Shown here: piece by piece, positions 1 to 64,000 of the stretch
Layout: the number at the start of each line of letters is the position of its first letter
Numbering within the stretch: position 1 is the stretch's first letter
Origin: Eutreptiella sp. 'Long Island Sound 2002'
Lineage: Eukaryota > Protista > Euglenida
Reading direction: 5' to 3'
NCBI GenBank assembly: GCA_964036045.1
Contig: OZ038378.1
Span: 137,826,001-137,890,000, forward strand
DNA: 64,000 bases
The notes under the pieces: model-generated
The model's database searches: none
Seen by the model: the letters and a program-made list of their open reading frames with translations, nothing else
What the model was told of the DNA's origin: nothing
Translations under genes and position numbers: made by a program

Positions 1-132
1 CGGACCATTTTGCTTATTGCACTTTGAACTTTGTGTCAATGGTCTTGTGGAGTTGTGGATCATTTTTTGCAAGTTAAATTGATGGAACAAGTGAATTTCC
101 ATTTTTGGTTCTTTTTTTTTTATGTTGCTGTG

Positions 133-395
133 TGATACTTACATTTGGAAGATACATTTTTGGATCATTTTTTGCAACACAAATTGGTCGATCAATATGT
201 TGTTTTGTGCGTGCTCTACATGATGCTTACATTTGGGAGTTGCATTTTCGGATCATTTTTTGCAACACAAATTGGTCAATCACTACCTTGTTTTGTGCGT
301 GCTCTACGTGATGCTTACATTTGGGAGTTGCATTTTCGGATCATTTTTTGCAACACAAATTGGTCAATCACTATCTTGTTTTGTGCGTGCTCCGT
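133..395. repeat. 88-bp tandem repeat, about 3 copies
   Basis: Unit TGAT(G/A)CTTACATTTGG...GTGCTC starts at 133, 221 and 309. Confidence 0.9.
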
Positions 396-690
396 CTTTG
401 GATCATTTTTGTTGCTTATGATTTGGTGGATCATTTGCCCTTGTGTTCTCTACTTTTTCTACGAGTGGCCTAGTTTGTGTAATGTCCGAGCCTTCCCATT
501 TGCAATTGCGTTGGCAATGGTTGCTCGTTGCCGATGAGGCTTGGTGGGTTCAAGCCGCCGGCGGGAAGCTATCAGTAATCCCCAAGGTTGGTTTCAACCC
601 AACGGTGTGCAAGGCCGTGTACTTGAAGTACATGGACAATGTGCCTGGTCTCAGCCGTGAAGTGCTTTAGTTGGTGTTGTCCTACTTTAA

Positions 691-1272
691 GAAAGACTGA
701 AGGAACATTTGTCGCTCGGGAGGGATTGGATGCTGGTGAATGTGGGAAACCACAGGAAGGCACATAACCCACTGTATGAATGGATTGCGCGACAGGGGCT
801 GGACAATGTCCAAATTTCTGTAGTTGAACGTACGAGTCCCTGGCGTGCGGATGTGCGTGAGTGTGCGTGGATGCGTAAGTTTCCGCGATCGTGCCTGCTC
901 AACACATTCATACCTGACCTCAGAGAGGATAAATGGGCGTGTTTGGTACGCTTGAAGAGGTGGAGAACTGAAGCCACAGGGCCCCAGGAAACACTGCAAC
1001 AGAGGGCCAGAAAGTTTGTACAGAGCCTACGATCAGACCTCACAGTGGAGGATAAATTTCGACTGGTCTGTGATTCCAAAAAATTTCTGGAGCCAGAGCT
1101 GGCCAGGCAGGTATTTGCGAAGGCCAGCGAACACATCCAGCGAGACACAGGGGTGAAAACATTGTCCTCACTGGTCTTCAAAATACCATGCCTTACGCCG
1201 CCCTTGAAGACGTCCCTCTCACGCACACTCAAAGACACACTGCTCACCACACCCCAGGTACCCCCAGCATAT
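691..1272 (+). pseudogene. PLE-B ORF fragment: C-terminal half of the GIY-YIG endonuclease and following linker
   Basis: RLKEH...NPLYEWIARQG...RECAWMRKF...LLNTFIP aligns with PLE-C RMVEH...NPFFEWVLKHG...REVWWMHRF...LLNKYIP; the GIY and YIG motifs themselves are missing. Confidence 0.75.
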
Positions 1273-1796
1273 TCCTTTGGCTACCAGACCGGACGGAGGA
1301 CCGGTCTGGTCTTGTGGGGAAAATTATCACTTTCTGGCAAAGGATTGGGTCAAGGGTTTTTGAACGTGGCGGAAATGATGGTTTTGGTGGTTTTCTTAGA
1401 CTCAATAGTATTTTAGAGAAAAACAGTAAGACCAGTTTCAGAGACCGGTGGGACCGGTCTTTGCAGACCGGACCACTTCGGTACACTTTGGAGCACTTTG
1501 TTACACTTGCCTCCCAAACCTACCTTTGCGCGCTCGTTGCAGCATGCACGCCACCACACACCATGCACAAACCACACACACATACACAGACTTTGCTTCC
1601 CATGTCCTCTTGGGTGTTTCAACGATGCATGATGGGTGGGATGCACCATTAGCATGAAAATAGATCGGTTCAAACAGTTTCATGCAGACCGGTCAGACCG
1701 GTCTTCCGAACCTCGCTCCTGGTCCCCTACTTCCTGCTGCCTTTTCACAGGACCGGTCAGACCGCTCTTTCCTGCTTTGTTGCTTAGTGTTCTTTA

Positions 1797-2680
1797 ATGC
1801 CTATTTCAGGCCCCGGCACCAAGATGCCTGGCGTGAAGGATGCTGAGACGCCCGTGCCCACGGCCTTCAAGAAGGTACGGGCCGGAGACCGGGTGGTGCT
1901 GCTGCTGAAGGGCTCGCACGGCGGCCGCTACACCGGCACGTGCGAGTCGCAGGCGTCCGGCAAAATGTCCCTATCCGGGACAATCTACTTCACGGAGGAC
2001 CAGAAGACCGGGGGCTTGAAGCGCAGCATCAGCAAGGGCGAGCTTGACTTCGTCACCGAGGACGTGCTCGGATGTTGGGTGATCGCGGAGGCGAAGACAT
2101 CTACTCCGGGCCAGAGGATTGCGGCCCGAGCAGCGCAGTCCCGCAAAAGGAAAGTGGACGAGGAGTCCGAAGACGAAGACGAGGACGAGGAAGAAGAGGA
2201 CGAGAAAGACGAGGAGGAGGAGGAGCGAGAAAGCGTGATGGAGATCCCGGAAGAAGAGGCAAAGGAGGAAGAGAAAGAGAGGAAGAAGAAGAAGCCGGCG
2301 AAGGGCGCAGCCTCCTGGAGGGCACCGAGGATGGCAAGACCCCCGTTGCCGTCTGGAACTTCATGTTCCGGCCAATTTTGGAGGCCATGACGCTGTGTTT
2401 GGAAGAGGCCAACCGGGTAGACCTAGTGGACTTTCTTCCGCGGTACGTGCTGTTTCGAGTTGGCTTGGGCATGCTGCAGCCGCGCAGAATAGATGATGTG
2501 TGGGACAAATTAAGAGAGTATGCACTACAATGCATACATGGCGGAACTGTTTCCTAGGAGGCGACAGTTTTATGTGCTGCAGCGACTTGCGGACCCGGAT
2601 GCGGATGCGTTGATTGAGATGTGCACGATGCACTGGCAAGGCGGATGGGAACTAGGTGACGTGGTGTGCGGGGATGAGAC
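1797..2680 (+). pseudogene. piggyBac-1 transposase, N-terminal part (internal deletion and frameshifts), ending at the first catalytic D (CGDET)
   Basis: ORFs 1797, 2072 and 2520 match copy 2; interrupted at GATGAGAC by PLE-A. Confidence 0.85.
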
Positions 2681-2933
2681 TTCGCACCGGCCCTCCTGCC
2701 ATCCTGATGACATGTCTGTACTTTGATAGGGGGTGACAGCGGCATGTGCCCCCACCAGTCTGGCACGCTGTGCACAAGTAGCATGAGGGTGCTGTGTGAA
2801 AGCCAAAAAACTGTCCCTTCTCTTGCACACTGCATTGGACAGGTTTTGTGTTGTGGCATCCCCTGTGTGCGGGCTCTGCCATTTTTGTGTCCACTGACGA
2901 TCCAGTGCCTGCTGCCTGTGTGATTTGATAGAC
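2681..2933 (+). repeat. PLE-A 5' pseudo-LTR (253 bp)
   Basis: Matches 11943-12194 with about 4 differences. Confidence 0.95.
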
Positions 2934-2978
2934 GTATCCATCGCGACGAACGCAGTCGCACAAGCGTACGTCTAAATT

Positions 2979-4388
2979 GTGAAAAAAGCCGCGGAACGTT
3001 TGTTAGAGCAAGGTACCATCATGTCCGATCAATCTATGAAAATGTCGAATGATCAAGTTGACCGCTTGGGTGACAGAATTGCAGACAAGCTGTCGGAATG
3101 CTTCAATCGACGGGAAAGGAGGCAGCCCGACAAAATTTCTGGGGGACGCCAGTGGCAACGAGGCAAAGGACGAGGTTACGGAGGAAAGGGGGCTTCCCCT
3201 GCGAAGCAACAGTGGGCGCGGATCGCCACCTGTTACTTATGCTACGCGTATGGACACACTGCGAGCGACCACGACATTCACTGGCCACTTTCTGCAGACA
3301 TGGACAAGCGCTATAATTTGGGAAAGAAGTGGCATGGCGTCTGCAGTAGACTCGCTGAGGACGAGGTCGGAGAGATGAGGAGCTTTCAGGACGTGGCCAA
3401 AGATGTGGGGGTTGACCTCAGCGATCTCGATCTCCGTGATGTAGGGCAGAAGCGAGGCCTGGCGCTGGTAATATGGAAGAAAACAGGCATGGAGTCCTGG
3501 CTACCAATTGAGAAGATAGGCACATATATGGCGGGGCACGACATCACTACGCCTGACGCAATAAAAATGACCCAGATACATGAAGTGTCCGACGATGACC
3601 TGAGCCAACCGGACCGAGCCAGCAGCAGCACGAGTCGGAAGAAGAGCAGCAAATCACTGTCGCGAGATTTGAACCACGAGTTTACGAGTGCATGGAAACA
3701 ACAGGTCGATGGAAAACTGGAGACCCTCGAAAAATCCGTGGAAACTCTTGGGGAGAAGCATTCACGGTCACATCGGATGATGAAGCTGATGCTGCAGCTC
3801 CAAGGTGTGGCTCCTGATCAACTGCAGGCAGCGCTGGACGGCTCCGATGAAGATATGGATCGTGATCTGTTTGATGCAGGACCGTCACCGCCAGCAATGG
3901 CCGCACCAAAACGAAAATGGAATGACGCAGCGGCGGACCCAGTCAGTGCCGCTGAAATGCCACTGGATGTCCTAAAGGCCGAGGTCTGTGCGATACACCC
4001 AGAAGGTGCAGCACAGGCCCTGAAGCTGCGCACCAGGTGCGAGATTGTCTGGGTGCTGGCACAACTGTTTCCTAAGGGAGTTTTCGTCAGCGTATCACAC
4101 AGCAAGGCAAAGAGAGAGAAGTGGGAGCCCTGCTTGTTTGATGAAGACATGGTGGTGGTAGCTGTCCGAGTCGTGTGCAAAGCTACTACCGAAGGATGCG
4201 TCATTGTTGCTCCAGGAGAACGGCCGTCAGCAGTCGTGTGGAACATTCCCCCATGGCGCGAAAATGCTGGTACAGAGATGAGTTTGCAGAAAATATGGGG
4301 CACTGAACAAGCAGCCCCGAGGTCGTCCAAGGGGCTGACGTCGCCGGCCAAACGTCGGAGAGGAGCTGACGGGAACGACGATGCTTAA
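2979..4388 (+). CDS. PLE-A ORF1: Zn-knuckle-like and probable coiled-coil nucleic-acid-binding protein (first ATG at 3021)
   Basis: Uninterrupted 469-codon frame inside the element; CYLCYAYGHTASDH (C-X2-C-X4-H-X4-H) after an RG-rich stretch; heptad-like VDGKLETLEKSVETLGEK. Confidence 0.75.
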   Translation: MKKAAERLLEQGTIMSDQSMKMSNDQVDRLGDRIADKLSECFNRRERRQPDKISGGRQWQRGKGRGYGGKGASPAKQQWARIATCYLCYAYGHTASDHDIHWPLSADMDKRYNLGKKWHGVCSRLAEDEVGEMRSFQDVAKDVGVDLSDLDLRDVGQKRGLALVIWKKTGMESWLPIEKIGTYMAGHDITTPDAIKMTQIHEVSDDDLSQPDRASSSTSRKKSSKSLSRDLNHEFTSAWKQQVDGKLETLEKSVETLGEKHSRSHRMMKLMLQLQGVAPDQLQAALDGSDEDMDRDLFDAGPSPPAMAAPKRKWNDAAADPVSAAEMPLDVLKAEVCAIHPEGAAQALKLRTRCEIVWVLAQLFPKGVFVSVSHSKAKREKWEPCLFDEDMVVVAVRVVCKATTEGCVIVAPGERPSAVVWNIPPWRENAGTEMSLQKIWGTEQAAPRSSKGLTSPAKRRRGADGNDDA

Positions 4389-4390
4389 CA

Positions 4391-7300
4391 ATGCCACTGC
4401 CACAGCATATAGCGGATCAGGTGGACCCACAGATGAGAGCGATTTTGGACATACAGTGGGACACCATGCAACAACACAAGCAAATGCTCCGAGACATGAA
4501 GTCGCATATGCAGGAATTACGACAGCAGCTGGCTGAAGCCGACCACGGGAAAAAGTTCTGCGATATAGCCTCTTCTCCATTGTCAAAAGCTTCCACATGC
4601 ACACAGGGTTACTCTGAATCACCGTCACCACGTTCTGAGCGATCCAACACTGACACGTCCAGCGATGTTGCAAGGGAGCTTTTCCCTGATACCCCTGAGC
4701 TCCCGTACCTATGCAGGTTACCGTCCAGGACTTTCCTCGAACAGAATACCGCTTTCTCGTGGGTAAAGCCTCCTGGGTGCTGGCCTGCCCGAGAACAGTT
4801 CCTTTTTAGAAAGATAAGACATTCCTCTACATGCCGTCGGTTATGGCTTGCATCTTCAATGGTCAACAATGTGTACACGTGGTCTGCGGTAAGACCAACT
4901 GATTTTCAAAAGTTTTACGATGAAGCACGTGCGCTCCTCACTTTTCTACCACAGAGTGTACCTCTGAGATGCAAACTCACAGGGGGTTTCGAGGATTTTT
5001 TCACTGACGTTTTGCACGCTGATCTGGCAATAGGTACTTCTGCCCTGACAACACCGCCGGAAATGACATATGTCGGCATGTCACCACATTGCATCCCCTT
5101 TGGTGCCTCCCCAGTGCCCTTAGACGACCTCATTGCCCCAAACACATGCTCCTACAATGTACTCTTACGCCCAGATGGAGTCCCCAAATCAAAACTAATC
5201 CATGTGCTAGATGTGTTGGACAGAAAACTCCGGTTTCCACTGTCCAGAAACTCAGCACCGTTCATGGTCTTTGTATTGTATTGCCGTTCACACTGCAGGG
5301 TGTTTAACCAGTGGGTCAGCGGGTACGAAACAGCAAACCGCGTACACGTGTGCGCACAGTGGCAGTCGCTGCAAATGAAATCCATGGAGCATACCATGCG
5401 CCCCAAGTGGCTCACATTGCATGGTCCGTGGGAACTCATACTCATCCAGCAAGGCACAGGCCCCCTTGGGGAGTCAATCGACATCCCCAAATATAGAGCG
5501 GCGTTACAGCGCTTGTGCAAAACGCATCGTTCCATGCACGCCAGTGAGAGGTCCACCTCCTGCAGGGCATCCTCTTGGTCCCCTCTTCCGCACGACCAGG
5601 GAGAAACCCAGACCCAGGCATCAAGACTCAAGAAATTCTGGTCCGAGTGGGACGAAATGGCAGAGAAGAGGAGACAGTTGCTGAGTAAAAAACGGTTAGC
5701 AAGGGCAGACTGGTTGTCGCTGGATGCCAATTACGTCTCCACCAATGCTATGTTAATTAACTGTCCTGTCCCCAGACTGTCCAGAGCAGCCAGATTAGCA
5801 AAAATAGACGTTACCCGCAGCTTACTGACCCCAAGCTGCTCGGCCTATGCCATCCTGGGGAAGTTTCCCACTTACGTGGGACAGGTGGGTGCACGAGCAA
5901 AACGGCGCCGCCGTCCTTTTATGGACAGGCTGAAGGGCCATTTTGCCAGAGCAAAAACATTAAAGACGATGTACATGGGCCGCATGCCCAGACGGCGCAA
6001 GCGTACACAGTTTCTGGGGAGTACCCCCTCACTGCCCAAGCTCCTTGCTTTGCACGGCACGCATCAGGTAACCATGCGCCCCATGGAGGACGCCGCCCCA
6101 AACAAACTGGACGCTGTAGAGTATAAATTGGAGCGCATCCTCTCCCCGTGCTGCAATGCAGTTGAACCGTATGCTGGTCCTCAGAGAGTTGACTGGCTTC
6201 TTGCCGGTTCCTTCAATTTAGAAACAGTAGGAAACCTGAAGCAGCTGGCTGCAGAAATCTGTACGTGCAACAGGTTGCAGGATAAGTACACAGTACCCCA
6301 ACTGCTTACTGTGCTGTTGGAGTGCAAAAGACCGCTGCACCCAAATGCGTTTCGCACACTGTTTGCAAAAGTCCAGGGACACTTGTGTCACAGGTATAAC
6401 ATATTCATCCCTGAACGAATTCCTGTACGTGTCCCCATCCCTGATAAGATGTTGTTATTGGCGCTGCGGTCTGAGTTCAGCAGGATGCTCAATCTGTGCC
6501 GCTTGCCCAGTCCATTGACGGCATGGCTTGTGTCCTGCCTATCCATCCTCCCACAAAAAACACCAAAAGTGCATCAACTGCTAAGGGGGTCACAACCGGG
6601 CCTGGCGGCCAAACGAATGGCAGACCTCTTGAGGGAAAAACCTGGGACACAGGTCTACTTGTGTGGCCTGCACGTAGGGCAGCTAATGAAATCTTCCCCT
6701 GAAGAATTGAGAAAGATGGGCCAGATGACGGATATGTCGCGGCACGTGCTGAAGAACTGTCACTGCGACTGGCTGAAAAATGAATTCCACATACAGTGCG
6801 CAGCACAGCAGCAACACATTGTATTCAGGCACCCAGAGCAGTGGAAGAAGCTTCTCCCTGAGGCTACTGCATGCACGCAAAATGCACGTAACGCGACCCT
6901 CCCCAGTGCTGAGGACTTACACAGCAGCTTGCAGACATTTGATAAATCTGTGGAACCCATAGCAAAAACAGTGTGCCCTGACTTGCCTGACGAGGTCACC
7001 ACCCTGCCTCAAGCATTCAGTGAACTCTCCTCATTTACTGCATCTCAGTCCAACAGATTCATACAGGAACATGCAGCGCGCGCACCACACACGAACAAGC
7101 AAGTGCTAACCACGGTGAATGAAACCGTGAAAGCATGGTCTTTGGTCGTTTCGCAGTGGGACAAAAAACTGCATAGGCTGGGAGGTTTCTGTATTTCTCT
7201 CCTCGAAAGTCACACAGTGCAGGGTATCCTGCTTGCGCCTGAGTTTGACATCGTGGGTGTAGCACCGTCCAGATGGCAGTGCAATGCCATGGGACTCACT

Positions 7301-7505
7301 ATGCTCTTGAGATCAGCGCACCGCCACACAATTCTGGAGCTCGGTAACCACTTGGGCCTGCTCTCAGAAAAATTACAGCACCCTTTGTACAGACAGCAAT
7401 TTATTGCACGTCACTGTGTGCCGGTTGATCTGTGGGACATCATGCCTTTCAAAATGCACGATATCAGCACAGCACCGCACAAAAGGTATGCTGTACCGTC
7501 TATAT
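4391..7505 (+). CDS. PLE-A ORF2, 5' part: long N-terminus, GIY-YIG endonuclease, CxC linker
   Basis: YAILGKFPTYVGQ...RLKGH...E...N at about 5846-6160; NCHCD...HIVFR at about 6757; joins 10360 in frame (YAVPS-I-F-ALPKW). Confidence 0.88.
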
Positions 7506-8038
7506 TCCTTTGGCTACCAGACCGGACGGAGGACCGGTCTGGTCTTGTGGGGAAAATTATCACTTTCTGGCAAAGGATTGGGTCAAGGGTTTTTGAACGT
7601 GGCGGAAATGATGGTTTTGGTGGTTTTCTTAGACTCAATAGTATTTTAGAGAAAAACAGTAAGACCAGTTTCAGAGACCGGTGGGACCGGTCTTTGCAAA
7701 CCGAACGGACCGGACCACTTCGGTACACTTTGGAGCACTTTGTTACACTTGCCTCCCAAACCTACCTTTGCGCGCTCGTTGCAGCATGCACGCCACCACA
7801 CACCATGCACAAACCACACACACACATACAGACTTTGCTTCCCATGTCCTCTTGGGTGTTTCAACGATGCATGATGGGTGGGATGCACCATTAGCATGAA
7901 AATAGATCGGTTCAAACAGTTTCATGCAGACCGGTCAAACCGGTCTTCCGAACCTCGCTCCTGGTCCCCTACTTCCTGCTGCCTTTTGACAGGACCGGTC
8001 AGACCGCTCTTCCCCGCTTTGTTGCTTAGCCTTTTTCA

Positions 8039-9989
8039 ATGCCGATTTCAGGGCCCGGGACGAAGATCCCCGGCGTGAAGGACGCCGAGACCCCCGTGCC
8101 CACGGCCTTCAAGAAGGTCCGGGCCGGGGACCGGGTGGTGCTGCTGCTCAAGGGCTCGCACGGGGGCCGCTACTCCGGCACGTGCGAGTCGCAGGCGACC
8201 GGTAAAATGTCCCTATCCGGGACAATCTACTTCACGGAGGACCAGAAGACCGGGGGCTTGAAGCGCAGCATCAGCAAGGGCGAGCTTGACTTCGTCACCG
8301 AGGACGTGCTCGGATGTTGGGTGATCGCGGAGGCGAAGACATCTACTCCGGGCCAGAGGATTGCGGCCCGAGCAGCGCAGTCCCGCAAAAGGAAAGTGAA
8401 CGAGGAGTCCGAAGACGAAGACGAGGACGAGGAAGAAGAGGACGAAGAAGACGAGGAGGAGGAGGAGCGAGAAAGCGTGATGGAGATCCCGGAAGAAGAG
8501 GCAAAGGAGGAAGAGCAAGAGAGGAAGAAGAAGAAGCCGGCGAAGGAGAAGCACACCACCAAAAGACGGTTGCCGGTCCCATTTTTCAAGGAAATCAAAG
8601 CCGAGGGCAGTGAGTCCGCCTCGGCGCCCCGCACAAGCAAGAAAGGCAGGAAGGCCTCCACCGAGGACGAAGAGAGGTCGGCGGAAGAGGTGCGCATGGG
8701 CAACGCGTTGGAGATGTATGGCACCACCTTGCCAAGGCTTGGGCAACACGTCCGGCAATGTCTCCGTAGCCAACCCGGCAATTTTGGAGGCCATGACGCT
8801 GTGTTTGGAAGAGGCCAACCGGTTAGACCTTGTGGACCTTCTTCCGCGGTACGTGCTCTTTCGCGTTGGCTTGGGCATGCTGCAGCCGCGCAGAATAGAT
8901 GATGTGTGGGACAAAGAGAGTATGCACTACAATGCATACATGGCGGAACTGTTTCCTAGCAGGCGACAGTTTTATGTGCTGCAGCGACTTGCGGATCCGG
9001 ATGCGGATGCGTTGATTGAGTTGTGCACGATGCACTGGCAAGGCGGATGGGAACTAGGTGGTGTGGTGTGCGGGGATGAGACCGTGGTCCCCCACAAGGG
9101 GTTGTTTGTCATCCGGCAGTTCATACCGCGCAAGCCTCACCCCACCGGTGTGAAACTGTACGCGTTGTGCGACGCACAAAGCCATTACATTTGGCATGTG
9201 TATTTGTACCGTGGTGCAGCCCCTCGTGTGGGTCCGGAGTCCCGGAGCCGGTTTGCAGGCCACTACAATGCGTTTGAGATTGTGCAACTTTGGAATGATG
9301 TGACTCCACCCGGAAAGGTGCTTGTGGCGGATTCATTCTTTGGGTCTCATGATGCTGCGGCGATGCTAAGTGCACAAGAGCGGCCGTTCTTGATGCTCAC
9401 TTCCACAAGTGCTTTGGTGCAAGATGGGAACGTTGGATTAGACCCGGGGGATGTGAACACGGTGGTGCACAAGGAACATCGGTATGCACTCTCGGTATAC
9501 AAAAACCCCAAAGTGGGGCGCAAGCCGGCAAAGGTGGTACCACTACTAACCAATTGCTTAACCGGAGGTTCGCTCCCACACCGAAGTGGACGATACCACC
9601 TACCGGGGATAATTGCCAACTACCGTAGGTTTGCCCCGGGGGTGGATACGTTTAACCAATAGTGCTTACAACACCGGGAAGAGCACCGGTTTCAATCATG
9701 GTGGAAGGCACTTGGGGGGATGGTGTTAAGGATAGCGGCAACAAATGCATTTACGTCATGCCAAGCGTTGCGCCTTAGTCCGGGGGGTGAAACAATGTTT
9801 GACTGGCAATGGAGGTTGATGAGATACATGTTTCCGGCAAGGCAAATTCAGGTGGTGGACAAGCATGTACCAATAGTGGTTGGGAAGCGGGGCTTTTGTG
9901 TACATTGTGGGATGGGCACCACCCGATACAAGTGCAAAGCATGTGGGTGCTATCTACACGTTGAATGCTTTGCGGACCATCACGAATGA
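8039..9989 (+). pseudogene. piggyBac-family DDD transposase with C-terminal Cys-rich domain (frameshifts, TAG at 9660)
   Basis: GDETVVPHKG...RQFIPRKPHPTGVKLYALCD; VADSFFGS; GVDTFNQ; C-terminal CVHC...YKCKACGCYLHVECFADHH. Confidence 0.92.
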
Positions 9990-10154
9990 ACCATGAATAC
10001 ATGTCTTGTGAGGATTGACTCCCATGCATTGCAATGCCTGTGCAAAGGTGTGAACACGCACAACACAGCACACGCACACACACAACACACACATGCGGAC
10101 ACACACACTACACACGCATCACCAAGTGCTCCAAAGTGTGCTAAAGTGTGCTAA

Positions 10155-10330
10155 AATGGTCCGGTCCGTTCAGTTTGCAAAGACCGGTCGGACCGGTCCG
10201 ACCGGTCTCCCCGAACTAACCGGTTCGCTACAGAAAGCTAAAGTGGCGCGAAACGGTCTCAACTGAACAGTTGGTGATTTTGCCTAGTCGAAACGGTGAG
10301 TTAACGAAGACCGGTGGACCGGTTGTGAAA
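10155..10330. repeat. piggyBac subterminal GACCGGTC/ACCGGT palindrome array (also about 1283-1770, 7516-8010 and 13275-13440)
   Basis: Many ACCGGT-core palindromes clustered inside both ends of both copies. Confidence 0.8.
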
Positions 10331-10359
10331 ATATTCGCGTATGGTAGCCAAAGGAATAT

Positions 10360-11969
10360 TTGCACTTCCGAAGTGGAAACTGGACGAGGTGGTGAATTAC
10401 TATGTCTGGAGAAATATAATCACCTTTGCACCACATCCGCTCAAGCCGCTGGCGCGTACAGTAGGTAGATGCCTGACCCTGATGGTAAAAGAATGCATCA
10501 AGGCAGTACCGTTCATGGCACTGCCCTCCCTGTTGGGCGTGAGGGATATGTTCATGGGTCTGATGGGACTGGATGCCGGGCGAAACTGTACTTTTGTGCG
10601 AGAAAGGGATATGGACAATTGCTATTGGAACATAGACAAGCGAGAAGCGCTGCAGGCCCTCACAGCCGCCAAAGAAAAAATCATGAACAGCCTGGGACAA
10701 AGAATCACGTTGTGGTTTAGTATTGCGCGTGGCAACGATAGGCATCGTGATAGGATAGGGAAAAGTGTGGAACACATGTTTGTGGTGCTGAACTTTGACG
10801 AAGTGTACGAGTACGTGGTGTGGGACCTGCTGCACAACACGTTTTTCTGCCTGGATACCATCCTTCTCAGGCAAGGCTCCAGAGGTGTGCCCATCGGGGG
10901 GTTTTTGTCTGCACAGATTGTGGTATTGTGGGCCATTTTCCGTGAATCTGTGTTGTTTAACCAAGAAGGTATGCAGGCCCATATGCGCAATGTCCATCAA
11001 GCTCTGTCTGGCATGGGCATGCCTGCATGTAGTTACACCCCTGGGCCACAGCTAACCTTCCCACAGGATGTTGTATTGCCCAGGAATCGTGCCTTTTTCA
11101 AAGAATACGGTATGAGAGGTTGGTTCAATCAGCAGTTTAAGACCTTAGGGTGGATTCGCCTGGGTGAAATCAATTTCAGGCTGCTGCTGCTGGGCCTATG
11201 GGATTCATATCCGTCAGGCCGTTTCGGACACATCATCGCTGCAGCACCAAAGAAAGCACGTCCCATGCTCAATGCCCATTTTGAAACTTTATGTCCCAGG
11301 GATGTAATGCTAGCTGAAACTACATATTTCCGTGGTTGCCTCCCAGACAGTTCTCCAGACATCCCACCAGAGCCGACAGTTTTATTCAGCAGGTTTATGG
11401 ATAACAATTACATCGGTTATGTACATATTCCGCCTGGTCTGCCCGGACAGCAAGTGGTGCGTTTTACACAAGTTTTTATTGACGTGTTATATAACATCCC
11501 CATGAAATGGGAACCGTGTGGTGCCGTGAACGACTGGTGTGAGTCACGTGTGGTCACAGAACCTGGGCTTATTCTGTTAATGAAGAATGTATGTTTCCAG
11601 CTCCCTGACACGTCCTGCCCACAGCCTGACCTTGACTTGTGGGACAAGTGGGTTGATCATGACTCCCCCAATGCTAGGTCAGTCCTGAAATCCATGATCC
11701 CCACAGTGGCGTCCAAGGCTTTGACGTACGCTTTCACTGATGTGCACATGCAGGTCAATTTGGCGTCCATTGTACGAGGGTGTGCGTATAAAGGTTATGC
11801 AAAGTCATGGTGGTGGCCCCCGCTGCGCGCGACAGCGCTGGGTGCGGACACGGGCCCCCTCTTACCTACGACCTTTGTTTCCAAATGGGTTGGGGAGGGC
11901 AGGGAGTTCAGGATGGCACTCGGGCCGGCGAGTGCTGCGCACTTCGCACCGGCCCTCCTGCCATCCTGA
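10360..11969 (+). CDS. PLE-A ORF2, 3' part: reverse transcriptase (reconstructed ORF2 is 1574 aa with no internal stop)
   Basis: Motif A RDMDNCYWNI, motif B RGVPIGGFLSAQI, motif C SRFMDNNY; stop codon lies inside the 3' pseudo-LTR. Confidence 0.9.
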
Positions 11970-12194
11970 TGACATGTCTGTACTTTGATAGGGGTGACAC
12001 CGGCGTGTGCCCCCACCAGTCTGGCACGCTGTGCACAAGTAGCATGAGGGTGCTGTGTGAAAGCCAAAAAACTGTCCCTTCTCTTGCACACTGCATGGGA
12101 CAGGTTTTGTGTTGTGGCATCCCCTGTGTGCGGGCTCTGCCATTTTTGTGTCCACTGACGATCCAGTGCCTGCTGCCTGTGTGATTTGATAGAC
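11943..12194 (+). repeat. PLE-A 3' pseudo-LTR
   Basis: Direct repeat of 2681-2933. Confidence 0.95.
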
Positions 12195-12198
12195 AGAC

Positions 12199-13105
12199 CG
12201 TGGTCCCCCACAAGGGGTTGTTTGTAATCCGCCAGTTCATACCGCGCAAGCCTCACAGCACCGGTGTGCAACTGTACGCGTCGTGCGACGCACAAAGCCA
12301 TTACATTTGGCACGTGTATTTGTACCGTGGTGCAGCCCCTCGTGTGGGTCCGGAGTCCCGGAGCCCGTTTGCAGGCCACTACAATGCCTTTGAGATTGTG
12401 CAACTTTGGAATGATGTGACTCCACCCGGAAAGGTGCTTCTGGCGGACTCATTCTTTGGGTCTCATGATGCGGCGGCGATGCTAAGTGCACAAGAGCGTC
12501 CGTTCTTGATGCTCACTTCCACAAGTGCTTTGGTGCAAGATGGGAACGTTGGATTAGACCCGGGGGATGTGAACACGGTGGTACACAAGGAACATCGGTA
12601 TGCACTCTCGGTATACAAAAACCCCAAATTGGGGCGCAAGCCGGCAAAGGTGGTACCACTACTAACCAATTGCTTGACCGGAGGTCCGCTCCCACACCGA
12701 AGTGGACGATACCACCTACCAGGGATAATTGCCAACTACCGTAGGTTTGCCCCGGGGGTGGATACGTTTAACCAAATGTGCTTACAACACCGGGAAGAGC
12801 ACCGGTTTCAATCATGGTTGAAGGCACTTGGGGGGATGGTGTTAAGGATAGCGGCAACAAATGCATTTACGTCATGCCAAGCGTTGCGCCTTAGTCCGGG
12901 GGGTGAAACAATGTTTGACTGGCAATGGAGGTTGATGAGATACATTTTTCCGGCAAGGCAAATTGAGGTGGTGGACAAGCATGTACCAATAGTGGTTGGG
13001 AAGCGGGGCTTTTGTGTACATTGTGGGATGGGCACCACTCGATACAAGTGCAAAGCATGTGGGTGCTATCTACACGTCGCATGCTTTGCGGACCATCATG
13101 AATGA
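12199..13105 (+). pseudogene. piggyBac-1 transposase, C-terminal part (frame open)
   Basis: Resumes at ET-VVPHKG directly after the PLE-A TSD; near-identical to 9083-9989. Confidence 0.92.
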
Positions 13106-13475
13106 ACCATGAATAGATGTCTTGTGAGGATTGACTCCCATGCATTGCAATGTCTGTGCAAAGGTGTGAACACGCACAACACAGCACACACACACACACA
13201 ACACACACATGCGGACACACACACTACACACGCATCACCAAGTGCTCCAAAGTGTGCTAAAGTGTGCTAAAATGGTCCGGTCCGTTCAGTTTGCAAAGAC
13301 CGGTCGGACCGGTCCGACCGGTCTCCCCGAACTAACCGTTTCGCTACAGAAAGCTAAAGTGGCGCGAAACCGTCTTAACTGAACAGTTGGTGATTTTGCC
13401 TAGTCGAAACGGTGAGTTAACGAAGACCGGTGGACCCGTTGTGAAAATATTCGCGTATGGTAGCCAAAGGAATAT

Positions 13476-15681
13476 GCAAAGTATTTGTGCAGCATACTTA
13501 CGCTTGTCTCTGTGCGCACCAAACTGGTGGGGGATGTCTTGAACTCCCACAAACTGAATATTACCACCGGCCGAATGTGGCAAATTCTCGAAGCAGGATA
13601 GTGTGAATGCCAGGTCATACATGAGCAATGGGGTGTCCCCTTGGTTGAGGGACACTGCTTTACACGATCTTTTTCAGTCATCCAGCCCCTCGTCGGCACA
13701 CTGGGTGTTGAGTGCCTCCAGCAGAATCTGAAGCACGCGACGATACCTGGGTGGAAGACTGTGGGGGCCTACTGCGAAAAACCGATGCGCCGCACCCTGT
13801 GTGGCATACCGGGACTGTCCCCAATGGAAAGGGAGGACCTGTTGCTGAACTGCATGCGTGCCATACAGACACATGTGAAGGGGCTACGCGACACGTACCC
13901 CAAACAGTATAGTGAAAACACACTGAAGGCTGTGAGACGTAGACTGCCACAGCACTGGGTCTGCGGCCCCTTTGATAAAGCCGTCAGCTGCTTATGGGGC
14001 GCCTGCATAGTCCTGATCTGCAGCCTGTACAGTAAGCATTTTTTCCGTACACCTCATCGATACTCCATACACAGCACATACATGACCACACACGACGCAC
14101 ATGAGGCACTGTACACACAGCTGGTCGCAGACGCAAAGACACACATGATAGGTACCTCGACCACTCCACATCTGCGTGGTACCTCGGCTGATTACCGTGC
14201 CATTTGGCAGCAGGCAGTAAAAAACGCGAACTCAAAGCTGATGACACACAAACGGCGAACCAAGAAGCGAAAAGGTCTGGACTCTCTTCAGGACCCTGCC
14301 TTAACTGCCGGTCTGAAGCGTCGGAAGGGCGCACAGGGGCAACATCTGTCCTCCGGTCACCTGAAGCTCCCAACACAGACACAGCAACAGAGTTTTGTGT
14401 TGCGTGCGCCTGGGTGCCAGTTATTAGTAAAGTGGAAATCACAGGAAGAGGAGGGATGGCTGAAGGCACGTGAGGTTTTGACACAGGCCGCACACCCGTT
14501 CAAAAAGCCCAATAAAATCATGGGCCGAGTCCTCACCCTTTTCTGGCGTTTAGTTGTCAGCGTGCTGAAACCTTGTGAATTACTATCTATGAAGGACTTG
14601 CTCCATGTCCTTGCCAGATGGAAGCAGTCCGGCAGGGCGCCTCGGAGGGGGGAAGGCTTTCTGGTTAGAGTTAGATTTGGTGGAAATGTTTCCACATATC
14701 CCACGCCATGCAATTTTGCCTGCTCTGAGGGAACTGGTGCGACGCACACAGGAAACGAAGTCCACCAGAGGCCCGATTCGTTTCTGGGTCTCCAAAGGGA
14801 GGGGCAGGAAGGCAGATACATGTGACATTGGCAATACGTGCAGCTTCTGGGAACTGAACACAGCGGATATGTTCCATTTTGTACAGTTTGATCTGGAGTG
14901 TAACACAAAATTTGTTTGTTTGTCAAGTATCCTGAGCCAGGTGGCAGGAGTGCCCATTGGGGGCTCAGCATCTGCCCAGCTGGCATGCCTGACGCTGGTG
15001 ATGCGTGAATTGGAGCTTGCCAAGCCCATTCCAGGAACCCCCCATGTACGATACCGTGATAATTTTTTAACACGCATCATTGTGAAGCGTAGTAAGACGG
15101 CGCCCACATGGGAGGAGGCAGTGAATAGGAAGGCAGCGCAGGTGCGATTGGCGGTCAAGAAAATCACAGGTATGGACGTCACAGTGGAACAATGGGGACC
15201 AGAGCTGGACACCCTGGAAGCACGCCTCAGGCCCCTGCACACAGGGGACTACATCAGGCTGAAATCGGTGACAGTCAAGTCACGACCAGGGGACTCTACG
15301 CCTGGACAGTTTCAAAAAATGCTGTCACCAGAGGCCCCGAATGCAGCACCCACCACGAAGTCCATGGCGCCCAATATGGCCAGACATGCACAGCACTATC
15401 GGAGCACATTGGCAGGGGCCACAGCCAATATGCAACAGGTAGGGGGCGTCCTGAGCTGTAAAGGATACCCCAACTGTGACTGGGAGCCTGCCCTGCGTGC
15501 GAATGCAACAAAGTGGGGCATACCTTTGCCGGCACGATGGTCCCCACTGCCCCTTGGTCCGTGCTCTGAAATATTGATCAAATATTTGAAGACACAGCGA
15601 AGGGCTGACCTGGACCCGACCCCAGGACATTGTCTTGGGGTCTATGGGACCATTTGTTTGTTTGTGTGTTGCCTGCTATGA
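13476..15681 (+). pseudogene. PLE-B ORF, 3' part: CxC linker and reverse transcriptase (TAG near 13598, frameshift near 14650)
   Basis: CECQ...GHCFTR; GPFDKA; ELDLVEMFPHIP; GVPIGGSASAQLA; VRYRDNFL. Confidence 0.88.
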
Positions 15682-16833
15682 ATGTTTACCAACAGCACAT
15701 CCGGATCTGTTTGTTCTTTGTACCCTGTCCCCAAAAAGTATACCATGGATCATGCTAACTTTAGGGAAGAGCTCAGAGCAGAAACTAATCGGCGAGTAAT
15801 AATAGGGCTAAGAGTGATGTCTTGTGCCGCTGCACTCACACGCACTATGCTGCACGATGTGCTTCAGAAACCAATGGTTCATCCACCTGACGACGAGGTA
15901 CATTCGGTGAGCGCCTTGACGCCTTAAACAACAGCAACAGCCCCAGGCAAGGTGCCTATGATGAGATTTCACCAAGGCAACGCAAGTACGGTGATAGGTG
16001 GGCACATAGGAGAACAGCAACGGATTCGGCGAATGCCTCGCTCTAACCCTATACCCACTTCCCACTCCCCTTCAAAAACTCAAAACTAAAATGTACGGTG
16101 TATGTACAGTGGAGACCTTTGTTCCCATGCCGGTGGCGGGGTTTTGATCAAGGTTATCCAACATTTCCATTGCTTTGCTTTGCATGTGCCCGCCTTCTTT
16201 GTGTTGACATGACTCCATATGTGTACGCATCACGACCACGGGTTCTTGAGCCCCTAGGACTGTCCACGTGTCCGAATTAGTGATCCGGAAAATTGCGGAT
16301 CATTTTGCTAGGCAGTGGGGGGGGGGGGTTTATGGGGTGGGTGATCCGTGATCCGCGGATCATTCGGTGGGGGGAGGCGGGGGGTTTTGGACCCCCGCGG
16401 ATAAGTGATCCGCGGACCGCCTACCACACGTAGGCACCCGGCGTCCGGAGTGAAGTACCGAGGCATGGCAAGCATGATGATATATGTGATGTGTCACACA
16501 TGCCAGGTGTTAGGTAGTGCTTGCCATTGCCGTGAGGACACTCTCCTGACTCAAAAAGGAAGCAAGTGTGACTTTCAGGACGGAGGCCCCACGTGGGGGC
16601 TCCCACCGCATCACAGCCGGAGCAACAAGAGCTTAGAAGGACCGATTCTAACCAAGGGGGGGGGGGGGTGGGGGGGGGTCATCACCTTGCTGCGGTGGCT
16701 TCCAGCCACGGCTGGCCAAATATTTGTCACAAGGTGTCATGAGGAAAGACATTGAGTTTTGCCGCTTCTAGCCACGGCCGGACCAAATATTTGTCACAAG
16801 GTGTCATGAAGAAGTGTGGAAAAACATTTCGTA

Positions 16834-17820
16834 TCAAGACGTGCACACAGCAAACTACCCCTATGGGGCCCTCCCAGGCGACCCACCAACTTTCCTGATG
16901 TGTAATTCCATTTTTCGGAGACTCACCTGACGGGAACCTTTGGGTGTGCCCTCATCCCCTCTATTGGAAAAAATACAAACACAGCTCCATGTGCTACCGG
17001 CCCTCAAGGACAGAGGTCATCAGTTGCAACCAGAATTTCGGGATGCCTGCTATGCAGCGAAATGCCTGAACTCTACTGACCGCACCTTGTCCACATTTGT
17101 ACGTTTTCACACGCACCTACCACTACCTGAGACTCTCGCCCAGTGGTGCCCGGTCCTAACCTGTTTTTGGAGGGGTTTGCAATGCTCCCAAAATCTAGCG
17201 AGGGTCTGGGAGCAGTGGGCCCTGCAGCGGGATCTCTACGTGTGGTCGGATGTGAAAACCGCTCAGGTTATGCAGTTTTTCCAAGACCTGCAGGTCCTCA
17301 GTCTTCATACTCTGGGGGCCACATCCTGCCCGCTACTGGTTTCTCTGTCTTCTGCTGACGCACTACGGCGTACGTTTGCCTGCGATGGACTGTTGGGAAC
17401 CCTACCATGGTCTTTTATGCCGAACGGGGGGGTCACCCATACCAAAGCCGCGATGTGTTTTGGAAGGGATAGCCCGACACTATGGCCTTGCAAACCGTAC
17501 GGGGAGGTAGGTGTAAAAGCCGTTGTACCTTCGCTGGTCTCTTTCCAAACTCCTATAGCCATGCGCCATGTGTGTTCGCAAGTGTCAACCTGGAGGAGTG
17601 ATACGCCGTCTTTTGGTTTATCTACGCATCTCATTGCGAACCTCCTGTCAGAACATGGTACTGGTACTTACGTTGTATTGCTCCCTGTATCATCCTCGGC
17701 TGTACGACACATGCACCACCTACGGGATAAAGGCCGGGCAACACAAGTGGCCATGCAGATTTCTATCAAGCGCTTGCTCCCTTCCCACTGCAAGTCTTTT
17801 GCTCAATCCTTCACGACATT
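16834..17820 (+). pseudogene. PLE-C1 ORF2, N-terminal region
   Basis: High identity to 29750-30240 plus 36371-36866; continues at 23184 (FTT-LSCDCW). Confidence 0.85.
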
Positions 17821-18169
17821 TGTACCCTTCGTGAACGGGGGTTAAGTGGCCGTTTGAATAATTGCGTGAATTTCACGTGAGTTTACCCAAAATTTGAGGT
17901 TTTTGGGGGAAAATGCCATATTTTCGAGGGATTTGAGGGGCCAAAATTCTTCCCCCGGCTTCATTACGCATCATCCAATGAAAGTCCCGCCCCAAAAGCA
18001 TCCATCATGTCCGAACCGTGCCCAAAACGAGAGGTGCCGAAACCCGGCAAGCCTGTAGCCGATTCACAGGCGTGAATTCACGTGAATTCGTACGAAATTC
18101 GCTCGAATTTCGTACGAATTTCGTACGAATTTCACGTGAATTCACGTGAATTCATACAAATTTCACCCT

Positions 18170-18542
18170 TGTGCACCCCCTCATTTGTCCTAACACCCGG
18201 GGTACCCCCCCCCCCAATGCACCCCTGCAGGCACCTTGGCTACATGCAACATGTGCACATGTGTGTGGGTGTGCCTTTGTGTGGGGTGTGTGGATTTGTG
18301 TGGGTTTGTGTATGGGTGTATGGTTGGGTTTGCATGTGGGTGGATGCATGACTTCGTGTTTGTGTCTACGTGCGAGCATGCGTCTGTGTGTTGGTGTGTG
18401 TGAGGATGTGGGGGCCACCCGACCACATACGCACACAAACCCGTCCCAAACCTCACACCAACACCCACACACCCACACACACAACCACGGACCCATGGAT
18501 ACACACCCACACACAAACACGCATCCACGCGCACAAACCAAT

Positions 18543-18595
<53 letters not shown>

Positions 18596-19640
18596 CACAC
18601 CCACAATGATCCCGCCCCACATACCTAACCACGACACATCCACTATGCAGGTGTGTGTGCGTATGTGTGGCTGGGCAGTTTGTGGGTGTGGGTGTGGGTG
18701 GGGTGGCAGGGCGGCTTCATTCCACTAATGGCATGTGGGTGTGTGTGTGGGGGGGGGGGGGGTACATGTACGATTGTCTGTTTGTTTCTGGGTGTGGGCG
18801 TGCGCCTGTGTGTAGGGGGGGGGGTGAGGATGTGAGGAACACCAAACCATGCACATATACGCACAAGCCATACACACGCATACACACACACCCTTCCCGC
18901 ACCTCACACCAACACACGCGCACACACAAACACACACAACCACACACCCAACTACACATGGACACACCGACCCACATACACGCATCCGCACAAACCCATC
19001 CACACACAAAGGCAGACACACATACACACACACAGAACCCCCCTCCCCTAAACATTTAACCGTGACACATCCACTGTCCAGGTACGTTTCATTGATGGTA
19101 TGTGGGTGGGGGGGGGGGGGTGCATGACTGTCTTTTTGGTTCTGCGTGTGGGCGTGCGCATGTGTGTGTGGGGGGGGGGCTGAGGATGTGAGGAGCACCA
19201 AACCACATATACGCACAAGCCATACACACACACACACACACGCACACATACAGACACACCCTTCGCGCACCTCACAGCAACACGCGCGTACACACAAACA
19301 CACACAACCACACACCAAACTACACATGGACACACCGACCCACCCACAGAAAAACACACACATATCCATCCACAAAAACCCATCCACACACACAGGCAGA
19401 CACACACACACACACACACAGAACCCCCCCCCCCCCCTAAACATCTAACCGTGACACATCCACTGTCCAGGTACGTATGAGGGTGTGTGGGCGGGCAGTG
19501 TGTGGGTGTGGGTCGAGTTGGGGGCTCTTTGCTTTCATCGAGGGTATGTGTGTGTTTTGTGCATGGGTGTGTGTGTGTGTGTGTATGTTTGTGTGTGTGT
19601 GTGTGTGCGTGTGTTTGTGGGGGTGTGTGTGCCGGGGGGG
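18170..19640. repeat. (TG)n/(CA)n-rich low-complexity block with roughly 390-430 bp higher-order units
   Basis: GACACATCCACT(A/G)T(G/C)CAGGT recurs at about 18632, 19064 and 19452; TG-rich and CA-rich halves alternate. Confidence 0.8.
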
Positions 19641-21400
19641 GCAGGTACAGGGAAATGTGTGTGGGTGTGGGGACTTTGTTGCATGCATAGGTGGTGTTGG
19701 TGTGGCTCTTCGTGCAGTGTCCTGCAAAAATGGTACGAAATTCGTACGAAGTTCGCACGAAATTCGTAAGAAATTCGTACGAAATTCGTGCGAAATTCGT
19801 ACGAAATTCGTGCGAATTTCGTACGAATTTCGTACGAAATTCGCCCCCAAAGTACCGTGAATACGTACCGTGAATGTGGTTGTTACGAATTTCGTACGAA
19901 ATTCGTACGAATTTCGTACGAATTTCGAACAATTTGCATGAATTTGTATCATTCCTCTCCAGAACAAACACACTCAGCCCATAGCACACAGCACAGCAAC
20001 ACCACAACAACATAGAAGAACAACACATTCAGCCCATAGCACACAGCACAGCAACACCATAACAACACAGAAGAACAACACATTCAGCCCATAGCACACA
20101 GCACATCAACACAACAACAACACAGAAGAACAACACAGTCAGGTCATCAGCAACAGTCACCAATGAGGAGCAGCAGACACACAGAGCACAACAAGCAGCA
20201 AGCAAAACAGCGATACCAACACAGCCGAAAAGCAGGCATTACACACACATCATGACAATCAGCAGCAACAAACACAAACGACAGACAGTCACAAACCACA
20301 AACAGCACAAAAGTATTGTCCCACATGATTCAACAACAGGCAGCCACCCATCCGACCATCCACACCCACCCATAGCACACAGCACAGCAACACAACAACA
20401 ACACAGAAGAACAACACAGTCAGCCCATAGCACACAGCACAGCAACACCACAACAACACAGAAGAACAACACAGTCAGGTCATCAGCAACAGTGGCCAGT
20501 GAGAAGCAGCAGACACACGAAGCACAACAAGCAGCAAGCAAAACAGCGATACCAACACAGCCGAAAAGCAGGCATTACACACACATCATGACAATCAGCA
20601 GCAACGAACACAAACGACAGACAGTCACAAACTACAAACAGCACAAAAGTATTGTCCCACATGATTCAACAACAGGCAGCCACCCATCCAACCATCCACA
20701 CCCACCCATAGCACACAGCACAGCAACACAACAACAACACAGAAGAACAACACAGTCAGGTCATCAGCAACAGTCACCAGTGAGAAGCAGCAGACACACG
20801 AAGCACAACAAGCAGCAAGCAAAACAGCGATACCAACACAGCCGAAAAGCAGGCATTACACACAAATCATGACAATCAGCAGCAACGGACACAAACGACA
20901 GACAGTCACAAACTACAAACAGCACAAAAGTATCGTCCCACATGATTCAACAAAACCACCCAAGAACCCAAGAACCACCAATGCATGCACATATTACCCA
21001 GACACGCACACACCATGCACCCACGCCCACACGAACAACAACCCCTCTGACCAGGCACACCCACACACACACAAAAATGACACAAGTTCATGCAAATTGT
21101 TTGAACTTCGTGCGAAATTCGTACGAAGTTCGTACGAATTTCGTAACAACCACATTCACAGTACCTATCTGTGAGGCACTTTTCGTACGAAATTCGTACG
21201 AATTTCGTACGAAATTGGTACGAACTTCGTACGAATTTCGTACGAATTTCGTACCATTTTTGCAGGACACTGCACGAAGAGCCACACCAACACCACCTAT
21301 GCATGTACCGAAGTCCCCACACCCACACACATTTCCCTATACCTGCCCCCCCGGCACACACACACATACACACACACACACACACACACCGCACAGACAC
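19620..21400. repeat. Roughly 330-bp inverted repeat pair (about 19620-19955 and 21070-21400) around a 1.1-kb spacer
   Basis: GGTGTGGCTCTTCGTGCAGTGTCCTGCAAAAATGGTACG and its reverse complement; TTCGTACGAA arrays in both arms. Confidence 0.82.
19960..20960 (+). repeat. Tandem 280-340 bp units with internal ACACAGCACAGCAAC subrepeats
   Basis: ATGACAATCAGCAGCAAC starts at about 20252, 20588 and 20869. Confidence 0.85.
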
Positions 21401-21451
21401 ACACACACACACACACACACGCAGACACACACACACACACACACACACGCA

Positions 21452-21510
<59 letters not shown>

Positions 21511-21577
21511 CGTGAGGTGACCAAAGAACCAAGCACACACATTTCCCTACACGTGCCCCCCGGCACACACACACACA

Positions 21578-21618
<41 letters not shown>

Positions 21619-21625
21619 ATACACA
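21355..21625 (+). repeat. (CA)n microsatellites
   Basis: Long near-pure CA runs. Confidence 0.95.
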
Positions 21626-21629
21626 CCCG

Positions 21630-21960
21630 TACCCGAATCATCCGATTAGTAAAGCGGCTGTGGAGGTAGTGGTATTTCATTGCAAGCTTGCGCGTAGCAG
21701 CGCGGAGCCTCGTCCAGAAGGAAGAGCCGACAGTCGAGATGGCCGCGAAGGCCATGATCAATGCCATGAGTTGGCGCGCACTTCCCACCTGTGCTACACC
21801 CTCCATGCTGCTGCACTCTGTCAGACTAGAGTCAAACTCAACAGGGTCTTCTTTCCCCGCTGGAACACCCAAGCCCGTTCCCTTGGCGGTTGGTTCACCA
21901 GCCAGCATCTAGGGATAGCAGGAATCTCGTTGATCCATTCATGCGCGTCAATAATCAGTC

Positions 21961-22020
<60 letters not shown>

Positions 22021-22150
22021 GCTAAATCTCTTTGCATTGACAATCAGAGCACTGGGCAGAAGTCACCTCGCGGAACCAGCCAGCAGGTCCCATCGCAAAG
22101 CTGTGTTTCAATTAAACAGTCAGATTCCCCTGCGTAGTACACAGTTCCCA
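21630..22150 (-). rRNA. Fragment of eukaryotic LSU (28S-type) rRNA gene, domain IV to the start of domain V including helix 69; not a complete unit
   Basis: Reverse complement of the conserved GGCGGGAGTAACTATGACTCTCTTAAGGTAGCCAAATGCCTCGTC, GACGCGCATGAATGGAT, GCGGGGAAAGAAGACCCTGTTGAG and TGAAATACCACTAC. Confidence 0.93.
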
Positions 22151-23183
22151 GTAGACACGGGAGCATACTGTAAAGTTGGCGCTGACTTGATTATTTGCTG
22201 CCAAAGCATGAGCAACTAGCACATGAGAGCCATGGGGATACACAAAACCTGCGAAGAGAAAAAGGATACCCTCCCTAACCTTAACCGCACTGCAACAAGC
22301 GAGACACCCTCATAACCCCACACCCAGACACTCAGGGGCTGTAAGTGGGGGGTCTCCTTGCCCCCCCCCCCCCCCTCCCAACCCTAGACGTGGTTGATTA
22401 CGCTCCTATGGTATGACCCAATGGACCCCCCCACCCCACCCTCATGCATCTACTAGCAACTATAACCTTTGCCCTTCCAAACAACTGTGTGAGCAATGCA
22501 ACAATGGTTTGACCCCAACGGACCCCCCCACCACTGCATCCACTATCACCTATAACCTATGCCCTTCCCAACAAATTTGTGAGCAATGCAACAAAGATTA
22601 AGAAATGTAATGTGTATTGTTTTGATTTGTTATTTGTGTTCTAGTGTAGAATACATCTAGGCTAGAATGATTCCTGTTCTAGTCTACGTTCTAGCTAGAT
22701 GTTGTGGGGTAGAATGCCCTGGCGATGTCATTTTAGGCTAGAACGAAATTGTGCGTGCTAGCGTGTATCTAGGGATCTACAAAACAAATTGTTCAATATC
22801 CAATGTGTGCAACAAATAGCAGTGACAAGACAAAATTGGGGCCCATTCGTACGAATTCGCACGAAATTCGTACGAAATTCGTACGAATTTCGTGCGAATT
22901 TCGTGCGAATTTCACATTCTCGTGGATCTGTGAATCTAGCGTGAATTTATGCGTGAATTTGGGTGCGTGAATTTCACATTCACGCGAATCTCACCAAATG
23001 TGTTGAACCATGCGACTACTTCAAACCTCTAAATTGCACACATTTGTTGGATCTTACTTTGGGCGAAGATAGCACGACAAAAGCACACAATGGCACCAAG
23101 TTACGAGCAAAAAACAGCAAAAATAGGTGAAATTCGCGGTACCGTGAATCTCGGATTCAAACGGCCGGTTCACGAAGGGTACA

Positions 23184-26100
23184 TTGTCCTGCGACTGCTG
23201 GGTCGTTTACCCCCCGTGCAAGCCACCTCCACTGTGCCATGCTACATTTTTTAATTCATTTGCATCGGTTGTGTCTAAGTATGGTGGAACCATTTCAGCA
23301 CTACCGCCGATGCTACTGACCTACCGTGTGCAGTCTAAGGAGTGCAGGGAGTATTTCTCCTTGGTGTACGAGCAGGAAACTGCTTTGCGCGCACACAAAC
23401 TACAGGCTAAATGGTGCACGAAACGGCGTGTGGTGAGAACCTCTTTCTCATGGGAGGGTGTAGCCCAGTCATATATGACATATGATGTAGTCAATAGGCT
23501 TATACACATGTGTAAATCCGCTTCAGGGCGAAAAATATCCTCATGGACTCAGGTAAACCAGGACGTGTCAGTGCTCACGGCTGGGACCTGGATCTATGTC
23601 ATTTGCTCCCCACACGATACCTTTGTGTATATTGGGCAGTGCGGTGCCCAATTCTCTGAACGCCATGCGTTCCAGAGAATGGTAGAGCACATACAAGAGG
23701 CCCGGGACTGGCAGTTGCTACACCGTAACACTAGACGAAAAAACCCATTTTTCGAATGGGTACTGAAACACGGGTTTCATGGGATCCAGCTCTCACTGCT
23801 GGAACTCATTCCCCACGGGAAAGCCGACCTACGAGAGGTCTGGTGGATGCACAGGTTTGCCCGAGCGCTGCTGTTAAACAAATACATCCCTGACCTTCGG
23901 GTTCGCAAATGGGCATGGCTACTCAAGGTAAAAACGATCAAGAACCACCACGAAAAAAGGGAAAAAATTTCAGCGAAAGCTGAAACACTGCACCGTGCTA
24001 CCAATTTTCTGCAACCATTGCGCACGACGCTGTCACTTGCCGAACAATTGAGGTTGGTCGTTGACTCCAGGGATCTTTGCTCTGCAAGTGTTGCAACCCA
24101 GGTTTTCACGCGGGCACAGCGGAATATCCACCGTGAAACAGGGACGAAACTGCCTCGTAAATTTGTGCCGGGAATCCCACTGCTGGACCCTCTAGGAAAA
24201 CGCGCACTACTGCAGGCAGTCGTCTCCACGTTCCAGATCAGTACCCAGGTGCCTGCTCTATACCGCGAGTTTTTATGTAAGTCTGTTGTGTGCGTGCGCA
24301 AGTCCACCCCATCCGTTATGTCTGTGTGCCAATCGTATAAGCCGGAACTCACTACAGATGCTTTTGAACGCAAGCTGCGAGATAATGAGTGGCACTGTAA
24401 CTGTACTGAACTGCACGCCAAGTTTGGCGTTCCATTTGTAAACAGGCATGTTTTTACACGTAATTTCCAATGGCTCAGGCTTCTCTCGCCCGCTTTTGGG
24501 CCTGAAGTGTTTGAGCGAAACATGAAAAATAGGTTAGTACCATCGGTGAGAGCGGTGCCACACACTCTTGCAAAAGAAGTGAACCGTGCTCTTACCAATC
24601 TGCATTTTCTTTCTCCCGCCTCCCAGGCTACTCTCACGGCCCACATCCTGAACGAAGCCCAAAAAGTGTTTGTCCGGGATACGTCCCTGTGCTCGCGAAA
24701 ACACCACGTGTCGGTTGTCCAACAACAGGTGAAACTGCTACCACCTTCATTTGTCCTGGGCCCTTTCGACAAGGGCACGTCCAAGCTATGGATGGCTTGT
24801 GAGGGATATTTTTTCCCGCAGTTCCATAGCAATTTCTACCAGGCGCCGAAACGTTTTACTGAAATTATAAGGTCACAATCTCATTTACACGCGTCGACTG
24901 AACTCTATAACTACCTGGTGTCTGGTGCCGGGGCCTACCTGCGTACCAAAGTCACGCCGCAGCCACCAGTTCCACTTTGTGACCCCTTGCGACACCGTGT
25001 CACTGAGCGGCTTACGCACATCTCATCGCTCGTGAAAAAACATAATGCATGGTGCAAGGAAAATCAAAAGCCAAAACAGGCGGTTTTACCGATGTCCAAT
25101 GAATGCCGCGGTTTTTGGACACAACTTGTGGACCAGGGAACTCGCAAACTAAAATCCTGCAAGAACCGGCCGTGTGAATCACAGGGGACTAATTCACGTT
25201 TAGTTCGCTCTATAACCAGGGGCCTGCGTACCCCACGGGAAAGGCTTCCTGGTGTAGCTCGGGGAGCCCCGCCTCGGGAGTCCCATACGAATGTGTGTGA
25301 CTGCTGATGGATGGTACGGCCCCCGCCTGAGCCCCCACCTGACCAGCCCCCCTGTGCGCAGTGGACACCGCGACGTGGACGCCACTCAAGGCCCGTCTCG
25401 ATGTCAACTATCCTGTCCCTGGGCTGTGTCTCCATGCAACTTGTTGCCTCTTTTGTTGGTGAGCAAGACGGGATGGCCTGGCTTCTCTCTAGCAAACAAA
25501 TTCTGTTTAGGGCTATTACCTTCATCCGATTTTCTGATTTGTACTGGACGAAATTGTCTCGCCTATCTCGATGGGCGTTGCAATCATGCACACTTATCAG
25601 TTGTCCTATTTTTCAGGCGTCGGTTTCCAGTGATTTCCTGCAGCCGTTGGCCAATATACCCAAACTCCCAATGGGTACGAGCCTGAACCAAACGTGCAGA
25701 CCCCATACGAAGTTATTCCCGGTGCCTAACTCGCAGTTGCTCGTTAAATACAAGTCCAGGGAACATAAGGCCGCCATGAAAGCACGGGAAGTGTTAACTC
25801 TGGATAAACACCCTTACAGGAGACTTGGAAAACTCATAGGGAGATGTGTGTCACTTTTGTGGAAAGAAGCGATCACAGTACTGGACTCCAAGGAAATTGT
25901 GGCGATGAGCGATATCCTTCACCCCGTTCGTGAATGGTTGTCAAAACTGACCGACCCCCCACCGGGGACTGAATTCCGTTGGTTGGAATTTGACATCAAG
26001 GAAATGTTTCCTGTAATACACCGGGATGATTTGCTGCCGGCGCTCTGTTGGATACTTGAACAGGTTTTACAGAACAGTAAAAAGAGGAGCACTCCGGTTC

Positions 26101-26837
26101 TTCGTTTCAAAAGATGGAAATTGCAAATTGGATAATTGCTCTCGAGGGGCTAGAGATGCGTTCCATGCGTTTACGTTTTCCGATGTCGTGCACTATGTTC
26201 TGTTCGAAATGTTCGTTGGGGACTGTTTTTTAAATTTGTCATCCGTGATCAGCCAGAATACAGGAATACCCATTGGAGGCTCCTGCTCAGCACAACTGGC
26301 CAGCCTGGTGTTGATCTACCGAGAAAAATCGCAGGATTTGCAGGGCTCTCTGAACTGTGGTCGTTGGTTGCGGTATAGGGACAATTTTCTGTTTCTTCGG
26401 GCGATGCCACTGGACAGCGCTGAAGCGAATCGAGTGTGCTGTAAGCGAGCAGAACTGATCTAAAACACCTTACAGGAATGGACATCACAGTGGAACAGGA
26501 TAGCTGCACACTGAGATTTCCGGAGTGCATGCTTAGTGACCCACTGGGGGATCACCCACTGTCCTTACCCGATTTCTTGTGCTGCATAAGTGACTCCACA
26601 CCTCCTCAGGTTGAAAAATTAATGGACCCGACTGCTCCAGGATGTGCTTCTATGCTCCGGTCGCTCTTACCTAGCTGGGTCAAGAAAGCTGCACATTACA
26701 GACTGTCATGTTTCACGGCCGAACGCAATCTGGAGTTTTTACAGCAACTGCTCACACGGAAAGCTCACCCCACTAGTACGTGGAAGCCACTTCTACGGAA
26801 AGGAGCTAGAGCATGGGGCCTGAATCCACCGCAATGA
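23184..26837 (+). pseudogene. PLE-C1 ORF2: GIY-YIG, CxC and RT (stop at 25307, frameshifts near 26100 and 26450)
   Basis: WIYVICSPHDTFVYIGQ; HCNCT...RHVFTR; GPFDKG; EFDIKEMFP; GIPIGGSCSAQLA; LRYRDNFL. Confidence 0.9.
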
Positions 26838-26839
26838 CA

Positions 26840-27165
26840 TGCATAAAGGAATGTCCTGCCTAACCTTGAGCCATGCCAGTGAAGGTGTATGTGTTGCTGA
26901 ATAGACACGGGGTCTTGTGTGAAGGTGGGACTACACGTACCCGAATTGTACTATATGCATTTTCTGGAGGGTCAAGTATGTGCGAATTTCATGGTTTGCA
27001 TATACACGCTGTTCTACAGAAACCCCATGTGGTAGCTGTGCTGTTTGATTTGTTGGCTTCTTTTGCACTGCCTGTGTCTTGGAATGTGCCAAATTGAGCT
27101 GCACCACCACACGCCTGACGACGTAGAACAGCATCCTCGGCTAGATCAACTAGAAGATTTAAGTT
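26840..27165 (+). repeat. PLE-C 3' terminal region, also serving as the 5' pseudo-LTR of copy 2 (second copy 46890-47217)
   Basis: Direct repeat of 46890-47217, immediately upstream of the copy-2 ORF1. Confidence 0.82.
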
Positions 27166-27309
27166 ACGAACCCCGGACGCGAACCTCATCCGCCCGGTAA
27201 CTATATATTCTCGCCGCCTCCCACTCGTTGAATACGAGCAGTTCGCAATCTTATCTGTTTTTCGGACTTCACGGAAGTTGTCTTCACGGCTAACGTCCTT
27301 GTCATTAGC

Positions 27310-29558
27310 ATGCAGAATGTGTCTACGTTTAATACGGGAATGCCAGTCCCACAAACTGTGCAGCAGACGCCGCAACAAAATGTTCCTCAGCCAGAAGCGC
27401 ATCCACACGCTCAACACCATGCTGGTCATCCGGCAGGCATCTATTCTCTACTACCACAAGCCCAGGGTATGCATGTTCAACAACCCTCAAACCAGGGTCT
27501 CATGCAGCAAGTGGGACAGTCACCGGCAGTGCATTTGCACGGTACCAACTTGACACCTGGCAATTGACAATTGGGAGGCTTTGTACCGGAAATGCCTATG
27601 ACAGTCTATGACAGTCTACACCGGTGCCCTCGTCGGCTTCCTCAGCGACCCCTTCGCAATTTACGCCAAACAGTGTCGCGATGACCCAAGCGAATCCGTG
27701 GAGCATGTCCCCAACACAACCAGTGGCGCTCTTTCAGGACAGCGGACATCAGCGGGGACAGGGTGAACAAAATCAAACTGGACGGCAACAACCTGACATG
27801 CAGCTGGGTTTCCCGATGCACACTCCGAGTACTGCGACCCGATTTGCTCCGACTTACCCTACGGGTGGCCTGTGGAGAGGTATGCAGCCAATGCACAATT
27901 GGTCCTCTCCGATAACCATGGGGCCCCGAGGACCTAATGCTGGAGGCGGAGGAAATTTCTCGAGCCCCTGGCCCTGCCCGAATTCTGGAGTCCCTGGTCA
28001 CAGCTACAAGATGTGTACCGCGCTAACTGGTCTGCCACTGGACTCCGAAAAGATCGCTGCTCATATTGCGAATATGGAGCAACGCGATCAAATAAAAGGT
28101 ATGCAAACGGCCCAGGTCAATCAAGCACTGTTAGCGCGGGGACTTGGCCATCTCCAACAGCCATTGCCCAGTGAGCTGAAGCGGATGCGCAACAGCCCCT
28201 ATGGAACGTACGGTCGCGGAACCGCGCCAAATGTGGGATGGCACGGTCACCAATATCCCCAGCAACCGCACGGTCCGAACGTACAGACGATGCATATGCT
28301 GCAGCAACAGTCACTGGGTCCTGGATATGCCTCCGGGTAGGTGAAAATGTGCCCCTCAAGCATGATGCCCCATGGCCAACAGCCTGTTATGTTTGCCTGT
28401 CCACCATCCGACCCACTGCCTCCTCTACCGGTTTCCCCGCCTGCTATGGCTGCGTCTGAGACAGAACGGGTAGTGGTCTGGGGACCTTTCAAGGGTGCCA
28501 TCCCCAATGCCCATGAGGAGACCATAGCGAGACTCCAACCACTCAGGGGATACAAATCGTGGTCAGCCTCCGATCGGTGGAATGAATCTATTCTGGTTAT
28601 TTTCGACTCTAAAGAAAATGCTGACAATGCGGCTGTGGTACTACGCGCTATCACCATGACGACGGCGGACGGCACAGCACTCAATCTCGAGACAAAAAAG
28701 CAAGTCATAAAGACCGAACACCCCCAGTTTCGTCCCCCAGCGACTCCAGCGGATCTACCTAAGCGGGACAGCGAAATGATGAACGAAGGGGGCCCAGACC
28801 ATACGGGTGACCTCACGATGGCGCAAACGGAGGAGTCGAAGGCGTCGAAGGTGACACCAGAGCCCAAACGCTACAAGAAGCCTGCCTCCGATAAAGACAA
28901 AGGAGGTGCGAACGATACTGCGGGGGCGTCGTCGTCTGCTGATGGAAACCCGACCTGCACGCATGTGGCCGACACTAGCGATGACCCTGGGAGTTTGCCA
29001 GTCGTCGCGGTACGTCGCTTCGAAAAAATAGAGCGGGCACAGCAACTGCAAGGCGAAGCCATCGAGGCCCAAGGCAAACAGCTGGTCTCCCTGGAGACTA
29101 AAGTGAACGACACATCCACTCAAGTGGGACAGGTGAGCAGCAATGTGAAACAGATGCTGAGAGCCCAACAGGAACAGGCTATCAAAAACAGCCGTGAGTG
29201 GCATAACGTGGGCGAAATCGACGCCGTGGGCCGTCAATGTCTGCAGGGATCAGTGAAAAAGCCGAAAACTGGTACGGCGTACTACATCATTGCGCCTGAC
29301 ATATGTGGCTCTCGGTACACTGCGCATCAAGCCTTGGTGCGAGATACGGATGGACCTCGGGTGTTCTCGAGACCTACGGCAGATGGTGTCGAGGGCTTCA
29401 GTGCTGACAGCGATGATAACGAGAGTACACTGGATTGGGTGTTTGAGAAGGTGGAGGTTGCGACCGATATCACCGGGAAACTTAATCGTCATCTACACGA
29501 ACAGCACGAACGGCTGAAACGTACACTCAGGACAGCGGACGCTGTGGTTGTGGAATGA
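27310..29558 (+). pseudogene. PLE-C ORF1: Q/P-rich N-terminus, degenerate Zn knuckle, RRM-like domain, coiled coil
   Basis: CPNSGVPGHSYKMC (C-X2-S-X4-H-X4-C); RVVVWGP...SILVIFDSKENADNAAVVL...LNLE fits an RRM pattern; heptads at about 29020-29170; premature stops at 27567 and 28340. Confidence 0.68.
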
Positions 29559-29582
29559 TCTGATGCTGATTCGGAGTTTGCT

Positions 29583-30240
29583 ATGGCCGACCTACATGAG
29601 GAACGGCGACTACTGCCGATGTGGGAGTCCCTTCTGAGCAGTTTCCGGATCGTGCATGCCATGGCGAGGCAACACTTAGCTTTCCTCCCCCCTAATGGGC
29701 ATGACGTTGTGGCCATCTCAGCGACGGCAATGGAATGCCTTACGGCTATTCAAGACGTGCACACAGCAAACCACCCCTATGGCGCCCTCCCAGGCAACCC
29801 ACCAACTTTCCTGATGTGTAATTCCATTTTTCGGGGACTCACTCGACGGGAAGCTTTGGGTGTGCCCTCATCCCCTCTATTGGAAAAAATACAAACACAG
29901 CTCCATGGCCTACATGTCCTCAAGGACAGAGGTCATCAGTTGCAACAAGAATTTCGGGATGCCTGCTATGCAGCGAAATGCCTGAACTCTACTGACCGCA
30001 GCTTGTCCACATTTGTACGTTTTCACACGCACCTACCACTACCTAAGACTCTCGCCCAGTGGTGTCCGGTCCTAACCTGTTTTTGGAGGGGTTTGCAATG
30101 CTCCCGAAATCTAGCGAGGGTTTGGGAGCAGTGGGCCCTGCAGCGGGATCTCTACGTGTGGTCGGATGTGAAAACCGCTCAGGTTATGCAGTTTTTCCAA
30201 GACCTGCAGGTCCTCAGTCTTCATACTCTGGGGGCTACAT
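29583..30240 (+). pseudogene. PLE-C2 ORF2, first segment
   Basis: ATG 24 nt after the ORF1 stop; cut at HTLGAT-S by the YR element. Confidence 0.82.
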
Positions 30241-30321
30241 CTCACGGTGCTTGTCACCGTTGGTTTACCTCTACCTCTTCCCCTTTCAGGCAGTGTGTTT
30301 TCACTTTCTGTTTTTTGTACC

Positions 30322-30996
30322 ATGAACCTTTTCACCCCCAACAAGTCAGCCAGCCCCCCGAAGCAATCGGACAATCGCGGCGTAGAGTCGTCGGTTGGAC
30401 CGTCCACTTCTTCGCAGACGAATCCCGACCTGGAGGCCTTGGTCCGGCAGCAAGCAGCAGAGTTGGAGGGCCTTCGCAGAAGGCTCGAGAAGGCGGAACT
30501 GGCCTCGCCCAAGACGCCACGGCTCATCGCGGAGGCCTTGGCGGAGTTCCGTGGCCGTGAACGGCTGGCCGGGTGGATGAAGCAGACCGCGGAGTCCCTG
30601 GAGCAGTGTGTGCAGCAGGTACCCCAAGCGGACATGGAGGGCAACGAGGACCAAACGCCAGGGGAGGTCCTGGCGAACCGTGTCTCGGACACCCTGTGGG
30701 ACAGCCATAAGGCGTATGAAGGACGACAACGAGCCCGCGAAGACGCCGAGTCCGCCGAAGGCCGGCAGCTGGATGCCCTCCAGTGGTCTCAGGCCTCCGC
30801 CCACCCGGCGGATTCTTTTCGGTGGCGAGGGGTTCGGTTCGTGCCTGAGGGAGGTGTCCTCAAATGGGTCAATGCATCGGGACGGAAAGTCCCCGTGTCC
30901 GCCCCGGCGCCAGGGGAATGCCGCCGTTGCAAGGCCCACAGCCCTGCGACCGCTGCCCCTAAGCACTGGCACTTTCAGTGCCCACACAGGGCCTGA
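30322..30996 (+). CDS. YR element gag-like ORF
   Basis: Coiled coil LVRQQAAELEGLRRRLE; C-terminal CRRC-X11-HWHFQC knuckle. Confidence 0.7.
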   Translation: MNLFTPNKSASPPKQSDNRGVESSVGPSTSSQTNPDLEALVRQQAAELEGLRRRLEKAELASPKTPRLIAEALAEFRGRERLAGWMKQTAESLEQCVQQVPQADMEGNEDQTPGEVLANRVSDTLWDSHKAYEGRQRAREDAESAEGRQLDALQWSQASAHPADSFRWRGVRFVPEGGVLKWVNASGRKVPVSAPAPGECRRCKAHSPATAAPKHWHFQCPHRA

Positions 30997-32060
30997 CTGG
31001 ACGACCCTGCCAGGGGTGGGGGGGGCGGTCAGCGGGCGGCCTTCTGCTCGCGGGCCGTGCCCGCGGCGGTTGCCCCGGAGGTTGCGCCCGGGTTTTTTGC
31101 CAGCTTTGCAGGCCTGGCGTTTTCGGGAGCGGCTGGCGAAGTCGCACGAGCGGGCCTACCCCCGGGTGGCGGCCATGCATTCTTGGAAGCAGCGCACAAG
31201 GCAACGGTATGGGTCGGCTATTCACCAACTGGCGGAGTTCGAGGCATGCATCCCGACCAAAGCCCTACCAGAAGTCCTCTCCCTCTGCATGGCGGAGCGT
31301 GCAGCAGACGGCCACTCCGCATCCGGGCTGCGAGGGCTTGCGTCTGCCGTGCGAGCAGCAGAGGATTTGGCCTTGGTCCCCCGGGTTGTGGCAGCCCTTC
31401 ACTGGCGCATTGCCAATTCGGGGCGAGGCCCAGGCCCACAGGCGTACGTGTCACCCCGAGCCCTCGTGCACATCTGGAATGCGGCCACCGCGCCGGACGA
31501 CAGGGCGGTCGCGGCGCTGGCGGCCCTGTTGTGGACGATGTGGCTCCGGGTTGGGGAGGCCGCCTCCATCAGGTAATGTGACCTCGGCCGTAAGGAGGGC
31601 CTCTGGTTCTACAGCACCAAGGTTGGGGAGTCCGGATGGGTCTGTCGACCAGCCGCGGCTTACGCAAGGTGCTGGATGGAGTTCCTCCGGGTCTACTACA
31701 AAGCTAAGGGGAAGCGGCCTGACGAGCCCGTTTTCGAAGGGGGGGCCCCCTTCCTCGAGGACGCCATCAGCCGCCTGCTCCGCGACACCAAGTGGGCTTA
31801 TGCTCGCTGGCATGCTCTCCGGAGAGGAGGTTCCGCGGCATGTTGGGTGCGCAAACCCGCCACCTAGTACTTCCTCTTCTGGGGGCGGTGGGCTGGCTTG
31901 CGTACAGCCATGGGTTACGCCCTGGGGTTTCGAGATCCGGAGGTTGTGGGTAACTTGGTGTTACCGCATGTTGGCGAGGCTGTGGGCCTGGGCCCGCGCG
32001 GTACGGTTCTACCTGCGGCTCTGTGGGGTTTGGCTATGTACGACCTCCCGCGGTTTACGA
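30997..32060 (+). pseudogene. Tyrosine recombinase (TAA at 31574, TAG at 31865); boundaries approximate
   Basis: WLRVGE (R), STK (K), HALRRGG (HxxR), GRW, MGY (Y), all in one frame. Confidence 0.88.
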
Positions 32061-32876
32061 AGCCTCCAATGGAACCGCCGCACCCGAGCCCACCGCCTCT
32101 TCTTGTGCATGCTGGCGGCAGTCTGGTGGAGGACGTCCCGGACGAGCAGGGCAACGCCGACGCTACCGTTGACAACCCCCAGTCGTGCCCATCCCCGGCC
32201 GTCCCAGGGCCTCTGTCAGAGCCACGACCAACATCCCCTTCCTGCCCTGCACCCAGTCCGCCTCCCCTGAGCTGCCCCCTCAGGTCATCGTCCTGTCCGA
32301 TTCTGACTCGGATGAGGATGTTGGAGATGGGTCGGGGGTTCGTAGGGTTATGGAGTGTGTGCCAAATATGGGGAGCGTTGCTGCTCCGGCAGATGCCTTC
32401 AGGGTTTGAGCGCCCGGCCCTGGGGGGTCGGAGTCCCGTAAGCGACCCCGGGAACCGGGGCCACGGCGGCAGCAGTACGCGCCCCCCCCCCCCCCCATGT
32501 CCGGCAGTACCGTGTGCCTTCCCCTTCCCGGGTGGGTGGCCCCGATGCGGTTGTCCCGACAGTTCGGCAGCAGCGCCTTGTGCCCAAGAGGCGGATTCCC
32601 GAAGTTACGGAGTGCCCGCCCCGTAAGCGACCCGCGGTTGGTCAGGGTCTTGCCCCCGGTCGTGAGGTTTTCCGCCGCCACGGGTGGGAGTGGGGGGGGG
32701 GGCTCTGGCACCCGGTCTTCGTGATGTGCCCAGGCCACCCACGGGGTCCGTGGGAGGGGCGGGGTCCTCGGGACATCAGCGTTTGGGCGCCGTGGCTGTC
32801 GGCTGCGAAGCGTCTAATGCCGCGCCCTCCGCCCCCCCCCCCCCCCCCGGGCCTCGTGTGGTGGCTGGGCTAGGCT

Positions 32877-35051
32877 GTGGGCGGTGCGCAAGTTGGTCGA
32901 AGGTGGTGGGCGGTGGTCTTGGCGGTGGCGGTTGGCAGGGGCTGGGGAGCAACCGTCGGAACAAGCGGTGGAGGTGGGGCAACCCCCGAGGGGGGTGGGG
33001 GCCTCGTATGCCTGGCGACCGCCAGGGGAGACGTCCACGACAGTGGAAAAGTTGCGGACGCAAGGGACAGTAGTCTTGGCGCGGGCAGAGGGTCTGGGTG
33101 TGGGGGGGGAGGGTCGGTGGAGGGCCCCCCTCCTGGCCTACCTGAGCCGGACTTCCCTAGGGATGGAAGCGATACGCCGGTTGTCCCGCAGTTCCTGGTG
33201 GCACTGCCCCTGTACGCCCGAGTGCTTGCCCTGTTTTCGGGTTTTGCGTGCTGGCTACAGCGCAAGCTGTCAGCACCGGGCCCTTTACTCATGCAGCGGA
33301 TTGAGTTGTTTGTAGATAGGCTTTTCCGGGTGGCGGAGGACTTCGCCCTGGTGTCCGCACTGGATGTGATTTGTCTGGCGCTGTGCGAGTTTGCCGAAGC
33401 GGCGTGGGAGGCACTACTTCACTTGAATATGTCGCCCAAGCCGTCGCTCGCGGCGGTGGTCCCAGAAGTGGTCCAGCGCGGGCTGGGGGCCGTGGGGTCA
33501 TACCCGATTCCGGGTGATTTGTGGAGGGAAGATGTCCGGGCCGACGTTTTGGAGGCTGCGGAGGCTTACAACGTTGAGGAGGATCCCCAGGGTGGGGCGG
33601 GTAGGGTGTCCGGTTTGGTCGGTCAGTTCTTTTCCGCTGTCGGGCATCTGGGCATTTTCAGGGAGCTCCCAGCCGGTACTGCGCCGTCGGTTTTTCCGTT
33701 CATTATCCCTAAATCATCCCGTAAGGTCAGCCTTATACTGTCTTGCGTAGGGTTAAATGAGGAGTCTCCGGATCCCCCCCATTCTGCCTTGCCCTCCTGG
33801 GAGGGCATTTGCCGACTGCTGAACCAGACACCGCCCGATCGGCAGCTGTATGCCACGCATATTGACCTGACCAACGCTTTCTGGAGTTTTATCCTGCCGG
33901 AAGGACTGGACAGGGCTTTCCGGGCTAGGGTGCGGCCGGGGGGAACGGTGGTGGGGGCGACACGATTGCCTTTTGGCTGGAAGTTTTCGCCATACCTGTG
34001 CCAGCGGATCCTAGGGGACTTATTGCGAAAGCTCGTCCCCCAAGGTGTGGAGTTGCTGCATTACTTGGACGATTTCGTCCTGGTCTCAGCCGATCGTCCC
34101 ATGCTGCACGGCACCACCCAAGAGTGTGTGCGTGTGTTGGTTGCACATAAGTTTCTGGTTTCCGATAAGTCCACTTTGGATCCGGTGCAACATCTGTTTG
34201 TGCTGGGAAATTTTTTGGACTTGCAGCGCCGTATGATTTACAGCCACAGGCGCGCGTGGTTGCAGATTTTGGCAGCGTGGTTCCGGTTGGCGGTATCCCC
34301 CATGCCTGGGCCCAAACTGATGGAGAAGTTGCTGGGCTTCATCCAATGGCACATCCGGCCGCGGTTAACCTCCGCGCCCTTGCTAGCGGGCGCGTATTGT
34401 TGGGTCCGGTGGGGAGACCATGATACGAACGTGCCTGTAAAGATCCTGCATGCTTTGGCCTCTGCCTTGTGCTTGTGTGCTGAGCCTTATAGGGCCTTGC
34501 CGTGGGAGAGGGCGAGGCAGTTTGTTTCGCTCTCCCATTCTCCTGTACCTGAACTTTTTCAACGCCTGCGACCATGGTGCTGGTGCGTGGACGCGGCGTG
34601 GCACTTGTTTTCGTATAGGGTGGGGGGGTTTTCGCCGCAAGTGGGTGCCCGAGCTTGGGTGGTGCCCGTGGCACGTCATACGCAACAGACAGCGGAGCTG
34701 GCAGGGTTGTGCTGGGGTGTGCGGATGGCCTTGCGTTTGCAATGGGATTGTGTGTTGTTGGTGACGGACAGTGAGGTGGCGTCGGCACAGCTTGTTCAAC
34801 TGAAGGCGTCCACGTGGTTGAGAATTCAACATGCAATGTTACGTTCGGTGTCACGCCGGTTATGTGCTTCCAGACTACAGGTTTACGTCGTATGGTGTCC
34901 CTTCCATTTGCAGCCCGGTGACCCGCTGAGTAGGGTTCGGTCGGATTTTCACGGCCGCCTTGCTCGAGCGGAAGTGGCATCCCAGGTTCGGTGGGGAAAC
35001 CTGCTGCGCTCGTTGCGCCAGTGCAGGTTCGTGGGAGCCGTGGTCCTGTAA
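32877..35051 (+). CDS. DIRS-type reverse transcriptase and RNase H (true start uncertain, possibly ATG near 33291)
   Basis: FIIPKS; IDLTNAFWSF; LPFGWKFSP; HYLDDF; VDAA, QTAEL and VTDSEV RNase H motifs. Confidence 0.92.
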   Translation: MGGAQVGRRWWAVVLAVAVGRGWGATVGTSGGGGATPEGGGGLVCLATARGDVHDSGKVADARDSSLGAGRGSGCGGGGSVEGPPPGLPEPDFPRDGSDTPVVPQFLVALPLYARVLALFSGFACWLQRKLSAPGPLLMQRIELFVDRLFRVAEDFALVSALDVICLALCEFAEAAWEALLHLNMSPKPSLAAVVPEVVQRGLGAVGSYPIPGDLWREDVRADVLEAAEAYNVEEDPQGGAGRVSGLVGQFFSAVGHLGIFRELPAGTAPSVFPFIIPKSSRKVSLILSCVGLNEESPDPPHSALPSWEGICRLLNQTPPDRQLYATHIDLTNAFWSFILPEGLDRAFRARVRPGGTVVGATRLPFGWKFSPYLCQRILGDLLRKLVPQGVELLHYLDDFVLVSADRPMLHGTTQECVRVLVAHKFLVSDKSTLDPVQHLFVLGNFLDLQRRMIYSHRRAWLQILAAWFRLAVSPMPGPKLMEKLLGFIQWHIRPRLTSAPLLAGAYCWVRWGDHDTNVPVKILHALASALCLCAEPYRALPWERARQFVSLSHSPVPELFQRLRPWCWCVDAAWHLFSYRVGGFSPQVGARAWVVPVARHTQQTAELAGLCWGVRMALRLQWDCVLLVTDSEVASAQLVQLKASTWLRIQHAMLRSVSRRLCASRLQVYVVWCPFHLQPGDPLSRVRSDFHGRLARAEVASQVRWGNLLRSLRQCRFVGAVVL

Positions 35052-35108
35052 TTTTATGGCGGGTTAGCTCTACCCCTGTGTTGTGTGCTGTAGCGTTTTT
35101 GTGAGGGT

Positions 35109-35600
35109 ATGCCTGGCCGAAACCGACGTCACCGGCGCCCGCGCCGCCACCGGGGGGGCGTACGACATCGCCGCTCGGCTGCGGCGATGGAGAGGCGGCA
35201 CCTGCGGGCGCAGCGGCAGGCGCAGTACGTGCGGGCCCGCCGTCTGGCGCGTCGGTCTGTTCGCAGGGTGTGGCTGGGGACCCAGGCACGCCTCATCTTC
35301 GACCGGCCCTGCCCAATCGCGGAGGCGCCGGACTTGCTGCGCGACGCCGTGACGGACTTGACGTCCCGGCTTGGTGGTACGGCGCACCAGATGTTCACTG
35401 CCGCGGGGAGTCCCGAGGTCAAGGACGCGGCGGGCCGGCACTTGTGCCGCCACAGATGGCGCATAAGGCCGGGAGGGCGCGAATTGGCCCTGTCCCTTTC
35501 TGCGCACAAGCAGATGGGCGGTAACCGCCCTTGTTTGTGGGTCCAGGGGAACATGTTGTTGGTGCGCCGGGTGGCATATATGTTTAAGGCCTTAGACTGA
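35109..35600 (+). CDS. Arg-rich extra ORF of the YR element, unknown function
   Basis: 163-codon ATG ORF between RT/RH and the 3' repeats; GC-rich DNA makes a spurious ORF possible. Confidence 0.4.
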   Translation: MPGRNRRHRRPRRHRGGVRHRRSAAAMERRHLRAQRQAQYVRARRLARRSVRRVWLGTQARLIFDRPCPIAEAPDLLRDAVTDLTSRLGGTAHQMFTAAGSPEVKDAAGRHLCRHRWRIRPGGRELALSLSAHKQMGGNRPCLWVQGNMLLVRRVAYMFKALD

Positions 35601-35943
35601 GGGGAGTTCGCCAGTGGCGCGAGGTGCCGTGGCTGTCTGCTGCGTGGCGCCTTGCGCCGTGTGGGTGAGCTATGGGGCTGTACAGTACGGGGGCTGGGAT
35701 GCGGTGAGGTGTGCCTGCGCCGGTTCTCAGTGTGGACCGAGTTTTGGTTATGCGATGGTCGGGGGGATCCAGTGTTGTTTCTTGTTCAGGGTATCACCCG
35801 CCCCACGACAGCCTGAGCCCTGACAGTGGTGTTGTTTTCACATGTATCCCCTCGCGCGGATCCTGTCCACCCAGCCCCTCCCAATAAGAAGCATTTCTGT
35901 GTGCGGCGACGTGGTGCTGGCACTTTCACTAAGGAAAGGTAAA

Positions 35944-36065
35944 CCACGAGATGTTTGTCTGCCAGAATTGCTCTTTGCTTGTTGCCTGTGGTAAACTCAC
36001 GGTGCTTGTCACCGTTGGTTTACCTCTACCTCTTCCCCTTTCAGGCAGTGTGTTTTTACTTTCTG
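35944..36065 (+). repeat. Internal B1-A2 junction of the split direct repeats
   Basis: The 52-bp B repeat (also the right terminus) is fused to the 70-bp A repeat (also the left terminus): GGTAAA-CTCACG. Confidence 0.93.
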
Positions 36066-36370
36066 CCCACCCACCCACCCACTTGTGGTGGAAGGCGGGC
36101 TGGTCGTGTCCCGGCCTTGGTGGTGCCCCTGCGCCTGCGCCAGAGTTGGAGGGCTGCCACCCAGCAGCCGTGTGCCGAAGAGCTGAGTGCTTATGGTGGC
36201 CATTGGCCCGCCTTACTCGTGGCAGCAGCAGTGCGCTTCGCATCCGTGTCCAGCATCGAGGGGAGGGAGGGGTCCAAGCCAGACAGACACGGCGTGTGTT
36301 GTGGCACATGAGTCACTGCCACGAGATGTCTGTCTGCCATAATTGCTCTTTGCTTGTTGCCTGTGGTAAA

Positions 36371-38356
36371 CCTGCCCGCTACCGGTTTCTCTGTCTTTTG
36401 CTGACGCACTACGGCGTACGTTTGCCTGCGATGGACTGTTGGGAACCCCACCATGGTCTTTTATGCCGAACGGGGGGGTCACCCATACCAAAGCCGCGAT
36501 GTGTTTTGGAAGGGATAGCCCGACACTATGGCCTTGCAAACCGTACGGGGAGGTAGGTGTAAAAGCCGTTGTACCTTCGCTGGTCTCTTTCCAAACTCCT
36601 ATAGCCATGCGCCATGTGTGTTCGGAAGTGTCAACCTGGAGGAGTGATACGCCGTCTTTTGGTTTATCTACGCATCTCATTGCGAACCTCCTGTCAGAAC
36701 ATGGCACTGGTACTTACGTTGTATTGCTCCCTGTACCATCCTCGGCTATACGACACATGCACCACCTACGGGATAAAGGCCGGGCAACACAAGTGGCGAT
36801 GCAGATTTCTATCAAGCGCTTGCTCCCTTCCCACTGCAAGTCTTTTGCTCAATCCTTCACGACATTGTCCTGCGACTGCTGGGTCGTTTACCCCCCGTGC
36901 AAGCCACCTCCACTGTGCCATGCTACATTTTTTAATTCATTTGCATCGGTTGTGTCTAAGTATGGTGGAACCATTTCAGCACTACCGCCGATGCTACTGA
37001 CCTACCGTGTGCAGTCTAAGGAGTGCAGGGAGTATTCCTCCTGGGTGTACGAGCAGGAAACTGCTTTGCGCGCACACAAACTGCAGGCTAAATGGTGCAC
37101 GAAACGGCGTGTGGTGAGAACCTCTTTCTGATGGGAGGGTGTAGCCCAGTCATATATGACATATGATGTTGTCAATAGGCCTATACACATGTGTAAATCC
37201 GCTTTAGGGCGAAAAATATCCTCATGGACTCAGGTAAACCAGGACGTGTCAATGCTCACGGCTGGGACCTGGATCTATGTCATTTGGTCCCCACACGATA
37301 CCTTTGTGTATATTGGGCAGCGGGTGCCAAATTCTCTGAACGCCATGCGTTCCAGAGAATGGTAGAGCACATACAAGAGGCCCGGGACTGGCGGTTGCTA
37401 CACCGTAACACTAGACGAAAAAACCCATTCTTCGAATGGGTACTGAAACACGGGTTTCATGGGATCCAGCTCTCACTGCTGGCACTCATTCCCCACGGGA
37501 AAGCCGACCTACGAGAGGTCTGGTGGATGCACAGGTTTGCCCGAGCGCTGCTGTTAAACAAATACATCCCTGACCTTCGGGTTCCCAAATGGGCATGGCT
37601 ACTGAAGGTAAACACGTTCAAGAACCACCACGAGAAAAGGGAAAAAATTTCAGCGAAAGCTGAAACACTGCACCGTGCTACCAATTTTCTGCAACCATTG
37701 CGCACGACGCTGTCACTTGCCGAACAACTAAGGTTGGTCGTTGACTCCAGGGAACTTTGCTCTGCAAGCGTTGCAACCCAGGTTTTCACGCGGGCACAGC
37801 GGAATATCCACCGTGAAACAGGGACGAAACTGCCTCGTAAATTTGTGCTGGGTATCCCACTGCTGGACCCTCTAGGAAAACGCGCACTACTGCAGGCAGT
37901 CGTCTCCACGTTCCAGACCAGTACCCAGGTGCCTGCTCTATACCGCGAGTTTTTATGTAAGTCTGTTGTGTGCGTGCGCAAGTCCACCCCATCCGTTATG
38001 TCTGTGTGCCAATCGTATAAGCCGGAACTCACTACAGATGCTTTTGAACGCAAGCTGCGAGATAATTAGTGGCACTGTAACTGTACTGAACTACACGCCA
38101 AGTTTGGCGTTCCACTTGTAAACAGGCATGTTTTTACACGTAATTTCCAATGGCTGAGGCTTCTCTCGCCCGCTTTTGAGCCTGAAGTGTTTGAGCAGAA
38201 CATGAAAAATAGGTTGGTACCATCGTGGAGAGCGGTGTCACACACTCTTGCAAAAGAAGTGAACCGTGCTCTTACCAATCTGCATTTTCTTTCTCCCGCC
38301 TCCCAGGCTACTCTCACGGCCCACATCCTGAACGAAGCCCAAAAAGTGTTTGTCCG
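36371..38356 (+). pseudogene. PLE-C2 ORF2, second segment including GIY-YIG
   Basis: Near-identical to 17325-17820 plus 23184-24676; stops at 37129 and 38067. Confidence 0.88.
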
Positions 38357-38741
38357 TGTACCCTTCGTGAACCGGCCGTTTGAATCCGAGATTCACGGTA
38401 CCGTGAATTTCACCCAAATTAGCTGTGTTTTGCTCGTAACTTGGTGCTATCGTGTGCTTTTGTCGTGCTACCTTCGCCCAAAGTAAGATCCAACAAATAG
38501 GTGCAATTTAGAGGTTTAAAGTCCCCGCATGGTTTAACACATTTGGTGAGATTCGCGTGAATGTGAAATTCACGCACCCAGATTCACGCAGAAATTCACG
38601 GTAGATTCACAGATTCACGAGAATGTGAAATTTGCACGAATTTCGTACGAATTTCGTATGAATTTCGCACAAATTTACCCTCCTTTCCACTCTTTCGCTT
38701 TGTTACAGCTCTCAAAGCCTTCGCATTCTTCTCTTTGAATC

Positions 38742-40603
38742 ATGTCCCAGCAGACTATGTCCCACCTCGCCAGCTCGGCCTCGCGCCCCGAGCCCGCAGC
38801 CGACACCCTCGCCCACTACCAAGCCCTCCCTGTCGCCCACCATCAATTGGAGGAGGCGACGTACGGGTCGGGGGCACTGGGGGTGGATGACGTCGGCTCG
38901 GCAGCCTCCCTCGACCCCTCCCCCGAGGTCATCCACATCGGCATGCGTAGCCCCACCCGCAACTCCTACCTCGGGGGGAGGGAATGGGCCACAACCTTGT
39001 GGAGGGAACTGCGCCGCCAACTCCCCTCCCTTAAATTTCTGCATCTAATCCCTCTCCCCTCCAGTGTTGACCAGCTCCTCAACTCGATGAAGACTAACCC
39101 TGTGGGGAAGCCTAAGGACGTCCACGTCTTGGTGTACCCCACCACTAACCTCGTCCACACCCCCCCCCCCACTGCGATATGGTGTGCCTGCAGGATCTTG
39201 CTGCACGTGCACCGGCAGACCACTCTTTTTTCCCCTTTTCTTGGCACCGTGCCAATTCCCGGTGGTGGGATGATTTGGGCATCGCTTCTATAGCACAACT
39301 TCTTTGCAATGGTACCGTGGTGCCTCATGCGCCCCCCCCTTCATTTCAAGTGAGGCCCCCGTCCGCACCGAACCCGTTCCCGACCCACCTCATGGGGTGA
39401 TGGGCAGCCCTGACCCCAGCCCCGACAGGGTTGGCCCCTCTCAGCAGCCCATCAACTTTATTGATGGGAACGGCTACATTGTGCTTCGGGGGCTTGTGGA
39501 GGCACGGGATTGTGAGGTGGGGTGGAACAAGGTGATGAAGGCGTGGGGCAGCGGCGACGAAAAAGTCGTTGCAAAAAATTTTGAGCTCCTTTTCAACGCC
39601 GCGCGGAGTGAGGAGCAGGCCAAGGATCCTGGGCTCCCCCGGCGTTGGCAAAGCAAGAGCACCTTGGGGTCGGGGGTGGGGGGGCCTCTCTTGAAGAAGT
39701 TCCACCCCCACCTCACCGAAAGTGTCCCTGGGGTTGGGGGCCTCCACCCAATGACGCCGGGCGGCGTCATTGTGGCGAGTGTGGGGAGTGGGCCGCAGCT
39801 CCCCCACACCGACGTCGCCACCCACCCCGAGGTCCTCCCCCCCCACGACAGGGAGGTCTCGGGGTGCCACCTGAGTAGCTTCCTCTGCTTGTCAGAGGAC
39901 TACCAGGTGGCGGTGCAGGCGGGGACGGCCCTGGGGGAGGCGGGGGAGGCGCGCTGGGACGCTGTTGAGCTGCATCGGGGGGACATGCTGCTGATGGTGG
40001 CCACCAGCCGCCATCATGGATTGCCTGCCCTCCCCGACTCCAAGGATGGGCTGCAAGGGGCTCTTTTCAGCTTGTGGACCCCCGACCCCCGACACAAACA
40101 CCACCAGGCCAACACCACACACTTGGACGCCACCCCCCCCAAGAAGGCCCTGGACGTTGCTGGGGATTTGTCCAGCTGGGACTGCCCCAGCGTGGACCAG
40201 GTGTTGTGGGCGGGGAAGGGGGCGGTTGGGACGGTGGGGTTGTGGGAGGGGGATGCAGCCCAGGCCCTCTTCGCCGACCCCCCCCAGACGGTCCCGGCAG
40301 GCCCCCCCCACCTGCCTCTTCCACCCCACCTTCATATCCCGGTTGGCCCCGGCCTCCGACCTCGCCGTCATCGAGGTCGGCGAGTAGTGCATGCTGTTCT
40401 TCGTGGGCAGCGTGCACTAGCTGGAGGTCTGCAAGGGGGACAATGTTGATGCCGAGTCGGAGATCCACTTCGCCATGACCGGCATTGCCCCCCCGGTGCG
40501 GCCGACCACGCTGTGGCACCTGGTGAACACGGTCCCAACGTGGCGGTCGCCCAAGTGAGCGAATACCGGGGCATGGAGCATCACCTGCCCATGCGAGTGC
40601 AAG
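38742..40603 (+). pseudogene. X2 gene A exon 1: N-terminal domain, PhyH-like Fe(II)/2OG dioxygenase domain, C-terminal CPCxC (frameshifts and stops)
   Basis: GYIVLRGL...PQLPHTD...SSFLCLS...LHRGDMLLM...RHHG; HxD at about 39804, distal H at about 40012. Confidence 0.72.
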
Positions 40604-40878
40604 GTGTGCTTGTGTGTTTGCTTTGTTTATTGGCAAATTGGACGAAATTCACGTGAAATTCGTACGAAATTCGTGCGAATTTCGTACGAATTTCGCACCA
40701 ATTTCACGTGAATAAATTTGTGTGAATATTCTGGAAATGTGAAATTCGTACGAAATTCGTACGAATTTCGTACGAATTTCTGTGACGATCGTCCAATTTG
40801 CTCCTTTTGCTCTTGCATTGCCTCGTGTGCACTCCCCCTTTCTCAATTTGTGCCTTGCACACCTCCGCACATCTGCAG
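40604..40878 (+). other. Putative GT-AG phase-0 intron holding a TTCGTACGAA array
   Basis: AAG|GTGTGC ... pyrimidine tract CTGCAG|GTC; removal fuses CPCECK to VPFTAWSP in frame; same arrangement in Z. Confidence 0.75.
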
Positions 40879-41829
40879 GTCCCGTTCACCGCTTGGTCGC
40901 CGGATATTCGGCACCACACCAAGCGCAAGTACAAGCCCCGGCCCCGATTGCCCGAGGAGCACGCCGAGCCCCCCGAAGGCCCCGGTGGCGACCAGCCCGC
41001 AGGCACCGGTGGTGGACGGCCGCCGAGCGAGGCCGGCAGTGTGCGCAGTGAGGGGTCGCGGCGCTCTGGACGTTCGGGACGCAGCGAGGCCAGCACCGCC
41101 ACGGGGCATGTGGCGCGCGAGGTGGTGGTGCCCATGCCGTCCCGCGACGAGTTGGGCGACGCCAACACCGACCCCCCCCTGGACAGGGTCACACTGGCCG
41201 CCAGGCAGCCGGATCCGGCCTTGACCCAGCAGGTGCCGCCCGGGCCCGATGGGCGTCAGCGGCATCTCACTACCGTGTGGGACATTGTGTTGGAGTCCCG
41301 GGGGGTGCAGGGCACCTTCCGCATCTCCTTCCCCTGCCCCATTGTGGTCAGGGGGGGGGCCAACCTGCCTGCGGGGCAGGAGCTGGTGGGCATGTTTGCC
41401 TACCGGCTTGTGAGTGGGCATTGGCGGGTGCAGACCGGGGTGTCGCGGATCGGGGAGGAGGGGACGGTGACCAGGGGTGGGGTTTTTGGGCTGAATGTGC
41501 TCACGGGTTGGGAGCAGCGGAGGCCGGAGTGGGCGGACGTGGCATGGCTTGCCATGCGCGTCCATGTGGGGAGGCAGCGGAAGATGGGGGTGGCTGACGT
41601 CATTGACGTCGAGGAGGACGAACCCCCCACGCGCAAGCGGAAAGGGCGCCCCGAAGGGGACACGCCCCCCCCCCTGTTTGCGATATTTTCTGCGGAACTG
41701 TTTGTATTTTTTTGGGGGTATGCTATGCCCCCTGACGTGTTACACTGCTGGCTGAGTGTCAGCCGGAATGACAACCACTGGATTGGGTGTGTGATAACCC
41801 ATGAGCACCATCCTGAGCTTGCTTTGTGA
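40879..41829 (+). CDS. X2 gene A exon 2, unknown function
   Basis: Open frame; homologous to Z 62142-63000 (GMFAYRLVSGH, VAWLAMRVHVG). Confidence 0.6.
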   Translation, partial: VPFTAWSPDIRHHTKRKYKPRPRLPEEHAEPPEGPGGDQPAGTGGGRPPSEAGSVRSEGSRRSGRSGRSEASTATGHVAREVVVPMPSRDELGDANTDPPLDRVTLAARQPDPALTQQVPPGPDGRQRHLTTVWDIVLESRGVQGTFRISFPCPIVVRGGANLPAGQELVGMFAYRLVSGHWRVQTGVSRIGEEGTVTRGGVFGLNVLTGWEQRRPEWADVAWLAMRVHVGRQRKMGVADVIDVEEDEPPTRKRKGRPEGDTPPPLFAIFSAELFVFFWGYAMPPDVLHCWLSVSRNDNHWIGCVITHEHHPELAL

Positions 41830-42181
41830 GGGTCAACGAGGGCAGAAGGATGAGGCTTCGGCAGAAATTCTGTGACAGTCATGTGAAATTCGTACGAAAT
41901 TCATACGAAATTCGTACGCCATTTGTACGAATTTCGTGCGAATTTCGTGCGAATTTCACATTTTCAGAATATTCACACAATTCTATTCACGTGAAATTCG
42001 CACGAAATTCGCACGAATTTCGTACGAAATTTGTACGAATTTCGTACGATTTTCGTACGAATTTATGTGAATTTCCTCAAATTGCATGCGAATCACAGTA
42101 GAGAGAGTTGTCTGCGGGAGGGGGATGGTAAAAACCTTGCGATGACTGCCTCCCTATTCAACAGGTCTTGTATCTCACACC

Positions 42182-43903
42182 ATGCCGCGGACCAAGGAGC
42201 CATTCCATCTGCTAGCGGATCGTACACGACGGCGGCGCCTACAAGAGCTCCAGCAGGTTGTTACCAAGGAGCTTGCAGCACCCTACACCGTCAAGTACCT
42301 GCCCGACACGGGGCAAATAGTGCTTACCCCCGAAAGAAGAGTTGTAGCCACCGTCCAGCCTGAGCCCACCCTGGAGGAGAGGTTGATTATGGCCGTCTGG
42401 AGGATCCGGTCATTGCACCTCTCTAGGACGGAGTCCCGGTACCTAGTGGGGAGCATGACGTACGGTGTGGCATGGGGCCAGGTGTACGGCATGCTTCGGC
42501 AGCTAGCGTTGCCGGAGTCCCGGGCGTTCACCGCCTATACGGGAGACGACACGGCCATCAATGGTGCGGCCTGCTACCTACCTGACCGCATCAGCCACCT
42601 ATTCAAGTGTTGACCACCCCCACACTCGGACATCATGCAGCCCGGGGACTGACGGCTGCATTGGTTGCCTATTGCGGTGGATGGTACATCGAGGCATGAG
42701 GCCTCGTACGTCCATTGGATGCTTGGTGGCACCGCCAGCCCCAACCAACTATCTAGTTGGTGGCTACTAGCGGGCAGTGAAAAGTGGGAGACCCTCTATG
42801 CGGCCTCCCAGGAAATTGATTTTGATGATGAGTTGCGCAAGGCCGCAACCGTAAGTTTTACGGATACGGCAGGGAATGATAGGCAGTCCCTTTTTTTTCT
42901 GTGTGCAGATGGTAAAGCACAGGTGCTCATGGCGGGCTGCCAAAACTGGAAGGCAGAATCCCCTGGTGCCACTATGTGTTGGGTCTGCATGCGTAACCGT
43001 GCTCTGTGCCTTGCTACCTTTGGCACAGCAAGTGCGATAGACGGCAACTGGGAACCGGCCGTTGCCATAAATGCTATATATAGGACCATTACGAGTGATA
43101 GGCGAGTGCCTGATTATGGCCTCCATGGGGTCCTTCGTGTCCTGTTGTGTGCAGTCAACGGGACACGGGACCTAGTTGTACAATTGACAGGGAAGGCACC
43201 GGCCACTGTGGCACGCACCATGCTGCAACCGGTTCTAGATGAGGCACGGCTTGCTGCACGAACTTGCACCCGTGCGTTATTAAATAATGACAAGGCAAAC
43301 AGCAAGGGGAAGGTGAGGATGGAGTGTGCTGCTGCCATCCATTTCATGCGGAATAGGGGTTGGGAGAAGATAATAGATGCTTGCCTAGAGCAGCCTAGTG
43401 TGAGGCAGCATCAAGTAGGGGGAAAAAGTTGGGAGTCGGTATGCAAAACGTGGTGGGAGAATTTTGCAAGCATGTGTGTCTACGCGTGGCGTTCCGCATG
43501 GTTCTCCGGGGCCGACTTGGGGCGGCTCCGGAACCATAGCATAGCCATGGGCGCTGCCCACAATGAGCTCCAGTGGGGCAAACTTCTGTGGACGCATCTT
43601 TGGATCGACCACATGTATTATTTTGCAAAGAAGTGGAGAATCTTGTCAAAGTTCTCCTGCTTTGCCATGGAGGGAAGTCACCGGAGGCTGAAGCGCATGT
43701 TGCGCAACAGCGGGGGCCTAAGCCTCCTCCGGGGGAGACTAGGGGTGCAAGTGGTTGTGGACAACCACACCATTGACGATAGCCTTTGGTTGCATGGGTG
43801 GGATGCGACCAAAAGGGCTCAACATGGGCAAGGGCTCATAAGTGTGCAAACGTATGCAAGCCGCACAAGAAGACGGCTTCTAACCGACATGCAGCACGTT
43901 TAG
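42182..43903 (+). pseudogene. X2 transposase, RAG1/Transib-CACTA clade DDE (in-frame TGA at 42611 and 42650)
   Basis: KEPFHLLADRTRRRRL; AVDG; CADGK...CWVC; PDYGLH; THLWIDH-X19-E. Confidence 0.82.
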
Positions 43904-44408
43904 ACTCTACAGAGGCGGTTCCGGTGCCGCAAGAGACGGACATGAGATCACCTTACGAACCCAGACCATTGTTGCCTGTGACCGGGGTGCATGCTGGGGG
44001 GCCTACTAGGGGTGTGAGGACAAATCAGGGGGTGCACACCGGTAACATTTGTGTAAAATCACGTGAATTCACGTGAAATTCGTACGAAATTCGTACGAAA
44101 TTCGTGCGGAATTCGTGCGAATTTCGTACGAATTCACGTGAATTCACGGCTGTGAATCGGCTACAGGCTTGCCGGGTTCCGGCGCCTCTCGTTTTGGGCA
44201 CGGTTCGGACATGATGGATGCTTTTGGGGCGGGACTTTCATTGGATGATGCGTAACAAAGCTAGGGGAGGAATTTTGGCCCCTCAAAGCCCTTGGAATGA
44301 ACCAAGAATATGGCATTTTCCCCCAAAAACCTCAAATTTTGGGTAAATTCACGTGAAAATTACGCAATTATTCCAACGGCCACTTAACGGCCGTTCACGA
44401 AGGGTACA

Positions 44409-46893
44409 CGGGCTACGTCCCTGTGCCCGCGAAAACACCACGTGTCGGTTGTCCAACAACAGGTGAAACTGCTACCACCTTCATTTGTCCTGGGCCCTTT
44501 CGACAAGGGCACGTCCAAGCTATGGATGGCTTGTGAGGGATATTTTTTCCCGCAGTTCCATAGCAATTTCTACCAGGCGCCGAAACGTTTTACTGAAATT
44601 ATAAGGTCACAGTCTCATTTACACGTGTCGACTGTACTCTACAACTACCTGGCGTCTGGTGCCGGGGCCTACCTGCGTACCAAAGTCACGATATGTACTC
44701 AATTGAGGTACACCCCATGCCCCCAAAGGGGTCCCCCTCCCCGGGGGACCTGATGCAAAGTCCCATTTGGCTCCCGTGCCTGTGGATGCTCTGCGGCACG
44801 GAGACATTGGCCTGTTTGACTTTTGTGCCCAGTCACGACTGTGTACATAGATTGTGGAGCACCCCAACCAAGAAGGGGACACGTCGAGCATGTGTGATTG
44901 AACATCATATGAATGCACTGGCAGTATGAACCATATGGATGTATGACAGGCGGTGGTGCACGCCTGTACGTTTCAGCAAACCACCTTTATGGCCAAAGTC
45001 AAGCCGCAGCCACCAGTTCCACTTTGTGACCCCTTGCGACACCGTGTCACTGAGCGGCTTACGCACGTCTCATCGCTCGTGAAAAAACATAATGCATGGT
45101 GCAAGGAAAACGAAAAGCCAAAACAGGCGGTTTTACCGATGTCCAATGAATGCCGCGGTTTCTGGACACAACTTGTGGACCACGGAACTTGCAAACTAAA
45201 ATCCTGCAAGAACCGGCCGTGTGAATCACAGGGGGCTAATTCACGTTCAGCTCGCTCTTTAACCAGGGGCCTGCGTACCCCACGGGAAAGGCTTCCTGGT
45301 GTAGCTCGGGGAGCCCCGCCTCAGGAGTCCCATACGAATGTGTGTGACTGCCAATGGATGGTACGGCCCCCGCCTGAGCCCCCACCTGACCAGCCCCCCC
45401 GTGCGCAGTGGACACCGCGACGTGGACGCCACTCAAGGCCCGTCTCGATGTCAACTATCTTGTCCCTGGGCTGTGTCTCCATGCAACTTGTTGCCTCTTT
45501 TGTTGGTGAGCAAGACGGGATGGCCTGGCTTCTCTCTAGCAAACAAATTCTGTTTAGGGCTATTACCTTCATCCGATTTTCTGATTTGTACTGGACGAAA
45601 TTGTCTCGCCTATCTCGATGGGCGTTGCAATCATGCACACTTATCAGTTGTCCTATTTTTCAGGCGTCGGTATTCAGTGATTTTCTGCAGCCGTTGGCCA
45701 ATATACCCAAACTCCCAATGGGTACGAGCCTGAACCAAATGTGCAGACCCCATACGAAGTTATTCCCGGTGCCTAACCCGCAGTTGCTCGTTAAATACAA
45801 GTCCAAGGAACATAAGGCCGCCATGAAAGCAGGGGAAGTGTTAACGCAGGATAAACACCCTTACAGGAGACTTGGAAAACTCATAGGGAGATGTGTGTCA
45901 CTTTTGTGGAAAGAAGCGATCACAGTACTGGACTCCAAGGAAATTGTGGCGATGAGCGATATCCTTCACCCCGTACGTGAATGGTTGTCAAAACTGACCG
46001 ACCCCCCACCGGGGACTGAATTCCGTTGGTTGGAATTTGACATCAAGGAAATGTTTCCTGAAATACACCGGGATGATTTGCTGCCGGCGCTCTGTTGGAT
46101 ACATGAACAGGTTTTACAGAAAAGGAAAAAAAGAGGAACACTCCGGTTCTTCGTTTCAAAAGATGGAAATCGCAAATTGGATAATTGCTCTCGAGGGGCT
46201 AGAGATGCGTTCCATGCGTTTACGTCTTCCGATGTTGTGCACTATGTTCTGTTCGAAACATTCGTTGGGGACTGCTTTGTAAATCTGTCATCCGTGATCA
46301 GCCAGAATACAGGCATACCCGTTGGAGGCTCCTGCTCAGCACAACTGGCCAGCCTGGTGTTGATCTACCGAGAAAAATCGCAGGATTTGCAGGGCTCTCT
46401 GAACTGTGGTCGTTGGTTGCGGTATAGGGACAATTTTCTGTTTCTTCGGGCGATGCCACTGGACAGCGCTGGAGCGAATCGAGTGCTGGAAGCGACCAGA
46501 ACTGATCTAAAACAGCTTACAGGAATGGACATCACAGTGGAACAGGATAGCTCCACACTGAGATTTCCGGAGTGCATGCTTCGTGACCCACTGGGGGATC
46601 ACCCACTGTCCTTACCCGATTTCTTGTGCTGCATAAGTGACTCCACACCTCCTCGGGTTGAAAAATTACTGGACCCGACTGCTCCAGGATGTGCTTCTAT
46701 GCTCCGATCGCTTGTACCTAGCTGGGTCAAGAAAGCTGCACATTACAGACTGTCACGTTTCACGGCCGAACGCAATCTGGAGTTTGTACAGCAACTGCTC
46801 ACACGGAAAGCTTACCCCACTAGTACGTGGAAGCCACTTCTACGGAAAGGAGCTAGAGCATGGGGCCTGAATCCACCGCAATCACATGCATAA
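44409..46893 (+). pseudogene. PLE-C2 ORF2, final segment: RT (interrupted by the 302-bp insert)
   Basis: GPFDKG; EFDIKEMFP; GIPVGGSCSAQLA; LRYRDNFL. Confidence 0.9.
44691..44992. mobile_element. 302-bp insertion with an 11-bp TSD-like flank
   Basis: CCAAAGTCACG (44680) and CCAAAGTCAAG (44993); absent from copy 1 at about 24946. Confidence 0.75.
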
Positions 46894-48335
46894 AGGAATG
46901 TCCTGCCTAACCTTGAGCCATGCCAGTGAAGGTGTATGTGTTGCTGAATAGACACAGGGTCTTGTGTGAAGCTGGGACAAACGTACCCGAATTGTACTAT
47001 ATGCATTTTCTGCATGCTTGTGAGAGTCTGTGCGAATTTCATGGTTTGCATATACAGGCTGTTCTACAGAAACCCCATGTGGCAGCTGTGCTGTTTGATT
47101 TGTTGGCTTCTTTTGCACTGCCTGTGTCTTGGAATCTGCCAAATTGAGCTGCACCACTACACGCCTGACGACGTTGAACAGCATCCTCGGCTAGATCAAC
47201 TTCAGAAGATTTAAGTTGTCTATGCATGGGACACAATGTGATTGATCGAACGTTTTTGCATGGCAATTGGTATGCTTTTGCTTGCTTGTTCCAGCACAAT
47301 CGAAACAAATTTTTCAAGAAGTTTCATCGCTATGTGCCTTTGAGTTGCATCATGCATGTTGCAACATGGGTCCATCCTCAACCTTCAACCCTAAGCATCA
47401 GTTTGAAAAGAGGTCCCCCCCCCCCCCATTACGCAACGGGCGCCCTGCCCACAGCAGGGGCCTGGCAAAGCAAGCACCCGGCACCGAACGGTATAAACAA
47501 TCTCAACCAAGTACTGCAGCCAAAAGCCGGACGCTGATCCCGCTGTCTTTGGGTACGGTTTCCATGCAAATAAGGTGAAGAGTATTGCGTTGTGCTCACC
47601 CATTGCCTGTGCATGCATCTGTTGTATGTCCCCTGCATGAAGTGGTGATGAATTGGGTTGTGCTTGCCCTTTGGGTGTGCCCGGGGGTTGCAGAAAGGGT
47701 GCCTTCTTGTGGGTTCCTGAAAATTTCTACTAGCCGCGGCTAGAGGGGGGGGGGGGGGGCGGGGGGGGCGGGGGGGGTCACCGGTCACCTCAAAACCTCC
47801 AGCCGCGGCCAGCCGCGGTTAGAATCGCTCCGAAGTACAAGGACTCCCCGAAGGCTCATTTGATTAATTTGCTCCGAATGCTTAAGAGGAAGGCAGGCAC
47901 GTAACTACGAAGTAAAGGCCCAAAGTGTTTCTCAGGTAAAAACTAGCCAAGAACTAGGTAAAATGGGTAAAATTTCAATAACTTGCTTTGTGCGTGTTTG
48001 CTCGCTTTGCCCTCGCTTAGGATGTGTAACGGCCACATTTGCATCGAAACAGGTTGAAATATGGGCGAAAACGGAGGTGTTTTGCCACTTTTACGTGTCC
48101 CGCACCACACCACCCCCCTGTACATGCAATTATTGCCCTTTGCAGCCTTTTTGCGAGCGTAAAAGGGTGTATTTGGGTGATTACCACAAGTTCAGCTCGT
48201 ACCCAAAAAGGGTAATTTACACACGTAAAAGGGTGTATTTGCTTGTCTCGTGAATTCCGCCGCGGACGCAAATTAGGTCTTTTGCGCACGCAAAATCTAT
48301 GTAATTGCCTCTTCACTCCTAGGGTCTTCTCTTTC

Positions 48336-50261
48336 ATGGGACATGCGTGGCAAGAAATCCAAAGCCAAGGCCGCTGCCCAAGCCCCCGGGGACCCGCATC
48401 CACCGCCCAAGCCCACCCCTTCTCCCCGCACTACCCACGAGCCCACCAAGGAGGTTGTTGATGAGTATGTGAAGGTGGTAGGTGTGGAAAATGTGGCGGG
48501 AACTTGTATCCAGGTGTTGGATTGTGCACTCTCGGTGAACGAGATTACGGGGTTGCCGGCTATCCCCGAGGATGTTGCTCAGTGAGAGAGCGGCTGCAAA
48601 AGTTGCAGCAGGAAAACGCTGAACCCTTGAGATATTTGTTGAGGGTTAACCTGCAGGCCGGTCCAGTTGCTTTGACCAAGGGAGTTTTGAGCAATTTAGC
48701 TCCGGGCCTATACCATTGGTTGAGCCCTGGCCCAACGGGGATAATCCTGCAACTTACCGCACATATGTGAACGGCATTGTTTGCCATGATGCAACCTTCC
48801 CAATGCGCCCAACGGCAATATGTGTCGGTGTACCATGGTCAGACCCCGTCAAGGTGAAACATCGGGAAGAGCGCCTCGAGACGGACACGTACATTTTTTT
48901 CCGGGAGTCCAAATTTGCGGACTGGTCGGCCTACGGAGCGATTTAGTCCGTGGGTCGGCGCGAGACCTTGAAAGGACCGGCCATTCGTGATTTGACGCAG
49001 CCCACAATTTTTGTATCACAAGACGCATTTTTTGGGTCTGGTATGGGTTGTCCGTCGCCAGACATCGCAGTGAAATGTTCCGTGTCTCGGCTTCCGTTGC
49101 CGGATCTGCCCTCTAAGACCCCCGAGGAGTATGAGGCCATAGGCTACCGTTTGGTGGAGGACATTCTGCCATCGGACCTGGTGGATCAGTTGTGTGCCCT
49201 GCAGTTGCAGGGAGATGAGAATTGGGAAGACATTCTCCTTTAGCGCCACAACCAAGGTGGTGGGCGCCGGCAGACCGCCCCGGGAACGGTGAACAAGTGG
49301 CTCCCCTCGGAAATCAAGTGGCGTTTGCTGCGCATTTTGGCAGACCTTTTCCCGGTGCTGGATGACCTGGAGGACAAGGAGCCTTGGTTGGTGGAACGGA
49401 TGGAGGCCCCCCCGTGGTGGGGCTACCAATCGCCGCACCGCGATTTTATGCTTACGTTGCGGGGTGCCGCGGACACAAGGGTGGTTTTCATATCCCTGCA
49501 CGATGTTCCCCCATGAAAATCTTTGCAAATTGCACCGGGGACGTGCCATGGCTACTACACGTCCAACTGGCACGTGGTCCTGCAAAAGCGTGGCAGTGTT
49601 TTGCTGATGGATGGAACGTTGATCCATCGTGGAGCTGGTGGGCCGGGGAGGACGATTTTTTCCCCTTTGTGCCGGAAGAATTCCGCACACCCCCGAATGT
49701 GGTGGAACCGGAGAATGTCCCGGACCTGATGTTTGTTGAGCCGGAGGTACCGGAGGTGGGAGAGGCGGAGGAGGACCCCCCGGCAACCTCTTCGGGCACT
49801 GATTTGCAGCCCCTTGCACCACTTGCCCCAAAGTTCAGTTGGTAGGCGCCCCTGAAAACGCCCCCGGGGATGGAGAAGAAAGTCCCCAACATGGGTGCCG
49901 TGTGGGTCATTGGGAGTGGGGTTGGGACCGCTGCCATCAGTGTGTGCCCATTCACAAGGGAGGGACTCGGGCCAGAGGAGGAGAATGCCGAGCAGTGCTC
50001 GATGCCCTGGTACCATCGGTGGTGGATCCCCCTCCCATGGCGGACAACATGGCGCGGGTCCCCGTCTCCCCCGGCTGTGTCTACTTTGGGTTCTGTCCCA
50101 GCAGCCTCGTCCTCACGCGCGCAGCCAGCGCCAGTGAGATGCATTGGGCTTCAACGGCGATGCACTATACCGCCTCAATGCCGAGCATGCAAGCCGAGTC
50201 GGATGGCAAGGTCAAGTGTGACCACAAGACGAAGGAATATAAGTGCCCATGTCCGGAGAAG
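48336..50261 (+). pseudogene. Y gene A exon 1 with PhyH-like Fe(II)/2OG dioxygenase (about 49130-49680) and C-terminal CPC
   Basis: GYRLVEDIL...QSPHRD...VFISLHD...QIAPG...RGSVLLMDGTLIHRGAGGPGRTIF; several stops and frameshifts. Confidence 0.75.
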
Positions 50262-50521
50262 GTGTGTAATTTTTGCGCGCGCAAAATGCATCGTTTGCGC
50301 ATCCGCTATACGCATGGCGAGAACGCACAATGGGTCATTTACGCACGCAAAATAGGGTATTTACATCGTTGCCTGATTTCAACCTCTGACGCAAAATAGT
50401 TCGTTTACGTGCGTAAATTCATGTATTTGCGTGTTCACCCAATCTCAACCCGGGACGCAAAGTGTGTCATTTGTGCACGCAAAATTCAAGTAAATTCATG
50501 CATTTCCTTCATATCTTTTCG

Positions 50522-51830
50522 ATTCCCGCGAACTTCTTGCCCTTCGCGGTGGTGGATCCCGGGCCCGCCGACAGCAGTGCTGGTTTCAGCGCCAGAGGTG
50601 GTGCTGGAGCCCAACCCGGAGACAGTGGCGCGGCTGGTGAAGCCGCCGATCTGGTGACGTTTCCGGAACTTGGTGATTTCAACGTCCGGTACGTGCATGG
50701 GTATGGCAAGGTTGCCAATGTGGAGGCGGGAATGGTTTTTTTGGAGGATTGTTCAAGGTTACTTCAATGAGAGATCTTCTGGGGCATTTCGGTGCGGCCC
50801 TTGGGTGCCAAGACCGGGTCTGGACGGGAGGCGGGAGGTCCGTCGGTGACGTTGTTTTGCCCGTTTTGGGTGAAACACAAGAAGGGGCAAGAGGAGAAAG
50901 TGTTCCTCGTTCCCTTCCTGTACATGCGGCCACCCAGCTCGCACACGTGGGCCCTCCTCGGCACCCAAGACCAGCTAGGGCAGCTGCAGAAAGTGCGTGG
51001 GGTGCCACTCAGTGCAATTGGAGGTGTCCTACCGGGGACACATGTGGTTGGTGGTGCGGCGCAAACGGCGGCACTCACTGCGAGGGTGGAAGCCTTTTGG
51101 CTGAGGTGGGAGAAGGAAGCGCGTAGCGACATGTCGCGCAAGGTGGAGGCTCATGCACGGAAGCTGGCCCAGGGCAAGGATGTGGCTTCGGAATCCTGTG
51201 CTGAAAAAAAATCTTCCGTGGTTTTTGGGAAGAGGTCCCACGGCCGCCCCCCCAAGGCGCCCGGAAAGGTGCCGGGGGTCACTCCGGCCGGGCAAACCTC
51301 CGAGCTGCTGCGGCTGCAGTTGGAGAATGAGTTGCTGAAGGGGAAGGTGGCGCTGCTAGAGGACCAGGTGGCGGAGCGCGAAGCACAGCTGGTTACTGTG
51401 TGTCGCGAGAGGCAGCGGGCCGATGAGCTGCTGATGCAGCGGGACAGCCAGCTGCTGGCGGAGCGCAGCATGGCCAGTAAGGCGGAATCGGGTTGGCGAA
51501 CCTAGGAGAAGAAGCTCCCGGACGAGCTGGAGGCTGCGCGTGGGCAGCGCGGGACGAAGTGCACCGCTCCTAAGCTTGTGCCTATGCAGGACGCGAGTGC
51601 CGCGGAGGACAAGGCGTGGCTGATGTAGTCCGCCGTTGAGTTGCGACCGGGACTGCCGCAAGCAGCAACGGCCACGGCTCTGCTGGAGGATAGCCTCAAG
51701 CGAGCCGACAAGGAGGCTGCGCCCCCTCCGTCGTCTCCAGAGGCGTTGGACGCGTTGCTGAAGAAGTACGGGCTCGGAGACATCCTCCAATCGCCGAGAA
51801 GAAAGGGGCAACCGAGCCCCTGACCCCAAC
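50522..51830 (+). pseudogene. Y gene A putative exon 2 with a coiled coil; boundaries approximate
   Basis: LPFAVVDP resembles X2 VPFTAWSP; ELLRLQLENELLKGKVALLEDQV heptads; expected acceptor reads TCG rather than AG. Confidence 0.5.
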
Positions 51831-51859
51831 GGGGGGGTCGCCGCGGTCTCAGGGATCTG

Positions 51860-52300
51860 GGGCCCGGTGAGGTGGCCGGCGGTGATCGGATGGTGATGGT
51901 GCCGGTGAGTGATGGTGATCGGATGGTGATGTTGTTGGTGGGAGATGGTGATTGGATGGTGATGGTGGTGGTGGGTCATGCGGATCGGATGGTGATGGTG
52001 TTGGTGAGTCATGGTGATCGGATGATGATGGTTGGTGATCGGACGGTGACGGTGTACGTGGAAGATGGTGATTGGTGACGTGGAGGTCACCCGGAGGCAA
52101 CGGTGTTGCCGCCTACGTGTCTTTCATTTCAAAAGTGAGGGGGGAATTGTGTTGTTGTCATTCATTCATTTTCAATGTCAATGTGTCATTCATTTCAAAA
52201 GTGAGGGTCACTGGTGGGCCTGGGGGGATTGTGTTGTTGTCAGTTAGTTGTTTTCAACGTCAATGTGTCATTCATTTGAAAAAAGAGGGTCACCGGTGGG
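51860..52300. repeat. GGTGATCGGATGGTGAT tandem array followed by CATTCATTTCAAAAGTGAGGG repeats
   Basis: Direct inspection. Confidence 0.8.
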
Positions 52301-52661
52301 TTTTATGTTGTCTGCCTGTCTTTAGCGCCTGTTTGGGTGGTTGCGGTTCTTCAAGTTGAATTTTTCATTGATCTTCAACCCTTTCAACTTCTTCGCAGGA
52401 TTCTTCAATGGCCTTTACACCTGGGACGCAAAAACACCCTTTTGCGTGCGCATATGGCACGTTTTGCGTGTCGACTGTTTTTCGAGTGAGAACGCAAAAA
52501 CACCTTTTTGCGTGCGCAAAAGGCCCTTTTTGTGGTGCTAAAGAAAGTAGGGTGGGTACGCAAATAGGCGCATTTACGCACGCAAAAACGCGGTAATTGT
52601 GTCTCCTACCTGCAGTGCAATGCGCTTGTGCCGCATGCGTCCCAGGTGTTCTTTCTATATT

Positions 52662-54371
52662 ATGCCGCTGCATCCGTGGCAATTCCACCACTTGCCCCTG
52701 GGCAATCGCCAAGGCTGTGGTGAACGGAACAGCAGCTTGCATCGTGCGGTGCGTGACATTATGGGGGAGGATTGGCATGTGCGAATGCGGAGTGGGGTTA
52801 CGAATGTGGTGGACGTGTACATGGATGTCCCCACGGATCATCAACTGGATTTGGAGTTGAATGCCATGGCAATGTTGTGGGAATCGAGGAAGGAGGGGCA
52901 AAGTGTGCGGCGGCTGCAGTACAGCCGGTCAACATCCACTTGGCATTTCTCCATGGGCGAATCGTCTCCGTGCGAAAGACCTTGGGTGCCCCCCTACCCA
53001 TTGATTTCGTGTTGCATACCCTTCTCTTGGCTCTTGGCGGTAGTGATTTGATTGGGTCCAGGGTGAATCTGAAGGAAAAGCTGCAGCTTATGTGGCAGCA
53101 TAACCCCCCATTAACACAAGGTAACCAAGTTTTGGTGGGGATTTCCATTGATGGCACCAAACTTTGGCAACGTTCTTTTGAGCACTTTGCGGTAGGGGAG
53201 TTGGGGAGCCGTCTACCTTTGGGTTCATGGGTGCTACTCCAGGGCTCGGAGACCGCCCAAATTCTTCGCGACCTGCTCTACTAGCAGAATTTGAACCTTG
53301 TTGTGTTGGCTGCGAATGGGATGCAAGTTTTGAATGAGGGAGGGTTTGCAACTCCCGTTGTGTGTGTGATTATTGCTGACACCAAGGCGCAAGTTGGCCT
53401 CTCGGGCTGTCGCAATTTCAAGTGTAACGACCCTTTGGCACATGTGTGCTGGCTTTGCGGGGGGACCCATCGTCATTGTTCGGGTGCGTTTGGGCAGGGA
53501 ATTTCAATTTTGCTCAACGTTTGGCATTGGGGGGGGGGACATTACCAGCAGTCCTCCCTTTTCAAAGACCCCCCCGACTTTGGACTCCATGGGGTGCACT
53601 GTTTGGTGCATTGTGCCGGCAGTGGGTTGGTTAAGGCTTTGATGCATCACCATGGGTGGACGAAGGGGGGGGCATTGGTTGGGGTGCAGTGGTTTTGGGA
53701 TGACATCAGGGTTAAGAGCCGTACGGCCACGGCGGCTGATTGTGAGCACGAGAAGGTGCCAAAGAAGGCCGTGCGATTGCAAAGTGCCGCGGGGGCATGG
53801 GTGAAACGGCAAGGCTGGGCTTGCATTGCCGACTACTCGGAGGTGTCGATCTTTTACAAGTCCCGGTGCAAGTTGGGGGGGGGTTGCAATGACATGGACT
53901 GCTTGTTGGCGTTTGTGGGGAGAGAAATTTGCAATGACCCGTGACCTTGTGTGGAAGGAGGGGAGGTAGGACCTTCGCGATATGAATGTGTTGAAAGGTG
54001 CTTTGTCCGAGATGGGGAGTGCCCACAAAGCTTGTGGGTTTGTGGTGACCCTATGGGCCCACCTTTGGCAGCACCACATGTGGGGGATCGCGAGGGAATA
54101 GGGCACCCTGTCCGCATTCAGTGCTTTCAGGGGTGAGGGGAGGCATCAGTCGTTGAAGAGTGAGATTAGGAAGAGGAGCTGCAAGGGGGGAAGTAAGAAA
54201 CGGGGATCTCGCCTACGGGGGGCACGCCGAGCAATGAGTAAGGGGTGGCCCGAAGTGCTTCGGAACGACAATTTGGACTTGGGGTTGTTTAGCGGGGGTT
54301 CAATGTGTGGCAGCCTTCTTGGACCCGCCAAGAGGCATATGGGAGTGCCGAGCAGTACTGGGAAGGGGTGA
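52662..54371 (+). pseudogene. Y transposase, homologous to the X2 transposase (stops and frameshifts)
   Basis: SIDG; IADTK...CWLC; PDFGLHG; LWAHLWQHHMW...FSAFRGEGRHQSLK matches X2 LWTHLWIDHMY...FSCFAMEGSHRRLK. Confidence 0.82.
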
Positions 54372-55485
54372 TGCGTAAGGGGAAGTTGTAGGGTTTCTCG
54401 CATGTTTGTCTTACAATCTTACAATTTTATTGTGCATACTTTGGTCATTTGGTGGTGGAATACCACTTGGACATGTGTGACTCAATGATTGGAACAATGC
54501 AAAGAAAGATCCCTGCAAATGCCTCCATGTTTGCTTGCACGCATGGCATGCATTGGACCCGGGATGTGGGTTTGTGTTTGGGTGTAAAGGGGGAGGTCCA
54601 AAAGCAGGCGTTTACCTGGATTTTGCGTAGGTAAAAGGGGTATTTTGCGTCCCGAGTGAAAAAAAATCTGGTAAGTAAAATTGGCAGTTTACGCACGAGA
54701 AAGGGCCTTTTTAGGCACGCAAAACCAAGTAAAATACTTGAAGCATAGTACCAGGCCTCGCAAGTACAAGGGAACACTGCGGGTAGGGGGAGGGGACCAC
54801 CGCGGGTGTTTCCAACATAGAAGCCAAGCCATGGGGGTATTTTTAGCATGCCGGATTTGAATTTCATACTCATTTTTGACCAAAATGATGTTTTCGACCA
54901 CTTCCTAATTTTTACCCCATTTTTACTTCTTTCTTTGGCTATTTACTGAGAAACATTACTTCGTAGTTACACATCAGCCTCGGGCGATTGGCACACCACT
55001 ACAAGCAGTGCATTGACGCCATGGAGCATTCTGTTTGGGCCGAACGCAGGTTTGAGTTGGGCTGCGCCGCGGGAGTGGTGGGGAATGTGCCCGGTGAAAC
55101 GCTCATCAGGCCCCTGAAGTTTCGAGGCCACTACTGCAAGTCTGTCCCGGAGGCTACGCGCATCATCAAGAGTCGAAGTGGCCATTATCACGGAAACTTA
55201 GAGAGCGATGGACGGGACAATTTTGACCTCGTTCAATGTGCTCGTATGCATCTCATTTGTGGTTTGTTGAATTGTGCTCCATTGTAACGGGTTTTTCTGC
55301 TGCTGCCTTAGGGAATGTTACACGGCATCTTATATTACTCAGGTAAAAAAGGGGGGAATGGGGGGTCCAACCATCCCTTGAGTAACAATGATCGATTTAC
55401 CTGGTGCCGTGTATTTTTGCATGGTTGCCGCCCATTTTTGAGTAACAGGGACAGGGAGGGGTAGGGGGTCAAGGTCTGGTGTTAC

Positions 55486-57520
55486 TTGAGTAATGTTGCG
55501 TGCTGTGAAACGTTCCCTTATGACACCTTTTTTTCATGTGCAACCCCTCCCCTCCCTGCAATCATCCAACCGCCGCACGCCACTGCTTTTTTTTTTACCC
55601 CAACTCTTTCTTTTTTTTTTTTTTGCAGTGGACCACTTGTCGAGCAACGTGGCCATGTGTTGGGGTGCGAGAACGCAGGGCCGCTGCCATTGGAGGCTGG
55701 GGAGGCCCCAAGACCAGTACCCTCGAAGCCAGTCGGTCTTACGGTGGAGAATTTGCAGAAGATCGCGAAGGAGCAGCGGTTCGACCCCCCACGCCGGCCC
55801 CCGTCAATGGCAAGCACAAAGTTTGGAGGTGAACCAACCGACATGACGGATGAGGAGATCAATGAGCGGCTCGTGAAGGGGGTTCAACGCTGTTCGTTGT
55901 TGGCAATGGAGCTGGTCCTCGGAAGCAGTCTACAACTGCCGGAGACTCGAGGCATGTACGTGCTGACGTCCAGGGCATGGGTGGAGGAGATGCAGCGCAG
56001 GGAAGCGTGGTACGAAGAACAACCACAATAGTACTACAACGAGCCGCGAGTGAAGAAGGTCAAGGTAAAGCGCAAGCGAGCGACGAAAGCCGACCCCGAT
56101 GAGGAGAAGAAGGCTACGGATGCGGCCGCTGAAGGGCCGGCAGTGGAACCGGCGGCAGTGACGCAAGACTCCCAAGACATCGTCCCAGTCCCGAACCCGC
56201 AGCTACGGTATTTGGGGTGAACTACATGTTTTGGGCACCAGGTGGCAGAGGGGTTGCAAGGGGTTGCAAGGAGGTTGCATACGGGTTGCACGATTTAGGC
56301 GGTTGCATTCAAGCGGTGTCATCAGACGGTTGCATAATTTAGCGGTTGCATTCAAGCGGTGTCATGAGGCGGTTGCACAATTTAGCGGTTGCATTCAAGC
56401 GGTGTCATGAGGCGATTGCATATTTAGGCGGTTGTCAAGTATGTCGCCGGTTGCACACTAAAAAACCGGTGTCATACAGCGGTTGCACACTATTCTTTCG
56501 GGCGGTTGCAACGCAAAAAAGCGGTGTCATCTAGCGGTTGCACAATTTTCCGACAGTTTTTGTCTTGTTTGCAGGTTGCGGAACATAGACGTGTGCAACC
56601 TGCTGCCCATGTGCAATCGGCAGTGGCACTGTGCTTGGCGATCCGGCGCCTGCTGCGCGTGGGGACGAAACAATCGTTCCCCATAAACGCAAAAAATGTC
56701 GCCAATTTGTTCCGCGAAAGCCCCATTCGACTAGGCTAAAACTTGATGTTTTTAGCGACATCATGCCGGAGTCACGTGATCGACATGTTTTTGTTCTGCT
56801 CGAAGACTGGTGTTGTAAGGCGGGCTGACCCCAGAGTCACAGGGCAACTAACACCAAGCGAAGTAGTGGGCCGGTGGGCCACAAAAATTCCAGCCGGTGT
56901 TGCACTTTGTGCCGACTCCTACTTTGGTAGCCATGCCGCAGCCAAAGCATGTGCGTCACAGGACACACCATTCCTTTTTTTAACAAAACGTGACGAATTT
57001 GGTGTATACAAGGTGGGACACGGGATAAGACCCGGTCATGTTTCGACGGCCACCCATAGGCGTGGACACTAGAGTGCGGCAGTATACTAAAACCCAAAAG
57101 TTGGGTTCAGGCTACCGCGTGTGGTACCACTACTAACAAATTTCACATTTGAGAATTGGTGCTGGTGGTCGGGGCGTGCTGAAATACACATAGCCACAAT
57201 GTCGACACAACACACGAACAAGCGCAAATGCACACGCAGGGATTGCCTAATAGACTATGGAGGAGAGTGCAAGAATTCTGGCAAGCGTGGGCCAACCAGG
57301 TGCAGATGAGGCATGAGCTGCTCAGTCAGGCACAGATCCCGTGGGACTAGGTGGCGGGCGTACAGTCTGCAGCGCACCAACAAAGTGCTGTGCAATACTT
57401 CTCATAGCAGAGTGCGGAGAATCGCGCGCATGTGTAAACTAGCGCACGATACCCCCCTGTCAATGAATGTTGAAGATTGTATCAATATGTGCTGTATGGA
57501 CTGTGCTGCCCATACGTGGG
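55486..57520 (+). pseudogene. Decayed piggyBac-like transposase of a second family; boundaries approximate
   Basis: DETIVPHK...RQFVPRKPHST; CADSYFGSH; VVPLLTN, aligning with copies 1 and 2 across frameshifts. Confidence 0.75.
56242..56574 (+). repeat. GCGGTTGCA / GCGGTGTCAT array inside a putative GT-AG intron
   Basis: ACCAG|GTGGC ... TTTGCAG|GTTG; the splice gives LHVLGTR-LRNID, resembling FYVLQR-LADPD. Confidence 0.6.
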
Positions 57521-57759
57521 GCAGCGCGGAGCAGACGGTGCGAGAGCACCGACACAGCGATATTCCTTTATCTAGGGCGGGAACATGGTCAAATTTGGGG
57601 TAACATGTCACTTTTTTCATGTTGGGGTATATGGGCGTTTTTTGATTTGCCGGAGCTTGGTAGCATTGTGTCACCCTCTCATTCAACACATGTTGTAGCA
57701 AGAACCCCAAAGTTTGCCTTTTCGTGCTTGTTGTTACCCCCCACCTGGTCTCCTGCTGC

Positions 57760-59533
57760 AAACCTTGAGTGTCACGGTAACAGGTATACGGGGTAACACC
57801 ATAGCGGTTACATCAGTGGTAACAATAACCAAATGGGCAGAGATACAGTAACAAATGAAAATGAAATTTCCTCAAGAAAACGCGACCTTCACGACCCTTT
57901 CACTTCGATCTTAGCACCCGAGCACTCCAGAATGAATTTTTTGTCTTGATTTAACGTGCCTATTTGTTGCAAACCTAAAATTGTGCCCAATAGATCTGCA
58001 GAGGCATTTCTCCCTCTAGGTAACATTTTTCTTGGGTAACAGGTGAGCGGTTACACCTGCGGTAACATTACACTTGTGCCCAATATGCACAAGCATCTGT
58101 CAATCTAGGTAACATTTTTCCTCCGTAACAGGTCAGCGGTTACACGTGCGGTAACACTACACGTTCCAATCATGTTCCACTAGGGCCCTCATTTCCCTCA
58201 TTAAGCCCCTGCCACCGGTTCCAAAGAAGTTTTACAAGGAGCTGGGCGGCGGATCAACGTTATATAGCGTCCGCTGGGGTAATGTCGCCCGTGCTGGCGC
58301 TCCTCTGGTCCTTCAGGTATCCCCCTTGTACTATTGCTTGGTGTGCTTGGTTTTCAACGGGGTGGGTAACAGGTTCCTGTCACGGGTAACACAGGGGTAA
58401 CATCCCCCATTAGTCCCCTTACCTTCCTTGCAGTTGAAGGCCAAGAAACAAGGCCAGCCCAACTTCGTTTGCGGCTGGGTTTCCAAGGGCAGCCCGTCGT
58501 CCGTGACTATGAAGACGGCGTTGGCCTACAATGTTGATCAGGGTGAATGTCTGGACATTCAAACCCTCCAAACCTTTCAGGCAAAGGAGTGTGCCAACAC
58601 CCAGGGTTTTTACAAAGGGGGGCAAGCGAAGGCCAAGGGCAAGGAGGTGCAGGCAACAGGCAGTGGCAATCATTCAGTAGCAGCCAATGGAGCCCCCACC
58701 AAGTCAGCCTTGAAGCCCCCAAAGCAGACCCGAACACTCACCCCCGCTTCAGTTGCAGCCAAAGCAGCCCGGCAGAGGCCCCAAATGGATGTTTGATAAG
58801 GACAGTGATGATGATGATGAGGGTGACCAGGCAATAGGTGAAACCCCCGACGAGGATGTGGTGGAGGAACATGATTTGGAGGAGGATGAACCAGTACCGG
58901 AACCCAAGAGCAAACCAAAAAAGGCGAAAGGGAAGGCCACACACCCCAGTTTTATCTTTACGGGTCCGTCTTCTGGTGGGGCCAGGTCCATCTCTGCCCG
59001 CCCCACGAGGGCAGAAAAAACTCTTACTCCAACAACCTACCTACAACACCTAGAAAGGGCCAAGTCCCATGTCAGGGAAGAGTTGGGGGCCAGCCTCAAA
59101 GATCTTGCAACCCATTACCAGCAGTGATTGGCGGTGACAGGTCCGGCTATTGTGGCTGAAGATGGGACCCCCCACAATGCAGAAGAAGACCCCAGAGCCA
59201 CAAGTGCGAGAAGAAGAGAAAGATTTGGATGGGCACGGACTAGAAGATGTGTGATCCGTGTTACCCTGGTAACGGGTCAACGGTTACACACGTGGTAACA
59301 ACACATTGTCATGTTTAATTGCCATCTAACTGTTTCGCAATGTGTTCCTATGTAGGTTGGGGATCGCCATCCCTGTCATGGTCAACCGAATTGGGGCTCG
59401 CCGGGAACACACCGGAGCTTCCCCGACGTGCCTGGATCGGGCGAAGCAGAAGTGGCGGGTCGATTTAGGGACAGAGAGGTTTCTCAGCGATGATGAAGCC
59501 CGAAGTGAAGCACGTATGTTGTTTTCACTGGTG
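57760..59533 (+). other. Unclassified decayed spliced gene (W) with GGTAAC/GTTAC repeats upstream and in introns
   Basis: Intron 58317-58433 joins PLVLQ to LKAKK in frame; second GT-AG candidate 59249-59355; interrupted by Z. Confidence 0.45.
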
Positions 59534-62500
59534 TGTACTCTTCGTGAACCCGCCGTTTGAATGGGACATCCACGGTAACGTGAACTTGACAACTTTTTGC
59601 TCTGTTTTGCGCGTAACTTGGTGCCATCGTGTGCGTTTTTCGTGCTATCTTCGCCCAAAGCATGGTCCAACAAATGTGTGCAATTTAGAGGCTTTAAGTA
59701 GCCACATGGTTCAACATATTTGGTGAGATTCGGTCGAATTTGAAATTCACGCACCCAAATTCACACATAAATTCACCCTAGGTTCACAGATTCACGAGTC
59801 TTTGAAATTCGCACGAAATTCGTACAAAATTCGTACGAATTGCGTACAAAATTCGTACGAATTTCACGTGAATTCGCCCCAATTTCCCTTGTTTCGCTTT
59901 CTCACAGCTCTCAAAGGCTTTATTTGCCTTTTCTTGTGAACATGTCCCAGCAAACGTTGTCGGAGCTCCCCTCCTTGCAGTCCCGCCCCGATCCTAGTGC
60001 CGACACCCTGGCGCAGTACCAAGCCCTCCCTGTCGCCCACCACCAAATGGCGGAGGCGACCTACCAGTCTGGGGCACTGGGGCCAGACCATGTAGTGGGC
60101 TGGGCAGCATCCCTCGACCCCTCCCTTGAGGCAATTCACATCGACTTGCGCAGCCCCTCCCGCAACTGTTGTCTTGGGGGAAGGCCTGGGCGACAAATTT
60201 GTGGAGGGAACTCCGCTCCCAACTCCCTTCCCTTAATTTTTTGCATCTGACCCCTCAACCCGCCACCATTGACCAACTGCTCAAGTCCATGCGTACCAAC
60301 ACGGTGGGGAAGCCCAAAGGCGGCCACGTCTAGATGTACCCCACCACTAACCTTACGTATACCCCCCCCCTGAATGCCACATGGTGTGCCTTCCGCATCT
60401 TACTGCAGGGGCAGCAACTGACCATTTTTTTTGCCCTTCACCTGGCACCTTGCTAGCCCACGGTGGTGGGAGGATTTGGGCATCGCCCCTTTCCATCCCA
60501 CCATCCAAGCAAAGGTTCACATCCCCGACATCACCCACCCCACCTTCTACAGTACAAGTTCTTTGCAATGCTACCGTGGTGCCTCATGTGCCCCCCCCCC
60601 CTTCATTTCGAGTGAGCCCCCCCTCCGCACCGAACCCCTTCCCCAAACCCCTCATGGGGTTCTGGGCAACCCTGACCCCGCCCCCAACAGGGTTGGCCCC
60701 TCCCAGCCACCCCTCAACGTTGTTGTAGGGAACGGCTACATTGTGCTTCGGGGGCTTGCGAAGCACGTGATTGCGAGGTGGGGTGCGGGAAGGTGATGAA
60801 GGCGGGGGGCTGCGGCGACGAAAAAGTCGTCACAAAAAAATTTGAGTGGCTGTTCAACGCCGCGCGGAGTGAAGATCAAGCAAGGTATCCGGATCTCCCG
60901 CGGTGTTGGCAAAGCAAAAACTTCCTGTACCAGGGGGTGGGGGGCCCTCTTTTAAAGAAGTTCCACCCCCCCGTCATGGAAAGCGTCCCTCAGGTTGGGA
61001 AGCTCCACCCAACGACACCGGGCAGCGTTATCGTGGCGAGTGTGGGGAGTGGGCCACAGCTCCTGCACACCGATGTCGCCACCAACCCCGAGGTGCTCCC
61101 CTACGACAACAGGGACATCACGGGGTGTCACCTGAGTAGCTTCCTCTGCCTTTCGGAGGAGTACCAGCTGGCGGTGTAGGCGGGGACGGCCCTGGGGGAT
61201 GCGGGGGAGGTACGGAGGGACACCATTGAGCTGCAGAGGGGAGACGCGGTGCTGATGGCGGCCACAAGCCGCCACCATGGGATGCCTGCCCTCTCCGACT
61301 CCAAGGATGCGCTGGAGGGGGCTTGTTTTAACTTGTGGACCCCCGAAGCCAAGTACGGCCACCACCAGCCCAACACCACGCACCTGGACCCCCCCCCCCC
61401 TCGAGGCCCTGGTTGTTGCTGGGGATTTGTCCGGCTAGGATTGCCCTAGGGTGGACCAGGTGTTGTGAGTGGAGAAGTGGGTGGTTGGGAGGGTGGGCTT
61501 GTGGGAGGGGGGTGCTGCCTAGCCCCTCTTCGCCAACGCCCGGGAGGCGGTCCTGGCCGGCCCCCCCACCTGCCCCTTCCACCCCACCGTCCTCTCCCGC
61601 TCCGCCCCGAGCTCCGATCTCGCCGTCATGGAGATCGCCGAGCAGAGTATCCTCTTTTTCGTGGGGAACGTGCACCAGATCGAGATCTGCAAGGGGGACA
61701 ACGTCGATGCGGAGTCGGAAATCCACATCGTCATCTCGTCCGTTGCGGCCCCTGATGCGGCCGACCACGCTGTGGCATCTCCTCAACAATGCCCCAGCGT
61801 GGCGGTCGTTCAAGTGTTCGAAGGCTGGGGCATGGTCAATCACATGTCCATGTGCTTGCAAGGTGTGCTTGTTTGTGTGTTTGCTTCTTCATTGCCAAAT
61901 TGGACGAAATTCACGTGAAATTCGTACGAAATTGGTATGAAGCTCCTACGAATTTCGTACCAATTTCACGAGAATGGCTGGGTGTGAATACAGATGGTTA
62001 CATGAAATTCGTGCGTATTCCGTACGAATTTGACGTGAATCTGCGTGAATTTCGTCCAAATTGTATGTTTCATTGGTGCATTATTCCATCGTTGCTCCCC
62101 CTTCCTCCATTGGTGCCTTGCACACTTCTCCCCGCTTGTAGGGCCCGTTTCACGCCTGGTCGCCGGACGTCCGGAACCAAGCCCGGCGGCGATTCACGCC
62201 GCACCAGCGTGTGCAACTGCCCAAGCAGGAGAGCGAGGTGGCCCACGGCACTGGTTGTGGACGGGCCCCGAGTGCGGCCGGCAGTGAGCACAGTGAGGCC
62301 TCTTGGGAGGCACTGCAGGGAGCCACAGCGAGGCCACCTCCGGTGCGGGGCATGGGCAGTCGGCTGTGCGGGAGGTGGTCGTTCCCATGCCGTCCCGCGA
62401 GGACTTGGGTACCGCCCGCGTTGACCCCCCCCCCCCCCCCGTGCCCGGGTCACCCTCGCCCACGCAGCCGGATCCGGCCTGGACGCACAAGGTGGCGCTT

Positions 62501-63020
62501 GGGCGCGACGGGCGGCAGCGGCATCTCTCTGCCGTGTGGGACCTGCCTTGGAAACCCCGTGGGTGCAGGCCGACCTCCGCATCTCCTTCTCCTTCCCCCT
62601 TACGATCCAAGGTGGTTCCCACCTGCCCGATAGGCAGGAGCTGATCGGCATGTTTGCCTACCGGCTTGTAAGCGGGCACTAGCGGGTGCCGACAGGGCTG
62701 GCGGGAATTGGGGACAAGGGGACGGTGACCAGGGGTGGGGTCGTTGGGCTGAATATGGTCACGGGGGGGGGGAGAAGCGGAAGCCGGAGTGGGTGGACGT
62801 GGCATGGCTTGCCATGCGCGTCCACGTGGGGAGTCAGCGGAAGCGGAGGGTTGACGTCATTGACGTCGAGGGGGAGGAGCCCCCCCCCCCCCCATGCCCC
62901 CTCCTCCTGGAAGCGGAAAGCCCAGTCCCCCCCCCCAAGGGGACACCGATGATGCCCCCCCCCCCCCCCAGAAGGCCCCGTGTCCCAGGGATATGCGGAG
63001 ATTTGTCTGCAGCATTTTGG
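59534..63020 (+). mobile_element. Z: diverged X-family element; other end and transposase not seen; right boundary approximate
   Basis: Starts TGTACTCTTCGTGAAC; colinear with X2 38357-41700. Confidence 0.82.
59942..63000 (+). pseudogene. Z gene A (exon 1 59942-61862 with dioxygenase, intron 61863-62141, exon 2)
   Basis: PQLLHTD...SSFLCLS...RGDAVLM...RHHG; AAG|GTGTGC ... TTGTAG|GGC, phase 0. Confidence 0.75.
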
Positions 63021-63910
63021 TCGGTCACTGCACCTTCTTTTGGTGCGTCAGAGATGCGGCTTTTGCGTGTCTAGTTACAGTAACTGGTTCTGGTGACGTC
63101 TGGGGCATCCTGGCCCGTTTCTGTGTGCTTTTGGGGAGTGCCAGTGAGCTGAGAATGGGTATGGCATGTCCATCAGGTGCCCTGAGACGGTCGTGGGCAC
63201 ACGGCGAACCACATGGTGGTGCATGAGCGCGGCCAGTTGCTGCTGGTGGGGTATCACTTGCTATCTCGTGTGCTGCGGTTTGTTTCTGGTGCCTGGTGCA
63301 GATAACACAAGCGCAGTGGTCAAGGCTTCTCAAAGGTTCCAGCGATATGCGGAGATCTATCTGGGACGTTTCGATTAGTCAAAGTAGCTTCTTTTGGTGC
63401 GTCAGAGATGCGGTTGCGTGTGCAGCTACAGTGACTCGTTTTGGTGACGCCTGGGGCATCATGGCCCGTCTCTGTGTGCTTTTTGGGGAGTGCCAGGATG
63501 AGCTGAACCTGGGTATGGAATGTCCATCGGGTGCCCTACGAACGTCGTAGGCATACGGAGGACAACATGGTGGTACAGGAGCTGTTGGGGTGTTGCTGTT
63601 GGGGTGTTGCTCTCTATCTCGTGTGCTGCGATTTGTTTCTTGCGATTGGTGCCGGTAACACAAACAATCGTCAGTGGAAGCGGGTGGATCCAGCAGCCTG
63701 TGGGGCATCATGGCCCGTGCTAGCAGTACTTCGGCTTTGCATCGTGCTGAGGTCTTACAGTAGTCCCAAAGCTACGCGGTGATGTGTCTGGGGCATTTTG
63801 GTCCGTCAATGTAGCTCGCGTTTTGTGCGTCAGCGATGCGGGATCTGCGGGTGCAGTGATTGCAACTGGTTCTAGTGGCGTCTGGGGCATCATGCCCCGT
63901 GCAGAGGTCC
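63020..63910 (+). repeat. Degenerate tandem repeat with roughly 350-430 bp units
   Basis: TTTTGGTGCGTCAGAGATGCGG...CTGGGGCATC(C/A)TG at about 63038, 63392 and 63820. Confidence 0.7.
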
Positions 63911-64000
63911 AGGCTTAGACATGTTCCTGCTTGCTCTTTGTCATCCTTTGCTGGTTGTGCCCGATAGTGCATGTAGTGAGACACTTTGGCTTGTTCGGTG

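Follow-up and report, generated by a model that had tools for sequence, protein, structure and literature searches.

Decayed three-gene transposons with a RAG1-style transposase and a probable PhyH-like dioxygenase gene in a protist

Why would cut-and-paste transposons of a protist keep a gene with the motifs of an Fe(II)/2-oxoglutarate (2OG) dioxygenase together with a RAG1-style transposase? The question is raised by a window of 64,000 nucleotides from Eutreptiella sp., in which the first-pass annotation had described two transposons, X2 and Y, and a partial copy, Z, as two-gene elements pairing a RAG1/Transib-CACTA-clade transposase with a PhyH-like enzyme (gene A). In the reading we favour, with a probability of roughly 0.6, the three are dead members of a diverse cut-and-paste group that is present in many copies and carries three genes, including a PhyH-like gene A and a transposase of the CMCT clade. 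We found no description in the literature of a PhyH-type partner for a RAG1/CMCT-type transposase.

X2 and Y are bounded by different terminal inverted repeats (TIRs), as first described, and we located their TG...CA termini and 2-bp target-site duplications (TSDs). X2 (38357-44408, plus strand), a decayed member of the X family that is 91-95% identical to copies at loci L001 and L004, has perfect 16-bp TIRs, TGTACCCTTCGTGAAC, at 38357-38372 and 44393-44408. Its TSD, CG (38355-38356 and 44409-44410), is proven because a host repeat paralogous to the X2 flank (24640-24720) has an empty site, with a single CG at 24675-24676 (...gtccgggatac...). Y (47900-54971, plus strand), also decayed, belongs to a second, distant family; its termini match on both sides, (T/C)GTAACTACGAAGTAA, and it is flanked by CA at 47898-47899 and 54972-54973. 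Z (59534-62937, plus strand) is indeed a partial copy with an X-type end: its left terminus at 59534 has one mismatch and is followed by an array, gene A, another array and part of the middle gene, with about 78% nucleotide identity to X2 up to about 62937. An X derivative without genes, X1 (17821-23183, minus strand), has the same TIRs as X2 and a TT duplication; the TSD can be any dinucleotide (CG, TT, CA). Intact X-family elements are about 7.0 kb long (e.g., L004:7616-14594), and X2, Y and Z have all decayed. In X2, the transposase is interrupted by three stops, gene A has lost 58 bp and the middle gene about 1 kb by deletion. The transposase of Y is in fragments and its gene A contains two stops, and that of Z contains one (61177-61179).

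The order of parts is shared by X2 and Y, as had been claimed, but instead of two genes and a single spacer array it comprises three same-strand genes and four arrays. A coiled-coil gene lies between gene A and the transposase, and phased palindromic arrays lie beneath both ends and ahead of the second and third genes, where three arrays per element (end, spacer, end) had been counted. The arrays themselves are real and their palindromic unit is family-specific: we observed 60 TTCGTACGAA sites phased at 11 bp, where chance alone would give 0.8. In X2, these units, whose phasing in the X family equals one helical turn, form a left subterminal array (38540-38684), one between gene A and the middle gene (40635-40780), one upstream of the transposase (41885-42064) and a right subterminal one (44043-44148). 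Arrays occur at the position equivalent to the second in L007 and to the third in L005 and L007. The first array of Y (48146-48312) is made of ACGCAAAA/TTTTGCGT units with 22/66-bp spacing, and the others are at 50268-50505, 52414-52604 and 54600-54725. The arrays are predicted binding sites for an element-encoded protein, which would aid the assembly of the ends and would also bind at gene starts.

The middle gene of X2 (40798-41829, plus strand) has a conserved N-terminal part and has lost its coiled-coil C-terminal part by the deletion near 41674-41740, where the L001 and L004 copies have about 0.95 kb extra; its identity to the counterpart in L002 is 26%. The C-terminal parts in L004 and L002 yield only coiled-coil noise in Pfam, and in Y the coiled-coil C-terminal part is at 50792-51505 (plus strand). 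An intact element would measure about 7 kb between its TG...CA inverted ends, duplicate 2 bp of target and encode, on one strand, gene A (about 680-700 aa), the coiled-coil-tailed protein and a transposase of about 590 aa.

The transposase of X2 is a pseudogene of 587 codons (42182-43945, plus strand; stops at 42611-42613, 42650-42652 and 43901-43903), 96-97% identical to the intact 587-aa proteins P0121/P0122, whose cluster has 203 members. Remnants of the Y transposase (53042-54095, plus strand) match the A2 HMM at 53042-53266, 53309-53836 and 53979-54095, and the catalytic-E region was not found among them. The two are divergent yet homologous, as proposed (32% identity over 163 aa, E 5e-17). 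The conserved X-family residues are spaced D167-76-D243-23-C266xxC269-203-H472x4H477-20-E497, close to D600-108-D708-19-C727xxC730-207-H937x4H942-20-E962 in mouse RAG1 (PMC4914335), and the literature describes D-D-CxxC-HxxxxH-E as the hallmark of CMCT elements. Language-model neighbours of the transposase in the Atlas bear RAG1_RNase_H, ZnC2, ZnH2 and Plavaka domains, while Pfam and PDB searches were blank even at E 10. We infer that the transposase forms a new lineage within the CMCT (EnSpm/Mirage/Chapaev/Transib) clade.

The earlier RAG1/Transib-CACTA assignment thus keeps its RAG1/CMCT metal-site architecture but loses Transib proper, because the TSDs have 2 bp instead of 5 bp and the ends are TG...CA instead of CA...TG, the latter being usual in the CMCT clade as a whole. 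Other differences from Transib and RAG1 (PMC1131882) are the lack of RSS-like CACNGTG ends, of a RAG2-like partner and of any HMM match to RAG1/Transib chains in the PDB, and the shorter distance between the two first aspartates (76 vs 108). ESTA elements share the 2-bp TSDs, and their transposase matched RAG1 by HHpred. Like CACTA/En-Spm, the present elements have several genes, short subterminal repeat arrays and a short TSD; unlike them, they lack CACTA termini and Transposase_21/24 Pfam matches, duplicate 2 bp rather than 3, have separate long ORFs and carry arrays between genes as well. In En-Spm, TnpA, a protein that the element itself encodes, binds to the subterminal repeats and favours demethylation of the transposon.

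How general is the association with gene A? Searches returned 133 protein clusters for gene A and 155 for the transposase, nearly all on Mb-scale contigs, and the genomic loci that we compared come from one assembly (ERZ25074135). The order gene A, middle gene, transposase recurs at four more loci: L004, which is a complete X copy; L002, where gene A is 44-49% and the transposase 55-71% identical; L003 (29% and 25-41%); and the environmental contig L007, with a gene A of 28% identity (E 2e-29), a transposase family about 45% identical to that of X and TTCGTACGAA arrays as in X. In L001, a nested element of a far family carries an ORF of 680 aa upstream of a distant transposase. Gene A is no one-off capture, because it occupies the matching position in L002, L003, the nested L001 element and L007, and its claimed retention across divergent families holds. 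It is under frame-specific purifying selection, with dN/dS of 0.39-0.42 between X2 or L004 and Z and 0.37 between L004 and L002, about 0.4 instead of the value near 1 expected of a useless gene, whereas the two wrong frames gave about 1.0 and 1.6.

In X2, gene A (38742-40620, plus strand) consists of an N-terminal domain, a central HxD...H domain (about 39496-40149, matching the A3 HMM at E 1.5e-119) and a Cys-rich tail supported by homology. The intron suggested by the first-pass annotation is rejected: the frame breaks at 39285 by the 58-bp deletion, and the missing bases are present in Z and in L004, where gene A reads through as a single 526-codon ORF (P0005, 526 aa) ending at a TAG where X2 has CAG. 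Intact proteins of about 680-700 aa embed the HxD...H domain between the flanking domains. The dioxygenase-like part of Y gene A (48947-49726, plus strand) is in three same-frame pieces separated by stops at 49241-49243 and 49514-49516, with the motifs PHRD, LHDVPP*KSLQIAPGT and LIHRGAGGPGRTIF. Its equivalence to X2 gene A rests on position and motifs, because BLAST does not align them and the best A3 HMM match (49517-49726) is marginal (E 0.0012, 10.7 bits, small set).

Given its conserved motifs and its language-model neighbours, the domain at the centre of gene A is likely a PhyH-like Fe(II)/2OG dioxygenase. HxD...H motifs are found in X2 (PHTD...RHHG), Z (HTD...RHHG) and Y (PHRD...IHRG), as had been noted, and in L007 (HRD...IQPGSHRG...KHHG); in alignment A1, H127 and H197 never vary and D129 hardly does. 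In the Atlas, 59-66 of 100 neighbours of the X-type and nested-family domains are PhyH clusters, and the two types share top clusters (scores 0.94 and 0.95). The nested family reaches Pfam PhyH at E 0.0031 over positions 55-202 of 213, at 18.2 bits, below the gathering score of 22, and 2OG-FeII_Oxy_3 at E 0.015, with matches in 6 and 5 of 20 members, respectively. The X and Y types gave almost nothing: one of 40 members matched 2OG-FeII_Oxy_3 in Pfam (E 0.038), and there was no match in NCBIfam or PDB sequences and no PHROGs oxygenase family. Two AlphaFold models of gene A had pLDDT of 34 and 41, which makes fold searches with them meaningless. Gene A resembles PhyH (PF05721) in its HxD...H spacing, in the GD/GS-hydrophobic-...-H ahead of the distal His and in a PG[ST]H-like motif (PGSH/PGT) after the HxD strand, which we take to be PhyH-like. 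The Arg that canonically follows the distal His and binds 2OG is kept in Y (GRTIF), as reported before, and in the nested family, but X2 (GALF), Z (GACF), L002, L003 and L007 lack it, and the residue there is Gly, Ala or Cys in most families.

These absences would suit an accessory DNA- or chromatin-binding protein, a TnpA-like partner in which HxD...H is a relic or a metal site put to other use. The uncharacterised N-terminal and Cys-rich domains and the failure of hhalign to link X-type gene A to the nested PhyH-touching type point the same way. Such a protein is nonetheless unlikely: the His-Asp-His positions persist among families only 28-50% identical, the neighbours are mostly PhyH, the catalytic region of the far-family gene in the equivalent position matches both PhyH and 2OG-FeII_Oxy_3, and two families retain the Arg. 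DNA transposons do capture host genes and PhyH-type enzymes are chiefly small-molecule or lipid oxygenases, but a metabolic gene caught by chance and useless to the element is highly improbable, given the purifying selection between families. Moreover, all the complete or nearly complete copies that we examined have gene A, always as their first gene, across at least five diverged families and the environmental relative. The divergence of gene A roughly parallels that of the transposase, and the 150 matches listed by an exhaustive profile search are all element-like copies or fragments, with no free-standing cellular homologue among them.

Gene A might instead encode a TET/JBP-type base oxygenase, diverged beyond recognition. 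Its first His is followed by RD in Y, L007 and the nested family, and HRD is also found at this position in TET proteins. We consider this quite improbable, as Pfam gave no Tet_JBP match up to E 10, family matches were to PhyH and 2OG-FeII_Oxy_3 only, the Atlas neighbours are PhyH and the PGSH/PGT motif would also fit PhyH; in its favour, all dioxygenase cargo in a study of transposons is TET/JBP (PMC12730594).

If gene A is a PhyH-like dioxygenase, its most likely role, by analogy, would be to act in trans by oxidising a host silencing mark, either a modified base or a chromatin protein. In fungal transposons, some of which have a third gene as well, the TET/JBP genes are likewise proposed to serve escape from silencing. 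The protist elements would parallel these transposons, the oxygenase identity of gene A being probable, but with a PhyH-like cargo, TSDs of any dinucleotide instead of TA, TG...CA instead of CA...TG ends, phased palindromic arrays ahead of each gene and no sequence-level match to known lineages. In this abundant protist group, the RAG1-style transposase is always accompanied by the coiled-coil gene and a conserved gene A.

There is little RNA evidence for expression: contigs from estuarine metatranscriptomes give patchy coverage of the element and include its non-coding ends, so DNA carry-over is possible, and no spliced joints occur in the contigs aligned to X2. All four arrays are retained in X1, despite its absence of genes.

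Self-comparison and repeat scans revealed a nest of repeats within the window. The element X2 (38357-44408) has perfect 16-bp inverted ends, TGTACCCTTCGTGAAC, a sequence found at five sites in the window where 0.5 would be expected. It lies in one of two copies of a host repeat, H (36371-38356 and 44409-47217). The second copy (17325-17820 and 23181-27165), 96-98% identical to the first, hosts X1 (17821-23183, in reverse orientation), a gene-less derivative of the same X family. Since the latter copy of H is uninterrupted at the X2 site (...gtccgggatac...), the target-site duplication (TSD) of X2 is the dinucleotide CG; likewise, the site of X1 is empty in the copy hosting X2, giving a 2-bp TSD of TT. 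Y (47900-54971), from a distant family with the same layout, ends in (T/C)GTAACTACGAAGTAA and is flanked on both sides by its TSD, CA. The partial copy Z begins at 59534 with an X-type end and tracks X2 at about 78% identity until about 62937. The termini read TGTACCC...GGGTACA in X and TGTAAC...GTTACA in Y. The first-pass annotation placed X2, Y and Z correctly, and its description of TG ends with a 2-bp TSD holds. Each of the two H copies contains an X-type insertion, at sites that differ, and the repeat contains a 646-aa ORF (44953-46893) with a reverse-transcriptase-like RYRDNFLF motif and no Pfam match.

The palindromic core TTCGTACGAA occurs at 60 sites in the window, against 0.8 expected, mostly in an 11-bp phase, and every one of them lies within X1, X2 or Z. 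X2 carries four arrays of this core (38540-38684, 40635-40780, 41885-42064 and 44043-44148), one more than had been described, and these bound three gene slots rather than two: the middle slot also holds a gene, between gene A (the putative dioxygenase) and the transposase. The element is a bounded three-gene unit with 2-bp staggered integration. In Y, the four arrays are built from a different unit, ACGCAAAA/TTTTGCGT (48146-48312, 50268-50505, 52414-52604 and 54600-54725), and the positions of these phased palindromic arrays are conserved across families. X1 has kept all four of its TTCGTACGAA arrays (18087-18129, 19741-19922, 21107-21246 and 22846-22909), its interior consisting otherwise of CA/GT microsatellites and tandem repeats, and this retention by a derivative devoid of genes speaks for a cis-acting role of the internal arrays beyond that of promoters. 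A reading of the internal arrays as nested MITEs was rejected, as the window contains only five terminal inverted repeat (TIR) matches and array positions are conserved across families. X1 also contains 212 nt of eukaryotic LSU rRNA (21920-22131, minus strand; Rfam, 227 bits), which looks like a captured or inserted piece. As for the middle gene, the Pfam matches of its C-terminal part are coiled-coil noise alone. In L002, a locus fetched from assembly ERZ25074135, it consists of two same-frame ORFs with a single stop between them (11158-12840); the idea that this stop is conserved across families was rejected, the X copies (L001) having a sense codon there.

The copies X2, Y and Z are all dead. 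The transposase of X2 has three in-frame stops, its gene A lies in two frames through a 58-bp deletion at 39285, and its middle gene lacks about 1 kb that two fetched loci, L001 and L004, keep. Y has two in-frame stops in gene A and a transposase reduced to fragments, and gene A of Z carries a stop. The intron that had been proposed in gene A is unsupported, because Z and the full L004 copy (7616-14594) possess the 58 bp that are deleted there in X2. Gene A of L004 (P0005) is a 526-codon ORF that ends in a TAG where X2 has CAG. Past the central domain, gene A runs on for about 160 aa into a Cys-rich tail that X, L002, L003 and L007 all conserve, which puts the complete protein at about 680-700 aa. 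Protein searches found an intact transposase of 587 aa (P0122), whose cluster has 203 members. Given the abundance of the family and the existence of intact ORFs, both enzymes are open to direct expression and assay.

Is gene A a regular component of these elements? When the three genes were mapped onto loci fetched around diverged homologues, the order gene A, middle gene, transposase recurred in L004 (X family), L002, L003 and the environmental contig L007. Relative to X, gene A is 44-49% identical in L002 (middle gene, 26%; transposase, 55-71%) and 29% identical in L003 (transposase, 25-41%). L007 is a contig built by megahit from another ENA sample; its gene A is 28% identical over 378 aa (E 2e-29), its middle gene is of the coiled-coil kind, its transposase belongs to a family about 45% identical to that of X, and TTCGTACGAA arrays precede its second and third genes. 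Cluster counts from the protein searches are also similar, at 133 for gene A and 155 for the transposase. Selection was assessed by Nei-Gojobori counts on codon-projected alignments, with wrong frames as a control. For gene A, comparisons of X subfamilies yield a dN/dS of 0.39-0.42, and comparison of the X family with the L002 family yields 0.37, against about 1.0 and 1.6 for the same alignments in the two wrong frames; the transposase behaves in the same way. The first-pass annotation had named three outcomes that would speak against a selected accessory function: a gene A that does not model as a double-stranded beta-helix (DSBH), a one-off capture, and a dN/dS of about 1. The recurrence across families and the dN/dS values contradict the last two.

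A further family is represented by a two-gene element nested inside the X copy of L001 (605-4971, minus strand), with an intact upstream ORF of 680 aa and a very distant transposase (E 4e-11 with the transposase profile A2). Its TIRs are roughly 33 bp long (GGGATGCAGCG...), its right end reads ...CCCACTG, and its TSD is an ambiguous 3-4 bp. A homologue search with the domain of this nested family returned same-family copies only, and comparison of Y with the nested element by tblastx gave mostly low-complexity noise. A metagenome scan with the transposase profile yielded one 2.3-kb contig with no flanks. The environmental contigs L005, L006, L007 and L008 have intact transposases of 561-592 aa, of the family about 45% identical to that of X, together with 11-bp TTCGTACGAA arrays; LINE-like reverse transcriptase genes adjoin two of the four, and long GGGAT/GT microsatellites separate the middle gene from the transposase in L007 and L008. 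L001 also contains a piggyBac-type transposase gene (PF13843 DDE_Tnp_1_7; 11136-12776), next to a distant transposase of the RAG1-like group (13245-14201) that is 34% identical to that of X.

The transposase is a DDE enzyme with a zinc module in RAG1-like spacing. In a 12-sequence alignment that includes the environmental relatives (34-86% identity to P0122), D167, D243, C266xxC269, H472xxxxH477 and E497 are conserved, and CxxC and HxxxxH fall between D243 and E497. The resulting pattern in the X family, D-76-D-23-CxxC-203-HxxxxH-20-E, resembles the D-108-D-19-CxxC-207-HxxxxH-20-E of mouse RAG1 (D600, D708, C727/C730, H937/H942 and E962; PMC4914335). The feature neighbours of the transposase in the Atlas carry RAG1 core domains and Plavaka. 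This zinc-ligand pattern (C266xxC269/H472x4H477 between D243 and E497) is shared with the CMCT clade, which comprises EnSpm/CACTA, Mirage, Chapaev, Transib, Plavaka and ESTA as well as Lanisha (Kojima 2025, PMC12730594). The 2-bp TSDs are also within the 2-5 bp of this clade, but the elements end in TG...CA, whereas CMCT termini are in most cases 5'-CA...TG-3' (PMC12730594). The assignment to Transib fails: Transib is defined by a 5-bp TSD and RSS-like ends with a CACNGTG heptamer (PMC1131882), whereas the TSDs here are of 2 bp and the TIRs begin with TGTAC or TGTAA. Sequence comparison, too, showed no significant resemblance to the core of RAG1: the transposase profile had no Pfam match at E up to 10, RAG1 domain models included, and hmmsearch against all PDB chains, RAG1 among them and presumably also Transib, gave no match at E 10.

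Taken as a group, the gene A proteins probably are DSBH oxygenases, though this is the least secure part of the account. The gene under selection upstream bears an iron-triad motif: in the alignment A1, neither H127 nor H197 varies and conservation of D129 reaches at least 90%; L003, L007, Y and the nested family have the triad as well. HxD and the distal His are essentially invariant across families sharing 28-50% identity. The motifs of Y (PHRD...LHDVPP*KSLQIAPGT...GSVLLMDGTLIHRGAGGPGRTIF) and L007 (THRD...IQPGSHRG...GDCMIMHSTTKHHG) fit what we take to be the PhyH pattern. In Pfam, the two best families for the nested-family domain are PhyH (E 0.0031; 18.2 bits for a gathering cut-off of 22; aligned over positions 55-202 of the 213 in the profile) and 2OG-FeII_Oxy_3 (E 0.015; 16.6 bits for a cut-off of 27), matched by 6 and 5, respectively, of 20 members. 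Language-model neighbours are mostly PhyH clusters (59-66 of 100), with top clusters common to the X-type (0.94) and nested-family (0.95) domains. Two AlphaFold runs on gene A reached only a low pLDDT (33.8 with 18 sequences and 40.7 with 40), with strands around the motifs that a DSBH would allow.

Other searches with gene A were negative and weigh against the oxygenase reading. Scans of the X, Y, L002, L003 and L007 types against Pfam, PHROGs and NCBIfam gave nothing useful, with the sole exception of one of 40 X-type members matching 2OG-FeII_Oxy_3 (E 0.038). Searches of PDB sequences with a single protein and with the profiles A3 and A4 gave either no match or spurious zinc-finger matches, and tblastn against plasmids for PhyH seeds had no match. 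Foldseek of the model with pLDDT 40.7 against PDB and AFDB Swiss-Prot returned noise only, which is meaningless at that pLDDT. A profile search with A1 of 1.84 billion proteins gave element-like copies and fragments, with no annotated enzyme among the matches listed. The X-type profile picked the correct Y fragment out of about 100 with marginal significance (E 0.0012), hhalign of X-type against nested-family gene A was not significant in local, low-mact or global modes, and the nested-family HMM found nothing in Y and X fragments. No type of gene A matched Tet_JBP at E up to 10. Y keeps the 2OG-binding arginine (GRTIF), and X2 (GALF) and Z (GACF) lack it, as previously noted. An arginine after the distal His is also found in the nested family (PRLMAFF) and is absent from L002 (GALF), L003 (GVMF) and L007 (CTVF). 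Most families thus lack this usual residue.

The nearest known elements are fungal elements of the CMCT clade with TET/JBP cargo, above all ESTA, which has a 2-bp TSD like the elements described here and a transposase that is RAG1-like by HHpred (PMC12730594). However, the TSD of ESTA is TA, instead of CG, TT or CA, and its cargo is TET/JBP, which the cargo here does not resemble (PMC12730594). More generally, what separates the fungal TET/JBP-carrying elements from these is the host, the family of the cargo, the sequence of the TSD, the terminal dinucleotides and the internal arrays. Dioxygenase-carrying transposons have so far been described in fungi, where the enzyme is always TET/JBP, and the literature searched yielded no account of a PhyH-type partner, nor of this lineage. 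Several points are new here: a 58-bp deletion stands where an intron had been supposed; the plan comprises four arrays and three genes, and X1 retains its arrays; an environmental relative has the complete module along with an identical array core; dN/dS was controlled by reading frame; and the nested family has a PhyH match below threshold.

How might these parts work together? A dimeric protein of the element could bind the arrays, join the ends and sit at gene starts, and gene A may be an Fe(II) oxygenase acting in trans for the element. Spm demethylation depends on TnpA. The likeliest role of gene A, which we put forward tentatively, might be to take off a silencing mark, by analogy with Spm and with the fungal transposons carrying TET/JBP (PMC12730594). 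A more far-reaching reading is that an uncatalogued protist lineage of RAG1 architecture would have kept, across deep divergence, its own atypical Fe(II) oxygenase, recruited to its own arrays, where it would oxidise a DNA base mark (5mC or thymine) and erase host silencing, a second, independent invention of the fungal TET/JBP trick. We give this reading a probability of roughly one in five; its thymine variant would amount to hydroxymethyluracil/base J chemistry. A protist group that unites a RAG1-architecture transposase with another oxygenase family would, if confirmed, point to more than one origin of enzymatic self-defence against silencing, widen the range of the RAG1/CMCT clade (2-bp TSD, TG...CA ends and putative internal binding-site arrays), and provide biochemistry with an intact enzyme family that has an unusual active site.

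The base composition is compatible with some cytosine methylation, short of proof: CpG is mildly depleted (observed/expected 0.76), TpG+CpA stands at 1.3, and private changes show a modest excess of CpG transitions. In four estuarine metatranscriptomes, 6-9% of sampled words occur, and their RNA contigs give patchy cover of all three genes and of the non-coding ends, with no convincing splice joints. These contigs read C at the T of two X2 stop codons (42611 and 42650), and hence come from RNA, or contaminating DNA, of other copies that are intact at these codons. Contigs of two metatranscriptomes depart from X2 at 42548, both going on as GAGATACACAAAGGGGTGCAATGAGC..., which might reflect either an inserted sequence in some other copy or a junction of some kind.
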